DNA from: a virus
Taxonomy: Duplodnaviria > Caudoviricetes
Direction: 5' to 3' (one strand)
Length of the DNA: 56,057 bases
IMG/VR virus record: IMGVR_UViG_3300025875_000030
Span: 1-56,057 of that record
The position numbers and the translations under genes are program-made. Shown one piece after another: positions 1 through 56,057 of this stretch. Below the pieces are notes generated by a model. It ran no database searches. It had not been told where the DNA came from and saw nothing but the letters and a program-made list of their open reading frames with translations. Positions within the stretch are counted from its first letter, which is position 1; each line of letters opens with the position of its first letter.

Positions 1-127
1 CCCGCATCCACACGCGCAAATGCCGGGCTCTATTTGGGGGAACATCTTTGCCATCTGCAACGGTTGTACCCTCTTGTAATGATTAACCTCAATGCGGGCA
101 TATACAGGTGCCGGATCAAACAGGAGC
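1..127. repeat. 127-bp terminal direct repeat, identical to 55931-56057 (circular assembly overlap)
   Basis: Same sequence at both ends; 127 is a common assembler k-mer; an ORF reads through the join. Confidence 0.95.
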
Positions 128-219
128 ACCCTCTTTTGGTGTGTGCTTAACTCAAGGCTCTCCACGTGGTCCGGATCCACCCGGGATGTAACAATACTGT
201 AATCTGTTTCTTTTATCAT
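1..219 (-). CDS. 5' part of HNH endonuclease gene spanning the circular junction (MIKETDYSIV...)
   Basis: ATG at 217-219 overlaps the TGA of the 216-785 gene (ATGA coupling); frame stays open into 55547-55930, giving 200 aa. Confidence 0.8.
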   Translation of the reverse strand, partial: MIKETDYSIVTSRVDPDHVESLELSTHQKRVLLFDPAPVYARIEVNHYKRVQPLQMAKMFPQIEPGICACGCG

Positions 220-785
220 TTCGCGTATCTCCATTTAAAGCCCCCATGAGTTGTTGTACGCCCGGTTAAGCAGGCACTTATGTTTGCGGCATGCGTGTTA
301 TTTTTTATTGCTGCAATCTGCACGCTGTGATAGGTTTCAATAAAGTTGCCTTTCATATCAAGTTTATCAACAGCTTTCATGCCCTTATCATCATGCATTA
401 TCTTGGATTTCCTGTTTGGATTAGTCTTAAGGGCTAATGCCTTGCTCCTCTCAAAAGCCTCATCTTTTTTGCCCTTATGCTCCAGCAGCTTTTGATAACA
501 CTCCTCCTCACTATCAGAGGAATGTATTACCACTTTTTTGGTGCCCTTATCGGTATGGGTGTATGCCTCATATCTCATGCCCGCTCTGTTGTAATAAACT
601 CCCGGATACTTGGATTTTCTCAACTCAAAACTTTGCTCCATGGCAATCAAGCCTGCTATCTTAAGCATAAGCTTAATTTCTCCCTCTGTTGGGTTAAGAG
701 CCATCTCCTCAAGCGCCCGGGCAACTATTATGAAAGAGTTGTTAATCCCATCCCCCTCATCAATTGGCTCATCAAAATTTATCAT
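216..785 (-). CDS. DNA-binding protein with AP2-like and C-terminal NUMOD1 domains, no evident nuclease domain
   Basis: SKYPGVYYNR..YEAY (AP2-like); FIETYHSVQIAA..ISACLTG..HGGFKWRY (NUMOD1). Confidence 0.65.
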   Translation of the reverse strand: MINFDEPIDEGDGINNSFIIVARALEEMALNPTEGEIKLMLKIAGLIAMEQSFELRKSKYPGVYYNRAGMRYEAYTHTDKGTKKVVIHSSDSEEECYQKLLEHKGKKDEAFERSKALALKTNPNRKSKIMHDDKGMKAVDKLDMKGNFIETYHSVQIAAIKNNTHAANISACLTGRTTTHGGFKWRYAK

Positions 786-1141
786 CTTGATATTGTGAAT
801 GTGTGATCATCCTTTGCAACCTTACAAGTTTTATCTCTCCTGAATATTTGTGAGGCATCAACAAAGCAACCGCAATTGGGATGTTTAGTAACAACCTCAA
901 TATCCCCTCCCTTTTTCAACAACAGATAATCATCATTAACACCTCTTTTTATTTCTCCGGGAGGAATAACAATAAGCCTTTCATGTGCAAACATCATTGC
1001 CCTTGCCCATGTTGGCAGCTTCTTGGATGGCCCAAGCTGCTTTTTTACATTGTCCTCTGTTGTGCCAATGATCTCTGCAATTGACTTGTTTGTTAAGGAG
1101 AGGGCTTTCTTAACCTCTTTCCATTGTTCGTGTGTGTACAT
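782..1141 (-). CDS. XRE-like helix-turn-helix regulator
   Basis: KKALSLTNKSIAEIIGTTEDNVKKQL HTH pattern. Confidence 0.6.
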   Translation of the reverse strand: MYTHEQWKEVKKALSLTNKSIAEIIGTTEDNVKKQLGPSKKLPTWARAMMFAHERLIVIPPGEIKRGVNDDYLLLKKGGDIEVVTKHPNCGCFVDASQIFRRDKTCKVAKDDHTFTISR

Positions 1142-1145
1142 GATT

Positions 1146-1400
1146 TTATTCTAAACGTGTTAATATATCGGGCATTTGCAATGAGAGTAATTGAGCCTTT
1201 GTGATTTCAGCCATTTTTATATAATGATAAAATCCTGTTTCTGTTTTTTGCTCAATCATATTTAGCCTATCCATGATTGTTTTATAAAAAGCATCATCAT
1301 TTATTATTGCTCTTAATTCAGCACTAATATCATCTTTTATCTTTAATTCGTATGCTTTACTTATTCCACAATTTAAGGCAGTCTTTAATATATCTCTCAT
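1146..1400 (-). CDS. Hypothetical protein
   Basis: Tightly packed minus-strand ORF in operon. Confidence 0.6.
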   Translation of the reverse strand: MRDILKTALNCGISKAYELKIKDDISAELRAIINDDAFYKTIMDRLNMIEQKTETGFYHYIKMAEITKAQLLSLQMPDILTRLE

Positions 1401-1630
1401 AGCTTTTTTCTTTTGCGTTCCTGTACAATTTCATAAAGTTCATCCGGCTTTGTATCTGCCATCTTTCTTATAATTTTCTCATAAGCAACCTCATGCCTCC
1501 GCCTGCCTTTCCCTATTACAACTCTATAAACAAGCATGTCATAACCCCGATCACTGAAACTTAAAACGGTTTCACATTTCTCCCCATTAAAGTAAAATAC
1601 TTTAGGGATTTTCTTTCTTTTTATTGGCAT
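1397..1630 (-). CDS. Hypothetical basic protein
   Basis: Coupled to neighbours. Confidence 0.6.
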   Translation of the reverse strand: MPIKRKKIPKVFYFNGEKCETVLSFSDRGYDMLVYRVVIGKGRRRHEVAYEKIIRKMADTKPDELYEIVQERKRKKL

Positions 1631-1632
1631 GG

Positions 1633-2025
1633 CTATATTTTTTCTATGTCGTTAACCCTAACAAGTTCCCCATCCGTATAAACCCCCATGGCTTGATATT
1701 TTTGCCCAAACTGATCAACTCCGCTTAAGTCATAAACACTATCATGCATACAAAGGTTTTCCATCAAATCCCCTTGCTCCCATTCAATAACGGGCTCCAT
1801 GTTTATAGTGCCCGTATTTACAAAATGTTGCAGGAACGGCAACAGGTTACTCACTTGCTCTTGAGTTAAGTGCATCCGGGCGCCGTATCTACCTATCCAT
1901 ATACACGCCTCATTTGCAAGGCTGCTATCCTGTATGCTGCATAAATGATCATAACGATCCTTAAAGCTTATTTTATTTAGCCCGTGCACATCGGTTTTCT
2001 CAATTGATTTGTCTTTATTTTCCAC
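1633..2025 (-). CDS. Hypothetical protein (GTG start, C-GTG-GAA context)
   Basis: Operon packing; conserved start context. Confidence 0.65.
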   Translation of the reverse strand: MENKDKSIEKTDVHGLNKISFKDRYDHLCSIQDSSLANEACIWIGRYGARMHLTQEQVSNLLPFLQHFVNTGTINMEPVIEWEQGDLMENLCMHDSVYDLSGVDQFGQKYQAMGVYTDGELVRVNDIEKI

Positions 2026-2069
2026 GATAAAAATATTTAAAGGGGAGGAGAGCCCTCCCCGGGTTATTA

Positions 2070-2342
2070 TTATTTTATTATCTCAAATCTATCAAACCAA
2101 ACATTTCCGGGCTTAGATGAGCCAACAAGATTAAAACAAAATCCGTGGCCTTTTTCGCTTGCCTCCTCCATTGTTAAAGGCTCTCCTCTGTAAACGTAAT
2201 CATTAAACTTGCCGTGATACTCTTTTTTACCAATCTTAGTTGTAAACCAATTTTTACCCTCCTCAACTTGAGTTAAAACAAAAGTCTTATTTAAGTAAGA
2301 TTTGTTTCTTGTGCTGGTTGCTTTGATTGTGATAGTTGCCAT
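2070..2342 (-). CDS. Hypothetical early-type protein
   Basis: First gene after the promoter at 2372-2402; AAACAGTAAAA leader. Confidence 0.7.
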   Translation of the reverse strand: MATITIKATSTRNKSYLNKTFVLTQVEEGKNWFTTKIGKKEYHGKFNDYVYRGEPLTMEEASEKGHGFCFNLVGSSKPGNVWFDRFEIIK

Positions 2343-2371
2343 AATTTTCTGTTTTACTGTTTTTGTATATG

Positions 2372-2424
2372 CAAATATAGGGGAATATATTACACTAACA
2401 AATAAAAAGAGGAATATTTTACCC
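2372..2424 (-). promoter_or_regulatory. Bacteroidota-type promoter (TTTG-N19-TATATTTG) with two GGAATATWTTAC operator-like boxes
   Basis: caaatata at 2372-2379, caaa at 2399; boxes at 2380-2395 and 2409-2424. Confidence 0.65.
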
Positions 2425-2500
2425 TTTATTTTGTATCCGCCCGGTGTAACAAGTACACAACCTTAAAACAGAACCTCCAAAATAAGTACAGAACCTCCAT

Positions 2501-2527
2501 AAAAAAAGCCAAGCATTACACTTGGCT
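2501..2527 (-). terminator. Intrinsic terminator after terS
   Basis: agccaag/cttggct stem with T-tract on minus strand. Confidence 0.7.
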
Positions 2528-2549
2528 CCTAACTAACACTAAACTCAAA

Positions 2550-3191
2550 TTATTCCCCAGCGGTGCCGGGAGGTGTATTCTCTGCAACAGCATCATAATT
2601 GATTGCCCTGCCATTATCCGGTATCTGAAATACCTGTATTTGGTTAGGGAGAGGATTATCATCCCCGCTCCACATCTTTTGATTTACACTCTCATGGATG
2701 CCCAAATCTCTTGCAATTAGGTTCTCTTTGAACATGCCAACAGCAGCCCCCTCAAACTTCTGATTATAAATGATTTCTCTTATGCATGTGATGACTTGAG
2801 AAAATTCCGCCTCTTTTTCATCAAATAATGCGGTTGTTGGATCAGTCTTATCAAGTACCCTATCCTCAATATCTGTGATGTATCTGCTGCTTACACCCAT
2901 GAAAATGCATAGCCCATACAGGGTAAACGGGCGCTGTAGTGGTGCCCAAACCCTTTTGCCTCCGCTTATAACCCAATTGGGGATGGGAGTATCTTGAGCC
3001 CATTGAAAGTAATCACATGCAGCCTCCCACAACTCTTGTGCTGTCTTATGCTTTTTGGGGCGGCCTGCGTTCTTTGCGAGTTCCCAAACCTTGTTGCCTT
3101 TCTTGAAATATGTATCCCTTGGATCCTTTTTCTCCCGGGCTGGTTTCTCGTTTTTCGGTTTGCTATCTCCTTTAGCCATGGTATCAATCAT
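2550..3191 (-). CDS. terS: Terminase small subunit (P22 gp3-like DNA packaging protein)
   Basis: GRPKK..ELWEAACDYFQW, RPFTLYGLCIFMG, IYNQKFEGAAVGMF..NLIARDLG. Confidence 0.85.
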   Translation of the reverse strand: MIDTMAKGDSKPKNEKPAREKKDPRDTYFKKGNKVWELAKNAGRPKKHKTAQELWEAACDYFQWAQDTPIPNWVISGGKRVWAPLQRPFTLYGLCIFMGVSSRYITDIEDRVLDKTDPTTALFDEKEAEFSQVITCIREIIYNQKFEGAAVGMFKENLIARDLGIHESVNQKMWSGDDNPLPNQIQVFQIPDNGRAINYDAVAENTPPGTAGE

Positions 3192-3243
3192 TTAGTTATA
3201 CAGGCAAATTTAGTTGTTTTTCTTAACAAAACATTATTAACAG

Positions 3244-3269
3244 AAAAAAGCCCCGGAGATGGGGCTTTT
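3244..3269. terminator. Intrinsic terminator (possibly bidirectional)
   Basis: aaaagcccc-ggagat-ggggctttt. Confidence 0.75.
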
Positions 3270-3288
3270 GTTAATAACTGCTATTGTA

Positions 3289-4101
3289 TTATTCAAAGGT
3301 TTCAGGGTTGTTAATTTCATACTCCCTAATCTCAAAAATGTGCCTTAAGGATTGGGCAAGCCCATCAACATCTATATCTCCAGCCTCAACAATAAATTCA
3401 GGAGCCCCCTCATACATATCAAAATAATACGTTACAAATATGCCCATCTGCATGGCAAGAGGAACATCATGGAATTTTATTGATGAGCCAAATATATTAT
3501 CCCAGCCTTGAGCCTCCTTATAGGCATCAATCCACTTACAAAAGTGATCCGTTGCTTTGGGATACTTGGCATAAATATGATCCCAAAAATCTGCTTTGTT
3601 CAGGTTATCACTTGCCCGGCGGTCCGGAACGGGAAAAACAAACCTGCTATTTGGCTTGCAATCTGAAAGCTTGTATTTTAATACTGTTGTTTCTTGCACT
3701 CCACAACAGATGCAGCTTACAACCCATTCCATTGTATCATGCAACACCTCCACGGCGGAACCCACAACAGGAACATCAACCCATGCATTTGATTTGCTCA
3801 TCCCTATAACCTTGTGTACATAGTGCTCATTTTCGGCACCAAAGCGGTTTTGTTCAATAATGCAGTAATCCCCAAACCTATAAATATCCTCCGGCCTGGC
3901 CAACTGCTGGCGCTTTGCATCAAGATACTTGGAGAGGGATTTCCTTAAGTCCTCAAGGGGATCACTTGTTATATATACTCCGGTAAATTCCCCGGTGTTT
4001 TCGTTACCCACACCCATTGTGATGGGAGGGTTATGGCTGGGGTTTTCCATTATAAAAAACTCCCTTGCCTCTTGCTTATAGCTGAAAATACTGTTTTCCA
4101 T
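3289..4101 (-). CDS. Hypothetical protein, probably multi-domain
   Basis: Long ORF in operon. Confidence 0.7.
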   Translation of the reverse strand: MENSIFSYKQEAREFFIMENPSHNPPITMGVGNENTGEFTGVYITSDPLEDLRKSLSKYLDAKRQQLARPEDIYRFGDYCIIEQNRFGAENEHYVHKVIGMSKSNAWVDVPVVGSAVEVLHDTMEWVVSCICCGVQETTVLKYKLSDCKPNSRFVFPVPDRRASDNLNKADFWDHIYAKYPKATDHFCKWIDAYKEAQGWDNIFGSSIKFHDVPLAMQMGIFVTYYFDMYEGAPEFIVEAGDIDVDGLAQSLRHIFEIREYEINNPETFE

Positions 4102-4103
4102 AA

Positions 4104-4505
4104 TTATGGTTTTAATTCGTTTAAATAAAGAGTTCCCTCATAACTTATCTCCGCATAGTAGTGGAACTCTCCGCCTCCCCAATCTTTCCTGTGATTTGCA
4201 ACGGCGTGGGTTTTCTCATCATTCAGGAACCAAATATTAACAGGCAGCAGGGCAATGGAGTACTGTACTTGCCTTTCACGGTAATCAAGGCGCTCCAATG
4301 TTTTGTGATACTTTCTCTCCTTACTAATAACATCATTAAGCTGCTTTATATACTCATTGTATTCTGTAATGGTTGCCTTGATGGGCTTTGCCGGGCGTTC
4401 CGGAGGGCGCTGGAGTTTCTTTCTTTGTGCCTTAATCTGTAGCATTATAGTTGCCAAGATGGTTATTACTCCGGAGTTTATATCATTTAAGTTGTGGATA
4501 CGCAT
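4104..4505 (-). CDS. Hypothetical protein
   Basis: Operon packing. Confidence 0.6.
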   Translation of the reverse strand: MRIHNLNDINSGVITILATIMLQIKAQRKKLQRPPERPAKPIKATITEYNEYIKQLNDVISKERKYHKTLERLDYRERQVQYSIALLPVNIWFLNDEKTHAVANHRKDWGGGEFHYYAEISYEGTLYLNELKP

Positions 4506-4508
4506 AAC

Positions 4509-4907
4509 TTATTGTTTTATCCATTTAATGCGCTCCTCCAGCATATCATGGGCACCTGTATAGGCACTTTCTGATAATATTTGATGATGGGTTTTGCCCT
4601 CTGTCTTGGCGGCTCTATTTACTTGCATAGAGTAATGTTCATCAACCACATAAGCAGCTGTTAATGCTGCTTTCTCTTTAGCAGCAAAATAATCCAACGT
4701 GGTTATCCCCAATGCATCCGCGGCACCAAAGTAAGATGGATCCGTTGCAGGATATACAAACGGGTTTGGCGGGCTGCTGGGCTGTTTCTCTTGCAGCTTT
4801 CTTGCAACCGCCTCTGCAATGTCGTTGTAGTTCGTGTTATCCTGATACTCATTTTCGCAAAGAGCCTCTTTAACTATCTGTATTAATTCGTAACGATTTG
4901 TAAACAT
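4509..4907 (-). CDS. Hypothetical phage protein (GITTLDYFAAK motif)
   Basis: Resembles the common phage 'G(M/I)TLRDYFAAKA...AY..AD.ML.ER' family. Confidence 0.65.
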   Translation of the reverse strand: MFTNRYELIQIVKEALCENEYQDNTNYNDIAEAVARKLQEKQPSSPPNPFVYPATDPSYFGAADALGITTLDYFAAKEKAALTAAYVVDEHYSMQVNRAAKTEGKTHHQILSESAYTGAHDMLEERIKWIKQ

Positions 4908-4913
4908 GGTATA

Positions 4914-4997
4914 TTAATTATTTGGTTCGTATTCAAAGCGGTATTTTAACGGCTCAAATTGGTAGTCATCCGTTATAGGGGGAGTTTGTTGTTTCAT
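4914..4997 (-). CDS. 27-aa small ORF (MKQQTPPITDDYQFEPLKYRFEYEPNN)
   Basis: Fills the gap between flanking genes; translated by hand. Confidence 0.45.
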   Translation of the reverse strand: MKQQTPPITDDYQFEPLKYRFEYEPNN

Positions 4998-4999
4998 AA

Positions 5000-6064
5000 T
5001 TAATCTGTATAAGCTATGTATTTAAACTTTCCTTTGCCAAACATCTCAAAACGGCCTCCAAAAGTGCCCCTTACTTTTTCCGCAACCTCCTCCATTGTCA
5101 TGCTATCCGGGTAAACTCCAATAACTTCCATGGAAAAATGAGTATGAGATCTCCTCCGACATTCAAACTCCGTTATAGGCTCCTTGCCGTAAAACTTGGC
5201 GTTAAAATTTTGCTCACTTTCATCCCATTTGCGGCGCTCCTCTGCCCATGCTTTTTGTTGGGCCTCGCTTGGCTTGTAAATGTTATTTATATGATACTCA
5301 TCTTGCTCCTCTTTGCCATCCCATCCGCATCCCGGGCAATACTCTCTGCTGGTTTCACACCACGAACATGGAGGATTAATGTGGCATGAGCATCCGCCAT
5401 CTGATTGATGCTCCTGTATTAATGATTTACATCCATCACGGTTGCATACCTCCCCTTTACAATATCCCGGCTCCGGTTCTTTGTGGAGCCAAGTGCCGTA
5501 TTTCATCCGGTTAAAATCCTCCGGGCTTAATGTTCCCTTGGCTTTTAAAATGCCATTATCAATATCAACAATTGGCAATATTATTTTTGAGGATACAGCC
5601 GCGGCACCCATCCCCGCCAAAACTCTGCTTACTCTATCATTCCACTCTGATTGCACACTCTTTGGATGGTGCTCATCTCCCGGATCATGTTGCTCATTTA
5701 ACTCCCTTAGTTGCTCAAAGTTTTGCATCCTAATTGGTGCCATTGGCGGCAACTGCAATCTCTCCCCCGTTCTCAAAACTATTACCTCCGGAAATTGCGT
5801 ATGAGGGATTATTTGCACTCTCCCCAATGTGGTGTGTGCCGTGGCATGAGATAGCGCCCCAAATGCCCTGCTTGCCGTGTGTATTACTCCGGCAAGAGCG
5901 GAAAACATGCCAGCCATATTGCTGGCGGCTCCAATGGCGTTTAAAAACCGCTTTTTATAGTTCCTTAGTTTGTAATCAGGTCCTTGGGTGTACTTAAGCC
6001 TTAAGGGCTTTCTCTTGTTTGGATGTGCCTCAAAGTAATTGAGGCTTTTTTTACTTTTTTTCAT
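5000..6064 (-). CDS. Hypothetical protein with Cys-rich Zn-binding region
   Basis: CNRDGC, CSCHINPPCSWC, CPGC. Confidence 0.7.
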   Translation of the reverse strand: MKKSKKSLNYFEAHPNKRKPLRLKYTQGPDYKLRNYKKRFLNAIGAASNMAGMFSALAGVIHTASRAFGALSHATAHTTLGRVQIIPHTQFPEVIVLRTGERLQLPPMAPIRMQNFEQLRELNEQHDPGDEHHPKSVQSEWNDRVSRVLAGMGAAAVSSKIILPIVDIDNGILKAKGTLSPEDFNRMKYGTWLHKEPEPGYCKGEVCNRDGCKSLIQEHQSDGGCSCHINPPCSWCETSREYCPGCGWDGKEEQDEYHINNIYKPSEAQQKAWAEERRKWDESEQNFNAKFYGKEPITEFECRRRSHTHFSMEVIGVYPDSMTMEEVAEKVRGTFGGRFEMFGKGKFKYIAYTD

Positions 6065-6722
6065 CTCTTAAATGGTTTCTTATTATCAATTGTAAATTAT
6101 ATACAGTCTTAACAGGTGTAAATTTTTCATTCACTTCAACAAAGCAATCACTTTTATCCTCATCCACTTGATGCACTTTTATTCCGTTGCCAAGTTCATA
6201 ACATAAAGACGCTCCCCTATGTTGAGGATCAGTTGTGAAATAAGAGGATTTGCTTATCTCAATAAGATGCTCTTTTGTTATTTCAATGTTTTTTGTGAGG
6301 TGTATTAATTTGGTAATAAAAATCTTTCTCTTGTGCCTGCCTATGGCGTTACGTGGCCACCAAAAAGAAAGGGTTTGATTTGGATCAAAATCCTCCGGGT
6401 GCAATTCAGGTGTTGGCCGCTGGGATAAAAAGTGCTCTTTCAAAATATCATACTCCCGGGGATTAAACACTCCTGAATGATACAGGCGGTTGATGTTGTT
6501 ACAAATGTCCTCGTTTACAGAGGCACGATCTCTCATGCTGGCATGTAGGATGGAGTATAATTCCGTTAATGTCTTTGCCTCCTCCCATCTCACAAAGTTT
6601 TTCCATTTGTAATAAGCCTCTGTTTGCTCTCCGGTAATGTCGTAATCTGCTGGGTGTTTATTTATAAAATCCTCTGCCAGCCTGCAACGCTCTTTCCAAT
6701 ATTCTAAATCTGATATTTGCAT
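6051..6722 (-). CDS. Hypothetical protein
   Basis: Operon packing. Confidence 0.65.
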   Translation of the reverse strand: MQISDLEYWKERCRLAEDFINKHPADYDITGEQTEAYYKWKNFVRWEEAKTLTELYSILHASMRDRASVNEDICNNINRLYHSGVFNPREYDILKEHFLSQRPTPELHPEDFDPNQTLSFWWPRNAIGRHKRKIFITKLIHLTKNIEITKEHLIEISKSSYFTTDPQHRGASLCYELGNGIKVHQVDEDKSDCFVEVNEKFTPVKTVYNLQLIIRNHLRDEKK

Positions 6723-7075
6723 TATTTCTGTTTTAAGAGTTCCGGGAAATTAGCCTCAATCATTTCCTTGATTGATTTGTAAAGAGGTGCCGGGCTGGAG
6801 AGGCTATCAAGATAAACCCGGGTTATATTGTTTTTTGATAATGCCATCCTTAAGGCTATTGATGGGAAATTATCCTCATCCTGCTTTATGAGCCATCCCA
6901 CACATACAGAGCCATTATCTTTGTGGCACCTGTAAACGGCTCCAAACATTTCATTTTCTTTGTTGAGTAGTTTTTGAAACTCTGACTTATGCCACAACTT
7001 AAGGGGAGCATCAGTACGATAAGGGCAATTGCCACAAGGCTTATTGCATCCAAATAATTCCACTTTATTTGCCAT
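6722..7075 (-). CDS. DUF6283-like Cys-rich protein
   Basis: PCGNCPYRTDAP..CH..CVGWL. Confidence 0.6.
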   Translation of the reverse strand: MANKVELFGCNKPCGNCPYRTDAPLKLWHKSEFQKLLNKENEMFGAVYRCHKDNGSVCVGWLIKQDEDNFPSIALRMALSKNNITRVYLDSLSSPAPLYKSIKEMIEANFPELLKQK

Positions 7076-7082
7076 TCCAAAA

Positions 7083-7355
7083 TTAAATTTTACATCTTAG
7101 GTTTTTAAGGGCATCCCGCCCCTCATCAAAAATCCTGTTGCTGTATATAAAACAACCACCACAATTGTACTTTACAACAGGCTCCGGCCTTTGAACCGGA
7201 TAAGATGAAACAAATCTCTCTATTTCATGTTTTTAAGGGTATTTAAGGATTAAACAGATAATTATGCAACTTAGTAGTATTGCCCCCGCAATAATTATTT
7301 TCTCCCGGTGCCTCAACACAAAAAGGCGCGCCCGGCGCTTGTACTTCTTGTACAT
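7083..7355 (-). pseudogene. Membrane-anchored ORF interrupted by an in-frame TAA at 7233-7235
   Basis: 40-aa basic plus TM ORF; same frame continues 49 codons with no start of its own. Confidence 0.35.
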
Positions 7356-7597
7356 TACTGCCTGTATGTTATTTTTGGGTTTTTACCGTTTTCGCTATTC
7401 AAGTGAAGTGTTAATGTTACAGTTTTAGCATCTTTGTTGCATGCAACTCCACTCCAAACACCTCCATCTGTATTGATGGTGCTGGTTGCATACCTGCCAT
7501 AAGTAGTGTAATAGTCTTTTACGCTAAACACTAACTCACAATCTCCATTGGTTTCAAGTACTTTTTCTAACTGTTTAATGTAGTCTGATAGTATCAT
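7355..7597 (-). CDS. Hypothetical early-type protein (start re-assigned to MILSDY)
   Basis: Promoter at 7628 excludes the upstream start; AAACAGTAAAA directly before the ATG. Confidence 0.65.
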   Translation of the reverse strand: MILSDYIKQLEKVLETNGDCELVFSVKDYYTTYGRYATSTINTDGGVWSGVACNKDAKTVTLTLHLNSENGKNPKITYRQ

Positions 7598-7627
7598 TTT
7601 TACTGTTTTTAAATTTATTCCACATGG

Positions 7628-7660
7628 CAAATATATAAAATAATTTATATTACAAACAAA
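7628..7660 (-). promoter_or_regulatory. Early-type promoter with 18-bp palindromic operator (1 mismatch)
   Basis: caaatata 7628-7635; atataaaataatttatat 7633-7650. Confidence 0.7.
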
Positions 7661-7682
7661 AAATAATTTATTTTTTTGAAAT

Positions 7683-7713
7683 AAAAAAACCCAGCTTATT
7701 TGCTGGGTTTTGT
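7683..7713. terminator. Intrinsic terminator
   Basis: aaaacccagc/gctgggtttt stem with A/T tracts. Confidence 0.75.
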
Positions 7714-7714
7714 T

Positions 7715-8539
7715 TTAAGTATTAAAATTTTCAGGAGAGTTTGTTCTATTTGGGCCAGTATCATAATCATAAATGTTAGCCTCCTGCATCCTTTTTTGCT
7801 CCTGCAATGATCTTAAAATCTTTTTACTTTCGGCTGGAAAATCCGGGAGCCTTAATGCCCATCCTAAAAATCCCTGATCTGATAAAACAGGCTTTCCCTT
7901 ACATTTTCCAAATGCCCATACAACGGTGCCATCTGTATCCCTTGTAAGCTTTCCAGCAATATCAACCCGGGGTGTATCTCCTTGTAAAAGTATATCAAGC
8001 TGCTGCGGGCTTTGTTCCTCCTCAAAATTTCTCTCAAGCTGTTTCTCCAAGATGAAAGCGGTTGCCCTTGTATCTGCCAAAGCGCCATGGGCTCCATCAA
8101 GTTCCTCCCCGGAGTATCTTTTGTATGTTGCCCCAAGATTGTGTGCATTAACATGGCGCTCCATTTTTAACACATCCACAAAAGCAGTACCCTCCTCCGG
8201 GAATATCATGTTACAGCGGGCAAACTCTTGAGAAAGTAAAGGCACATCATAATTATCTGAATTATACCCAGCAATATCACAACCGGTAAAGTAATCAAAC
8301 ATTCCCTTTGAGTATTCCGCAAAAGTTGGGCACTCTTTTACATCATCATCTGTAATGCCGTGCACCTCGCTTGCCTCTGCTGGTATCGGGATTGTTGGAT
8401 TGATCCGGTAACTCTTTTCCTCCCGGGTTCGGTCCGGTAAAATCTTAATAACGGCTATCTCAACAATTCGCGCCGTGTTTGTGTCCACGCCTGTTGTTTC
8501 TAAGTCAAAAACAACAATAGGCCTCTCTAATTTTAGCAT
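7715..8539 (-). CDS. DEDDh 3'-5' exonuclease (DNA pol III epsilon-like)
   Basis: FDLETTG, GYNSDNYD, AHGALAD motifs. Confidence 0.9.
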   Translation of the reverse strand: MLKLERPIVVFDLETTGVDTNTARIVEIAVIKILPDRTREEKSYRINPTIPIPAEASEVHGITDDDVKECPTFAEYSKGMFDYFTGCDIAGYNSDNYDVPLLSQEFARCNMIFPEEGTAFVDVLKMERHVNAHNLGATYKRYSGEELDGAHGALADTRATAFILEKQLERNFEEEQSPQQLDILLQGDTPRVDIAGKLTRDTDGTVVWAFGKCKGKPVLSDQGFLGWALRLPDFPAESKKILRSLQEQKRMQEANIYDYDTGPNRTNSPENFNT

Positions 8540-8566
8540 GATTGGTTTTTATGTAAAGTTAATAAT

Positions 8567-9103
8567 TTATTTTACTCCGGGCCAAGGCATCCATTTAAAG
8601 CCGCTGGAGGCAATTTCTTTCCCTTGCTGGTACCAACGCATGCTGTTAAAGTCAAACCACGCAATAAAGGGCTCCATTGTATCCAAGCTGTATGCAAGTA
8701 CAATATCAGATGAGCCGCGCAAACCCTCAACAGGATCCGGAAAATCATCCGGCTCATTATCTGCCTGCATTATATTCCCAAGCACATCATTTATTGCAGT
8801 TAAAGCGCTATCATCATTCAAATATGTATCATTACGCATAAGGGTTAAAAATCCTCTGTATGATTTTACAACAACCGTGGCATATCTGCCAACTGTCTTT
8901 TTGCCTTTAACCTGCACAATATCTCCCTCATGGATGGGCTGGCCGGCTTTTGTATCCCTCCATGCCCGTTCCTGTAACTTTAGCAGCTTATCAGAGCCAT
9001 CCAGCACCTTTGTTGGGATAACGCTGGGATTGGCAAACAACTCATCAACCTCCTCAAAGGGGATGATTGTATTGCTTGGGATTTCGTAAACCCTAAACCG
9101 CAT
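8567..9103 (-). CDS. YopX-like protein
   Basis: MRFRVY..., D..G.PIHEGDIV, VLGNI. Confidence 0.6.
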   Translation of the reverse strand: MRFRVYEIPSNTIIPFEEVDELFANPSVIPTKVLDGSDKLLKLQERAWRDTKAGQPIHEGDIVQVKGKKTVGRYATVVVKSYRGFLTLMRNDTYLNDDSALTAINDVLGNIMQADNEPDDFPDPVEGLRGSSDIVLAYSLDTMEPFIAWFDFNSMRWYQQGKEIASSGFKWMPWPGVK

Positions 9104-9404
9104 TACCTTTCATTTTATCATTCATTTTCTCCTGAAAGCTTTTTTTATGTTTTTCTTTTTCGAGTTCTAACAAAGCTTTCTCAACTGTGATGCCGTGCTT
9201 GCTGTTTAATATCTCCCAAATATCCACTCCTTTGGAGTTTACCATGGCAATAAGGCAGAGTATCCACAACACAAGTAAAATTGTTCCCGCAACTCCCCAT
9301 GCCCATCCCGGCGTGTTGAACTTATCCAGCATCAAATAAGTTACAGCAGTTAACATAAGCGGGAGCCTTGGCCGGCTGTTTTTAATAAAGTAAATAGTTT
9401 TCAT
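9093..9404 (-). CDS. Small membrane protein
   Basis: Two hydrophobic segments. Confidence 0.65.
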   Translation of the reverse strand: MKTIYFIKNSRPRLPLMLTAVTYLMLDKFNTPGWAWGVAGTILLVLWILCLIAMVNSKGVDIWEILNSKHGITVEKALLELEKEKHKKSFQEKMNDKMKGNAV

Positions 9405-9421
9405 AATTATGATTTTTGTTT

Positions 9422-9655
9422 CTATTCAGGTTGTAATAATATTATTTTTTCATTGCCATCATTTACAGTACCTAATATCCTGTAATAATCCACATCATCC
9501 CCGCTTATGGCAGCAGGCGCGCAAACACTCCGGGCAATTATTGATGCCTCAATTTTCTTTGTCTTGGGAAAGGCAACCCGGAGCGTGGGAAATTCCACAT
9601 GCCCCGGCACCACAATGGCAACAATGCCATTTCTCCCTAATGGGATCCTTTCCAT
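9422..9655 (-). CDS. Hypothetical protein
   Basis: Coupled to the upstream gene. Confidence 0.55.
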   Translation of the reverse strand: MERIPLGRNGIVAIVVPGHVEFPTLRVAFPKTKKIEASIIARSVCAPAAISGDDVDYYRILGTVNDGNEKIILLQPE

Positions 9656-10959
9656 TATCTTAACAGTTGGCTTGCCATCTCATCAAAATACAAATCAAAG
9701 AGATGGTTTTGAAAATCCCGGGTTTCATCATCAAAGCCGGATTTTATATGCTCATTTTCCTCAATGATAATCTTGGCAATGGCATTTACATCATACGTAT
9801 CAAGCTTTGTGGAAAGGAGTATTTTTTCGTTTTTGGCTTGAGCCAATGTGTGAGCATCGGTAAATTTCCCGTATAATATCTCCGGGTTAATCAACCTGTA
9901 TTTATAACGGGTTTTTAGGAGGAACGCCAAAGCATCAGTAACCTTATCCAATAATATTTGGCTCACATTTTCAGTTGGTATAAATGTTACTTCATCCTTT
10001 GTGTTAAGCCCTAATATATCCAAATCCTTAAATTGGTTTTGTAGTGATCTTAACAAGTTAGATGGCAATATTACTCTCCCCTCATAATCCTTTGCCTCAA
10101 GAAAGCTTACTAATCCGGCCGGAACAAATTTGATGTTTTTACATGCCTCATGCCACTCCTGCGAAAACGAGCCCCAATAAGTCCAATCAATCGTGTGCTC
10201 CCATTTGCCTTTATCTCCTCCTGCCAATCCCTCAATCAAGTTCCCTATAAGGGTTAAATCCTTGCAGTTTTTCCAAATCTCTGAAACTGTTTTTTTGGCA
10301 GCATATATTGAGTTAATAACGCGGCTCTCATTTATCTCAAAATGCTTTGAGTTATACCAATATAAAGTAACATCATCATCTGTTTGATGAGATAAGATGC
10401 CTCTCCTGAATAACCGGAGGCCTGGCCCGGCTGCTGGATATATAGAGCCGCTATCATTTGAATGAATTACAGCCGGGTTATTGTTGCAGAAATAAAAGAA
10501 CATATTATCATAAAAGTGCCTCACTTTCTCTGTCATTTCAATATAGAAAGTTGTAAACCCTGCCTCCCCAGCAAGAGCATCCGCCTCTGATTGATCAAGC
10601 TTTGCATCTGTATCCTCATCCAATGCATTGGAGTATATTTCCCGGATAGGTGCAAATGGCAAATCCCAATCCTTGCCTCCCATGCCAACAGCCAAGGATG
10701 TTTTTTCTCCATCAACACAAATGATTTCATACTCCTCCTCCCGGAACTTTGTGCCGCTTGTGGTAAATAAAACCTCATGTGTGCCGCGGAATACCCTGAA
10801 AGATATATGATTTCTTAGCATGGAGGCAATTGAATATTTTAGCCCGGAGCCGTAATACCCAATTTTGGTTGTGCTGGTTCTTTTTGATGAGGCTCCAATA
10901 AGGGTAAATGCCTCTTTCTCAATTTCGCCCTTTGACTGAATTTTTAAGTACTGTTTCAT
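9655..10959 (-). CDS. GHKL-type ATPase (permuted motif order) with C-terminal zincin-like segment
   Basis: G.S.K..IGYYGSGLKY precedes REIYSNALDE; C-terminal IIEENEH..GFDDETRDFQ. Confidence 0.65.
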   Translation of the reverse strand: MKQYLKIQSKGEIEKEAFTLIGASSKRTSTTKIGYYGSGLKYSIASMLRNHISFRVFRGTHEVLFTTSGTKFREEEYEIICVDGEKTSLAVGMGGKDWDLPFAPIREIYSNALDEDTDAKLDQSEADALAGEAGFTTFYIEMTEKVRHFYDNMFFYFCNNNPAVIHSNDSGSIYPAAGPGLRLFRRGILSHQTDDDVTLYWYNSKHFEINESRVINSIYAAKKTVSEIWKNCKDLTLIGNLIEGLAGGDKGKWEHTIDWTYWGSFSQEWHEACKNIKFVPAGLVSFLEAKDYEGRVILPSNLLRSLQNQFKDLDILGLNTKDEVTFIPTENVSQILLDKVTDALAFLLKTRYKYRLINPEILYGKFTDAHTLAQAKNEKILLSTKLDTYDVNAIAKIIIEENEHIKSGFDDETRDFQNHLFDLYFDEMASQLLR

Positions 10960-10983
10960 TTTACTGTTTTAAAAAGTTGATTA

Positions 10984-11319
10984 TTATTTTAAGTTATCAA
11001 TTGCATCTGTAACATCTGCCAGCGCTTGAGAGTAAGCATTATCCTCCGCGCTTTCCTCAATGGGCATCAATTCAAGGATTTTTGTTTTTATCTGCTTTAT
11101 CACTATGGGAGATAAATCTTGCTGCACAATGATTGCCGGGGCGCCTTTCTCTGCTAAATCTTTCAACCTGAATGAAAGATCATGTATGATGGCTGTTAAG
11201 TCCTCAAGGAGAGAGAACGGGGATACACCCGTATTTACGGATTTTATAATCTTATCAGTAAGGGCATCATCATTTTGCTTATCAAGAAAGCCCTTTGTAA
11301 AAACGTCTTTAACATTCAT
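10984..11319 (-). CDS. Hypothetical protein
   Basis: Operon packing. Confidence 0.6.
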   Translation of the reverse strand: MNVKDVFTKGFLDKQNDDALTDKIIKSVNTGVSPFSLLEDLTAIIHDLSFRLKDLAEKGAPAIIVQQDLSPIVIKQIKTKILELMPIEESAEDNAYSQALADVTDAIDNLK

Positions 11320-11323
11320 TTTT

Positions 11324-11860
11324 TTAGTATTTAATTACTGTTTTATTAAAATCATCAATTGTTACCTCTCCACGGTTAAGCTGGTTTAGTAAATCTCTCC
11401 CAGCCTCTATGCCCTCATTATATATCCGGTTCCTTTCTTCACTTAATCTTTCTTCAATTATTTTAGGCAAACCATCAACCTCCTTTCTGTGATTGTTAAA
11501 TAGTTCCTCTGCCTCATTAAAAAATTTCTTTAATGGCTCAAATGTGTTGCTTGGGATACATGCTCTTATTCCGTTACTACCGGATGAATATTTAAACCCG
11601 CCTTGCTCTGTTGTGGTTGTTTTAGCGGTAGGATTATTTAGAGCGCCAATAATTTCAATTGCCAACTTGCCTATCATTTCATTTCTAAATGCGTGATAAT
11701 GTTGAAAAATGTGGGTGTACTCTGTTTCTTTTTCATGTTTTTCCGCCTTTCCTATCTCCAAAATTGATTGGCAACTATTGCAAAGCCTCTCTTTATCCCA
11801 TCTTGGAGCCTCAATGCCTGTTTTTTGGCATCCTTGGCAAACTTCTTTTCCTTTATACAT
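11324..11860 (-). CDS. Hypothetical protein with N-terminal Zn finger
   Basis: CQGC..CNSC. Confidence 0.65.
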   Translation of the reverse strand: MYKGKEVCQGCQKTGIEAPRWDKERLCNSCQSILEIGKAEKHEKETEYTHIFQHYHAFRNEMIGKLAIEIIGALNNPTAKTTTTEQGGFKYSSGSNGIRACIPSNTFEPLKKFFNEAEELFNNHRKEVDGLPKIIEERLSEERNRIYNEGIEAGRDLLNQLNRGEVTIDDFNKTVIKY

Positions 11861-11871
11861 GATGATGATGA

Positions 11872-12162
11872 TTATTTAGCAACAAACACAATCCTCAATC
11901 CATCTCTTATATCAATGAATATCTTTGCATCTGTACTGTTAATTACTTTTTTGAAATCCTTGTTTTTACGCTCAACAAATCCCTCCCTTATTGTGGGATG
12001 ATATTGCTCCAGCAGCTTGGCATATTGCCCGGCGCTAACAAGGCGGCTCCCTTTAAATGCAGGATGCTTGTAACGGATGAGAAAGTTTTTGTTAATCCAT
12101 GCCCTTACCGGATCATCTGATTTACGGGCACGGGGTTTCTTGAGTAGTGTTGTATTTTCCAC
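11872..12162 (-). CDS. Hypothetical early-type protein (GTG start)
   Basis: First gene after the promoter at 12191. Confidence 0.65.
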   Translation of the reverse strand: MENTTLLKKPRARKSDDPVRAWINKNFLIRYKHPAFKGSRLVSAGQYAKLLEQYHPTIREGFVERKNKDFKKVINSTDAKIFIDIRDGLRIVFVAK

Positions 12163-12190
12163 GATACAATTTATTACTGTTTTACAGGAG

Positions 12191-12255
12191 CAAATATAAA
12201 TTATTTTATATTACAAAACATAATTATTTTAAATAAAATATAAAATATTTTTTAC
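12191..12255 (-). promoter_or_regulatory. Early-type promoter with palindromic operator and partial second copy
   Basis: caaatata 12191-12198; atataaattattttatat 12194-12211; partial copy 12238-12251. Confidence 0.65.
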
Positions 12256-12261
12256 TCCAAT

Positions 12262-12289
12262 AAAAAAGCCCTGCATATACAGGGCTTTT
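12262..12289. terminator. Intrinsic terminator after SSB
   Basis: aaaagccctg/cagggctttt. Confidence 0.75.
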
Positions 12290-12290
12290 A

Positions 12291-12728
12291 TTAAAACGGC
12301 AAATCATCATGCTCCTCCTCCCGGTAATTGGTTGCCGGTTGAAAATTATCACTTGCTTGGGGAGTTGCCCCTTGCTTGTTTTGATAGGCATCAACCGCGC
12401 TCCCCGGTCCGGTGTATCCTTGAGCCGGTTGTTGTGGTTGCTGCGGGGCCTGGCCCGTTCTTTCAATCATCCATCCTTGGATGCTGTTAAAATACTTTGT
12501 TTCTCCTTGTGGGTTAACCCACTCCCTCCCCCGGAGGTTGATGGCTATCTTAACGGGTTCCCCCAGCTTATACCCATTCAACAGATCGCATTTATCTTGG
12601 GTAAACTCAATCATAATATGTTGAGGATATTGCTCATCTGTTGTAACAACCATCTCTCTTTTACGAAAACCATTTCCTCCAAAGGATTTAGTTTCATCAA
12701 TCATTTTAATCCTGCCTTGTATCTCCAT
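12291..12728 (-). CDS. DUF3127-family OB-fold single-stranded DNA-binding protein
   Basis: MEIQGRIK..FRKREMVV..QYPQHI..NLRGREW..YFNSIQGW; acidic tail DDLPF. Confidence 0.85.
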   Translation of the reverse strand: MEIQGRIKMIDETKSFGGNGFRKREMVVTTDEQYPQHIMIEFTQDKCDLLNGYKLGEPVKIAINLRGREWVNPQGETKYFNSIQGWMIERTGQAPQQPQQPAQGYTGPGSAVDAYQNKQGATPQASDNFQPATNYREEEHDDLPF

Positions 12729-12930
12729 CTTTTTCTATTTTTGTGGGCTGCATGGCGCAAAACCCTTTTTGATAATTTGTATAAGTCCATCCGGGGGTTT
12801 TCTTTAGTTGTAAAGCCTCCCCAAATGTCATGTTTTTAATGACAACATTACCATCCTTTACTGCGCAAACTGTTATCTCTGTGGAGAGCGGCAATGCATG
12901 GTAATCTGCATCTTTTTTACTCTTTGCCAT
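12706..12930 (-). CDS. Hypothetical protein
   Basis: Operon packing. Confidence 0.55.
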   Translation of the reverse strand: MAKSKKDADYHALPLSTEITVCAVKDGNVVIKNMTFGEALQLKKTPGWTYTNYQKGFCAMQPTKIEKDGDTRQD

Positions 12931-13114
12931 CCTTAAGCAGTATTTCTATTGGCTCAATCTCTTTACTCAAATTAAGAGCTCCCTCACATTGCGCCAAAAG
13001 TTCCAAAAATATTTTCTTGTTTTCTTTGGATGCTATTACTTGATGAGCCTTACCATCATTAAACTCAACCAATATTGCAATCTTTCCAATGTTCTTAAAC
13101 TCTAACTCCTCCAT
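12917..13114 (-). CDS. Hypothetical protein (start MEELEF)
   Basis: Operon packing. Confidence 0.55.
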   Translation of the reverse strand: MEELEFKNIGKIAILVEFNDGKAHQVIASKENKKIFLELLAQCEGALNLSKEIEPIEILLKDGKE

Positions 13115-13128
13115 TGTTTCAGTTTTTT

Positions 13129-13563
13129 TTATAATCTGTTTAATGAGTATCCATTTTCCTTTGCCCATTCAGGGTGCTCCTCCACATAAGTATGCCCAGC
13201 CCGGGAAAGTGCAACCCAAAATCTTGTATCAAGGAGGAGAGGGATGTTGTTATCTCTTGCCCATTGATCTGCAAAACCTATCCGGCCCATCTTGTGATGT
13301 ATATCCGTTGCCGGGCGCTTTGTGATGGGGCAAATCTTATTTTCAGGTTTTCCTAAAAACTCAATGCGGGCAACTGTATATTTTCCATCCAATACAGCCT
13401 GCTTTTTAGATTTTTTGTTTATTGCTTTAGATTGTCGCGGCTCCGGCTTTCCCTCAACAGCAACCTTGCATGAGTAACTGCAATATTTGTCAGTTGATTT
13501 GAATTTCTTAAACTCTTTGCCGCAATCCGGGTTATCACAATTCCTGTGGGTTTTAACTTTCAT
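13129..13563 (-). CDS. HNH-like nuclease with N-terminal Zn ribbon
   Basis: CDNPDC..YCSYSC; CPI..ATDIHHKMGR..LSRAGHTYVEEHP. Confidence 0.65.
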   Translation of the reverse strand: MKVKTHRNCDNPDCGKEFKKFKSTDKYCSYSCKVAVEGKPEPRQSKAINKKSKKQAVLDGKYTVARIEFLGKPENKICPITKRPATDIHHKMGRIGFADQWARDNNIPLLLDTRFWVALSRAGHTYVEEHPEWAKENGYSLNRL

Positions 13564-13599
13564 GGCTATAAGTAATTAAAGGGGCATTAAGCCCCTTTG

Positions 13600-14226
13600 T
13601 TAAACCGCTTGCATTTTTGCAGCTTCATCAACTATGTTTGTTTGAGTGCCGCCTTTCTTTTTGCTCCCTTTATCATCTCCCTCTGTAAACATATCCGGAT
13701 CTTTCCTCTTTCCTTGGAAAATAAATCCGTATGCAGCCTCATTTGCGGCATCATAAAGCCCCTCAATTGTTTTCTCAATTGCCATGGCTTCACTATTGAA
13801 ACGGATAACAGGTAACTTAAATTTCATTATGCCGTTTAAAGCTTTTTGAGAACCTGAAATCTTAAGCCCTCTTGTTTCTCCATCTCCCAATAACGAAATA
13901 TCAGAGATGTTAACAATTGAGCCATCCGCCTCACTTACACCGGCAAGAGCCGCCTTAAGTTGCTCCTCGTTATCCTTAACGGCTTCACGGGCAAAATCCC
14001 AGCCTTTTTGCAGCCCCAGCACCCTTGCCGCATGAGTTTTAAACGCCTCAAGGCTGTTTACCAATTCCGGGTGTGGAGTTTCATGGCTGGTGTGTACCCA
14101 TCCATCCCCGGTGCTCTCTGTTTCACGGTATCCAATAACAAGCTTTTTGGCTTTCTCATTGTAACTCATGTGCAGGAGTTCAAAATCCTCAAAGTTGAGG
14201 GCGCGCTTTGGTTTTGCTTTTGTCAT
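13600..14226 (-). CDS. Hypothetical protein
   Basis: Long ORF followed by a hairpin at ~13577-13597. Confidence 0.7.
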   Translation of the reverse strand: MTKAKPKRALNFEDFELLHMSYNEKAKKLVIGYRETESTGDGWVHTSHETPHPELVNSLEAFKTHAARVLGLQKGWDFAREAVKDNEEQLKAALAGVSEADGSIVNISDISLLGDGETRGLKISGSQKALNGIMKFKLPVIRFNSEAMAIEKTIEGLYDAANEAAYGFIFQGKRKDPDMFTEGDDKGSKKKGGTQTNIVDEAAKMQAV

Positions 14227-14243
14227 AATATAATAATTAAAGA

Positions 14244-14882
14244 TTAATACTCAATTTTTGTATCCCAACAGATGATTTGCCCCTCAAATGGTTTTGGGTA
14301 TTTAAACCAACTCAAAAAATCATCAACACTTAACCCATCATTTGAGGCAACTTTTTTTAAATCTGCCTGCCCATTGCTCATGTGGGTTTTTACATTCCTT
14401 ATGTATATGTTGGTGTTGCTGTCAATTCCAAAATCCCAAGTTTTCACAACCTCAATATCCGGGGCTAAAATCAATTGTTTTGAGTTGTATGGCACTCCAC
14501 TCCACATGCGGGGAGAAAACTTATCCCCGGGCTTAAATCTTTTACCTGCGCGTATCGTGTGCCCCTTTGCAAACACATCATCCCTCTCAAGGTAATAACC
14601 CATATCAATTGAGGGATGATCCTGAATATTTTCCCCACAACATTTTGGGCAACTTGGATCATCAAAATCCCCGGTATCTGCAATTGGAGAGCCATCTTGT
14701 AAAGTACAGGATACTCCTTGATAACCACAATCCTTGCATATCGCCATAAAATATGTGGTATCCGGGTAAAGGCTTTTTAAAAGTTTCTCAACAAATAATG
14801 TTGGTTGCCCGGCATTTTGATGGTATGCAGGAAATTTGGTGCTAAATGTAATTACTTTACTCATTGGTTTCTCCTGTTTCAT
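14244..14882 (-). CDS. ASCH/PUA-like protein with inserted Zn finger
   Basis: HTIRAGKRFKPGD..WSGVPY.SKQ..VASNDGLS..DF.SWF; CKDC..CPKC insert. Confidence 0.55.
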   Translation of the reverse strand: MKQEKPMSKVITFSTKFPAYHQNAGQPTLFVEKLLKSLYPDTTYFMAICKDCGYQGVSCTLQDGSPIADTGDFDDPSCPKCCGENIQDHPSIDMGYYLERDDVFAKGHTIRAGKRFKPGDKFSPRMWSGVPYNSKQLILAPDIEVVKTWDFGIDSNTNIYIRNVKTHMSNGQADLKKVASNDGLSVDDFLSWFKYPKPFEGQIICWDTKIEY

Positions 14883-15120
14883 TAACAGTAAACAAGGAAC
14901 TTGGAGGGAAAGAACTTGTTATCATCTGCAAGTATATGGGCTTGCCGCTGTTAATAGCTTCTAAATCCTCTTTGTTGGGCATCCAAGCTGTTATAAAATA
15001 GGGAAAGCCTGTACTTTCATCTCTCCCATACATTGCCCTTAATGGAGTGCATTGCTCATCTGTCATGCTCTCCGGCTTAGTGAGGGTTATATTTGCTCCC
15101 TCAAAATCAATTGGCATCAT
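14857..15120 (-). CDS. Hypothetical protein, possible paralog of 47857-48171
   Basis: PIDFEGAN versus AINFEGVN. Confidence 0.65.
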   Translation of the reverse strand: MMPIDFEGANITLTKPESMTDEQCTPLRAMYGRDESTGFPYFITAWMPNKEDLEAINSGKPIYLQMITSSFPPSSLFTVNETGETNE

Positions 15121-15334
15121 TTGTATTAGTTTTTGGTTTTAAAATATTTACCGGATCCCTCCCCAAAGAAATAAGCTTTTTATCAACAGCAAGGGCGGCA
15201 TCTCTCTCCTCATCATGGTATGATTTGCTTTGATTTCCTTGATTTATATATACTTGAGCCTCCCACTTATTGAAAGGTTTGCCGTGCTTTTTTGCTACAA
15301 ACCTAACATATTTGTAATTAGATGTTTTGCCCAT
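15107..15334 (-). CDS. Stand-alone AP2-domain DNA-binding protein
   Basis: SNYKYV..KWEAQV..ERDAALAVDKKLI. Confidence 0.65.
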   Translation of the reverse strand: MGKTSNYKYVRFVAKKHGKPFNKWEAQVYINQGNQSKSYHDEERDAALAVDKKLISLGRDPVNILKPKTNTNDAN

Positions 15335-16130
15335 GGGTTTGAGGAAATTGGCGTATTTGCAAGCTGCATGGAAATTCTGAAATATCCCCGCCGTGCCTGT
15401 CTTTTAACTTAAGCTGTTGGGCAAGGTGTGTGCCCATTTGTTTCACGAAAACAGGAGTGTTTGATTGATTACATTGCTCCACAATTCTAAGCATCCAAGC
15501 AACCTGATTTGGTCGGTATCTCCAATCTCCATTATCATTGCCGCTTTCTCCCCCAACAATAACCCAATCAATGCCATCCAGCAAGCTTATAATATAAGGC
15601 TCGTTTTTATCTTTCCTGCCATTTACATCAAACTCCAATGGCCCAAGTAATGGCTCCGCGGATATGAATGTTGTTTTTATGCCGGGAAAGGCAGCCAACT
15701 CAATGAGTGTCTTAACGCGGTGCAACTGCTTTCCTGTTTCAACAGATACACCAATCCAAACCTGTTGCCAGCCATCTCCCCAATCAGGAGGCAAGTTCTC
15801 TGCAATACGTTCCGGGCGTTTTGTTAGTATCTGCCAATTAAGATGAGGATTATCCCGGATAATGCCCCATGCCCATGCTCTCCACTCATCCGCCTCCTCA
15901 ATAAAGAAATCACTCCAAGAGCATGTAAATATTTTATCTCCCGGCTTGGCTTGCTTGAGCACTTTGTTGATTGTTTTTTGTGCCACTTGGAGCACATCAG
16001 TTGGCTCCTTGCCATACCGTTCCTGATCCCGGAACATATAACAAAATTTACAACCCGGGCTCACTTTCTTGCAGCCGGTCCAAAAATTAACCGTGTGATC
16101 AGTCCATTGTATTTTACTGTTTTCTGCCAT
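15318..16130 (-). CDS. DUF5131 (phage Gp37/Gp68) family protein with three-Cys motif
   Basis: IQWTDHTVNFWTGCKKVSPGCKFCY, QILTKRPER, SAEPLLG, WVIVGGESG, FVKQMG. Confidence 0.9.
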   Translation of the reverse strand: MAENSKIQWTDHTVNFWTGCKKVSPGCKFCYMFRDQERYGKEPTDVLQVAQKTINKVLKQAKPGDKIFTCSWSDFFIEEADEWRAWAWGIIRDNPHLNWQILTKRPERIAENLPPDWGDGWQQVWIGVSVETGKQLHRVKTLIELAAFPGIKTTFISAEPLLGPLEFDVNGRKDKNEPYIISLLDGIDWVIVGGESGNDNGDWRYRPNQVAWMLRIVEQCNQSNTPVFVKQMGTHLAQQLKLKDRHGGDISEFPCSLQIRQFPQTHGQNI

Positions 16131-16135
16131 AATGT

Positions 16136-16951
16136 TTAAAATAATTCGTTTCTGTAAATTCTCTTTTCAATGATATGAGCATACTCCTCTGAAATTTCAC
16201 TCCCTATGTAGTTTCTCCCAAGCCTCTCCGCAACCTTTGGCGTTGTGCCGCTCCCGGTAAAACAATCATAAACCAAATCTCCCTCATTGCTCCAACTGAT
16301 TATGTGATCCTTGGCAAGAAGTTCCGGAAATATTGCCGGGTGCTCATAAGCAACATCATCCTTTGTGCTGTATCCCTTTCCGTTGTTGTACCTCCAAATG
16401 TTACTCCTGTAACCGTATTCAGAAACAACCCAAGCCTCTGCATCCTGTAACTCTCCATCTGTTTTGCGTGTGGATGGCTTTCCAAAATTAGTATGCCCGG
16501 CCCATCTGTTTTTTTTGTCTTTTATGAGGTTGATGGTTTTGGGCTTTCCTTTGCTGAAAACAAACATATACTCAAATATTTGGCTATATCGGGTGCTTTT
16601 TTCATTTGCTGGGTATGCCGCGCCATTCTTTTCATATATCATGGTATCATGCAGATTAAAGCCCAAACTCATAAAATAAAGGGCTTGCTTAAAGCTGGTG
16701 CCGCTTTCAGAGCCATCAATTACCGCATCCCCAACAACCCACACCAAAACTCCGCCCTCTTTTGTAACCCGGTAAAGTTCTTTGGCAATATCCTCAAATG
16801 GAAAGCTATAGCCTTTGTAATCTCTTAAGTTGTCATAAGGAGGAGAGGTAACAGTTAAATCCACGAACTCCCCGGGCATCCGGCCCATGGTATCCAAACA
16901 ATTCTCAAAGTAAATTTTATTTATCTCCATCCTTATCCGGTTGTTTATCAT
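16136..16951 (-). CDS. Beta-class amino DNA methyltransferase, probably N4-cytosine (likely start MEINK at 16930)
   Basis: TSPPY catalytic motif before DCFTGSGTT SAM motif; HPAIFP. Confidence 0.9.
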   Translation of the reverse strand: MINNRIRMEINKIYFENCLDTMGRMPGEFVDLTVTSPPYDNLRDYKGYSFPFEDIAKELYRVTKEGGVLVWVVGDAVIDGSESGTSFKQALYFMSLGFNLHDTMIYEKNGAAYPANEKSTRYSQIFEYMFVFSKGKPKTINLIKDKKNRWAGHTNFGKPSTRKTDGELQDAEAWVVSEYGYRSNIWRYNNGKGYSTKDDVAYEHPAIFPELLAKDHIISWSNEGDLVYDCFTGSGTTPKVAERLGRNYIGSEISEEYAHIIEKRIYRNELF

Positions 16952-17270
16952 CTCTCATGTAAATCTCCTCCAGCGCCTTTGTTATGCCATAAGAAAGGGC
17001 ATCCTTTGGTGTGGCACAATTCTTTGGCAAAGTAAGCTGCTTGCCCTCTTTTACAAAATACAGGGTAATGATAAACTTGTTTGCCATTGCCGCGTTTACT
17101 TGCTCCAAGATGATTACTCCCTTATCCTCACAATATTTTTTTAGATAGGCAGCTTGCTCAATATCCGGCTTGCCATAAAATCCAAATTGTTCCGGATCGG
17201 TAACATCTGTATGATTTTTATTAAACCATGAGTTAAAATCGTGCCTCTGTTGTACGTTTGCTATTTCCAT
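16917..17270 (-). CDS. Hypothetical protein
   Basis: Operon packing. Confidence 0.6.
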   Translation of the reverse strand: MEIANVQQRHDFNSWFNKNHTDVTDPEQFGFYGKPDIEQAAYLKKYCEDKGVIILEQVNAAMANKFIITLYFVKEGKQLTLPKNCATPKDALSYGITKALEEIYMRDDKQPDKDGDK

Positions 17271-17605
17271 TGCTCTAATTGATTAAGTTTTATTTTTCGT
17301 TCTTCAAGTAATTTCTCCATTTCATCCCGGATGCCCTGCATGGTTTTAATGTTGGCAAGCCGGTTGTTTGCATTGGGCTCTGTAGTGGTTACATTAAATA
17401 GCCTTTCATGCTCCAGCTTAAGGAGGTTAAATGAAAAATCAATCTCATCACATTCCTTGCAAGTTTTTTCAAAGGCTTCAAGCCTTTTAGCTTTCTCCTC
17501 ATCAGTAAACACCCTCCCCATGGGCCGGGGCTTGGATAATGCCCAAAGCCCAATAATGAGTATAAGCACAATAAGGGCTATAAAAGCCCAAATAAAGTAA
17601 TTCAT
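17261..17605 (-). CDS. N-terminally anchored coiled-coil membrane protein
   Basis: Hydrophobic N-terminal helix. Confidence 0.65.
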   Translation of the reverse strand: MNYFIWAFIALIVLILIIGLWALSKPRPMGRVFTDEEKAKRLEAFEKTCKECDEIDFSFNLLKLEHERLFNVTTTEPNANNRLANIKTMQGIRDEMEKLLEERKIKLNQLEQWK

Positions 17606-17606
17606 G

Positions 17607-17939
17607 TTAGTAGTTTATAGAGTTATAAATTTCATCTTTGGTAATACCCGCATCAAATAACTCATCCCCATCCTTGTACACAAGTACACTATCAATGGTA
17701 ATATCAGATATTTCATAATTGATGCCGCCGCCCTCTGTAACTCCCCATTCAGAGTGATAATTCCCGGCGGAAATCTCCTCCCGGGTTCTTGCAGTTAATT
17801 CAACATACATTGTGTATTGGGCACCATCACAATGTGCATAGCTTTCCAATAATATATGTTGATCGTTTTCATCTTGATAATCAAATTTTGTTGTAATATC
17901 ATCAAGGTTTTTAATAAGCTGGGTTTTTATACTTTCCAC
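17607..17939 (-). CDS. Acidic hypothetical early-type protein (GTG start)
   Basis: First gene after the promoter at 17969. Confidence 0.65.
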   Translation of the reverse strand: MESIKTQLIKNLDDITTKFDYQDENDQHILLESYAHCDGAQYTMYVELTARTREEISAGNYHSEWGVTEGGGINYEISDITIDSVLVYKDGDELFDAGITKDEIYNSINY

Positions 17940-17968
17940 GATATAAAATTTTACTGTTTATGTTTGAG

Positions 17969-18000
17969 CAAATATATAAAATATTTTATATTCTAAGCAA
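17969..18000 (-). promoter_or_regulatory. Early-type promoter with perfect 18-bp palindromic operator
   Basis: caaatata 17969-17976; ATATAAAATATTTTATAT 17974-17991; caa 17998. Confidence 0.75.
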
Positions 18001-18009
18001 TAAAATATT

Positions 18010-18537
18010 TTAATTAAATAAGTTTTTCGGTGCATCTCCAACTATCTTGCCCGTTAACCAATCAGGATCCTCCTCCAGCTTTATCCTCCCAAAACTTACA
18101 ATGCATAATGCATCAGAGTTGGACAAGGTAACTTTAACCTCCGGGTAATGTTGTTGGGCATAATCTTTATATCTCTTTTTCCGTATCTGTTTACTCTCTC
18201 CCTTTACCCTTGTTAGTAAAGCGCCCTGCCAGCTTGAGGAGTGAACCTCACAAAATGGGAGGCTGTTTGTTTTCAGGAGAGTTTTAAGGATGGTGTAATT
18301 TTCCATCATCTTGGCAATGGCAAACTTTTTACCGGGAGCATCATCCGCGCCGCCTGCAAAATGGCTTACTCTCTCAATAAAAACAATTGCGTTTTCAAAG
18401 GTTTCTCTTAGGTATCCAAAATATTCATTTGTGGCATCCGCCCCCTTTGGCATCTTAACGGCTGTTGCCTTGCCATCCGTATAAATAGCAATTCCTCCGC
18501 TTGCCCCGGGATCAATCCCGATAATTGTTTTTTTCAT
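18010..18537 (-). CDS. RuvC-like Holliday junction resolvase
   Basis: IIGIDPGASGGIA, VFIERV, SDALCI. Confidence 0.8.
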   Translation of the reverse strand: MKKTIIGIDPGASGGIAIYTDGKATAVKMPKGADATNEYFGYLRETFENAIVFIERVSHFAGGADDAPGKKFAIAKMMENYTILKTLLKTNSLPFCEVHSSSWQGALLTRVKGESKQIRKKRYKDYAQQHYPEVKVTLSNSDALCIVSFGRIKLEEDPDWLTGKIVGDAPKNLFN

Positions 18538-18731
18538 GCTGTGATGATTTTGTTTAATTGTTCTCTGTACACTTTTTTGCTGGTGCCAAGCTTAACATAA
18601 AACTTGCCATCTTTCTGCTTATGGAAAATAAATCCATCCAAATCCCTCAAGGCTTTTTTATATTGCTCTTTGGTAACTTCAATCTCCTGATTGTATGCAG
18701 GCAATTCCGGTTTTTCAATACTGTTTTTCAT
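18534..18731 (-). CDS. Hypothetical protein
   Basis: ATGA coupling. Confidence 0.6.
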   Translation of the reverse strand: MKNSIEKPELPAYNQEIEVTKEQYKKALRDLDGFIFHKQKDGKFYVKLGTSKKVYREQLNKIITA

Positions 18732-18740
18732 AGTTTCTTT

Positions 18741-19733
18741 TTAAAATGGCACATCATCATGCGGTTTCTTGCTATCTGTACTATCAGATTTATTTGTTTT
18801 TTTGGCATCCTTACCAAACGCCTCAAGCTGCTGGGGATTTTCCTTGCCCTTTGCCGGGGCTGCCTTTACCGGCGCTTGCTGATCGTGGGTGTATGGCAAT
18901 CCATTTATATCAATACTCATAAGGAAATCATCAAACATTTTCCCTCTTGATACTCCGCATCTAACTTTTACGGTGTTAAAGTTAATAATGTTCCCATCCT
19001 TATCTGTAAGAGGATCAATAAATATCAGGGTTTCAGCTTTCTTAGTTACAGATGATCCAAGGTGCCCGGTTGCTTTGTCGTTGCCAAAGGTTTTATGTAT
19101 AACCACGCAAATATGTATTTTTAGTTCATCAGTCCACTTAAGGAGATAGCTGGCAACTTCATTACTCAAAACAAGATTATTTGCATCATTAAGTAAATCC
19201 GCAATTCCATCAATAAAGGCAAGCTTAATCTTTCCGGCGTGTGGGCCTTTGGTAAACATCCAATCAATAAGCTGTACCCTTTGTACAGGAGTAAGATTAC
19301 GGGTGTATATTGGCTCATAATTCTTGTAAGGTGCCCCAACTATTATTTCAGTTCTTTTAAAGGTTCTACGGGCATAATATTTACCCTGTTCCGTATCTAT
19401 GTCATAAATATAATCCTCCTCAACCCTGTGCCCCGTAATGTGTGGAGCCTTAAGGTTTGAACTCCCCCCCATGTATGAGGCACACAACAAAGATTTAAAA
19501 AATGATTTCTTTGTTTTGGATGGTGCCACAATACAACTAAACTCCCCCTCCGTACATATTGGGATGTGATTGTTATGGCTATCCGTGCCAATAGAGAGTA
19601 ATATTTTTGGATGAGGAACCTCTTGAGTTAAATCAATCCGGCAACTTTTGTAAACGGCGGCCAGGTCCGGAACGGGCTCCGCGCCGGAGTTTTTATCCTC
19701 CTGCTTTTTTTTCTCAATTTTCTGTAGTGCCAT
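18741..19733 (-). CDS. RecA-fold ATPase, RepA/AAA_25-like helicase
   Basis: APSKTKKS Walker A variant, IDTEQG, FIDGIADL, VIH..GHLGS..KAET. Confidence 0.75.
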   Translation of the reverse strand: MALQKIEKKKQEDKNSGAEPVPDLAAVYKSCRIDLTQEVPHPKILLSIGTDSHNNHIPICTEGEFSCIVAPSKTKKSFFKSLLCASYMGGSSNLKAPHITGHRVEEDYIYDIDTEQGKYYARRTFKRTEIIVGAPYKNYEPIYTRNLTPVQRVQLIDWMFTKGPHAGKIKLAFIDGIADLLNDANNLVLSNEVASYLLKWTDELKIHICVVIHKTFGNDKATGHLGSSVTKKAETLIFIDPLTDKDGNIINFNTVKVRCGVSRGKMFDDFLMSIDINGLPYTHDQQAPVKAAPAKGKENPQQLEAFGKDAKKTNKSDSTDSKKPHDDVPF

Positions 19734-20322
19734 TCTCTTTTGGTTCTTTGTTAGTGTATTTTAATAACCATTGTAAATCATGCTCTTTATCCTCATACCT
19801 GTGAAGTATCTCACTTAAAAAGTGGTTTAGTTTCTCATGTATCTCCGGCATCTCATACATATTGGTTTCAAGGTGCTCAAGAAATAACTTGTGATTTTCA
19901 GGATTTTTAAAGATTTCCTTATTGTTCCTGTACTCCTCCCTCACTTTTTCGGGATCAAGTTTGTTGCCGGGCTCCAGCATCTCCCAAAATGTACATTGCG
20001 CCCCTATTGCATCAAAAAAACCATTTAGGGAATACATATCCATCAAGCTTTTAAATCTTTGGTAATGGTGCTCCAAAGGAACCTCAAGGATGTGCATGAT
20101 TTCTTTTTCTGCAAACTTGTTATCCCCTTTGTAATGAGGGAGTAGATTGTTATAAATATACATGGCAAGTTTGGCAAAATGATGGTTGCGGTGTAACCTC
20201 TCCTCTTTCTGCATGTTTACCCACTCAATAACAAAGTTTAGGGCATCAACATCTGCATCATTACACTTGTGCCCATTGCTTACTGTATATGTAAGCCGGT
20301 TCATTGCCTTTAATAAGTTCAT
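19714..20322 (-). CDS. Hypothetical protein in replication module
   Basis: Between initiator and helicase. Confidence 0.7.
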   Translation of the reverse strand: MNLLKAMNRLTYTVSNGHKCNDADVDALNFVIEWVNMQKEERLHRNHHFAKLAMYIYNNLLPHYKGDNKFAEKEIMHILEVPLEHHYQRFKSLMDMYSLNGFFDAIGAQCTFWEMLEPGNKLDPEKVREEYRNNKEIFKNPENHKLFLEHLETNMYEMPEIHEKLNHFLSEILHRYEDKEHDLQWLLKYTNKEPKENGTTEN

Positions 20323-20325
20323 AAT

Positions 20326-21084
20326 CTATGCTGTTTTTTTATGCCTAAAATTCTTTGATGCAATAAGCTTTGGCATTTGTTCCCTAAGCTTTGAAGTGCT
20401 TAGTATGTTTGTTTTCCAAAACTCCCCGGCTGGGCTATCAAGATACTCATAAGCATCCCGGAGGTTATCCATTGTGAACTCATCACGCTCCACACAAAGG
20501 CGGATGGGATCAACATAGTTTTTGTAAGTGGCATTTTTTTGGTCCCGGATTGGTGCCTCTTTCTCTGTTAGGTTTTTAATAAATAGATTTCTAAAATGTT
20601 CCGCAATCTCAAAGTATTTTATCTGATCACTTGAAAGTTTTACCTCAAACCTTGGAGTAATTATTTGAGTTCTGTCATGGCTTATTGACAATTCACACAT
20701 TCTTATTTTATATAAATCTTTTATAGTATATAAAAGTTTATCATTAGTATTATTAAGAGGAGTAGTTTTTCCGCCGCGGGTTTTTACCGCGTCGGAAAAA
20801 TTAGGATACGGGTTTAATTCTATTTCAACATTTCCAAAAGCCCCCCCCTCTTTTTTAACCTGATATGTGGTTATCCATCCTTTATCAATAAGTTCTTTCA
20901 TGTATTTAATCCGGGTATCCTTTGAGCAATTTAAATCATTTTCAATTAAAGATGTTCTAAAAACCCAATTTTCAGGTTTAGAGCACAAATACACAAATAA
21001 AAACCTCGCATCTCTTGATATTGAATTATCATTTATCAAGCCGTTTGGCACTTGTGTAAAACTTTTTTTAATCTTGTTTTCCAT
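20326..21084 (-). CDS. Replication initiator protein (N-terminal wHTH)
   Basis: FTQVPNGLIND..ISRDARFLFVYLCSKPENW; C-terminal FWKTNILSTSKLREQ. Confidence 0.8.
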   Translation of the reverse strand: MENKIKKSFTQVPNGLINDNSISRDARFLFVYLCSKPENWVFRTSLIENDLNCSKDTRIKYMKELIDKGWITTYQVKKEGGAFGNVEIELNPYPNFSDAVKTRGGKTTPLNNTNDKLLYTIKDLYKIRMCELSISHDRTQIITPRFEVKLSSDQIKYFEIAEHFRNLFIKNLTEKEAPIRDQKNATYKNYVDPIRLCVERDEFTMDNLRDAYEYLDSPAGEFWKTNILSTSKLREQMPKLIASKNFRHKKTA

Positions 21085-21099
21085 GGTTCTCTGTTTTGT

Positions 21100-21975
21100 T
21101 TAAGCCGCCTTTCCGTTAAGAGTAATTGTATCATAATACTTTAATGCATACGGGATACGATCATACAACTCCTCAATCTTTGTATCATCCCTATGATACA
21201 CAATTGTTTTTACTCTCTCCTCTTTTGTAAAGGCTGGATTTGTTGAGTAAATTAAGTTGGTGTGTAGCTGGTTAAACAACTCTTGATGCTCCTCAAGGGT
21301 ATCATCAATTATACCATGAGCATAAGCAAGCTTTCTCCTCTCACTTTCAAAAATATGAGGAGGGCAATCCAAGAGAACATACTTGATATGGAACTCATCA
21401 CAACCATACAACTCCATATACACCCTGCCTTGCCATTCATAATATTTATCCTCCCCAGCAGCCATGAAAGTGTTTGCATCCCATGAGCATTTGGTATCAT
21501 AAACAATCTTTCTCCTCCTTATCTTGTGAAGTATATCCGCCTCCCCGGTTAATACGCCGTTATTCTTTCTCTCTGTATTTTTTCGGTAATAAACACCATC
21601 AACATCACAAAGCAGAGAAATTGCAGCCTCCTCATTGTATTGCCCTTTCTCAAGGTACTTTGATTTAGCCATACTCTTAATGCCTTTCTCTCTATAAAGC
21701 CACATCTCCCGGATCATTGCCTTGGCTGTATCAGATAACTCAAATGGGGCGTTTACTTTTGCAATAAGTTCATTAAGGGTTTTCTCCTGATTTGGTGTTA
21801 AAGCCTTGGATTTGGCAACAGCATTATTAAAATCATCCCTCATCTTAAACAGCCTCTCATACTCTGCATATTGGTTTGGAGTTACAACCTTGCCCCTGCC
21901 ATCTGTCATTAACGCCCCGCAACTTGAGGCTCTAAACAACAGTTTTCTCTTGTTTTGTTTTACTAATATTTCCAC
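21100..21975 (-). CDS. YqaJ/lambda-exonuclease-like recombination nuclease (GTG start)
   Basis: FRASS, KGQYNEEAAI, TGEADI..DTKCSW, WQGRVYM; adjacent to RecT. Confidence 0.8.
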   Translation of the reverse strand: MEILVKQNKRKLLFRASSCGALMTDGRGKVVTPNQYAEYERLFKMRDDFNNAVAKSKALTPNQEKTLNELIAKVNAPFELSDTAKAMIREMWLYREKGIKSMAKSKYLEKGQYNEEAAISLLCDVDGVYYRKNTERKNNGVLTGEADILHKIRRRKIVYDTKCSWDANTFMAAGEDKYYEWQGRVYMELYGCDEFHIKYVLLDCPPHIFESERRKLAYAHGIIDDTLEEHQELFNQLHTNLIYSTNPAFTKEERVKTIVYHRDDTKIEELYDRIPYALKYYDTITLNGKAA

Positions 21976-21984
21976 GGTAAAGAT

Positions 21985-22971
21985 TTATTTTTTGTTACTT
22001 ATTTCTGCCAGCTTTGCATTATACTCATCCCGGGTTTCATCATCAACATCCGCCTCACATTGTCTTAGCCCGGCAACTGTTTTTGAGTTTGCAATGTGGT
22101 TCCTCACTCTTGCCCTTATCTCATTTTGATTATTTTCTTGCAGAGGGATGAAATTATTATCATTGCTTGGGTTATCCAAGTACCTAACATTTTTGCCATC
22201 ATAATCCTCAATAACCGCCTGATCTGTTGTGATGGCTTTTATAATATCAACTGACTTTGGCCCGAACTTTCCAAGCAACAACTTGAGAACGGTTTTTTTG
22301 CTCATATCATCTTTATCCTCCGCCCATATCCCGGTGCCGTTTTTGTAGGTTTTACTGTATTTCCTTGCATGAGCCTCAATCTTATCAATTGGCATAAAAA
22401 ACTGTTTCTCAAAGCCATTTGCAAGGCGGAAATAAGCAACATATCCAATGATAGGCAAAGCCTCTCTTTTTGCCAAGTCCTGTACCCACTCATAGGAAAT
22501 ATCTCCGCTTAGGAAATCCGTATAAACCAACTCCCCCTGCCTTACATCAATGGCATTAATCCTAACATAATCCTTTGTTCTATGGCATAATTCAATTATA
22601 CCCTTATATCCTATCTGAAATTGAGCAACAGTTCTCCATTGGGGAGGATTTGTGCCTTGTATTTTTTCATTATAAGGGATGATGTAAGCAAGCCCAAGAT
22701 TTGGATCAATTGGCAGCTTAAGAGTTGCAGCAACAGCCGCCGCCATCAATATTGTTTGGGGCTCCGCGTTTTTTAGTTTGTCGCTATTCTGCACACAATT
22801 TAAAACGCTCATAAGGAATGCAGGGGAGCCATCTCCAAGTATCTGCTTAAAACGTGCCTGTACCTCCTCATCCTTAATCATAAGCTTAAGAGGGCGCGGC
22901 TGGGCCGGTTGCAAGGCTGTTGCCTCTTGTGCCGCTGGTGTGTTTTGGTTTACCTCTGACATTTTACTCAC
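21985..22971 (-). CDS. recT: RecT-family single-strand annealing recombinase
   Basis: LPIDPNLGLAYIIPY, AQFQIGYKGIIEL, MSKKTVLKLLL. Confidence 0.9.
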   Translation of the reverse strand: MSKMSEVNQNTPAAQEATALQPAQPRPLKLMIKDEEVQARFKQILGDGSPAFLMSVLNCVQNSDKLKNAEPQTILMAAAVAATLKLPIDPNLGLAYIIPYNEKIQGTNPPQWRTVAQFQIGYKGIIELCHRTKDYVRINAIDVRQGELVYTDFLSGDISYEWVQDLAKREALPIIGYVAYFRLANGFEKQFFMPIDKIEAHARKYSKTYKNGTGIWAEDKDDMSKKTVLKLLLGKFGPKSVDIIKAITTDQAVIEDYDGKNVRYLDNPSNDNNFIPLQENNQNEIRARVRNHIANSKTVAGLRQCEADVDDETRDEYNAKLAEISNKK

Positions 22972-23224
22972 TTTGAATGGTTATGAAATCTTTTACATCA
23001 AGCCCGGACATTTCAGACATTGTAATTATCTGCTTAAGGATAACGGGCCCGTTACCGCCTTTAAGGTTCCCCAAGGTTATGGGGCTAACACTTATCTTTT
23101 CAGCCAATCCCTTTTGATTTAGCTGTTTTAAATCCGGGTTCTTTTCGTTGTATGTATCAATAACTTTGTTAATGTCAACATACACACCCGTTTTCCTCTT
23201 TTTAGGAGCATTGTTATTATTCAT
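22964..23224 (-). CDS. XRE/Cro-like HTH regulator
   Basis: LNQKGLAEKISVSPITLGNLKGG. Confidence 0.7.
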   Translation of the reverse strand: MNNNNAPKKRKTGVYVDINKVIDTYNEKNPDLKQLNQKGLAEKISVSPITLGNLKGGNGPVILKQIITMSEMSGLDVKDFITIQSE

Positions 23225-23262
23225 AATGGTTTTTATTAAGCTGGCTTGATGGGCTGCCAGCG

Positions 23263-24459
23263 TTAGCCCTGTTTATTGTGTATTATGCTCAATCCCTCCG
23301 GCTTTTTTACCCGGCTCAATGCCACATAAAGTTGCCCCTCCGCAAAGCACGGGAGAGATAAATCAATTGTTAACTCATCAAATGTTAGCCCTTGTGATTT
23401 GTGGATAGTAAGGGCATAAGCAAGCTTAATAGGGAGTTGCGTAATGCTTGCAATCTCTTGTAACTCCAACTCTCCTAATGCCTCATTCAAAACATACTCC
23501 TCCTTAGTGAATTTGAAGTAATCCAGCGGATGCAAAACCTTTCCAACCTCAATAAAATATTTCTCATCCGTGTGAGGCTGGTATCTGAAAATGCCCAATG
23601 TTCCATTAACAAGCTTATTGTTTTTGCTGTTAACCAAATACATTATTTTGCAACCATCTTTAACCTTGATTTCCAAATCAACATTAAAATCCGCTGCATT
23701 GATCTTGCCATCAACAATTGCATTAAAAGTAAATGCCTCCCCGGGAACGCTGTTAAAGCCCTCAAGATTGTACTTGTGTACTGTTGCAACATGAGGAGCC
23801 AAAATAACACCCTTTCTCTCTCTGTTTATAAATTGGCGGAAATAAGGAGCCCTTAAGCCATCCCTCACTAAGTTTAAATTTTCTATAAACTCCGGATCAT
23901 CTTGCCTCTGCATCTCCTGTAACTCTATGTTAAGGGTGTTTAATCCTTTGTAACATCCAGCTTGATTGAAAGTGTAACCGCTGTAAGTTTCTAACATTAC
24001 GCTTTTAAAATTATCATCCGCGACAATTCCAAGCTGTTTTAAATCCCCAACAAAAATTATCTGTTTCTTGAATATGCTCCCACACCCGTTTTTTATCAAA
24101 GTCCAATTTATTGCATCAAGAATATCCGGCCTTACCATGCTTACCTCATCTATTACAATAACCTTTGCCATTTTTAAAACCAGCCTCTTGGCGGGCTTTA
24201 AAAATCTGCAACTTTCAGAGGTTAATACTCCATGTATTCCAAGCCCAAATGTTGAGTGTATTGTTGCTCCTCCCAAGTTGTTTGCCGCAATGCCTGTTGG
24301 GGCAACAGCAATAACCGCCTTTCCCTTTTTTCTCAATCTCTCAATAACATCTTTCACTATAAAGGTTTTCCCGGTTCCCGCCTTTCCTGTTAGAAAAACA
24401 TTTCTCCCGCTCTCCACGGCATCCACAAATAATTGTTGGCTTTTAGAATATGTGCTCAT
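23263..24459 (-). CDS. PIF1-family (SF1B) DNA helicase
   Basis: GKAGTGKT, APTGIAA, DEVSM, GDLKQL, AYALTIHKSQGLT, GQLYVALSRV. Confidence 0.92.
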   Translation of the reverse strand: MSTYSKSQQLFVDAVESGRNVFLTGKAGTGKTFIVKDVIERLRKKGKAVIAVAPTGIAANNLGGATIHSTFGLGIHGVLTSESCRFLKPAKRLVLKMAKVIVIDEVSMVRPDILDAINWTLIKNGCGSIFKKQIIFVGDLKQLGIVADDNFKSVMLETYSGYTFNQAGCYKGLNTLNIELQEMQRQDDPEFIENLNLVRDGLRAPYFRQFINRERKGVILAPHVATVHKYNLEGFNSVPGEAFTFNAIVDGKINAADFNVDLEIKVKDGCKIMYLVNSKNNKLVNGTLGIFRYQPHTDEKYFIEVGKVLHPLDYFKFTKEEYVLNEALGELELQEIASITQLPIKLAYALTIHKSQGLTFDELTIDLSLPCFAEGQLYVALSRVKKPEGLSIIHNKQG

Positions 24460-24659
24460 TATTTTACTGTTATAATTTCAAATGGATAAATTGGCTCCGG
24501 CTCAAGAGGAATGATAACCCTATCAAACGGGTTCTCATAAGTTTTTGTGAGTTCACTCAATGGCTTATCAAAATCCGGATGCTTGGCATCAACTTTAAAT
24601 GTAATGTTACGCCTTGATATTATTGTAATCTTGGGATAAGTGTTATCAGGATTTTCCAC
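24459..24659 (-). CDS. Hypothetical early-type protein (GTG start)
   Basis: First gene after the promoter at 24684; coupled to the helicase. Confidence 0.6.
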   Translation of the reverse strand: MENPDNTYPKITIISRRNITFKVDAKHPDFDKPLSELTKTYENPFDRVIIPLEPEPIYPFEIITVK

Positions 24660-24683
24660 GGCCTAATGTTTTTATGTTTGATG

Positions 24684-24716
24684 CAAATATATAAAATATT
24701 TTATATCGTAAACAAA
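24684..24716 (-). promoter_or_regulatory. Early-type promoter with perfect palindromic operator
   Basis: caaatata 24684-24691; ATATAAAATATTTTATAT 24689-24706; caaa 24713. Confidence 0.75.
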
Positions 24717-24736
24717 TTATTTTTTTTATTGTGAGT

Positions 24737-24770
24737 AAAAAAAATACCGCCCTTGTGGAGAGCGGTATTT
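24737..24770 (-). terminator. Intrinsic terminator closing the predicted sRNA
   Basis: aaataccgc/gcggtattt stem, 8-T tract on minus strand. Confidence 0.75.
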
Positions 24771-24822
24771 AAAACAGTAAAATTTTTCTTGGAATAAAAT
24801 CTATTTGTTACCGTGGAATAAC
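24737..24822 (-). ncRNA. Predicted ~85-nt trans-acting antisense sRNA
   Basis: Promoter TTG-N19-TATATTTG (24827-24856), terminator 24737-24770, no ORF; segments complementary to many phage start regions. Confidence 0.6.
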
Positions 24823-24983
24823 AATGCAAATATAACCATCTTTTTGTTATTTGCAATAAAATATATTTTATATCCTAAATAAGTAATTTTTTTGCCTCCT
24901 GTTGAACTATCAGGATGCTCCCCGTGTTGAGAGCCTTGCCAGCAGAAAAAGCCTCTTAAATCAAAAAAACGGTTTTAATTAGT

Positions 24984-25628
24984 TTAAAACAGTTTCTTTG
25001 AGAGGGTAAATCCAATATAAGCCTCCTTTGTGGGCACATGATAAAGAACTCCGGCACCAAACCCAACATCATTTTTGCGGATGTACTCAAGCCCTAACAT
25101 TACCTGACTATTATTTATAACATCCTTGGAGAAAAAAGCCCCTCCTTTCACAAAAAGCCCGGAGCCATGTATTGTTGTTTTCTCCGTTGTTGTGTTGGTA
25201 ATTGTCTTTTCATCTACAATAGCAGTTACATCATTAAGGTAAACTTTGCCATCTGAAACAATCCGGCTGTATATAGTGGCGTTTTTGAGGCGCGTGGTAT
25301 CCTTGTAGGTGTTTAACTCCTTAACGTTGCTTAAATCGCCTGCATTTAGCTTTGATGTATCTTTTACCTCAATAACGGTTTCTTTCCCGGTTTTCTCATC
25401 CCGGATGATAATGTAAGGAGTTCTTTCCGGCTTTTGATTGGCTAAGGCATTGTTAACCGCCTGATCAATGGTTTTTACAATGTCAATGGTTTGTGTGGTT
25501 GTGGTTTCTTTCTCCACGCTGGCACCGGTGCCCGGTCCGGATCCATCTCCACACTCTTTAAACAAGAGGTAAATAACAATGGCTGCAAGTACAACCATCA
25601 TAACCCTTTCAAATGTGATGTTTTTCAT
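24984..25628 (-). CDS. Spanin-like lysis protein (N-terminal TM/Cys, C-terminal beta-strands ending in Phe)
   Basis: Follows the endolysin; start re-assigned to MKNITF because a promoter lies at 25653. Confidence 0.5.
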   Translation of the reverse strand: MKNITFERVMMVVLAAIVIYLLFKECGDGSGPGTGASVEKETTTTQTIDIVKTIDQAVNNALANQKPERTPYIIIRDEKTGKETVIEVKDTSKLNAGDLSNVKELNTYKDTTRLKNATIYSRIVSDGKVYLNDVTAIVDEKTITNTTTEKTTIHGSGLFVKGGAFFSKDVINNSQVMLGLEYIRKNDVGFGAGVLYHVPTKEAYIGFTLSKKLF

Positions 25629-25664
25629 TATGCTGAATTTTAAGTTATTGAGCAAATATAAAAC

Positions 25665-25697
25665 AAAAAGCCCCAGCACGGATGCCGGGGCTTTTTC
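25665..25697. terminator. Bidirectional-looking terminator after the endolysin
   Basis: aaaaagcccc..ggggcttttt. Confidence 0.75.
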
Positions 25698-25743
25698 ACT
25701 TTCACGCATATTGGATAACAAACACAGAGGCGCAAATATAAAA

Positions 25744-26475
25744 TTATATTTTAATCTTTTGCCCTATCTCAATAAGATTTGCCTGTTTAATGCTGTTTTT
25801 ATCCATTAGCTTTTGCACCGTTGTATTATACTTGGCAGCAATCTTGCTCAAGGTATCCCCCTTGGCAACCGTATATGTGCACTCCAACTCCCCCGCGCCA
25901 TCTGCTGCATGCTTGTGTATCACTTTGGCAATTGCCTTGGCTAAGGCGGGCTTATTTCGCTCATACTTTGTCATATCATTGAAGTTGGAAATAAAACAAA
26001 CCTCAATGAGATTGTTGATGCCCGGGAGCCTCATCCATCCAAGTTTGCCCCGGGCGCTTTCAAGTTCAGTTATAACACCTTTCTTGCCTCTCAATACAAT
26101 TCCCAACGTGTTACTAATTGCATAAGCCAAATCCTCCGCCAAAGCCCTCTCCTTTTGATCCGGAACGCCCGGGATTAAAACCTCTGTACCTGTTGCCTTG
26201 GGAGTAGCTGCATTAAAATGTATATCAATTACAAGAGAGTTCTCATCAACCTTGCTTTTGAAAACGGCAATTGTATCACTTAGGATACTATCATCTTTAT
26301 CTGTAACAGGAGTGATGCCCAGCGCCTCCAATTCTTTTGTTATTAGGGCTCTTAGCTTTGCAGCCTCCACGCCCTCAACATACCCATTGCCTGCCGCTCC
26401 ATTATCAATTGCTTTGCCTTGAGGGTTTGTTCCTTTCTTGCTGGAATGGCCAGCGGATAAAAATACTTTTTTCAT
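25744..26475 (-). CDS. Endolysin: N-acetylmuramoyl-L-alanine amidase (Amidase_3) plus LysM
   Basis: [25 protein letters not shown]; [16 protein letters not shown] LysM. Confidence 0.92.
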
Positions 26476-26477
26476 GG

Positions 26478-26765
26478 CTATTCTGTTACTTCAATAAAAT
26501 GCTTATGAAACTCCTCCGCCTGCATGATGATAGCGCCATCCGCCTCAAGTACTAAGAACTCTCCCGGCACAAAATCAAAAACCTCCCCATTTTGGTTTAC
26601 TATAAGATATTTTTCATCATTCTCATGTGTAATCTTAACAATTATATCTCCAATAACTATTTCCGCATGCCAATGGGGATGAGGAGTGTTTTTTTTCATG
26701 TGCTCAACAAACTCCTCAAATGAGTAAGCTGTTACTAAATCTTTTTTCTCTGTAAATGTTGACAT
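26478..26765 (-). CDS. Hypothetical protein
   Basis: Downstream of promoter-like caaatata at ~26789. Confidence 0.65.
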
Positions 26766-26811
26766 AATAATATATTTTAAAGTTTTAACAAATATATAAT
26801 AAAAAAGCCCC

Positions 26812-27168
26812 TTAATGGGGCTTCACTTGTGGTGTATCAAACTTAAATAAACTATGCCAAAGTTGTTTAAAGTTTCGGCTCCGCTCTATGGCATGGCCTT
26901 TCATAATAAATAGGGTGTGTGTGTAAAAAATCCACCATCTTAAATAATACGCATCAAGCACCTTATCCGGATCTGAATATCTATTACAAAAATAAAAAGT
27001 CATTAAAAGCAAAGTTACCCACAAGTAAACTCTTGTGGTTGCCGGGAGGGTACTCTTTATCTTGAGAAATCCTATCCATGCATGTGAATACATGATTATA
27101 ATTATTGAGGAGGCTATCAGGTGCCACACAAATGGCAAGTTACTTAAGTGTTGATTTAGATCTTGCAT
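26812..27168 (-). CDS. Membrane protein, holin/antiholin candidate
   Basis: About 3 hydrophobic segments, lysis region. Confidence 0.55.
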   Translation of the reverse strand: MQDLNQHLSNLPFVWHLIASSIIIIMYSHAWIGFLKIKSTLPATTRVYLWVTLLLMTFYFCNRYSDPDKVLDAYYLRWWIFYTHTLFIMKGHAIERSRNFKQLWHSLFKFDTPQVKPH

Positions 27169-27175
27169 ATTTTAA

Positions 27176-27619
27176 TTATTTGCCCAATACCCTTGAAACA
27201 ACAACAGCACTCTTATCCCATAAAACATAAATCATCTGTTTTAATTTTTCATTGCTCTCTTTATCAAATAGTATCCTTATGATGGCAAATGATTTCAAAC
27301 CCATTATAAAGCCCAAGAACAAAGAAAGCCCGGTGCCGTATCCATTCTCCAAAGTGTATTCGTAGGTTAACCATACAAAGGAAAATGAAATAATTGGTGT
27401 GAGGAAAATAATAACATACTTTGTGCTTTTTTTAGTAACTGATTGATGTTCCATCACTATGGATATAACAGTTGTAAAAAAAACAATAGCAAGTACTTTA
27501 ATATCCATCTCGCTTAATCCTCCCCTGAACAATCCATCATGTAACTCCGCGGATGATAATACAAAAAGCAGGCTTGAAAATCCTGTATAGGTAAATTTTA
27601 AAAAGTATTTTCCAATCAT
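27176..27619 (-). CDS. Holin-like multi-TM protein (start MIGKYF)
   Basis: About 4 TM segments, charged C-terminus. Confidence 0.55.
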   Translation of the reverse strand: MIGKYFLKFTYTGFSSLLFVLSSAELHDGLFRGGLSEMDIKVLAIVFFTTVISIVMEHQSVTKKSTKYVIIFLTPIISFSFVWLTYEYTLENGYGTGLSLFLGFIMGLKSFAIIRILFDKESNEKLKQMIYVLWDKSAVVVSRVLGK

Positions 27620-27691
27620 TGCATCCGGGGTTAATAGTTTATTATTGCTCAAAAGTAAACATTTAATAAAACCTTATGAATTATTAACAAT

Positions 27692-27725
27692 AAAAAAAGC
27701 CCGCTTTTTGTCAAACGGGCTTTTT
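27692..27725. terminator. Intrinsic terminator
   Basis: aaaaagcccg/cgggcttttt. Confidence 0.7.
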
Positions 27726-27743
27726 ATCGGCTTTTTTTGCGCT

Positions 27744-28112
27744 TTATCTATTATCTGCAATATCTGTTTTTTTATCCACTATTGTTTGTATGCGGCTCTC
27801 TGTCTTACTCAATATACCTTGAAGTAAAGAGGAGCCTGTATATCCAACAAATATAAAAAAGAATTTTGCCCATTTGGTTATGCTTGGATATGCCCCTGTT
27901 GCTTCATCAAATATGAATATACCAATAGCAATTGCAATAATTGATGCCCCCAATGCAATCCAATCATCCCTAAAGTAATCCCCCACATTAAAGGGCATAT
28001 TTGCATTTTTAGCACGGGATTTCAGCGCTGGTAATTTCAAAACAAAAACATGGAACAACATGCCCAGCATGCCCCCAATAAATAAATCTAAGTGTAAATT
28101 TCCTGTAGTCAT
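27744..28112 (-). CDS. Holin-like 3-TM protein
   Basis: Three hydrophobic segments, GYTGSSLL, charged tail. Confidence 0.55.
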   Translation of the reverse strand: MTTGNLHLDLFIGGMLGMLFHVFVLKLPALKSRAKNANMPFNVGDYFRDDWIALGASIIAIAIGIFIFDEATGAYPSITKWAKFFFIFVGYTGSSLLQGILSKTESRIQTIVDKKTDIADNR

Positions 28113-28124
28113 TTGTATAATATA

Positions 28125-28289
28125 TTAATTAATAAAAAGCTTTTTCATGTACTTATCAATTATAAAGTAGTAAGACATAAACACCACAAAAAATAAAATT
28201 GACAATACCCGCGTATAAATGCAGTCAACAGTTAAGAGTATTATTTCAAATACTCCAAGGGCCAGCTTAAGGAGCAACATCTTTTTCAT
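28125..28289 (-). CDS. Small 2-TM protein (start MKKMLL)
   Basis: Hydrophobic; overlaps the end of the upstream gene. Confidence 0.45.
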   Translation of the reverse strand: MKKMLLLKLALGVFEIILLTVDCIYTRVLSILFFVVFMSYYFIIDKYMKKLFIN

Positions 28290-28623
28290 TTTGCTTATTC
28301 TTTGTTGGGTAATAAATGGCGTATAAAACAGCAGCAGCCGCAAAAAAATACTCATTGTATTGTACATCTGTTGGACTAAATATAAATTCATCTGCTAAGT
28401 TGTTTATAGTAAAAGCAAGAAAAATACAGGATATTGAGTGCTTTTTCATGCTAAAATAAAGGGCAAAAGCGGCACACACTAAGGCGGCGGCACTAACATA
28501 GTAGTAAGGTTTTCTTACTGATCCCAAAAACTCATACTTTGGGAATACATCCGGAAAGTTATAAGCTGCCAAAAATAAAATAATGGCAGCTATAACAAAT
28601 ACTTTTGGTTTACCCACGATCAT
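28267..28623 (-). CDS. 4-TM membrane protein
   Basis: Hydrophobic segments with polar INNLADEF motif. Confidence 0.6.
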   Translation of the reverse strand: MIVGKPKVFVIAAIILFLAAYNFPDVFPKYEFLGSVRKPYYYVSAAALVCAAFALYFSMKKHSISCIFLAFTINNLADEFIFSPTDVQYNEYFFAAAAVLYAIYYPTKNKQNEKDVAP

Positions 28624-28744
28624 CCGGGCGTTTTCCGATTATTGCGGTAAGGCCTGCATTTCTTAAAGTGGTTGCGGCATCCTGTATCGCTCTTTCCTCA
28701 ATCGCCGTTAATCCTTTGTCCGCATCTAAATAAACTGTGTTCAT
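28610..28744 (-). CDS. 44-aa peptide MNTVYLDADK...IIGKRPDDRG (missing from the ORF track)
   Basis: Translated by hand; A-rich leader and TACTTTTG promoter at 28783-28790. Confidence 0.65.
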   Translation of the reverse strand: MNTVYLDADKGLTAIEERAIQDAATTLRNAGLTAIIGKRPDDRG

Positions 28745-28793
28745 GATTTTAATTTTTTTAGTTAATAAAATGTTACAGTTAACAAAAGTAAAT

Positions 28794-28821
28794 AAAAAAA
28801 CCAGCCGTGTTTGGCTGGTTC
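28794..28821 (-). terminator. Intrinsic terminator
   Basis: aaccagcc/ggctggtt with T-tract. Confidence 0.7.
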
Positions 28822-28840
28822 TATAAAATATAATTTGAAT

Positions 28841-29140
28841 TTAATCAAATAATGCGTATCCGGTTATTATACCCACTATTCCGGTAACAATATCAACAAC
28901 ATCAATTTTGCCCTTTGATATTCTTACCTGTATGTACTCAACCATGTATATTACAAACAACACGGCAAACCCGGCAACTGTTTTTGGTATCTGTAGAAAT
29001 TCCTCCCATCCAAACCAATGGATACATTTAAGGGTTATCCAATAGCCAAACAGGCAGCCAAATAAGTGTGCCCATGGTTTCCATCCCTTTAAATTTCCAA
29101 TAGTGAAAAAACCGGGAGCCTCTTTTTTTGTGGTTGACAT
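28841..29140 (-). CDS. 3-TM membrane protein
   Basis: Hydrophobic segments; H..E..Q..D polar pattern. Confidence 0.6.
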   Translation of the reverse strand: MSTTKKEAPGFFTIGNLKGWKPWAHLFGCLFGYWITLKCIHWFGWEEFLQIPKTVAGFAVLFVIYMVEYIQVRISKGKIDVVDIVTGIVGIITGYALFD

Positions 29141-29205
29141 AATTTTTTATTTTAAATATTTAATTGTTATAGCGCTTTTGCCGAATGTGAAGATTGATTT
29201 TAAAA

Positions 29206-31092
29206 TTAGTCTGTCCAATAATCAAACGTTAAATATAAAGCCCTACCGTTTGTTGCTGTTTGTGCCATTCTAAACTCGTAAATACCCGCTGTTTTTCTTA
29301 TAGTGCATCGAGCGGCAGCGGAAGCTGGTCCCGAGTTGGTTTCAGGACTATAAAAGCCATTTATTGCATAAACAACAGCGTCACTGGCGGTAAAATCTGT
29401 AATTGCCGCTGGAGTTGGTAATCCAGTAGGAAAGGGTACCGTAACGGCTGTATTTGCCGCTCCTGCTGTTGTGTAAAGTAGATTTAAACGGCCCGTGACG
29501 TGTTTGCCTACCTTGGTAGCCTGCCATGTTCCTGACAATGTTCCGCTCGGCGCTGTTGTACCGCTCCAAACAGGTGTTTGCGAGTATGTAGTTACAGGGT
29601 ATTCCGTATATACGGCAGCTATAGCGTTATTTGTGTAGGTGTCACGCGCCGCTGTATATGCCGTCGCTATCGATATAACCGGCATGGTCGTGCCTGTTGC
29701 TACATCAATTTGATTTGTAGTGCCGGTAACGCTTGTAACCGTTCCTGAACCGCCGCCGCCGCCTGCAACTGTTAAACTGACAAGTCCGGCGCTATCTGCT
29801 GTAACAGCTGTGCCGCCATTTACTGAAAATGATAATGGGATCGTGCCGCTATTATTGGGGAATTTTACATCCCTATTTGCAGTAAGTAAATCCGTTGTAA
29901 GTCTGGCGCCGTAATTTGTGTTATTGGCTATTATCCTGATATTGTTCTCACTGGTTAGGTTTATCTGATCGGAACTCATTGTCATAAAGCCTAACGGACT
30001 CATGTCAATATGTGCGCCCGTATCTCCTGAATCAGTATAAATATTAATGAACTGATCTATAAAAGCCTGCGGGCCTCCCTCCAACGCTTTTTGAAGTGAA
30101 ACGGAATACTTAACAAATTCAGTAGTTGCAGCCCTGTTGCTTTCATCACTTAATGGCGGTGTTGGAACTGTAACTACACCATCTGTGCCAACAGTTAAGC
30201 CGGTAAGTTCGTTATTCACTACAACAAATGAGCCTGTATCTAAAAGCCCAAGAGTTACGCCGCCCCCGCCTGTAGATGATATAGAAAAATCATCAACAAC
30301 AGCGTTAGGGCCGTTATTTAAAACTGACTGCAAATCTTGTGAGCCGCCTGCCGGAATATCATCTAAAGTGGCCACTTCTTCCCCGTTATAAGTCAAAATA
30401 CCGCCCCCACTATTAAGCGCAATACCTGTAGTACTGCCATTTATTAAAACCCCGCCAGCATTACCCGATATTGTTACCCCTGTTATATCATCAAATCCAA
30501 TCGTTCCCCCCGAGCCTGCGTTTATATTAAGATCCCCGGTTCCTTGTAGGTAAAGCGTTCCTGTAGTGTTAATATTTACATTTTCATTACCACTATATGA
30601 ACCGCCATTTTGTATGATTTCCTGAAGTGTATTACCGCTTAATCCTGCATTTGATATGGCTGCCGCTACCGTGCTATTTGTCGCAATAGTATCATTTTGC
30701 ATCAATGCTGGGAAATAAAGTTTAGTATTCATTAGCGGATTTATGAAATTTATATCCGTAATAAACCCGGTGCTTGTATTTGTAAAATTATAACCTAAAT
30801 GGTAATAAGACATTTTGTTATTTCCATTTGTAAGATTAATGGGGAGCCCGGATACATTTCCATTACCTAAAGTTGTATTTAAGTCCTGTGTTGATGCCTC
30901 TCCTGCAAAGATAGCCATCAAATAAGGCCAACTAACCTTTCTTACCATTCCGGTTGTTTTCTCCCTTACAAGGGGCTCAATTAGCGTTGTATCATTTAAA
31001 GTTGCCGGGGTTTCTGCAATCTTTAATGATGGCACTTTTGTTTGTGCAAATAAGCTGCTTGATAGCATCAATAAAAATAATAGCTTTTTCAT
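29206..31092 (-). CDS. Tail fibre / receptor-binding-like protein with N-terminal Sec-type signal peptide
   Basis: Gly/Thr-rich, LQ.V..NG repeats, GGGGSGTVTSV, fibre-tip-like C-terminus; MKKLLFLLMLSSSLFA-Q. Confidence 0.65.
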   Translation of the reverse strand: MKKLLFLLMLSSSLFAQTKVPSLKIAETPATLNDTTLIEPLVREKTTGMVRKVSWPYLMAIFAGEASTQDLNTTLGNGNVSGLPINLTNGNNKMSYYHLGYNFTNTSTGFITDINFINPLMNTKLYFPALMQNDTIATNSTVAAAISNAGLSGNTLQEIIQNGGSYSGNENVNINTTGTLYLQGTGDLNINAGSGGTIGFDDITGVTISGNAGGVLINGSTTGIALNSGGGILTYNGEEVATLDDIPAGGSQDLQSVLNNGPNAVVDDFSISSTGGGGVTLGLLDTGSFVVVNNELTGLTVGTDGVVTVPTPPLSDESNRAATTEFVKYSVSLQKALEGGPQAFIDQFINIYTDSGDTGAHIDMSPLGFMTMSSDQINLTSENNIRIIANNTNYGARLTTDLLTANRDVKFPNNSGTIPLSFSVNGGTAVTADSAGLVSLTVAGGGGGSGTVTSVTGTTNQIDVATGTTMPVISIATAYTAARDTYTNNAIAAVYTEYPVTTYSQTPVWSGTTAPSGTLSGTWQATKVGKHVTGRLNLLYTTAGAANTAVTVPFPTGLPTPAAITDFTASDAVVYAINGFYSPETNSGPASAAARCTIRKTAGIYEFRMAQTATNGRALYLTFDYWTD

Positions 31093-31093
31093 T

Positions 31094-31288
31094 TTAAAAT
31101 CCTGTTGTTATTCCGATCCTACGAGTGATTGTAATAGTTTCGGTAGTTAATAATTCATTTTCCTGATCCGTTTCCTCTCCGGTGCTTACTCTTACCTCCC
31201 TAACGGCTTGCCATTGCCCATCTTTTACACGGGTAATTATTGAAACGTTTGGCTCATCCGTTGCTGTTCTGCTTAACTCTGTTGTCAT
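31094..31288 (-). CDS. Small hypothetical protein in tail module
   Basis: Tight packing. Confidence 0.6.
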   Translation of the reverse strand: MTTELSRTATDEPNVSIITRVKDGQWQAVREVRVSTGEETDQENELLTTETITITRRIGITTGF

Positions 31289-31305
31289 AATTAATTATTA
31301 TTTAG

Positions 31306-32508
31306 TTAAAAAATATCAAGTCCAAATGTACCTAAGAATTTGTAATTATTAAGGTCCTGATTGTTACCATTTGTTATATACTGATAAAAACCCCATTCTG
31401 AAAAATCAGGAGAAAACGCTTTACATACATCTCCAATCTGAATTTCTGAACCTGTATTTTTTATTCCGCCTTGATAGCCCTTATCAAAGAGCGTAATTAA
31501 ACCACTCCCAAACAAATCACTTGTTGTTAAAAAATCCTCTCCATCCCGCCCCTGTGGGATATAAACAACACTCTCCTCCGCTGTATCTCTAAATGCAACA
31601 AACGTGCTTGCTACTCCATCAGAATACACCAATCCAAGATGGTTGTATCTTATTTGTTTCAAACCCATTTGATGTACTGCAACTTTAGAGGTAATATTCC
31701 CCATTCCAAGTACATCATCATAGGTTTGAGATGCCGGGCCGGGAACAACCTCACTATTTGTAATACTCGCAAAGTCTGTTATCTCAAAAGGGTTCCCGGT
31801 TTCTCCTCCATACTCTCCAGCCGTTCCAATAAATTGCGATAAGTAAAGCACATCATCAACATTATAACTGAAATAGTAATAAATATCAGTATCAGTAAAA
31901 TCATGTGCATCAACATTTGCCGCCGCCAAAAAATTACTTTCAGAGCCAATATCATTAAGCTGTATAATTTGAGTGGTTGCGCTGGGGGATATGTCTGCTG
32001 GCTGCAAGTTTTCAGGAGGCATAGCATAAATCATATTTGAGTTAATTAGCGCCCCTCCAAAACCCCAAGTGCCTTTGCCTGCAAGAAATAAAAACCCATA
32101 TTTATATATAGGTATTAATGTTCCGTTAAAAGGTCCGGGAGGTGCCCCCGGAGGCACGGCATATCTTGTGCCATATAATATTATTGGAGTTTGATCCTCC
32201 TCCACAACCAAACCGTATTGGCTATTTACCTTTATAACCGCCTCCGCAATTGGATTGTTTACATCAGAGAAAAAAGAGCCTATTGATATTTTCCGCCCCT
32301 CATTATTCTGATTTACAAAAGCATCTCTTTCCTGCTTTTGGGTTTGCCCCGTGCCGCCTGGCCCTCCTGTAAGGTTAAATACCGCAACATACTTTGAGCC
32401 CGGTGTTGCATCCGGTAACTCATCTATCCTCTTGGAGTTTGCTCTTTGCTGGTTTAAATACTCTGTAATCTGCCTTACTTTATCTATCAAGTATGTTAAT
32501 GATGCCAT
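31306..32508 (-). CDS. Tail fibre/adaptor structural protein
   Basis: SKRIDELPDA anchor-like motif; QTYDDVLGMGN shared with the fibre repeats. Confidence 0.6.
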   Translation of the reverse strand: MASLTYLIDKVRQITEYLNQQRANSKRIDELPDATPGSKYVAVFNLTGGPGGTGQTQKQERDAFVNQNNEGRKISIGSFFSDVNNPIAEAVIKVNSQYGLVVEEDQTPIILYGTRYAVPPGAPPGPFNGTLIPIYKYGFLFLAGKGTWGFGGALINSNMIYAMPPENLQPADISPSATTQIIQLNDIGSESNFLAAANVDAHDFTDTDIYYYFSYNVDDVLYLSQFIGTAGEYGGETGNPFEITDFASITNSEVVPGPASQTYDDVLGMGNITSKVAVHQMGLKQIRYNHLGLVYSDGVASTFVAFRDTAEESVVYIPQGRDGEDFLTTSDLFGSGLITLFDKGYQGGIKNTGSEIQIGDVCKAFSPDFSEWGFYQYITNGNNQDLNNYKFLGTFGLDIF

Positions 32509-32532
32509 TTTTTATTTATTTGATGTTTATAA

Positions 32533-34611
32533 TTAACCTATGTATTCAATGTATGATCCATCTCCAATATCAAGCAAGCCCGGAATTTCAATATTTGTAG
32601 TATCAAAAATCTGATCCCCTGATTGAGTGCTTGTAAATGCTCCGCCTGTTTTAATCATGTTGGCGCTAATGGAGTATAGATTTGTTTCTCCAAGGCTCTC
32701 CTCAAACTCTGAACTCTCAAGAACATAATACACACTATCCATCTGAACAGTTTTATGGCTAAGAGCCTGTATTATCTTTCTCATAATCTCTTTTGTTACA
32801 GGCAAGAACATAAATTTATCCATCTCATAAACATCTGAATTTATGAGTAAAACAGAAACATCAGTTTTGTAGTTTTCAGCGCTATTGTTGGGAACTGCTG
32901 TTTTTTTATAGTAAGGTATCCTTATAAGGTTTGTAATTCCGGTTGCATAATATACATCTGTGTTTTCCGGATTTCTGTATTTAATCTCTATGGTTCCGGA
33001 TTGCCTTACCTGTACATTTATTCTTTCACTCAAATGCACAAGCCCTCCAAAATCATCATCATCATTGTTTATTCTAACCTTAACATCTTGATTTTGATAA
33101 TCCACAAAATCAATTGTGAACTCATAAACCTCATAATTAAAAATATCGTATATGGAGGATATTATCACATTTTCAGGAACTCCCTCAAAAAGACTATCCA
33201 CAACAATAACATCTGCATTTAGTTCCTCACTATAAATAACCTCGCTTACCTGATACCAAACCCCAGCCACATTAAAGTAAGTTCCAAGGCTGGCCCAATA
33301 AGGCAATGTGCCATTAAGGGCATGGGTTCCGGTTATAACATTGGTATCATAGTCATAAATATTCCCACTCATAAAATAAAACCCCGTTTGAGCATTTCCA
33401 AGATTTATTTTTATACCATCTCTCTTATCCTTTACACCAATGAAGTTTGTTTTTTGTAGTACCGGAACGGCTATTTCTGTGCCATCTGATTTTACTATTG
33501 TAGCTGTGTTAAAATTATAATTGCTTTTAAATTGGGTTGTGATAATATCCGCCGTTTGAAACTGCTGCACCTCCTTGTAAGGGAGAACAACATCAACCTC
33601 ACAACTTAGGGTGTTTTCATCTGTCTTGTAATTTCCAGCATCACTAAAATTTACTCTATTAGCAAACCTCAAACTCATTGACTTGGAAATATAAAAAAAT
33701 GGAAATCTGCTATTTCCGGTTTCTTCAACTGTAAACTCTTTTGTTTTTATACAGCCAAATTGATCCTTTATTGATAGCCAATAGTTGCCGGGTGCCACTC
33801 CTGAAAAAACATTATCAGTTTGATATGCACCGGATATTGGAGAGGTTCCCGGAGGGCTTATAGCATATACAGGATTTATGCCTTGCTGGTTTACGGATGT
33901 AATTATTAACGTGGCTCCGTTGGGGCTGTTGTTTATTGCCACGTTATAATTATCAGGCGAAAGCAAAGCAGGAGTTTGGAAAGCTTGTGTAATTGTTAAG
34001 GGCTGGGGCTGGTTATTGGTTATAACAATATTCCCTGCTGCACCCCTTGAGTAAGTAAAGGTATATGTTTGGCTGTTAACATTTGCATCAGCAACAGGGC
34101 TGCTAATAGATTGTATAATTGCGCTTGCTGTTATCTTTACCTGAACTTGTCGGCACCTATCCGGCACAAAAGCTAAAAACTCTATAGTTGAAGTGAAAGG
34201 AGTATTGTTTTGCCCAAATGAAAATGTAAATACTACATCCGCAACCGGGGGGAACCCGCCTCCCTCACTTGGTAAAAAAGCAATACCGCTATCCCATGTA
34301 TAACCAGCAACGTTACCATAAAGGGATGTTATAGTTACAACATTACCGGTCCGGACCGCTATATGTTGCCCGTTGGCTCCCATATCCAGTAAAAATGCCT
34401 GCATGAAATTTATTGCGCTCCTTTCCCCGGGCAAAAGAGTTGGTGTACCTGTTGTAACCTTATACCCAGCATTACGAACAGGAACCCAACTCCAAGCAGG
34501 GGTTAAACTTACAGTACTCCCAATCCCATTTGAGTAAACCCCTGAAAGAGATAAAGAGGATCCAAGCGTTAAATCCTCATTAAATGTTATATGTATAATA
34601 TTTCCCGCCAT
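32533..34611 (-). CDS. Minor tail / baseplate protein
   Basis: Beta-rich; FSGVAPGNYWLSIKDQFGC SprB/Ig-like repeat; position. Confidence 0.65.
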   Translation of the reverse strand: MAGNIIHITFNEDLTLGSSLSLSGVYSNGIGSTVSLTPAWSWVPVRNAGYKVTTGTPTLLPGERSAINFMQAFLLDMGANGQHIAVRTGNVVTITSLYGNVAGYTWDSGIAFLPSEGGGFPPVADVVFTFSFGQNNTPFTSTIEFLAFVPDRCRQVQVKITASAIIQSISSPVADANVNSQTYTFTYSRGAAGNIVITNNQPQPLTITQAFQTPALLSPDNYNVAINNSPNGATLIITSVNQQGINPVYAISPPGTSPISGAYQTDNVFSGVAPGNYWLSIKDQFGCIKTKEFTVEETGNSRFPFFYISKSMSLRFANRVNFSDAGNYKTDENTLSCEVDVVLPYKEVQQFQTADIITTQFKSNYNFNTATIVKSDGTEIAVPVLQKTNFIGVKDKRDGIKINLGNAQTGFYFMSGNIYDYDTNVITGTHALNGTLPYWASLGTYFNVAGVWYQVSEVIYSEELNADVIVVDSLFEGVPENVIISSIYDIFNYEVYEFTIDFVDYQNQDVKVRINNDDDDFGGLVHLSERINVQVRQSGTIEIKYRNPENTDVYYATGITNLIRIPYYKKTAVPNNSAENYKTDVSVLLINSDVYEMDKFMFLPVTKEIMRKIIQALSHKTVQMDSVYYVLESSEFEESLGETNLYSISANMIKTGGAFTSTQSGDQIFDTTNIEIPGLLDIGDGSYIEYIG

Positions 34612-34616
34612 GATTG

Positions 34617-36914
34617 TTATCTGTTAGCTATTAATAATTTAAACTTTTTATCATTAGGTTTCAAATTTATCAAATAACCGCGCTCAATCTCTCCGTTTTC
34701 ATTTGTAAATTCAAAAAGCCCGTAAACATTTGGCACCCTCCTCCCGGATATATTGGTATATCCACTAACTTGCTGCATTATTGATGTTCCCGCCTCATGC
34801 TCAAACTCTATAGTTTCAGGAACATACCGGGCTCTATTTAGTTCCCCGTTTAATATATTTCCATTCTCTGCATACTCATTGCCCCCAATAAGCTTTGTTG
34901 TGAGCCCGCTGTTAGCTGTTGAACTACCATACCTAACATAATCCGCTGCATATTTAACCAGCCCGGATGCAATTACCCAGCCATGGCGCAAAAGAATATT
35001 GAAAGGAGATAGCCTCAAGTTTGTTGCTGTTTCAGGGCTATATGTGCCCGTTGGCGCTTGAGCAAAATCATCTTGCCATTTTCTTTCTAAAAAAATAAAT
35101 TGAGATTGTGAGGCGGGGGTTGCCGGGTCCAAAGGATCCCTTTTTAAATCCATCATAAAAACATCATTATCATAAGTAGTATCCTCTGTTGGGTATTGTG
35201 CTTGTTGTTTACGGCGGGCAAACTCTTTACCATAACTATCCGCCCTGTATTCGCTCAACATGGTATATACATTTTTTATCCTCTTGATTATAGTTGTAAA
35301 AGTAGATTTTGCATTGTATTCATCCAGCCCCATTGCCTCCTGATAATCCCCCCCCTTTGCATAACCTAACTCAATACCGGAATAGTAATAATTTGCCGCC
35401 GCCGCTCTCTTTGCGTTTTTTATGGGATTTGGCAGCCTTACAGTTATTTTGCGTTGGTAAAAATAACTTAACTCCTCAATTACTATGTTTTCCCTGTATC
35501 CAGTTCTCTCAATGCCTAAACCTATATTCCATGCGGCTCGATTTGCTTGGATAAAATTTTTAAATGATGTGGTTAATGGCTTGAAAGAATTTATCTCCTC
35601 CTCCGTGCTTAATGGCAGGGCATCAAAACCACGAACCCAAAAGCCATGAGTATAACCTACAAGGGAGGCGGCACCATCATTCTCATAACCTAAATCTCTC
35701 CTGCCAAATATTGTTGATTTTAAAGCGGTTTTATTTCCTGTCATTATCTCAATAAGCCTGCTTGCCATTTCAAAAGAAAGAACGCATTTTGATTGAGTTG
35801 CCTCATAAAAACTATCTTCAATTATATCAAGGTTGCCATCAATATTGAAAGCAACTACTCCAAAAGCACCATCATTAAAAGTTCCCCCAAGGTTTGATTT
35901 TCCATAAAACTCAAGGGAGGCGCTCTCCCCGGTATTAAGAAATATATCTCCCTCCCATTCTACACTCCACGTATGGGCCGGATTATCATTTTGCCCGGTT
36001 GATACGTTGGCGAAATACACCCCGCCAAGAGCATCAATACCGCCAACACCATCTGTGTTGAATAACTCTACATCTCTATTAACAATATTGTAGTCTGTTC
36101 CTCCGGAGTATTTGCTTATAAAAAGCCCATAAAACGCATGGTTAACATTGTCTTTATGTGTTAAGCTGGTTGTAAATGTTAAGCTTACTTTTATGTGTAA
36201 CGTTCTTGGAACCTCTGTAACTGCAAAAAACATTATGCCCGTTGTGCCTTGGCTTTCCCCTCCCGTGGTTTCAGGAATTACGCTATGAGCATTTTCATGG
36301 CTTTGGCTATAAAGGTTTAGAGGAACTCCAACAGATACCGCCCTATCAGTTCCACCGGAGTTTGATCCGGCACTCATGTACATTGATGCTGTGTTATCTG
36401 TTTCTTGAATGTCAAACAAACTCCTCAATAATATCCTCCTGCCTGTTAAGGCAACAGTATCAACCCGGAGCGGGTCCATGGCTCCACCATCCATTGTTGT
36501 TATCCTTTCAATTTCAACATTTTCATTTTCTCTTGATTTCAATATAGGCTCAAATCCAGCATTGTTAAATTTAACAGTAATGATGCCTTTCTCAATTTCA
36601 TAAGTGGATAAATCCAAATCTCCCTCATAATCTCTTTCCCATAAATCAGTTTGAGGATTTGCCACATCTCTTGTTAACCTTATCAAAGCCTCAACCCCAT
36701 ACAAATCATACACAGTTTTAATATAATCAGCACCGTTGCCAAGGAACTTTAAGCCACTTGAAAACTTGGCAAAAATACCATGATACTCCTCATGACGGGC
36801 AATTTCCTTATTATCATCGTCCCAGCCTTGAGGCTCTATTATTGTTGTAGAACCCATTTGCGGATTAAAAAGGGTATATCTTACCCTGTCTTTAAATGTT
36901 GGATTTGCTCCCAT
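34617..36914 (-). CDS. Tail tip / hub protein
   Basis: Immediately after the tape measure gene; EPQGWDD N-terminus. Confidence 0.65.
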   Translation of the reverse strand: MGANPTFKDRVRYTLFNPQMGSTTIIEPQGWDDDNKEIARHEEYHGIFAKFSSGLKFLGNGADYIKTVYDLYGVEALIRLTRDVANPQTDLWERDYEGDLDLSTYEIEKGIITVKFNNAGFEPILKSRENENVEIERITTMDGGAMDPLRVDTVALTGRRILLRSLFDIQETDNTASMYMSAGSNSGGTDRAVSVGVPLNLYSQSHENAHSVIPETTGGESQGTTGIMFFAVTEVPRTLHIKVSLTFTTSLTHKDNVNHAFYGLFISKYSGGTDYNIVNRDVELFNTDGVGGIDALGGVYFANVSTGQNDNPAHTWSVEWEGDIFLNTGESASLEFYGKSNLGGTFNDGAFGVVAFNIDGNLDIIEDSFYEATQSKCVLSFEMASRLIEIMTGNKTALKSTIFGRRDLGYENDGAASLVGYTHGFWVRGFDALPLSTEEEINSFKPLTTSFKNFIQANRAAWNIGLGIERTGYRENIVIEELSYFYQRKITVRLPNPIKNAKRAAAANYYYSGIELGYAKGGDYQEAMGLDEYNAKSTFTTIIKRIKNVYTMLSEYRADSYGKEFARRKQQAQYPTEDTTYDNDVFMMDLKRDPLDPATPASQSQFIFLERKWQDDFAQAPTGTYSPETATNLRLSPFNILLRHGWVIASGLVKYAADYVRYGSSTANSGLTTKLIGGNEYAENGNILNGELNRARYVPETIEFEHEAGTSIMQQVSGYTNISGRRVPNVYGLFEFTNENGEIERGYLINLKPNDKKFKLLIANR

Positions 36915-39900
36915 TAATTCCAGTTTTTATTTTTCAATGCCCAAATAGCGTGCTCAATGTCAATTTTAGGCATTATGATGTTATTATTTATTTTGGCAGT
37001 TTTAAAACCATCCTTAATTGCATCCTTAATGGTTTCTTTTAGCCTGCCATTATCCCGGCTTGCATCTGCATCATGGTTGAAATTCTTTATCCTGTTATGC
37101 TCATCAGTTACGCCGGAGAGAATACGCCCCCTCATATATCTCATGTATGCATCATGGGAACTGTGAACGCTATCCCCTTTATCAAGCATGGTTAATGTTG
37201 CTTTGCTTGGCGTTAAGCGGATAGATCCATCTTTTTTCTCAATAACCTCACTTACACCGCCATCCCCAACATAAGCAATCTCCGCCGGGCCGCCTTTCCT
37301 ACCATGCCTGTATTTGGGTATAGGAGTGGCAAGAACTGTTGCCAACTGCACGGCACCCAGCGCGGCAATAAGAGCCGCAAATACAGAGCCCGCAATTGGC
37401 CCGGTTTGCGCGTATGCCTGCATAATACCTTGAGCCGTGGCAATACCAATATCAACAATTTTGAGAGCCTTATTAAATATTGCCTGTTTGCGTTGCTCCT
37501 CCCGTTTTTTCTTTTCAAGGGCCTGGCGCTTTTTCTCTTGCTCTTTCTCAATCAACTCTCTTTGGGCTGCATCATTTCCAGCCAACTCAATCTGCCTGCC
37601 ATAATACTCCTCTTGGGCTGCAATCTCATCATCAATCTTTTGTATCCGGGCATCAAAGAGGGCATTTGCAAACTCTCCTAAAGCATCCTTAAGCTGGCCT
37701 GCCAAGTCTTTTATTTGCTCAACCTGATCCTCAAAAGTTTTAACCTCTTTGGAGGAATTATCCTCAAAAGTTTTAACCTGTAAATCTGATAACTCACGGC
37801 GGAAATCAGAAAGTTTTGCCTCTGCATCTTTCCTTTGTTCGGCTGTCAATGCCTCTGCTGCCAAAAGAGCCTCAAAAGCCTTTATTTGCTCCTGTACTGC
37901 TTGTATGGCATAAGCTTTCTTAATCTTGGCAATGTTGCTCTCATGGCGCTCAACAGCTTTCTCCCGGTTCCTTTCATTTGTCCTCTCATTGTTAAACCTG
38001 TCATTTTCTGCAATCAGAGCCTCATTGAGGGCATTTTCCCTCATCTGTAACTCTGCATTAAGATTTTTCTCAAAATTGCCGCTTACAAGATCATCAATTG
38101 ATGCCTCTGATTTTTTGTAAATATTTTCCTTTTCTGCATAATATTTCTCAAGAGCCAAAATCTCCTCATTATTAAGCTTTTCCCTTAAATCCGCTGGTAT
38201 CTGTATGGAGGTAACAAGGCGCTCAATCTCTTTATTGGATAAATCCCTTACTTTATCATTGTAACGGCTTATATCCTTAAGCTGTTTCTCAAGCGCCTCC
38301 TCATTTAAAGCAAGGGCATACTCTTGTGATTTTATGGCTGCATTTGTCCTTTCCTCAAATGTTGCATTATCATCTGCAACAATATCATCATTTATCTGCT
38401 TGACACGGTTAAGGCGAAATACTGAAAGATTGTAAGCATCATCATTTATCTTTCTCATGGCAGCAAGTTCCTCCTCCCGGGTTTTCTTGGCTTTTTTGAT
38501 GGCTTTTTCTGTTGAGAATATTGCCTCTTTTTCTTTCTCAAGTGCCGCAATTCTTTTTTTAATCTCAACGCCTTGGGCCCGGGTAGCAAAACTTAATGCA
38601 TCAATCTTATCCCTCTCCGCCTGTATCTCTGCATTTATAACCGCAATAGTCCTCTCAATTGGCGCGGTATCTGTTGGCGTTCCTCCGGATGTTGCGGCGT
38701 TGGTTGCTGTGGCTTGAGTTTGCAATCTCTTAAGGGAATTTATCCGCGCCTCTGTTTCAATGATAAGTGATTTGTTTTGACTTACTTGGAGCCTTACAAT
38801 TGCCAAATCCTCAACGTTTAATTTTTTCAGATTATCACTATATCCGGCTGCACTTACAAGTAGTCCGTTTTTACGTTTAATAATACCAACACCCTCAATG
38901 TTAACATTGTTCCCCTCTTTCTCCAGCCCATTAAACTCCGCCCTTTGCTCCTTAAGTTCTTTCAACAATTCCAACTCTTTCTGTATGGCTATTGTGGTTT
39001 GCAAATTGGCTTGCTCTTTCTGTAAGTTCACATACTCCCTTAGTTTGGCTGTGTTTAGTTCCACAACCTCCCCGTATTTGTTAACCTTTTCAATGGCTTC
39101 CGGGGCAATTTTGGATAACGCCTCTGTAAGTTCGTTCATCTCCTTTTGCTCCTTGGCGTTCCGGTTGATTTTGCCCGCCAACTCCTCATACCTATCCGCC
39201 ATTTTTGAGATGCTTTTACCATTAGCCTCAAGGGTATCACGGTTTTTCAATACCTCCTCTGTATTGGATTTGGTTTCTGCATTGAGTTCCTTGATGTTTT
39301 TATTAAGAGAGGAAATAACATAAATTAAAGCAGCAGCGGCAACCACAATTAAGCCAAATGGGTTTGCTCTTGAGGCTATATTTAATGCCTGCATTTCGGC
39401 TCTTGCCCCGGCAAGCCCCCGGGATACAAATGCTGTTGATACTGCCATTGCATTATTAGCAATTACGGCAATCCTTGTTGCAATACTGTTGGCAATTACA
39501 GCAGCTTTATAAATAACAAATGCGGCTCCTGCTTTAAGGGCGACATCAATGATAATATCAAGGTTTTCCGCCAAGAATTTTGCAGCGCTGGCAAGCTTTT
39601 CACTAAACCCGGTACTCTCATTCAGGTTGAGGATATAATCCTCAAGGGAACTATCCAAAATCTTTAATTGAGCATCAAGGCTCTTGAGTTGTTTATTGGT
39701 TAAATCCTCAAGGGCTCCCTTTGAATTTTGATAAGCAACCGTGTTTTTTTCAATCTTATCCTGATTGTTGGCAAGGATGATACCTATCTTGGCAGCCTCC
39801 GCCCCAAACAATCCGCCTGCTAATGATAATAACTCTAACTCATCTTTCCCCTGCCTTTGGGCATCATTCAATTTTGTAAGAGCCTCCTCCAGCGTTAAAC

Positions 39901-41614
39901 CGGATTGGGATAACCTGATCATTGCAGTTGATGTTAACCGCCCGGCGCTTTCTGCTTTAATCCCGTTATCTGCAAGGATACCCAATATTGCCGCGGTTTT
40001 CTCAAGTGAAAACCCAACAGTACGTGCCGTTGGCGCTATATAAGAAAATGCATCCCTAAGCCCTTGGAAATCCAGCGCGGAACGGTTAGCAGCCTCCGCC
40101 AATACATCCGTATAACGTGCCGCCTCTTGTGCTCCCTCCCCGTATGCATTAAGTAATGATTTAACCAGCGTTGCCGCCTCCTCTGCACTTGCCCTCAATG
40201 CAAGGGATAAATCATTTACAGGCTTAAGGAGTTTCATTGCCTCCTCCGGTGTGGATCCAAGTTTTATTAACTCTGTTGCAAGCTTGGCAACATCCGTGGC
40301 ACTGTTGATACTTGCCTTGGCAACATTTTGTATCTCCTCCTCAAGAGGGGCAATCTCCTCCCTTGTGTGCCCGGCTATTGCGGCAAGGTTTACAATCTCC
40401 GCCTCATAATCCTTTATAACTGCAACGGCTCCCCTTACTGCATCAGAAAACAAGGATATACCTGTTGCAATACCAAAGGCAGCAACTAATGGCTCCAGCA
40501 TCCCGGCAAGCCCGGAGAAAGCGCTTTCATAATTTCCAATGTTATCCTTATATATTTCCGTTGCCCGGTTTACCTCTTTAACCTTTGCAGCCAATTTATC
40601 GTACTCCCTTTGGGCTGCCTTTATCTCTTGAGTGTTTTTATGCTCTGCACTCAACAAATCCGCTAAACGTTTTTGAGCCTCGTTTCTCTCTCTCCTTAGT
40701 TTCTCATACGGGCCAACAAGCCCAAGAACCTCCCGGGCTTGCTGTTTCTTTGCCCGGTTAAGCATCTCATTTTGTACCCTCTCCTCCGCTGTTAAAACGG
40801 TGTTGCGCTTCTTGGCTGCCTCCTCTTGAGCGGCAATGCGTAACTCTTGGCTCTTAATATCCAAAGATGATTTAATAATCCTTTGCTCATCAAGCAATGC
40901 AGCCTTTTCCGCCCGGATGGTATCCAAGCGAGTTTTTTTAAGGCGCTCCTCTTGTTGCAGCTTTGCAACCTCCTCCCGGGATGTAATCAAGCGGCGTTGC
41001 TCAAGGCGCTCAAGTTCCTGCAAAAGCTTTACCTCCTCTTTTTCCGTGGCAAGCTTTCTTTTTTCCAAGTCCTCTGATTGAGAAAGGAGTTTTATTTCCT
41101 CCCCCTGCTGGGTAATCATTTTGGCAGATAACTCAAGGGTTTTCTTTTCGGTTTCAATACGCTCCCGTTTGGTTCTCTCCAAAGATTTCTCAAATTGCTC
41201 CTCCTGCTTAAGGCTGTTGGTTAATTTAGTATGGGAAAGGCGCTCCTCATCAATTGCTTTTTTGGAGGCTCCTGCTGTCTTTTGCCGGGCTTTCTGAACC
41301 TCTGCTATAAGTTTCTCCATGGATATGGCTTTTTGCCTCTCCTCATCAAGTTTTTGCAGAGCAATTTGCTCATTTCTCATTGCCTCAACCATCTTATCAA
41401 TGGCGTTTTTTTCAAGGTTCTTTACTTCAATGAGTTTTGAGTTGCTTTCTGCATTACGATACAAGCCCATTACTTTGTTAAGTTCCTTAGAGGAGTTTTT
41501 TAATTCCTCATTGGCTTGTATAGCTACTTTTAAATTTTCTGCATATATATAACCAAACCTTAACGCCTCATCCGTTACAAGGTCTTTTAATGTGATTTTG
41601 CCATCATTTGCCAT
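36914..41614 (-). CDS. Tape measure protein (TP901-type core)
   Basis: 1566 aa coiled coil; TDVLAEAANRSALDFQGLRDAFSYIAP..GILADNGIKAESAG; PKY..G..GGPAEIAYVGDGG. Confidence 0.92.
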   Translation of the reverse strand: MANDGKITLKDLVTDEALRFGYIYAENLKVAIQANEELKNSSKELNKVMGLYRNAESNSKLIEVKNLEKNAIDKMVEAMRNEQIALQKLDEERQKAISMEKLIAEVQKARQKTAGASKKAIDEERLSHTKLTNSLKQEEQFEKSLERTKRERIETEKKTLELSAKMITQQGEEIKLLSQSEDLEKRKLATEKEEVKLLQELERLEQRRLITSREEVAKLQQEERLKKTRLDTIRAEKAALLDEQRIIKSSLDIKSQELRIAAQEEAAKKRNTVLTAEERVQNEMLNRAKKQQAREVLGLVGPYEKLRRERNEAQKRLADLLSAEHKNTQEIKAAQREYDKLAAKVKEVNRATEIYKDNIGNYESAFSGLAGMLEPLVAAFGIATGISLFSDAVRGAVAVIKDYEAEIVNLAAIAGHTREEIAPLEEEIQNVAKASINSATDVAKLATELIKLGSTPEEAMKLLKPVNDLSLALRASAEEAATLVKSLLNAYGEGAQEAARYTDVLAEAANRSALDFQGLRDAFSYIAPTARTVGFSLEKTAAILGILADNGIKAESAGRLTSTAMIRLSQSGLTLEEALTKLNDAQRQGKDELELLSLAGGLFGAEAAKIGIILANNQDKIEKNTVAYQNSKGALEDLTNKQLKSLDAQLKILDSSLEDYILNLNESTGFSEKLASAAKFLAENLDIIIDVALKAGAAFVIYKAAVIANSIATRIAVIANNAMAVSTAFVSRGLAGARAEMQALNIASRANPFGLIVVAAAALIYVISSLNKNIKELNAETKSNTEEVLKNRDTLEANGKSISKMADRYEELAGKINRNAKEQKEMNELTEALSKIAPEAIEKVNKYGEVVELNTAKLREYVNLQKEQANLQTTIAIQKELELLKELKEQRAEFNGLEKEGNNVNIEGVGIIKRKNGLLVSAAGYSDNLKKLNVEDLAIVRLQVSQNKSLIIETEARINSLKRLQTQATATNAATSGGTPTDTAPIERTIAVINAEIQAERDKIDALSFATRAQGVEIKKRIAALEKEKEAIFSTEKAIKKAKKTREEELAAMRKINDDAYNLSVFRLNRVKQINDDIVADDNATFEERTNAAIKSQEYALALNEEALEKQLKDISRYNDKVRDLSNKEIERLVTSIQIPADLREKLNNEEILALEKYYAEKENIYKKSEASIDDLVSGNFEKNLNAELQMRENALNEALIAENDRFNNERTNERNREKAVERHESNIAKIKKAYAIQAVQEQIKAFEALLAAEALTAEQRKDAEAKLSDFRRELSDLQVKTFEDNSSKEVKTFEDQVEQIKDLAGQLKDALGEFANALFDARIQKIDDEIAAQEEYYGRQIELAGNDAAQRELIEKEQEKKRQALEKKKREEQRKQAIFNKALKIVDIGIATAQGIMQAYAQTGPIAGSVFAALIAALGAVQLATVLATPIPKYRHGRKGGPAEIAYVGDGGVSEVIEKKDGSIRLTPSKATLTMLDKGDSVHSSHDAYMRYMRGRILSGVTDEHNRIKNFNHDADASRDNGRLKETIKDAIKDGFKTAKINNNIIMPKIDIEHAIWALKNKNWN

Positions 41615-42182
41615 CTGCTAAATTTTTTTGAGTTGCTTTTATTTTCATATCAATCTGCTTGCCGTAATACACAACCTTTGATGCCGGGATAGTGTTGAAA
41701 TCAAAATCAATCCCCAAAAATGTACAATAGCTGGCAAGCATCTCATCCGGGCTTATGATCTTGCTTTCATCAACCGGGGGGAGGTTAAGCTTAAAACTTT
41801 CAACTTGGATAAGTATGCCCTCCGCCTCTCTCTCCACGCGCTCCAATTGATCCAAATAATCCTCATGGGTTATGCTGTACCCATATCCAATTAACTCATT
41901 AATGCTTTCCTCATCATAATCAAAAGCAAGTATTTTGCAGCAGAGGATAACCTTTCTGTATTTGGTTTCATTATAGTAAATTTCCTTGTGTATCTTAAAT
42001 ACACGTTGCTCATCAGGAGAGGGATTAAGGTTAAGGTAATCCTCATGTATTTTCTCCCAAATTTCTTTGAGTTCCGGTTCCGGGATTTCCTCATTTTCTG
42101 TTACAAGTAATTTGTAATCGTTGGTGCCAATGATCTCAAGGAGTATTTTCCAAGGGATAACATCTATTTTCCTATATATCAT
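41604..42182 (-). CDS. Pre-tape-measure protein, possible tail assembly chaperone
   Basis: Position only. Confidence 0.6.
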   Translation of the reverse strand: MIYRKIDVIPWKILLEIIGTNDYKLLVTENEEIPEPELKEIWEKIHEDYLNLNPSPDEQRVFKIHKEIYYNETKYRKVILCCKILAFDYDEESINELIGYGYSITHEDYLDQLERVEREAEGILIQVESFKLNLPPVDESKIISPDEMLASYCTFLGIDFDFNTIPASKVVYYGKQIDMKIKATQKNLADGK

Positions 42183-42655
42183 ATACCTAATTTTATCCGT
42201 ATGACTTTAATAAACAAAGGGAGGATTGATTTCTCAATTACCTCCCTTAGATTTTCATCAGTAAGCCCAAAAAATTCCGTTGTTAACCAATGATCTCCTC
42301 TTAATATTTCATCATTCTTTTCATCATCAGAGCCAAAAAATAAAGTGCCGTTTTCAACTTTCATGTAAAAACCCTCAAACCAATCCCCCGTATCAACTCC
42401 GGTGTAAGGATCCCCAGCGCGCTTGATGTTGTTTACTCCTCCAAGCAATGCCATGTTTGTGGTTATGTATTCAGTTGCTTGAGAATAAAATCCCAGCGCC
42501 CTCCCATGAATGTCTGTACTGTCTTTTTCAAGTTGCTCCTTATTTTTATCAACAAAGGTTTTTTCAAGGCTTCTAATTACGGTTACTATTTCAGCAATAA
42601 GAGAGGGTTTATTTACCCTTTGCGCTGCCTGTAGCTGCCGGAGGAGTGTTGCCAT
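42179..42655 (-). CDS. Virion morphogenesis / tail completion protein
   Basis: NKEQL..G.ALGFYS..T..DTGDW..FGLTDEN pattern. Confidence 0.6.
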   Translation of the reverse strand: MATLLRQLQAAQRVNKPSLIAEIVTVIRSLEKTFVDKNKEQLEKDSTDIHGRALGFYSQATEYITTNMALLGGVNNIKRAGDPYTGVDTGDWFEGFYMKVENGTLFFGSDDEKNDEILRGDHWLTTEFFGLTDENLREVIEKSILPLFIKVIRIKLGI

Positions 42656-42863
42656 TGGTTGCAATTTTGTGTGCCTCTACAAGTCCAGCCTCACGATCCA
42701 TTGGGCTCATCCTTGCAAAGATGTGGTTTTCTCCAAACTCTGTTCTAAACTCCTCAAGGGTTTTATTATAGCCCTCTGCAAATACAATCCCTTTGTATTC
42801 GTTTCTGCCTTTAGTTTTCTCTTGCCTTTCTGCGTTTTTACGCTGCTCTCTTGATTGTGCCAT
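42609..42863 (-). CDS. Small tail-module protein
   Basis: Position after the tail tube gene. Confidence 0.6.
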   Translation of the reverse strand: MAQSREQRKNAERQEKTKGRNEYKGIVFAEGYNKTLEEFRTEFGENHIFARMSPMDREAGLVEAHKIATNGNTPPAATGSAKGK

Positions 42864-42908
42864 GATGTTTTATATTATGGGGCCGGTATCTCACAGCCCC
42901 GTTATTAA

Positions 42909-43220
42909 TTAATTTATTGTTTCAAATATTAGCATTTTGTGTGGTCCTTGCCCATTTTCGTTTACTCCACGGAAATAGAAAGCTAATCCTCCATTTACAA
43001 ACTCTGTCAAAGTTCCGGAAATAATACCCGTGTCATAGTCAAACGTTAAACCAACAACACCGGGTTCAGCAAGCACATCACTCCCAAAAGGCAATAAAAA
43101 ACTTGTGGGATTATTGGTTGCTGTTACTTGGAAAACAAACGGAACCCCAACTTGTATTATTTGAGCCGTTTCTACCGTTGTGTTCAGGTTAGTTATAACC
43201 GGAACGTTAACGCCCGGCGT
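42909..43220 (-). CDS. In-frame Ig-like (He_PIG-type) extension of the tail tube protein beyond a UGA
   Basis: 103 open codons in the tail tube frame: PVIT..VGVPFVFQVTATNNPTSF..GLTFDYDTGIISGT. Confidence 0.7.
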   Translation of the reverse strand, partial: TPGVNVPVITNLNTTVETAQIIQVGVPFVFQVTATNNPTSFLLPFGSDVLAEPGVVGLTFDYDTGIISGTLTEFVNGGLAFYFRGVNENGQGPHKMLIFETIN

Positions 43221-44126
43221 TCAAACAGCTACAATAAGAGGCTCATCCCCCTCATACATAGTTGCCACAATAGTAACAACACCATCAATCTCAACGGTAA
43301 AACCATTTGCAAACCCGGTGCCTGTTACCTCATAAATGCCATCTCCATCCGCGGGCACAAAAGTTACTGTTTGCACAACTCCGGCTGCATTTTTTACAAC
43401 AATATCCCCAGCAACCAAACTTGTTAACGGCCTGTTGCCGCAATCCGTAATGGCTTTGAATTTAATGGATGTTGCAGATGCAGAAACTTGAGTTAAATGA
43501 ACATCAAAGATGCCATGTAATTCTGATCCCCAAGTTGGCTTGATAACACATGCATTGTCCTCAAGCTGGTTGTAATCCTTGTAAGCAACAGTTACAAGAG
43601 TTGTTGCAGGCTTATCCGGTACTGGCCTTTGGCGGATACCTACTCCAAGCCTTTGCAAGTCCTGGCCCTTAACCGCTCCGCCATCAACATTAACACCCAC
43701 AATTGAGCCATCATTGTTTAACTCAAAAACCTGTGTGTATCCTGAATTGGCATAAGACTTAAGAGCGGCATGTGAGCAAAAGCCCAAATAACTCTCATAA
43801 GTGGTAATTTTTGCCGCTGGAGAGGTTTCATAACTAAATGTACCCGCTGTAAAAGTGGTTGCATCAGTATTGGCATTGGCAACTGTATAGGCTGTATAAA
43901 GCGGCACAATGTCTTTTGCTTCAATGGCATCAAGCCATTTATCTTTGTCCTTAAAATCTGCAAAAGTTGGGAACTGAAATCCGCTCCTTGCAACAAATAA
44001 ACGCTCAAGCACTCCCTCCAAGCACTCAACTCCATTGGAGCCCGTGTTTTTCGGCTTGCTGTTTTCTCCTCCGCATAACTCGTTTATTACGAGCAACACG
44101 ATAAATGGGCTAATTTGATTATTCAT
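43221..44126 (-). CDS. Major tail (tube) protein
   Basis: Position after the neck genes; beta-rich; Ig-like C-terminus. Confidence 0.75.
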   Translation of the reverse strand: MNNQISPFIVLLVINELCGGENSKPKNTGSNGVECLEGVLERLFVARSGFQFPTFADFKDKDKWLDAIEAKDIVPLYTAYTVANANTDATTFTAGTFSYETSPAAKITTYESYLGFCSHAALKSYANSGYTQVFELNNDGSIVGVNVDGGAVKGQDLQRLGVGIRQRPVPDKPATTLVTVAYKDYNQLEDNACVIKPTWGSELHGIFDVHLTQVSASATSIKFKAITDCGNRPLTSLVAGDIVVKNAAGVVQTVTFVPADGDGIYEVTGTGFANGFTVEIDGVVTIVATMYEGDEPLIVAV

Positions 44127-44151
44127 AATAGAATTTTTATTAAAAATTTGT

Positions 44152-44685
44152 TTAACAACTAATTTGGTATGAGAGATTTCCGGTAATACAAAATATATGG
44201 TTTGGAGCCATGTTTGTAAACTTTATATCCTCTGTATCGAACTCTCCTAAGCATTCCCTTAAGCCATTGCCTAAGCTGGTAACAAGAAAGTTTGTTTGCC
44301 CTTTCAATGCTTTTACTACATCCATTTGAGCCAAGTGATCCGCTCTCCCGGCTGCATTTGGGTAAAGCCTATCAAGATCAACCATAAACACAATCTTTGC
44401 CTCAACTGTAAAGCTTATGCCCTGCTGGGTGTTTGCCCTATCTGCAAGAACAAAAAAGATGTTGGCAGCAAACTTATCATCCCTAACAACGGGATTGTAA
44501 TCGGTACCGGAATAATAGGCATACGGCTTTAAAGCTGTTTTCTCCTCTCCATTTGGAACCTTATCAACCCTGCCAAATAACTCCACATTTTCCCAATTAA
44601 GGGCATTAAACAAAAAATTTTGCAACTTAAAAATTGCAAAATCAACGCCTTTTGGCTCCTCTGTTTGGTACTTGTTACCAGTCAT
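44152..44685 (-). CDS. Neck / tail terminator protein
   Basis: Position and size. Confidence 0.6.
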   Translation of the reverse strand: MTGNKYQTEEPKGVDFAIFKLQNFLFNALNWENVELFGRVDKVPNGEEKTALKPYAYYSGTDYNPVVRDDKFAANIFFVLADRANTQQGISFTVEAKIVFMVDLDRLYPNAAGRADHLAQMDVVKALKGQTNFLVTSLGNGLRECLGEFDTEDIKFTNMAPNHIFCITGNLSYQISC

Positions 44686-45244
44686 AATTATGGATTTCTA
44701 CGTTATCAGGAAAGATGATTTGTTGCGCCTTTCTTATGGCTTCATTTAGCATTGAAAGCACTCCCCGGGATTGTAATATCCCGTTACCATCTCTAAAGCC
44801 CTCAAGTTCTACCTTAAGGAGGCTGTACTTGGATTTTCTCTCTGTTTCATTTATGCGTTTGCTGTTGATCATCATGCGTAAAACCATGGCGGCAACACTA
44901 TAACCCATAACCGCCTGTAACAACCCTTTGTATTTTTCAACTTCAACAGCATAATCCCTATCAGGATCATAACCGGGGCTATTGTCAAAAACTGCCTGCA
45001 AAGCCTCCAAAGCGCCCTGCTTTTTATACTTCAACAACTCATCATTTATTTGCTCGTTGGATGCATTAATAATATCCATTGTTTCATATACGTTGGCAGC
45101 CGTTACAAGGGCATGGTAACTTTCAAAAATACGCCCGGATGTGCTGGTAAGGTTTTCCTCATTCAAGGTAAACCCAGCAGCGGCATCCGGGGTATCCCAG
45201 CCCACAAGATCAGTTACAAATTGTATGGTTGCGGGTGTAAACAT
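44675..45244 (-). CDS. Head-tail adaptor protein
   Basis: Directly after the capsid gene; helical. Confidence 0.6.
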   Translation of the reverse strand: MFTPATIQFVTDLVGWDTPDAAAGFTLNEENLTSTSGRIFESYHALVTAANVYETMDIINASNEQINDELLKYKKQGALEALQAVFDNSPGYDPDRDYAVEVEKYKGLLQAVMGYSVAAMVLRMMINSKRINETERKSKYSLLKVELEGFRDGNGILQSRGVLSMLNEAIRKAQQIIFPDNVEIHNYDW

Positions 45245-45245
45245 A

Positions 45246-46535
45246 TTATGCTATGCCCATGGCAGTTTTAAACGCGGTTTCTTGCTCATCACTCAACTCG
45301 TTGACTTTTTTCTCAACAGTTGCATCACTCGCATTAACAGCTATTGTAACACCTAAATCCTTAAGGGCTTGGATGGCATCCGCTTTAACAACGGTTGCAT
45401 CTCCATAAAGTGTAATGGTTGCATCTCCCTCTGTTTGCTCTGCATTTGTTGCCTCCTCTGTATTAAGGCTGTAAATGTTTGCCATGTTAAGTACAGGCAA
45501 CACCCTTGCTTGTGAAGTTGTGAACTCAAGAGGAGTATCATCCATTACCTGATAAATTGATAATAGGATATAATCATCAACTTTACCATAATCAACATTT
45601 TTGTTAGGGTTCATCTCCGCGGCAAGTCTTGTGTAAACAAGTTTACCAACATTCATTGATGGAGTAAATACAACTTTGTTTTCAGTCCATCCTTGGAATA
45701 CTGTATCAACACCATCCTTTTCAAAGATGAAAGCCCTATCAACAACATTTACTGTTACCCTGTATTGGGTTCTTAGCATGTTCCTTAATTGTTCCGGCAT
45801 TGCATCAGCAAGAGCGCTATCCGGTGCCGTTCCGTAACCGGATGAGGCTGCAAGCATTCTCTTAATTTGCATGTTACTTAACAAGCTGGTAAATGTCCTA
45901 TCATCCATGTGAATGAATGCAAGGTTATGGCCATATACTTTTGCCTGTTTCATAATCCTTACAATATCATCAATTGGCTTGGCATCCGGGGAACTCCATG
46001 GCGTTGTAACACCAAATTGATTGCGCTCCGGCTGCTTAAGATCAATTTTGATTTCTTGCCCAATGTTGTTTTCATCAGAGGTGCCATAAATACCATCATT
46101 GGATAAAGCAGTAAGGAACATATACTCAAGCCTCTCCCATACTGATTTGGTAACGCTTGTAGTATCATCAAAGATAATCCTTGATATTTCTTTACTGTTA
46201 TCTCCCGGCATAGCCTCCAATAACATAATATCATTCATTTGGGTTTCATTTAAAGAGCGCTTAGTACCCAGCTTTGGAATATCGCCGGATGCCCTCCTTA
46301 TAGATGATCTCCTTTTTAATGGGAGGCGGCTGTCAAGAGCAACCACATCCGCCATTACAGCGCGGCCATCAATCTCAAGGGTTTCCCATCTCATGTTGGG
46401 TGCAAACTGTTTTGTAAGCATGGTTTTGTAAAGGTACATGGCCTCCGCCTCCTTGCCGTTTATGGTTTTCGTTAGAAACAACAGTATTGCCGCAAAGTTG
46501 CGCGTAATGTACTGTGAAAATTGACTTTTTTGCAT
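45246..46535 (-). CDS. Major capsid protein (lambda gpE-like) with C-terminal extension
   Basis: MADVVALDSRLPLKRR, GDIPKLG, ERLEYMFLTALS, W...AKPIDDI. Confidence 0.88.
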   Translation of the reverse strand: MQKSQFSQYITRNFAAILLFLTKTINGKEAEAMYLYKTMLTKQFAPNMRWETLEIDGRAVMADVVALDSRLPLKRRSSIRRASGDIPKLGTKRSLNETQMNDIMLLEAMPGDNSKEISRIIFDDTTSVTKSVWERLEYMFLTALSNDGIYGTSDENNIGQEIKIDLKQPERNQFGVTTPWSSPDAKPIDDIVRIMKQAKVYGHNLAFIHMDDRTFTSLLSNMQIKRMLAASSGYGTAPDSALADAMPEQLRNMLRTQYRVTVNVVDRAFIFEKDGVDTVFQGWTENKVVFTPSMNVGKLVYTRLAAEMNPNKNVDYGKVDDYILLSIYQVMDDTPLEFTTSQARVLPVLNMANIYSLNTEEATNAEQTEGDATITLYGDATVVKADAIQALKDLGVTIAVNASDATVEKKVNELSDEQETAFKTAMGIA

Positions 46536-46564
46536 TTCTCAAAAGTTTTTTAAAGGTTAACAGC

Positions 46565-47032
46565 TTATGCCTTATCGGTTGTAAGCCTTAAAAATGTGTT
46601 TGTAGCCTGTACCGCTGCCGGGATAACCAAACCATTAGCAAGAGAATAAATCTCTTTGGTCCAATTTTTAAACGCCTCTGTATTTACAGTACCGCGAACC
46701 ATTACGGATGCTTGTGGGTTTTTCGTCAATACGGATGCCCTTAAAACACCAGCGTATGTGTGCCCAGCCGGTAAAGCTATAAAAGCACCAGCAGTAATGC
46801 CAAGCGCCTTATAATTACCTGTTGCGGTTTCTCTTATTATCGGGTGCCCGGCGCTTAGTGTTGGATAAGCCGCCGCATCAATTCCCGATACATCAAGGGA
46901 TTTACCTCCCGGGATGTTCTCCTCATGGAAAGGAATGATTATGCTATCTCTTGAGGTATCTATTTTCTCCCCATCATCTGTAAGGTTGATAACAGCAAGT
47001 ATAAGCACGTTTTTTAAAAATGTTTTTTTCAT
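46565..47032 (-). CDS. Head decoration protein
   Basis: IPGGKSLDV, AGHPII, YAGVL..SV...P.ASVMVRGTVN; between scaffold and capsid. Confidence 0.7.
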   Translation of the reverse strand: MKKTFLKNVLILAVINLTDDGEKIDTSRDSIIIPFHEENIPGGKSLDVSGIDAAAYPTLSAGHPIIRETATGNYKALGITAGAFIALPAGHTYAGVLRASVLTKNPQASVMVRGTVNTEAFKNWTKEIYSLANGLVIPAAVQATNTFLRLTTDKA

Positions 47033-47062
47033 CTTTTCTTTTATAAAGTTAAACTTTGGTTA

Positions 47063-47716
47063 TTATAAAACATTCCCCACGATTTCAGCAGCCTCCGCCT
47101 CTGTTGCTGTTGTATCACTTCCGCCCGTTCCGGGTTTTCTTGAGTAATTTCCATCATTGGCAATTACTTGTAGTAAATCGTTGTACTCCTCCTCAAGCCC
47201 CTTAATCTGATCCTCAACAGGAGTTGCAGAGTTTACATCAATGCGGGCCGCCCATTTTTCTTTGTACTTTTCATTAAGTACAGTTGATGCCGCCAGCTTC
47301 TTTGCCGCCTCCGCTTTTTTCTCATCAATTGTTTTGCCTGTCTTAAGGGTTTCAAGTTCAGATTTTAAACCTGTAACCATTTCCATCAAGGCCTTAACAT
47401 TAGGATCAAGTTTTGGATCATCCGGGTTTGGCTCGTTAGGGTTTGGCTCATCCTTGATGTTCCATTTCTTTTTAAGGTTTGCCGTGTTTGTTTCAATGGC
47501 TTTGGTAATTGCCTTATCCATCTCGCTTTTAAACTCCGGCCTTGCAAGAGTAGCAGCAACATCCAAATTTGCGGGTGTTGGGAGTTTGCCAACTAATTTG
47601 TTAACCGCCTCCTCCGCTTCGCTTGGCTCTGAAATTGTAATAAATTCATACAGTTCCTCATTTAAGCCCTTAATTTTAAGTGCCGCTTTGAGTGCCTCCA
47701 TCAATTCTTTTTTCAT
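47063..47716 (-). CDS. Capsid scaffolding protein (start MKKELM)
   Basis: Helical, EPNPNEPNPDDP linker; upstream of the head genes. Confidence 0.7.
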   Translation of the reverse strand: MKKELMEALKAALKIKGLNEELYEFITISEPSEAEEAVNKLVGKLPTPANLDVAATLARPEFKSEMDKAITKAIETNTANLKKKWNIKDEPNPNEPNPDDPKLDPNVKALMEMVTGLKSELETLKTGKTIDEKKAEAAKKLAASTVLNEKYKEKWAARIDVNSATPVEDQIKGLEEEYNDLLQVIANDGNYSRKPGTGGSDTTATEAEAAEIVGNVL

Positions 47717-47856
47717 GGTAAAATGTTTTAAAATGTTAAATAATACAACAAATGTAAACAAGTTTTGTTGTATTTGTATAGGCAGCAAAAAAAAAGCCCC
47801 CTCTCTGTGTTAACAGGGGGAGCCTTAAAGGGTACTAATAATGTATAAATTTGGGC

Positions 47857-48171
47857 TTAGGGAGTTGCTTTTTGTTTTTCAGCCTCCTTATCCGGGTGTA
47901 ACTTTTTTACGGGCGTGGAGGGCTTTATTGGAACCTTTGCCAGCACCTCATATTTATTTACCGTTATTGTGAAGTGCCTTAACGCTGCATTGTTTGTTAC
48001 TTGAGAAAACCACAACTTTCCAAACAATAATATTGCTAATCTCTCTTTCCAATTCAGTTTGTAACCAACAACCACAATGCCACTCATATCATTGTTTTTG
48101 AGTGCCGGGATTGCCTCTCCCGTTCCTGTAATTATTTTACCATTCACTCCCTCAAAATTAATTGCTTTCAT
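47857..48171 (-). CDS. Hypothetical protein
   Basis: KAINFEGVN..YKLNWKERLAILLFGKLW. Confidence 0.65.
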   Translation of the reverse strand: MKAINFEGVNGKIITGTGEAIPALKNNDMSGIVVVGYKLNWKERLAILLFGKLWFSQVTNNAALRHFTITVNKYEVLAKVPIKPSTPVKKLHPDKEAEKQKATP

Positions 48172-48763
48172 GCGTATCCGTTTTTATTAATATTTCACTT
48201 ATTATTGCTCCAACAGGAGTGCCGCGCTTGGCGCTTTCAATTATCACATCACACCGGGTGCAAAACACCACAAGGCCCAGCTTGTTTATCATGGTAACAA
48301 TCCCCAGCATGGAAAGATATGTATTTCTGTGAACTTCATTGATAACAGCCCAACAGATTGTGGGATCAACTTTCTCCTCTGCAATTATATCCCAAATGTG
48401 CTGGATGTATTTTATCTCCTCCTCATCAACAATCAACTCATCCATCAGTTTATTAAGCTGCTTGTTTTCCGGGGCAATTTGTTTCCGCAATCTCTCTATC
48501 CTCCTAAGAACCATTTTGCGGCAAAACGTTATAAATATTGCCTCAAAAATTGAGAGCGCAACAAAACTCCAAATTATTCCCATGATGGCGCTTTCAATTT
48601 TAGCCTCCGGAACATCCATAAAGTATGCAAGCGGAGCAAAGCAGATGCCAATGGTTAAGATGTTCCTTATCCTCATAAAATTGGCCCTAAACTCCGGGAT
48701 AAATTTGTTGATGGTTTTCTCATGGGATTTAATCTCCCTCTTAATTGATTTTAGTGATCTCAT
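48158..48763 (-). CDS. Membrane protein
   Basis: Two TM segments. Confidence 0.6.
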   Translation of the reverse strand: MRSLKSIKREIKSHEKTINKFIPEFRANFMRIRNILTIGICFAPLAYFMDVPEAKIESAIMGIIWSFVALSIFEAIFITFCRKMVLRRIERLRKQIAPENKQLNKLMDELIVDEEEIKYIQHIWDIIAEEKVDPTICWAVINEVHRNTYLSMLGIVTMINKLGLVVFCTRCDVIIESAKRGTPVGAIISEILIKTDTHESN

Positions 48764-48772
48764 AATTGTTGG

Positions 48773-48856
48773 TTAAAAAATTAGCAGTATGATGAGTAAG
48801 ATGATAAAGCACCAAAACCCACCTTTAAAAACTCCGTTTATAAATTTCTGTATCAT
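48773..48856 (-). CDS. 27-aa membrane peptide
   Basis: ATGA coupling; MIQKFINGVFKGGFWCFIILLIILLIF. Confidence 0.45.
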   Translation of the reverse strand: MIQKFINGVFKGGFWCFIILLIILLIF

Positions 48857-49278
48857 GCCTCAATAAGTTTTGTGCCTCCCTCCTGCACTTTGTTAAACAA
48901 TGTTTTTCCATCTTTCATAAGCAAGTAAGGCAAAAAGATTTCTTGAGGTGTGGCAATCTCCGCCTTGATAAGTGCCGTTTGTGCCTCAACCCAATCCCGG
49001 ATGATACGCCATGCAACTCTGTTTGCATGTTGCAAGTTAAGCATGCCCTTGGGCACTCCATCTTTCCGCAATGCGTTAAGCACTCCGGAGGACCTGGCCG
49101 GCAACTCAAAAAAGAGAGGCTTATCACTTAGGATGAGCATGAACTTTAATGCAACAGGGGTGCCCTCTGTATCATAACTTATTGCCGTTTCTCTTGCCCC
49201 ATGCTTGGCAAGTATTTGTGTAATCTCTCCTATTGTCTTGTGAGGATCAATCTTTGTTGTATAGTTTGATATTGCCAT
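48853..49278 (-). CDS. Conserved-looking hypothetical phage protein
   Basis: NYTTKI..I..IL..HGA; RVAWRIIRDWVEAQ; FLPY. Confidence 0.75.
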   Translation of the reverse strand: MAISNYTTKIDPHKTIGEITQILAKHGARETAISYDTEGTPVALKFMLILSDKPLFFELPARSSGVLNALRKDGVPKGMLNLQHANRVAWRIIRDWVEAQTALIKAEIATPQEIFLPYLLMKDGKTLFNKVQEGGTKLIEA

Positions 49279-49517
49279 CAGAATAATTTTTGATTTTTAT
49301 AAATCTCATCTTTTTTCAGGGTGTAAACTCCAATCTTAACACTAATCTCATACTCCCACAAGTAAACAGTTTCATAAAACCAACGCTGTTTGCGTATGCC
49401 CCAATATTTGAAAGTAATAAGCTTATCCTTTCCATCCTTAAATGTTTTTACAACATGGCACAAAGTGGCGCGGTTATAAAAGCGCTTAGGCATTTTGTTT
49501 TTTGGCTTGGCTTTCAT
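49278..49517 (-). CDS. Hypothetical protein
   Basis: Coupled. Confidence 0.6.
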   Translation of the reverse strand: MKAKPKNKMPKRFYNRATLCHVVKTFKDGKDKLITFKYWGIRKQRWFYETVYLWEYEISVKIGVYTLKKDEIYKNQKLF

Positions 49518-49775
49518 TTAGGGGTGTATAAAAAAATGCCACACAAACCCGCTTGCCATCTGTACAGTTGATATGTACACAAGGAAAGGAGGCTTAACCT
49601 CATTCCCGGTGCCAACAATAAAAATCTTTCTTGGCTCTTTCTCCTTGGATGTATCAACCATTGCCCAAAGAACCGGGATGCCGTTTTGAGATTGTACACT
49701 TAGCGGAACGGCTCCAGCGGGCAACATAACAGTTTGCTCCTCCGCCTCTCTTAATGGATATTTTAAAATTATCAT
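49518..49775 (-). CDS. Conserved-looking phage protein (ILKYPL..LWAMVD..GTG..VWHFF)
   Basis: Recognisable motif pattern; start re-assigned. Confidence 0.7.
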   Translation of the reverse strand: MIILKYPLREAEEQTVMLPAGAVPLSVQSQNGIPVLWAMVDTSKEKEPRKIFIVGTGNEVKPPFLVYISTVQMASGFVWHFFIHP

Positions 49776-49776
49776 C

Positions 49777-49998
49777 TCAATTGGTTTTAAGTTGTTTTTT
49801 CTTTTGAGTGTAGTAATAGGCAAGCCCCATGGCAATCACTATCAATGGCAGCGGGTTAATGGGCACATCATTATGGCTATGCCCAAACTCACTATTGCCC
49901 GGCTCATCATCCGTATCATCTTGACCGGGCGGCCCTCCAAAGGGATTGCCTGCATAAACTGTTGCAGAAAGCAGCAGCATTAAAATAAGTTTTCTCAT
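49777..49998 (-). CDS. Small secreted peptide with PEP-CTERM-like (VPIN-TM-basic) sorting tail
   Basis: Signal peptide, acidic Pro/Gly spacer, VPINP, hydrophobic helix, KKK. Confidence 0.65.
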   Translation of the reverse strand: MRKLILMLLLSATVYAGNPFGGPPGQDDTDDEPGNSEFGHSHNDVPINPLPLIVIAMGLAYYYTQKKKQLKTN

Positions 49999-50222
49999 GG
50001 TTCGTTTCTGTATTTATAAAATTGATATGTATTTACTGCTATCCCCAACAACGTGCTCAAAATCTCTTTCTTGAATGTGGAGGGCTTGTTTTGCCTAACG
50101 GTGTAAACCATGCTCATGGTTATTGTAGTGTATCCCTTAGCATGGAGCGCCCTCATTGCCTTTCTTGCAAAGCCATAAGGGAGGTGCCTCAATGAGTTAC
50201 TTTCCATCATGTACAAAATCAT
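49995..50222 (-). CDS. Small possible DNA-binding protein
   Basis: LPYGFARK..ITMSMVYTVR HTH-like. Confidence 0.5.
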   Translation of the reverse strand: MILYMMESNSLRHLPYGFARKAMRALHAKGYTTITMSMVYTVRQNKPSTFKKEILSTLLGIAVNTYQFYKYRNEP

Positions 50223-50652
50223 TTAAGTTAAGGGCATGCCCTCTTTCAATAAGCTGGAAAATGTCAATTTGCCACTCCAACATTTTCTGCATCATTGCCC
50301 ATGTTGTAAATCCATACTCATAAGGGATTTCTTTTTTGGTAACAGGAACAAATTGGATAGTTGGCTTGCCATCAATGTAAGGGGCATGCAGATTAACATA
50401 CTCACAATGCCCGGCATGATACTTTGCCATTTTATCAATCGGGATAAACCTCTCCCCATTAACCGTTATCGGGTTTTGATAATCATCTAAAGGGCGTAAC
50501 AATAATTTACTGTTTGTGCTCCTGTCAATGTAATTAGCAATGGCTGTTGGGCCAACGGTGCCAACAACGGGCTCATCTTGGAACCATGATACGGATTTCA
50601 ACCCATAAGGTATATACCCAATAACCTCCTCAAGTAATAATATATCATTCAT
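50197..50652 (-). CDS. Hypothetical phage protein
   Basis: YIPYGLK..LLRPL..LEWQIDIFQLIERG.A. Confidence 0.7.
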   Translation of the reverse strand: MNDILLLEEVIGYIPYGLKSVSWFQDEPVVGTVGPTAIANYIDRSTNSKLLLRPLDDYQNPITVNGERFIPIDKMAKYHAGHCEYVNLHAPYIDGKPTIQFVPVTKKEIPYEYGFTTWAMMQKMLEWQIDIFQLIERGHALNLNDFVHDGK

Positions 50653-50667
50653 GTTTTCTGTATTTGT

Positions 50668-51084
50668 TTATCCCGGATGATTTCTCACAATCTCATCAAG
50701 GCTTTCATTTTCTGTTTCAAGTTCCTCAATCCTTTCATCCCTCTCTGATATTATTTGCTCATGCTCCAATATCGTTTGCTCAAGTTCAGCAATCCGGCGC
50801 TCAAGGGTATCAATTTTCTTTTCCGCATCATCAAATTTTTCCTCAAACTCATCCGCCTCCTCCGCGTTCTTGCCGCCCCATTCCCTTAAGCTGCTGTTTG
50901 CGGTTCGTATCTCCTCAAGTATTGGCTTTGACATATCGAACTGTTTTTTTAAAAACGGCTCTCTTGGAAATTCCAAATAGCAATCCTCAATAATTCCTAT
51001 AATTGTATCAATCAAAGGGCACGTATTCTCAACAGGCTCCTTTTTTCTGCTGCTGCTTATGGCACTATACCATGGATTTCCCAT
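50668..51084 (-). CDS. Coiled-coil hypothetical protein
   Basis: TCPLID..LEEIRTANSSLREWG plus acidic coiled coil. Confidence 0.7.
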   Translation of the reverse strand: MGNPWYSAISSSRKKEPVENTCPLIDTIIGIIEDCYLEFPREPFLKKQFDMSKPILEEIRTANSSLREWGGKNAEEADEFEEKFDDAEKKIDTLERRIAELEQTILEHEQIISERDERIEELETENESLDEIVRNHPG

Positions 51085-51086
51085 AA

Positions 51087-51326
51087 CTAATTGAGTGAAA
51101 ATTTGATAATGTTGATCTTTGTTTCAGGGTAATTTGTGTACATCACATTAAGCCTTGGCAGTATCTCCAAATCTCCCGGGGAGTATTTTTCCTGAACATA
51201 CATAAGCTTAAGTAATCCATCTCTTTTAATGCCATCATGCATTAAAGGGCTCAACATTTCATGGGGGTAAAAATTGGCAGGATTGATAATAAATGCCGCC
51301 GCAATGGGTATCCAAGTATTTTCCAC
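51087..51326 (-). CDS. Hypothetical early-type protein (GTG start)
   Basis: First gene after the promoter at 51387. Confidence 0.6.
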   Translation of the reverse strand: MENTWIPIAAAFIINPANFYPHEMLSPLMHDGIKRDGLLKLMYVQEKYSPGDLEILPRLNVMYTNYPETKINIIKFSLN

Positions 51327-51350
51327 GATACTTTAAATTTTACTGTTAAT

Positions 51351-51387
51351 AAAAAAGCCTCTGTAACTCACATTGAATTACAGAGGC
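51351..51387 (-). terminator. Terminator after the portal gene, overlapping the next promoter
   Basis: gcctctgtaa/ttacagaggc stem, T-tract. Confidence 0.7.
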
Positions 51388-51416
51388 AAATATAAAATAT
51401 TTTATATTATAAACAA
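51387..51416 (-). promoter_or_regulatory. Early-type promoter with perfect palindromic operator
   Basis: caaatata 51387-51394; ATATAAAATATTTTATAT 51390-51407; caa 51414. Confidence 0.75.
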
Positions 51417-51432
51417 TAAATATTTTAATTAT

Positions 51433-52884
51433 TTATTTTTCTGCTGGGGGCTCAACCTCTCCCGGCTCTTTCTCTGCATCAGGAGCCAAGGCAGCCGCCT
51501 CCGCTTTCTCTGCTGCAATAAGTTTCATCTCCTCATCTGCATTATCAGTTAACCCAACTTTATCAATGGCTGTTTTCTTGCTTATAAATCCAGCCGTTAC
51601 GCCTGTAGATAGATAATCAATGATTTCCTTAATATCGTTTGGCAGGATGTTTTTAAACGCAACATCAAAGTAAGTTTTATCTCCCATCTTTTTGAGGCTT
51701 ATCCCGGTTGTGTTTACCGTTCCGGCAATAAGCACATTGAGCATCCTTTCCACGGTTGTACGATTGCCCCCCTCATTAAGCTTGGCCTTGATAATGGCAT
51801 CAATAAACATAAGCTTTATGGCAACTCCGCTCATGCCTGATCCAACGCCATTTAAATCCTCCAAGGATAGTTGTGGTGTGCTGGTTAAGTAGTTGATCAG
51901 TTTCTCAAGTTTCTCAAGTTCTAACTTAACGCTTTCCGGACCGTTATTGTTGGTTAAGAACTCTGCATCTCCCTTTACCTCTTTGCCATCCTTGAGAACC
52001 TTAACAGGAAAGCGGAGAGTTTTACCGTTATCCTCTTTCTTGGGCATGCTCACAACCTCTCCATAAAGCTTTAAGAAAGGGTGCCCGGTGTAATCGTTGC
52101 TATCCGCCAGCTTACTTAAAGCAGTTTCAAACCTATCAATCATAACACTCACATCATTCCACTCTGTAAAATCTTGGGAAAGGTACACAACCGGGATTTT
52201 GCCAAATCCATGGGGCTTTGTTTCTATAAGCAACATCTCTCCGGTTTCATCAGAGAGTAAATACTTATTCTTATCATCATACACCTCCACATAATTGATT
52301 TTTTTATCTCCTTTAGCGAATGTGTAACGCCAAGTAAAGGCTTTCATATCTCCTTTAGCATCCCAAAACGGGCTCATTATGCCGCCCTTTGATGTAAGTA
52401 CAGAGGATTTAATCTCTTTCTTATCGTTAACGCCAAGTATCCTGTTAAAAAATGTGTTTGGCTTAATATCATCAATGTAAAAAACAATGGCGCTTTCTGT
52501 TTCAGATTTCTTGGCAATCAGTAAATCAATAAGCTTGCTATCAAGGCGGTTTACCCTCCAAAGCCTTATGATCTCATCCGCCAGCTTATTACTCTCATTA
52601 GGGCTTAGGGCAACGCCCTCCCCAGCCTCAAAAGCGGTTGCAACTGTTACAATCTTTTTCTGAAAGGGAACCGGGATACGGCTTTGAGGGATGTTTGTGC
52701 CTCCAACGGTTTTATTTTTTTGGGTTTTGTCTATTTGGGTATTCCGGATGTTCCTGTTTAACTCTTGGAACTCTTGCCGGGCTTCAATTACTTTGGCAGC
52801 ATCTTTGGAGCCGCTTATAAGTAATGCAATGGTTTCTTTGGGCCTCGCGGAAAGTTCAGCACCAATTATAAACTCCTCATTCAT
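51433..52884 (-). CDS. Portal protein, SPP1 gp6-like
   Basis: RIPVPFQKKIV, PHGFGKIPVVY, SKLADSNDY..HPFL, SGVAIKLMF. Confidence 0.9.
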   Translation of the reverse strand: MNEEFIIGAELSARPKETIALLISGSKDAAKVIEARQEFQELNRNIRNTQIDKTQKNKTVGGTNIPQSRIPVPFQKKIVTVATAFEAGEGVALSPNESNKLADEIIRLWRVNRLDSKLIDLLIAKKSETESAIVFYIDDIKPNTFFNRILGVNDKKEIKSSVLTSKGGIMSPFWDAKGDMKAFTWRYTFAKGDKKINYVEVYDDKNKYLLSDETGEMLLIETKPHGFGKIPVVYLSQDFTEWNDVSVMIDRFETALSKLADSNDYTGHPFLKLYGEVVSMPKKEDNGKTLRFPVKVLKDGKEVKGDAEFLTNNNGPESVKLELEKLEKLINYLTSTPQLSLEDLNGVGSGMSGVAIKLMFIDAIIKAKLNEGGNRTTVERMLNVLIAGTVNTTGISLKKMGDKTYFDVAFKNILPNDIKEIIDYLSTGVTAGFISKKTAIDKVGLTDNADEEMKLIAAEKAEAAALAPDAEKEPGEVEPPAEK

Positions 52885-52914
52885 ACTGTGATTATTTTAT
52901 TGTTAATAATTTAT

Positions 52915-54555
52915 TTACCAATTGATGCCATTAAGAACATCATCACTTGTTTCAAGTATCTCCGCCTCATGCAGTTCAAAATACTCCCTCATCATAAAGG
53001 CATCAAGTAAATCCGGGCTCTTTCCATCTAAGTACGTTTTCATCTCTGATTTCTTAATTACCTGTAACTTGCCATCATCATCCGGCTTGCCCTGCTTGAT
53101 GGCTTTCCTCTCCTGTTTCATGGCAGCCTCAAGAGTTGTATCCTCATCAATAAGGCGCGTGGATATTTCAATCTCTCTCCCGTTTTGGATAACACTCTCC
53201 GGGATGTAATACTCTGCATTGTAAACGGCGGCACCGCTCTTAAAATAACATTGGCTCTTTAAGTGATTATATGCCTCTCTGCCAATAGCTGTTGAGCCGT
53301 TATTGAACTCAATGGCGCCATCAATAAAACCGCCCTCTCCTCCTACAAATTGCCCAACGCCATCATTATCATACACAATCTCACTATTTGGGATTTTATG
53401 CTTGATAGCCATCCCCTTTATTACTGCAATAACCTTTGGGCCGGTGCTCTTATCAACTATCATAATATCAATCATCATCTTGCCCTCCCAAACCATTATA
53501 ACCAGCTTATCCGATCCCTTGAGAGCAATATCCGCTGTTATGCATTTTCTTGTAAGGCGTTGCAGCTTTCTCACTTCACTTAATTGAGAGGTATCCAATG
53601 GCGTTTGTGTTTGCATGGCAAGGAGGTTCTTTAATCTCCCCTTGTTTGCCCTAAGCTGTACCTCAACATGCTTATTTGTGAATATGTTAGCAAATTTATA
53701 AAAATCGTAAATATCTTGCCCGGATACTTTTACATGCCAATTACCGTTGAGGAGCCTGGCCTTGGTTTGCTCATCTTGGGCACTCAAGGAGCCAAGGTAT
53801 CCCGGATTGATTTTGATAAGTTCCTTATTCTCATAAATGGAGCCCCCAATAAAAGTAAGTGATTTGATTAAGTCCTTGGGAGAAACGCCCCCTTTATCAA
53901 TTTGAGGCTGTAGAAACTCCCCGCCTTTCTCCATAACCTCCTCAATGGTATCTCCCCAAATGTATTTGTTGTTGGCAACTGTGAAATATCTCACTACTCC
54001 CCGGCGCTCCTCAATAGGGAGCCCATCCGCGCCAATCCACCACTTAATTAACTCATAAACCCAACTATCAGGATCAGGGTTACAGGTTGCCCTTACATAA
54101 GGTGCCACACCGCATGTGGAACGGTTACGGGTTAACAGATAAAAAAACATCTCTTTATCAAAGTGGGTTAACTCATCAAAGCAGATGAGAGGGATTTCCG
54201 CCCCTTGCCAACTGTAAATATCACTCTTATGCTCAAGATGGGAAAACTTAACCTTTGCCCGGTTGCCAAAATGCCACTCAAGGCGGCTCTCAACTGCAAC
54301 GGCTCCCCGGATTTGGCTGTACATCTTGTATGAGGCATCCCACAACCCCCCCTCCCCTTTAATTTGAGGTGTGGTTCTCCTGAAAACAACGGCACCAAAA
54401 TTTGGGATGTTTACATTACGCATGCACTCAAGCAGCATGCACCATGTTTTACCGGATCCGGCGGAACCTCCCCCAATAACAATATCCGCCGGGGAGGAAA
54501 GTGATAACATTTGATAACCCTCTTGAGGGCGTATAAACTTAACTGCTACGCTCAT
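52915..54555 (-). CDS. terL: Terminase large subunit
   Basis: GGSAGSGKT, FDELTHF, ATCNPD, ADIA..G.D, SPDLLDAFMMR. Confidence 0.93.
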   Translation of the reverse strand: MSVAVKFIRPQEGYQMLSLSSPADIVIGGGSAGSGKTWCMLLECMRNVNIPNFGAVVFRRTTPQIKGEGGLWDASYKMYSQIRGAVAVESRLEWHFGNRAKVKFSHLEHKSDIYSWQGAEIPLICFDELTHFDKEMFFYLLTRNRSTCGVAPYVRATCNPDPDSWVYELIKWWIGADGLPIEERRGVVRYFTVANNKYIWGDTIEEVMEKGGEFLQPQIDKGGVSPKDLIKSLTFIGGSIYENKELIKINPGYLGSLSAQDEQTKARLLNGNWHVKVSGQDIYDFYKFANIFTNKHVEVQLRANKGRLKNLLAMQTQTPLDTSQLSEVRKLQRLTRKCITADIALKGSDKLVIMVWEGKMMIDIMIVDKSTGPKVIAVIKGMAIKHKIPNSEIVYDNDGVGQFVGGEGGFIDGAIEFNNGSTAIGREAYNHLKSQCYFKSGAAVYNAEYYIPESVIQNGREIEISTRLIDEDTTLEAAMKQERKAIKQGKPDDDGKLQVIKKSEMKTYLDGKSPDLLDAFMMREYFELHEAEILETSDDVLNGINW

Positions 54556-54666
54556 TGTATGTTAAATATGTTGCAAGGTAATACAAAATAACAAATGCCC
54601 ATCAAATGATGAGCATTGAGTATGATAACCGCATCAATGCGTGTATCATGTTTTTCCTACATTGTG

Positions 54667-54891
54667 TTATTGGCATGCCTCCAAAAGCCTTGCCTCCCTC
54701 TCCTGATTAAGCAGAGCAATTTGAGCCTCATCATCCGGGGCGGTGTTATCCCTTACCCATGTGATTTGTGCATCATACGTTGCATTAATCTCCGCCCTTG
54801 CAGCGGCACAATTATCCTCAAGAGGTGTTGCATCATCTGTTGAACATGAAAGCGCTCCCAGCGCCAAAATCATAATAAATAGTTTTTTCAT
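54667..54891 (-). CDS. Small lipoprotein
   Basis: MKKLFIMILALGALS-C lipobox followed by STDD; two further Cys. Confidence 0.75.
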   Translation of the reverse strand: MKKLFIMILALGALSCSTDDATPLEDNCAAARAEINATYDAQITWVRDNTAPDDEAQIALLNQEREARLLEACQ

Positions 54892-54893
54892 AA

Positions 54894-55061
54894 TTACTCT
54901 TTTAAAAGTTTGTTTAGTTGTACCCTCAATTTTGAGATTGCTGCATACACATTATCACAATATGCAGAAAACTCCTCATTACTCATGTGCTTGCCTGCTA
55001 CATCCATGGATGCCTCAAGCTGGCCCATGGCGTTTTTAATCTCTGCTTGCTCTTTGTTCAT
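54894..55061 (-). CDS. 55-aa hypothetical protein (MNKEQAEIKN...; missing from the track)
   Basis: Translated by hand; fills the gap. Confidence 0.5.
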   Translation of the reverse strand: MNKEQAEIKNAMGQLEASMDVAGKHMSNEEFSAYCDNVYAAISKLRVQLNKLLKE

Positions 55062-55545
55062 CTTTGCTGTTTTTAAATAGTTCTATAGTGTTGGTAAAGT
55101 CATAATGAAAGATGTGAACTCCTTTGCACCCGGAGCACACAAATTTAGTAACTCCTGATTTATTCCGTTGGCAGGCTCTCCAATACTTTCCTTTATCAAC
55201 ATGAGCCTTATCACAATACAGGCAGTTGAAAATGTTTTTAGGATACCTCACAACCGTTTTACGGTCCGGATCCACAACCTGTAATGCATTGAGGAACCCG
55301 GCACAAGGCTTGCCGCTGTCATACCCTCCCTCAATGTGGCAATTAAATTGCTGGTGCCCATAAGCAAGGCACTCCATGGCATCACTTACTGTTTTACGCT
55401 CAATGTTTGCCTCACTATCTCTTTTAAAGGCACAAGAACCACACATCTTGCCGCAATTCTTAATCTTAGCGCCCTCAATGGCTAAATCTGCAATATGGTT
55501 CCTCAACTCCTCATGGTTGTTGCTTGGCTTAAGTTTTAGGCTCAT
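55036..55545 (-). CDS. Cys-rich Zn-binding protein
   Basis: CGSCAFK..FNCH..CAGF; CLYC..CSGC. Confidence 0.65.
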   Translation of the reverse strand: MSLKLKPSNNHEELRNHIADLAIEGAKIKNCGKMCGSCAFKRDSEANIERKTVSDAMECLAYGHQQFNCHIEGGYDSGKPCAGFLNALQVVDPDRKTVVRYPKNIFNCLYCDKAHVDKGKYWRACQRNKSGVTKFVCSGCKGVHIFHYDFTNTIELFKNSKDEQRASRD

Positions 55546-55546
55546 A

Positions 55547-56057
55547 TCAAAATAGTTCTTTTTGTATTGGGAATGTTGGTAATGATGCTGGGGAGATGGC
55601 TGCCATGGGCCGGTGCTCTCCTCCTGCTTTTGTTTTCTTAGTATGGCAGATGTGGCACAATGGCTGGTAATTATTAAGCCAACAGCCTCCTCCGCCTTTC
55701 TTTACAGCAATGATGTGATCCTTTTGTATCCAATCCCCGTATCCGTTGCCCCAATCATCCGGGCAATCTTTCCACGTTCCATTGCAGTTGCAGCAAGCCC
55801 ATCCGCCATACAAGAGAGTAACATATCTCTTAATTACATCATGGTTCCCGGCAATGATGGCATAAACAACACCAACAAAATTTGAGCAATCATCCGTGGC
55901 CCATCTTGAGCGCCGCCCGGTTAACTCCTCCCCGCATCCACACGCGCAAATGCCGGGCTCTATTTGGGGGAACATCTTTGCCATCTGCAACGGTTGTACC
56001 CTCTTGTAATGATTAACCTCAATGCGGGCATATACAGGTGCCGGATCAAACAGGAGC
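55547..56057 (-). CDS. HNH endonuclease with Zn-binding motifs (3' part; continues from 1-219)
   Basis: CACGC, CCNC, DHIIAVKKGGG, NYQPLCHICHTKKT HNH signature. Confidence 0.85.
   Translation of the reverse strand, partial: LLFDPAPVYARIEVNHYKRVQPLQMAKMFPQIEPGICACGCGEELTGRRSRWATDDCSNFVGVVYAIIAGNHDVIKRYVTLLYGGWACCNCNGTWKDCPDDWGNGYGDWIQKDHIIAVKKGGGGCWLNNYQPLCHICHTKKTKAGGEHRPMAAISPASLPTFPIQKELF
55931..56057. repeat. Second copy of the 127-bp terminal overlap
   Basis: Identical to 1-127. Confidence 0.95.

Follow-up and report, generated by a model that had tools for sequence, protein, structure and literature searches.

A candidate bipartite antisense small RNA complementary to gene start regions in a Bacteroidota-type phage genome

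A short non-coding unit in the phage genome analysed here is complementary to the start regions of a set of genes on the same genome. The unit (24856-24734, minus strand) lies in the window, by which we mean the whole stretch of DNA that was analysed, a complete virus record of 56,057 bp with direct terminal repeats. The pattern of matches was confirmed to be real and beyond chance, as judged from this one genome. We read the unit tentatively, with somewhat less than even confidence, as the gene for a trans-acting, bipartite antisense sRNA of ~85 nt that would mask the initiation regions of first cistrons. This sRNA reading is plausible and specific, and is built on the sequence of a single genome. 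If this reading is true, no small RNA had been described before for a phage of the Bacteroidota type, so far as the literature searched shows, and a single RNA would here address start regions across many genes of the phage that encodes it.

All long ORFs of the window are on the minus strand. The large terminase gene (54555-52915) is followed along that strand by genes for the portal, the major head protein, and the tape measure. The lysis module includes an amidase/LysM endolysin gene (26475-25744, minus strand) and ends with a gene for a 214-aa membrane-type protein (25628-24984, minus strand; stop at 24984), which a gap of 324 nt separates from a replication/recombination block encoding a PIF1 helicase, RecT, an exonuclease, a methylase, DUF5131, an RNase T-like exonuclease, and a gp3-type packaging protein. 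By pattern scan, the promoter-like sites of the phage are of the Bacteroidota type (TTG ... TAnnTTTG), and the nearest isolated phages, all of them distant GenBank entries, infect Flavobacterium, Cellulophaga, and Bacteroides, with amino-acid identities of 57% at most. No tRNAs were found in the window. Gene starts (n=84) were taken from our own ORF picking with three manual corrections. When DNA contigs of the probable source sample were compared with positions 7001-27000 at 80% likeness, no substituted letters were found; the contigs departed from the window only in a 1-nt deletion at 18002 and another at 25681, both outside the unit and the target sites. No RNA sequencing run containing the sequence was found for positions 20001-30000.

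The initial annotation had proposed that a minus-strand promoter and a terminator enclose ~85 nt without an ORF at this locus, and pattern, ORF, and terminator scans located each of these parts. The candidate promoter (24827-24856, minus strand; TTG-N19-TATATTTG) was recognised by pattern scan and consists of a -33 TTG (24856-24854), a 19-nt spacer, and a -7 box TATATTTG (24834-24827). Nine more minus-strand sites have this -7 box with the base that follows it, TATATTTGC; of these, the one at 25740 lies at the end of a gene, and the others are intergenic. The candidate sRNA body (24737-24822, minus strand, ~85 nt, non-coding) has its 3' end within a T run, and its 5' end was placed by the usual distance to the -7 box. 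ATG is absent from these ~85 nt, and the single ORF listed over the unit (24856-24701) has a TTG start and begins inside the -33 box. The intrinsic terminator (24734-24770, minus strand) is formed by a 12-bp stem (24770-24742) with a 5-nt loop, followed by the T run. In silico, the features of an independent transcription unit (a promoter, a Rho-independent terminator, and no ORF) were therefore all present.

The ~85-nt RNA is predicted to fold with a minimum free energy of -19.9 kcal/mol, compared with -10.3 for shuffled sequences (z -3.57; none of 200 shuffles was as stable), with a long open stretch between a 5' hairpin and the terminator. The 5' hairpin (24805-24824, minus strand) has a 6-bp stem and an 8-nt loop UUCCACGG (B', 24811-24818), which complements the CCGUGGAA/CGUGGAA start-codon loops described below. 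A degenerate second B'-like stretch, AUUUUAUUCCAAG (24788-24800, minus strand), lies in the single-stranded middle, and its predicted duplex spans the AUG of gene 7075. The A' seed AAAAUUUUACUGUUUUAAA (24768-24786, minus strand) is mostly unpaired in the fold, contains one of three exact copies of the motif A 13-mer, and complements the motif A consensus without a mismatch; A' (AAAAUUUUACUGUUUU) sits in the single-stranded stretch immediately 5' of the terminator. The unit exposes seeds that are complementary to target start regions beyond chance. A search of the window with the covariance models of Rfam 15, C4 included, gave no match at the gathering score; the best sub-threshold match within 24600-25000 reached 23 bits against a cut-off of 229, and such matches overlap the terminator.

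The complementarity is carried by two motifs, A (consensus AAAACAGTAAAAT) and B (CGTGGAA(A)). Elsewhere in the genome, both are confined to the coding strand and lie mainly at gene starts. The motif A core ACAGTAAAA is present in 9 copies when 0.77 were expected (a count reached by none of 100 shuffles), and CGTGGAA is likewise present in 9 copies, against 3.19 expected (reached by one shuffle in 100). For either motif, 8 copies are on the coding strand and one is on the opposite strand. These sole plus-strand copies of ACAGTAAAA and CGTGGAA in the 56-kb genome both fall within the sRNA unit, with their cores 29 nt apart; if the two lone copies were placed at random, the chance of their landing within 60 nt of each other would be ~0.002. 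Motif A sites span -26 to +19 of the start codon. Because this distance is not fixed, motif A does not behave as a spacing-dependent ribosome signal.

Perfect antisense matches of at least 11 nt between the candidate RNA and coding-strand RNA numbered 15, compared with a mean of 3.6 for 2000 dinucleotide shuffles of the candidate RNA, none of which reached 15. The four matches of at least 13 nt were equalled in 2 of the 2000 shuffles, and the 16-nt match in 7. Ten of the 15 matches fell within -35 to +20 of the 84 called starts, a zone that makes up 8.4% of the genome (binomial 3.5e-8, to be read with the fact that perfect matches, as copies of two motifs, are not independent events). The enrichment of matches at start codons over composition-matched shuffles, which had been proposed as a check, was thus found. 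It was also seen in predicted interaction energies. When the net cofold energy, which allows for the unfolding cost of both partners, was calculated, 10 of 84 start regions but only 16 of 736 interior windows reached -10 kcal/mol or lower (Fisher 1e-4); at -12 kcal/mol or lower, the numbers were 6 of 84 and 6 of 736. Duplexes of -22 kcal/mol or lower were predicted at 5 of the 84 start regions, whereas shuffled RNAs averaged 0.13 and none of 300 reached 5. In contrast, duplexes of -15 kcal/mol or lower were not enriched in start regions (10/84 compared with 299/1835 interior windows). With no enrichment at weak thresholds, the signal comes from about ten strong sites.

All ten perfect matches of 11 to 16 nt that the initial annotation had listed were recovered at their coordinates and lengths, and all target sites are on the minus strand. 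Three leaders carry both motifs. The leader at 17934-17959 belongs to the first gene behind the promoter at 17976 and contains motif A (17945-17959, 15 nt) and a B hairpin over the GUG at 17939, with a duplex energy of -24.1 and a net energy of -17.3 kcal/mol. The leader at 51321-51347 contains A (51335-51347, 13 nt) and B over the GUG at 51326 (net -15.8), and the leader at 12157-12184 contains an A variant (12174-12184, 11 nt) and B over the GUG at 12162 (net -13.5). In these genes (17939, 51326, and 12162), A is followed by B, which is collinear with antiparallel pairing to the B'...A' of the sRNA; the claim that three genes carry both sites in the order of the RNA was borne out. Further B sites were noted over the GUG start 21975 of an exonuclease gene (21970-21980, 11 nt; net -18.6), as CCGUGGAA over the GUG at 24659 (24654-24661; net -11.4), which is 160 nt downstream of the sRNA and opens the first gene behind the promoter at 24691, and at the GUG start 2025 (2020-2026; net -10.4). 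CGTGGAA was accordingly found at each of the six GTG starts for which complementarity to the second segment of the RNA had been claimed (2025, 12162, 17939, 21975, 24659, and 51326).

Motif A sites were located as follows. A 16-nt site (10958-10973; net -12.1) reaches into the AUG of a 434-aa gene (10959), a 13-nt site (16111-16123; net -11.9) lies at +7 to +19 of the DUF5131 gene (start 16130), and a 12-nt site (7598-7609; net -11.9) lies at -12 to -1 of the AUG at 7597, with a B-like UGUGGAAU upstream. A further 12-nt site (2352-2363), behind the promoter at 2379, is at -21 to -10 of the AUG at 2342. Sequence matches of 11 nt were found at -12 to -2 of the PIF1 helicase AUG at 24459 (24461-24471) and, as an A variant, at -26 to -16 of the AUG at 11319 (11335-11345). 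An additional predicted target, absent from the initial annotation, is the start of a DUF6283 gene (AUG 7075; 7056-7100), where three collinear complementary blocks give a duplex of -24.9 kcal/mol, the best of the 84 start regions (net -14.3), although about one such match is expected by chance. Among the gene labels used previously, PIF1 and DUF5131 were confirmed; for the gene at 10959, which had been called a GHKL ATPase, no Pfam family was found at E<=0.001, and its PHROG match is of unknown function. A, B, or both were found in the first gene behind each of six AT-rich consensus promoters (51394, 24691, 17976, 12198, 7635, and 2379). Neither motif is carried by the first genes behind two similar promoters of the lysis module (26796 and 25660).

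Motif B also appears to be part of a structure. C-GTG-GAA-A is common to the six GTG-start genes, and its GTG opens the ORF, in frame, in 6 of 6 cases (chance 0.0014). In these genes, the 8-nt CGUGGAAA forms the loop of a weak AU-rich hairpin whose arms vary between genes yet remain complementary. Among the six sequences, 73.8% of cells were paired, compared with 60.3% in shuffles (8 of 500 reached the observed value), and the covariation score was 0.505, compared with 0.254 in shuffles (4 of 500). These data argue, with moderate strength, that a hairpin presents the GUG start of the six genes; six GUG starts in a conserved hairpin loop would be an unusual initiation signal in its own right. 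The 5' hairpin of the sRNA, with its loop UUCCACGG, is the mirror image of the B hairpins, so a loop-loop contact is possible. Conservation of one such leader was seen in a 2-kb metagenome contig (L039) that matches 17063-19025 at 65-71% nucleotide identity. In this relative, the A+B leader of gene 17939 is present nearly letter for letter, promoter included, whereas the flanking coding DNA is 65-71% identical, and protein similarity to the gene 17939 product begins at the GTG codon. As far as the sequences go, this likeness shows constraint on the 17939 leader and not on the sRNA.

The position of the unit may connect it with the lysis module. Its terminator is the first one 3' of the last lysis-module gene (stop 24984); between that stop and the unit, no terminator was found by fold or terminator scan, and the predicted fold of the stretch is no more stable than that of shuffles (z -0.98). 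Lysis-module transcripts are therefore expected to end at the unit's terminator, which would place A' and B' within their 3' UTR. Downstream of the unit, the promoter at 24691 drives a 66-aa GTG gene (24659) whose start is a B site, and the junction is thus arranged in tandem as promoter, terminator, promoter. A second promoter-terminator unit in the window (25740-25665) served as an internal control. It has no antisense matches, so the anti-motifs are not simply what such junctions produce.

We propose that the sRNA would dock on target mRNAs within -26 to +19 of the start codon through a B'-B loop-loop contact, linear A'-A pairing, or both. Initiation in Bacteroidia depends on an unstructured start region and upstream adenines (PMC6847099). 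Pairing would turn the unstructured, A-rich start region needed by these Shine-Dalgarno-blind ribosomes into a duplex and so block initiation, and a first cistron left untranslated would silence the operon behind it. The anti-motifs in the 3' UTR of the lysis module could in addition tie repression to late transcription. As the direction of effect, we infer repression rather than activation or stabilisation. Early shut-off by the sRNA is plausible; its timing we infer, "early-type" being the label of the initial annotation. The sRNA and its targets share one promoter class, so that no obvious temporal switch is apparent. The initial annotation had claimed that the sRNA occludes early translation starts, as an early shut-off or a lysis/dormancy switch. 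The promoter, the terminator, the lack of an ORF, the fold, the exposed seeds, and the enrichment at starts are consistent with occlusion, but the switch is without support, given that no match to an integrase or repressor family was found among the 37 scanned of the 84 predicted proteins.

Two further properties of the pairing speak against the sRNA reading. The pairing is AU-rich, and we know of no chaperone for such AU-rich pairing. Also, the perfect repeats of 12-16 nt exceed what an sRNA seed needs, which suggests either a separate role for the motifs within the mRNAs or a recent common origin. Bacteroides is described as being without Hfq (PMC13370968).

The main rival to the sRNA reading is a neutral relic, left by an inverted duplication of an early leader (A plus B hairpin) into the intergenic DNA where the lysis-module terminator lies; RNA might then be made, and yet the complementarity would have no regulatory role. 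We consider this unlikely. Read in reverse complement, the unit resembles a leader, with A, a decayed B-like copy (CTTGGAATAAAAT), and a B hairpin in succession. An inverted leader would, without selection, make A' and B' complementary to the motifs, place them together, and produce the mirror hairpin; any hairpin remains a hairpin on reverse complementation, and its loop then complements the original one. A terminator, moreover, would be needed at the locus anyway, none being present between the stop at 24984 and the unit. Three features fit this origin poorly. The two cores have stayed intact, with A' matching the 13-nt consensus at every position, although the spacer has diverged. Lying 8 nt upstream of B' is a consensus promoter oriented for the antisense strand, in a 56-kb genome that has only about ten -7 boxes of this kind. 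Finally, a promoter and its leader, simply copied in inverted orientation, would not give the observed order of promoter-like and leader-like parts.

A different possibility, to which we give little credence, is that A and B are signals for a protein or the ribosome, bound by a phage or host protein as a translational operator or a duplex-DNA site, with the inverted copy being another DNA site or irrelevant. RNA-phage coat proteins and T4 RegA bind translational operators of this type. A conserved loop on variable, partly covarying stems is typical of protein-bound operators, and the length and exactness of the motif repeats, as well as the conservation of the leader in L039, would agree with such binding. 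However, a duplex-DNA site is hard to reconcile with motifs that both show an 8:1 strand bias and that go with start codons rather than with promoters, and an RNA-binding protein would not recognise the complement. Protein binding is compatible with an sRNA that masks such signals, and is only partly a rival to the sRNA reading.

It is just as improbable that the unit is a cis-acting insulator, in which read-through from the lysis module or the promoter at 24834 would fold B' onto the CCGUGGAA start of 24659, 160 nt downstream, so that the first gene of the replication module would be translated only from its own promoter (24691): an 8-nt perfect complement with a 5-bp extension joins the 5' hairpin region and the 24659 start (-16.2 kcal/mol), and the tandem promoter, terminator, promoter layout would suit an insulator, but A', whose best partners are 7-27 kb away, and the multi-gene enrichment would be left unexplained, and little read-through is expected past so strong a terminator (12-bp stem, T run). 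The idea of the AT-rich promoter palindrome as a phage operator with an added role in activating the sRNA promoter was rejected, the same 23-mer being present in 35 metagenome stretches, of which one (L039) is a relative.

Relatives that cover the sRNA locus were not found in the viral contigs, genome contigs, metagenomes, or GenBank phages searched. PIF1 relatives were found in viral contigs at 12 loci (52-64% amino-acid identity), which are not syntenic upstream; no relatives of the neighbouring 245-aa and 330-aa proteins were found, and the best TerL match was at 58%. The B'...A' pattern occurred in 12 stretches of viral contigs. Eleven of these are apparently inside coding sequence and most likely due to chance, and the twelfth, in contig L016, is unrelated, with no protein similarity to the window. 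The A...B leader pattern occurred in 7 stretches of viral contigs, which appear to be in coding sequence, and in 103 stretches of genome contigs, where none of the 80 loci examined aligns to the window. A 55.8-kb phage (G001) was also set aside; it shares 3 of 58 compared proteins with the window and has a different structured RNA upstream of PIF1, without multi-target complementarity.

Several known systems resemble the proposed sRNA in part. The c4 RNA of phages P1 and P7 and the CI RNA of P4 are small phage RNAs with two or more exposed blocks complementary to phage mRNA, and they block the ribosome binding site or cause early termination; both are processed from the operon that they control and act on one transcript. 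The candidate sRNA is like them in having two or more complementary blocks in antiparallel order (B'...A' against A...B in 17939, 51326, and 12162). Unlike c4 and CI, it is not part of the operon that it would control: it has its own promoter, and its sites are spread over genome positions from 2 to 51 kb, in at least six transcription units. In phage T4, post-transcriptional early shut-off is carried out by RegA and RegB, a translational repressor and an endoribonuclease that act on many early mRNA initiation regions via a short shared sequence. These effectors are proteins, whereas the effector proposed here is an RNA. Lambda LPR1/PreS is a trans-acting sRNA that works on host genes together with Hfq (bioRxiv 10.1101/2024.10.31.621285), and the trans-acting sRNAs of Bacteroides are chromosomal (PMC7366714). 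Both share with the candidate their own promoter, an intrinsic terminator, a single-stranded seed, and start-region pairing, but, so far as the literature searched shows, neither is encoded by a phage and directed at a group of that phage's own start regions. No such RNA in Bacteroidota was described in the literature searched.

The closest analogue, by comparison of features, is provided by the start-associated sequences (SAS) of cluster K mycobacteriophages. In the original description (PMC3203893), the SAS is a 13-bp motif found in one orientation at gene starts, within the non-structural half of the genome, together with a single inverted copy that is not next to a start; it contains a Shine-Dalgarno core (consensus GGGATAGGAGCCC) and lies at a nearly fixed distance of 3-7 nt from the start. 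Its function was stated there to be unknown, and whether RNA or a protein binds it was left open (Pope et al. 2011; PMC3203893); a paper of 2024 still calls its role "ill-defined" (PMC11373665). The motifs in the window are alike in being short asymmetric repeats at a subset of gene starts, in one orientation, with a single inverted copy off the starts. They differ in lacking the Shine-Dalgarno core or GGAG, in their variable position (-26 to +19), and in being two motifs, one of which is a start-codon hairpin; the sequences are unrelated, the host phylum differs, and the window motifs are not members of the SAS family.

If the sRNA reading is true, it would offer a testable function for start-associated repeats, whose role has been open since 2011, and would show translation switching in bacteria that use neither Shine-Dalgarno pairing nor Hfq. 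It is conceivable, though rather unlikely, that start-associated motifs together with one anti-motif RNA are a general phage design, in which a lone sRNA masks a tag shared by a set of genes. Such a design would supply the sRNA from its own promoter and also within a late 3' UTR, would allow regulon-wide translational control without a protein repressor in hosts that ignore Shine-Dalgarno signals, and would account for the lone inverted SAS copy of the cluster K mycobacteriophages. An anti-SAS RNA is not reported in the portions of the cluster K literature examined. In phage Adephagia, 16 forward copies and 1 reverse copy of the SAS were counted. A rightward transcript in the gap between genes 92 and 93 would carry an anti-SAS, which we regard as a lead and not a test: the reverse copy is located in this 432-nt non-coding gap, flanked by a 9-nt inverted repeat.

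The minus-strand start region of the DUF6283 gene (7056-7100; AUG at 7075) was found to be collinear, over ~45 nt, with the candidate RNA in its reverse-complemented form; the collinear stretch comprised GTAAAATTT.., TTGGAAT, and GTGGAAT. The candidate RNA is the predicted ~85-nt antisense sRNA encoded on the minus strand at 24737-24822. When predicted duplexes with the candidate RNA were compared by energy, this region was the best of 84 start regions. A structural feature was also found at the GTG starts. In all six GTG-start genes of the window (minus strand; 2011-2034, 12148-12171, 17925-17948, 21961-21984, 24645-24668, and 51312-51335), a weak AU-rich hairpin displayed the GTG in its conserved 8-nt loop, CGUGGAAA; the two arms varied in sequence from gene to gene while their complementarity was kept. 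For a host that does not use Shine-Dalgarno sequences, a start codon in a hairpin loop is unusual as an initiation signal.

At promoter 51394 (minus strand, 51350-51416), a terminator-like hairpin with a T run directly followed the promoter, upstream of motifs A and B (the short gene-start repeats whose complements are carried by the candidate RNA). If the start site lies inside the 5' arm of this hairpin, read-through from the portal gene would be stopped and transcripts from promoter 51394 would be spared. The initial annotation had labeled the motif-bearing units as early-type. The genes for the gp3-type packaging protein (2550-3191) and the large terminase (52915-54555) flank the two ends of the record, which places several of these units (2379, 2025, and 51394) inside or next to the packaging and head region; these are not obviously early.

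A second sRNA-like unit was present on the minus strand at 25665-25740, consisting of a -7 box (TATATTTG) overlapping the stop of the amidase gene, ~45 nt, and a 14-bp terminator (fold z -4.29) directly followed by the -7 box of the next promoter. Multi-target complementarity was absent from the unit. Because its terminator falls inside a 245-aa ORF as listed from TTG 25721, ATG 25628 is more likely to be the true start of that gene.

Candidate RNA units and a leader were also found in other contigs. In L039, a related 2-kb metagenome contig (65-71% nucleotide identity), a promoter and A+B leader (minus strand, ~900-1000) upstream of the gene 17939 homologue were near-identical to those of the window. 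Phages that have the PIF1 helicase in common with the window at about 62% aa (loci L005 and L006; genome G001) contained, directly upstream of PIF1, a candidate ~100-nt promoter-to-terminator RNA (plus strand, 3878-3990 in both L005 and L006) that differs from the window's candidate RNA. The terminator stem of this RNA differs between the two phages by two compensatory pairs, and no multi-target antisense matches were found in the 55.8-kb genome of G001. The viral contig L016 carried two tandem plus-strand sRNA-like units (5480-5720), each with a -7 box, small hairpin, and terminator; in the second, the distance from the -7 box to TTCCACGG was 8 nt, just as it is in the window, and TTTTACTGTTTT formed the terminator tail. 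Since this unrelated contig showed no protein similarity to the window, the resemblance is probably due to chance.

A parallel to the window's candidate RNA and its anti-motifs was seen in mycobacteriophage Adephagia, where the only reverse-orientation start-associated sequence (SAS; L177 38683-38695, JF704105 58682-58694) was located in a 432-nt non-coding gap and had a terminator-like hairpin upstream and 9-nt inverted repeats on both sides. A rightward RNA across this gap would display anti-SAS.
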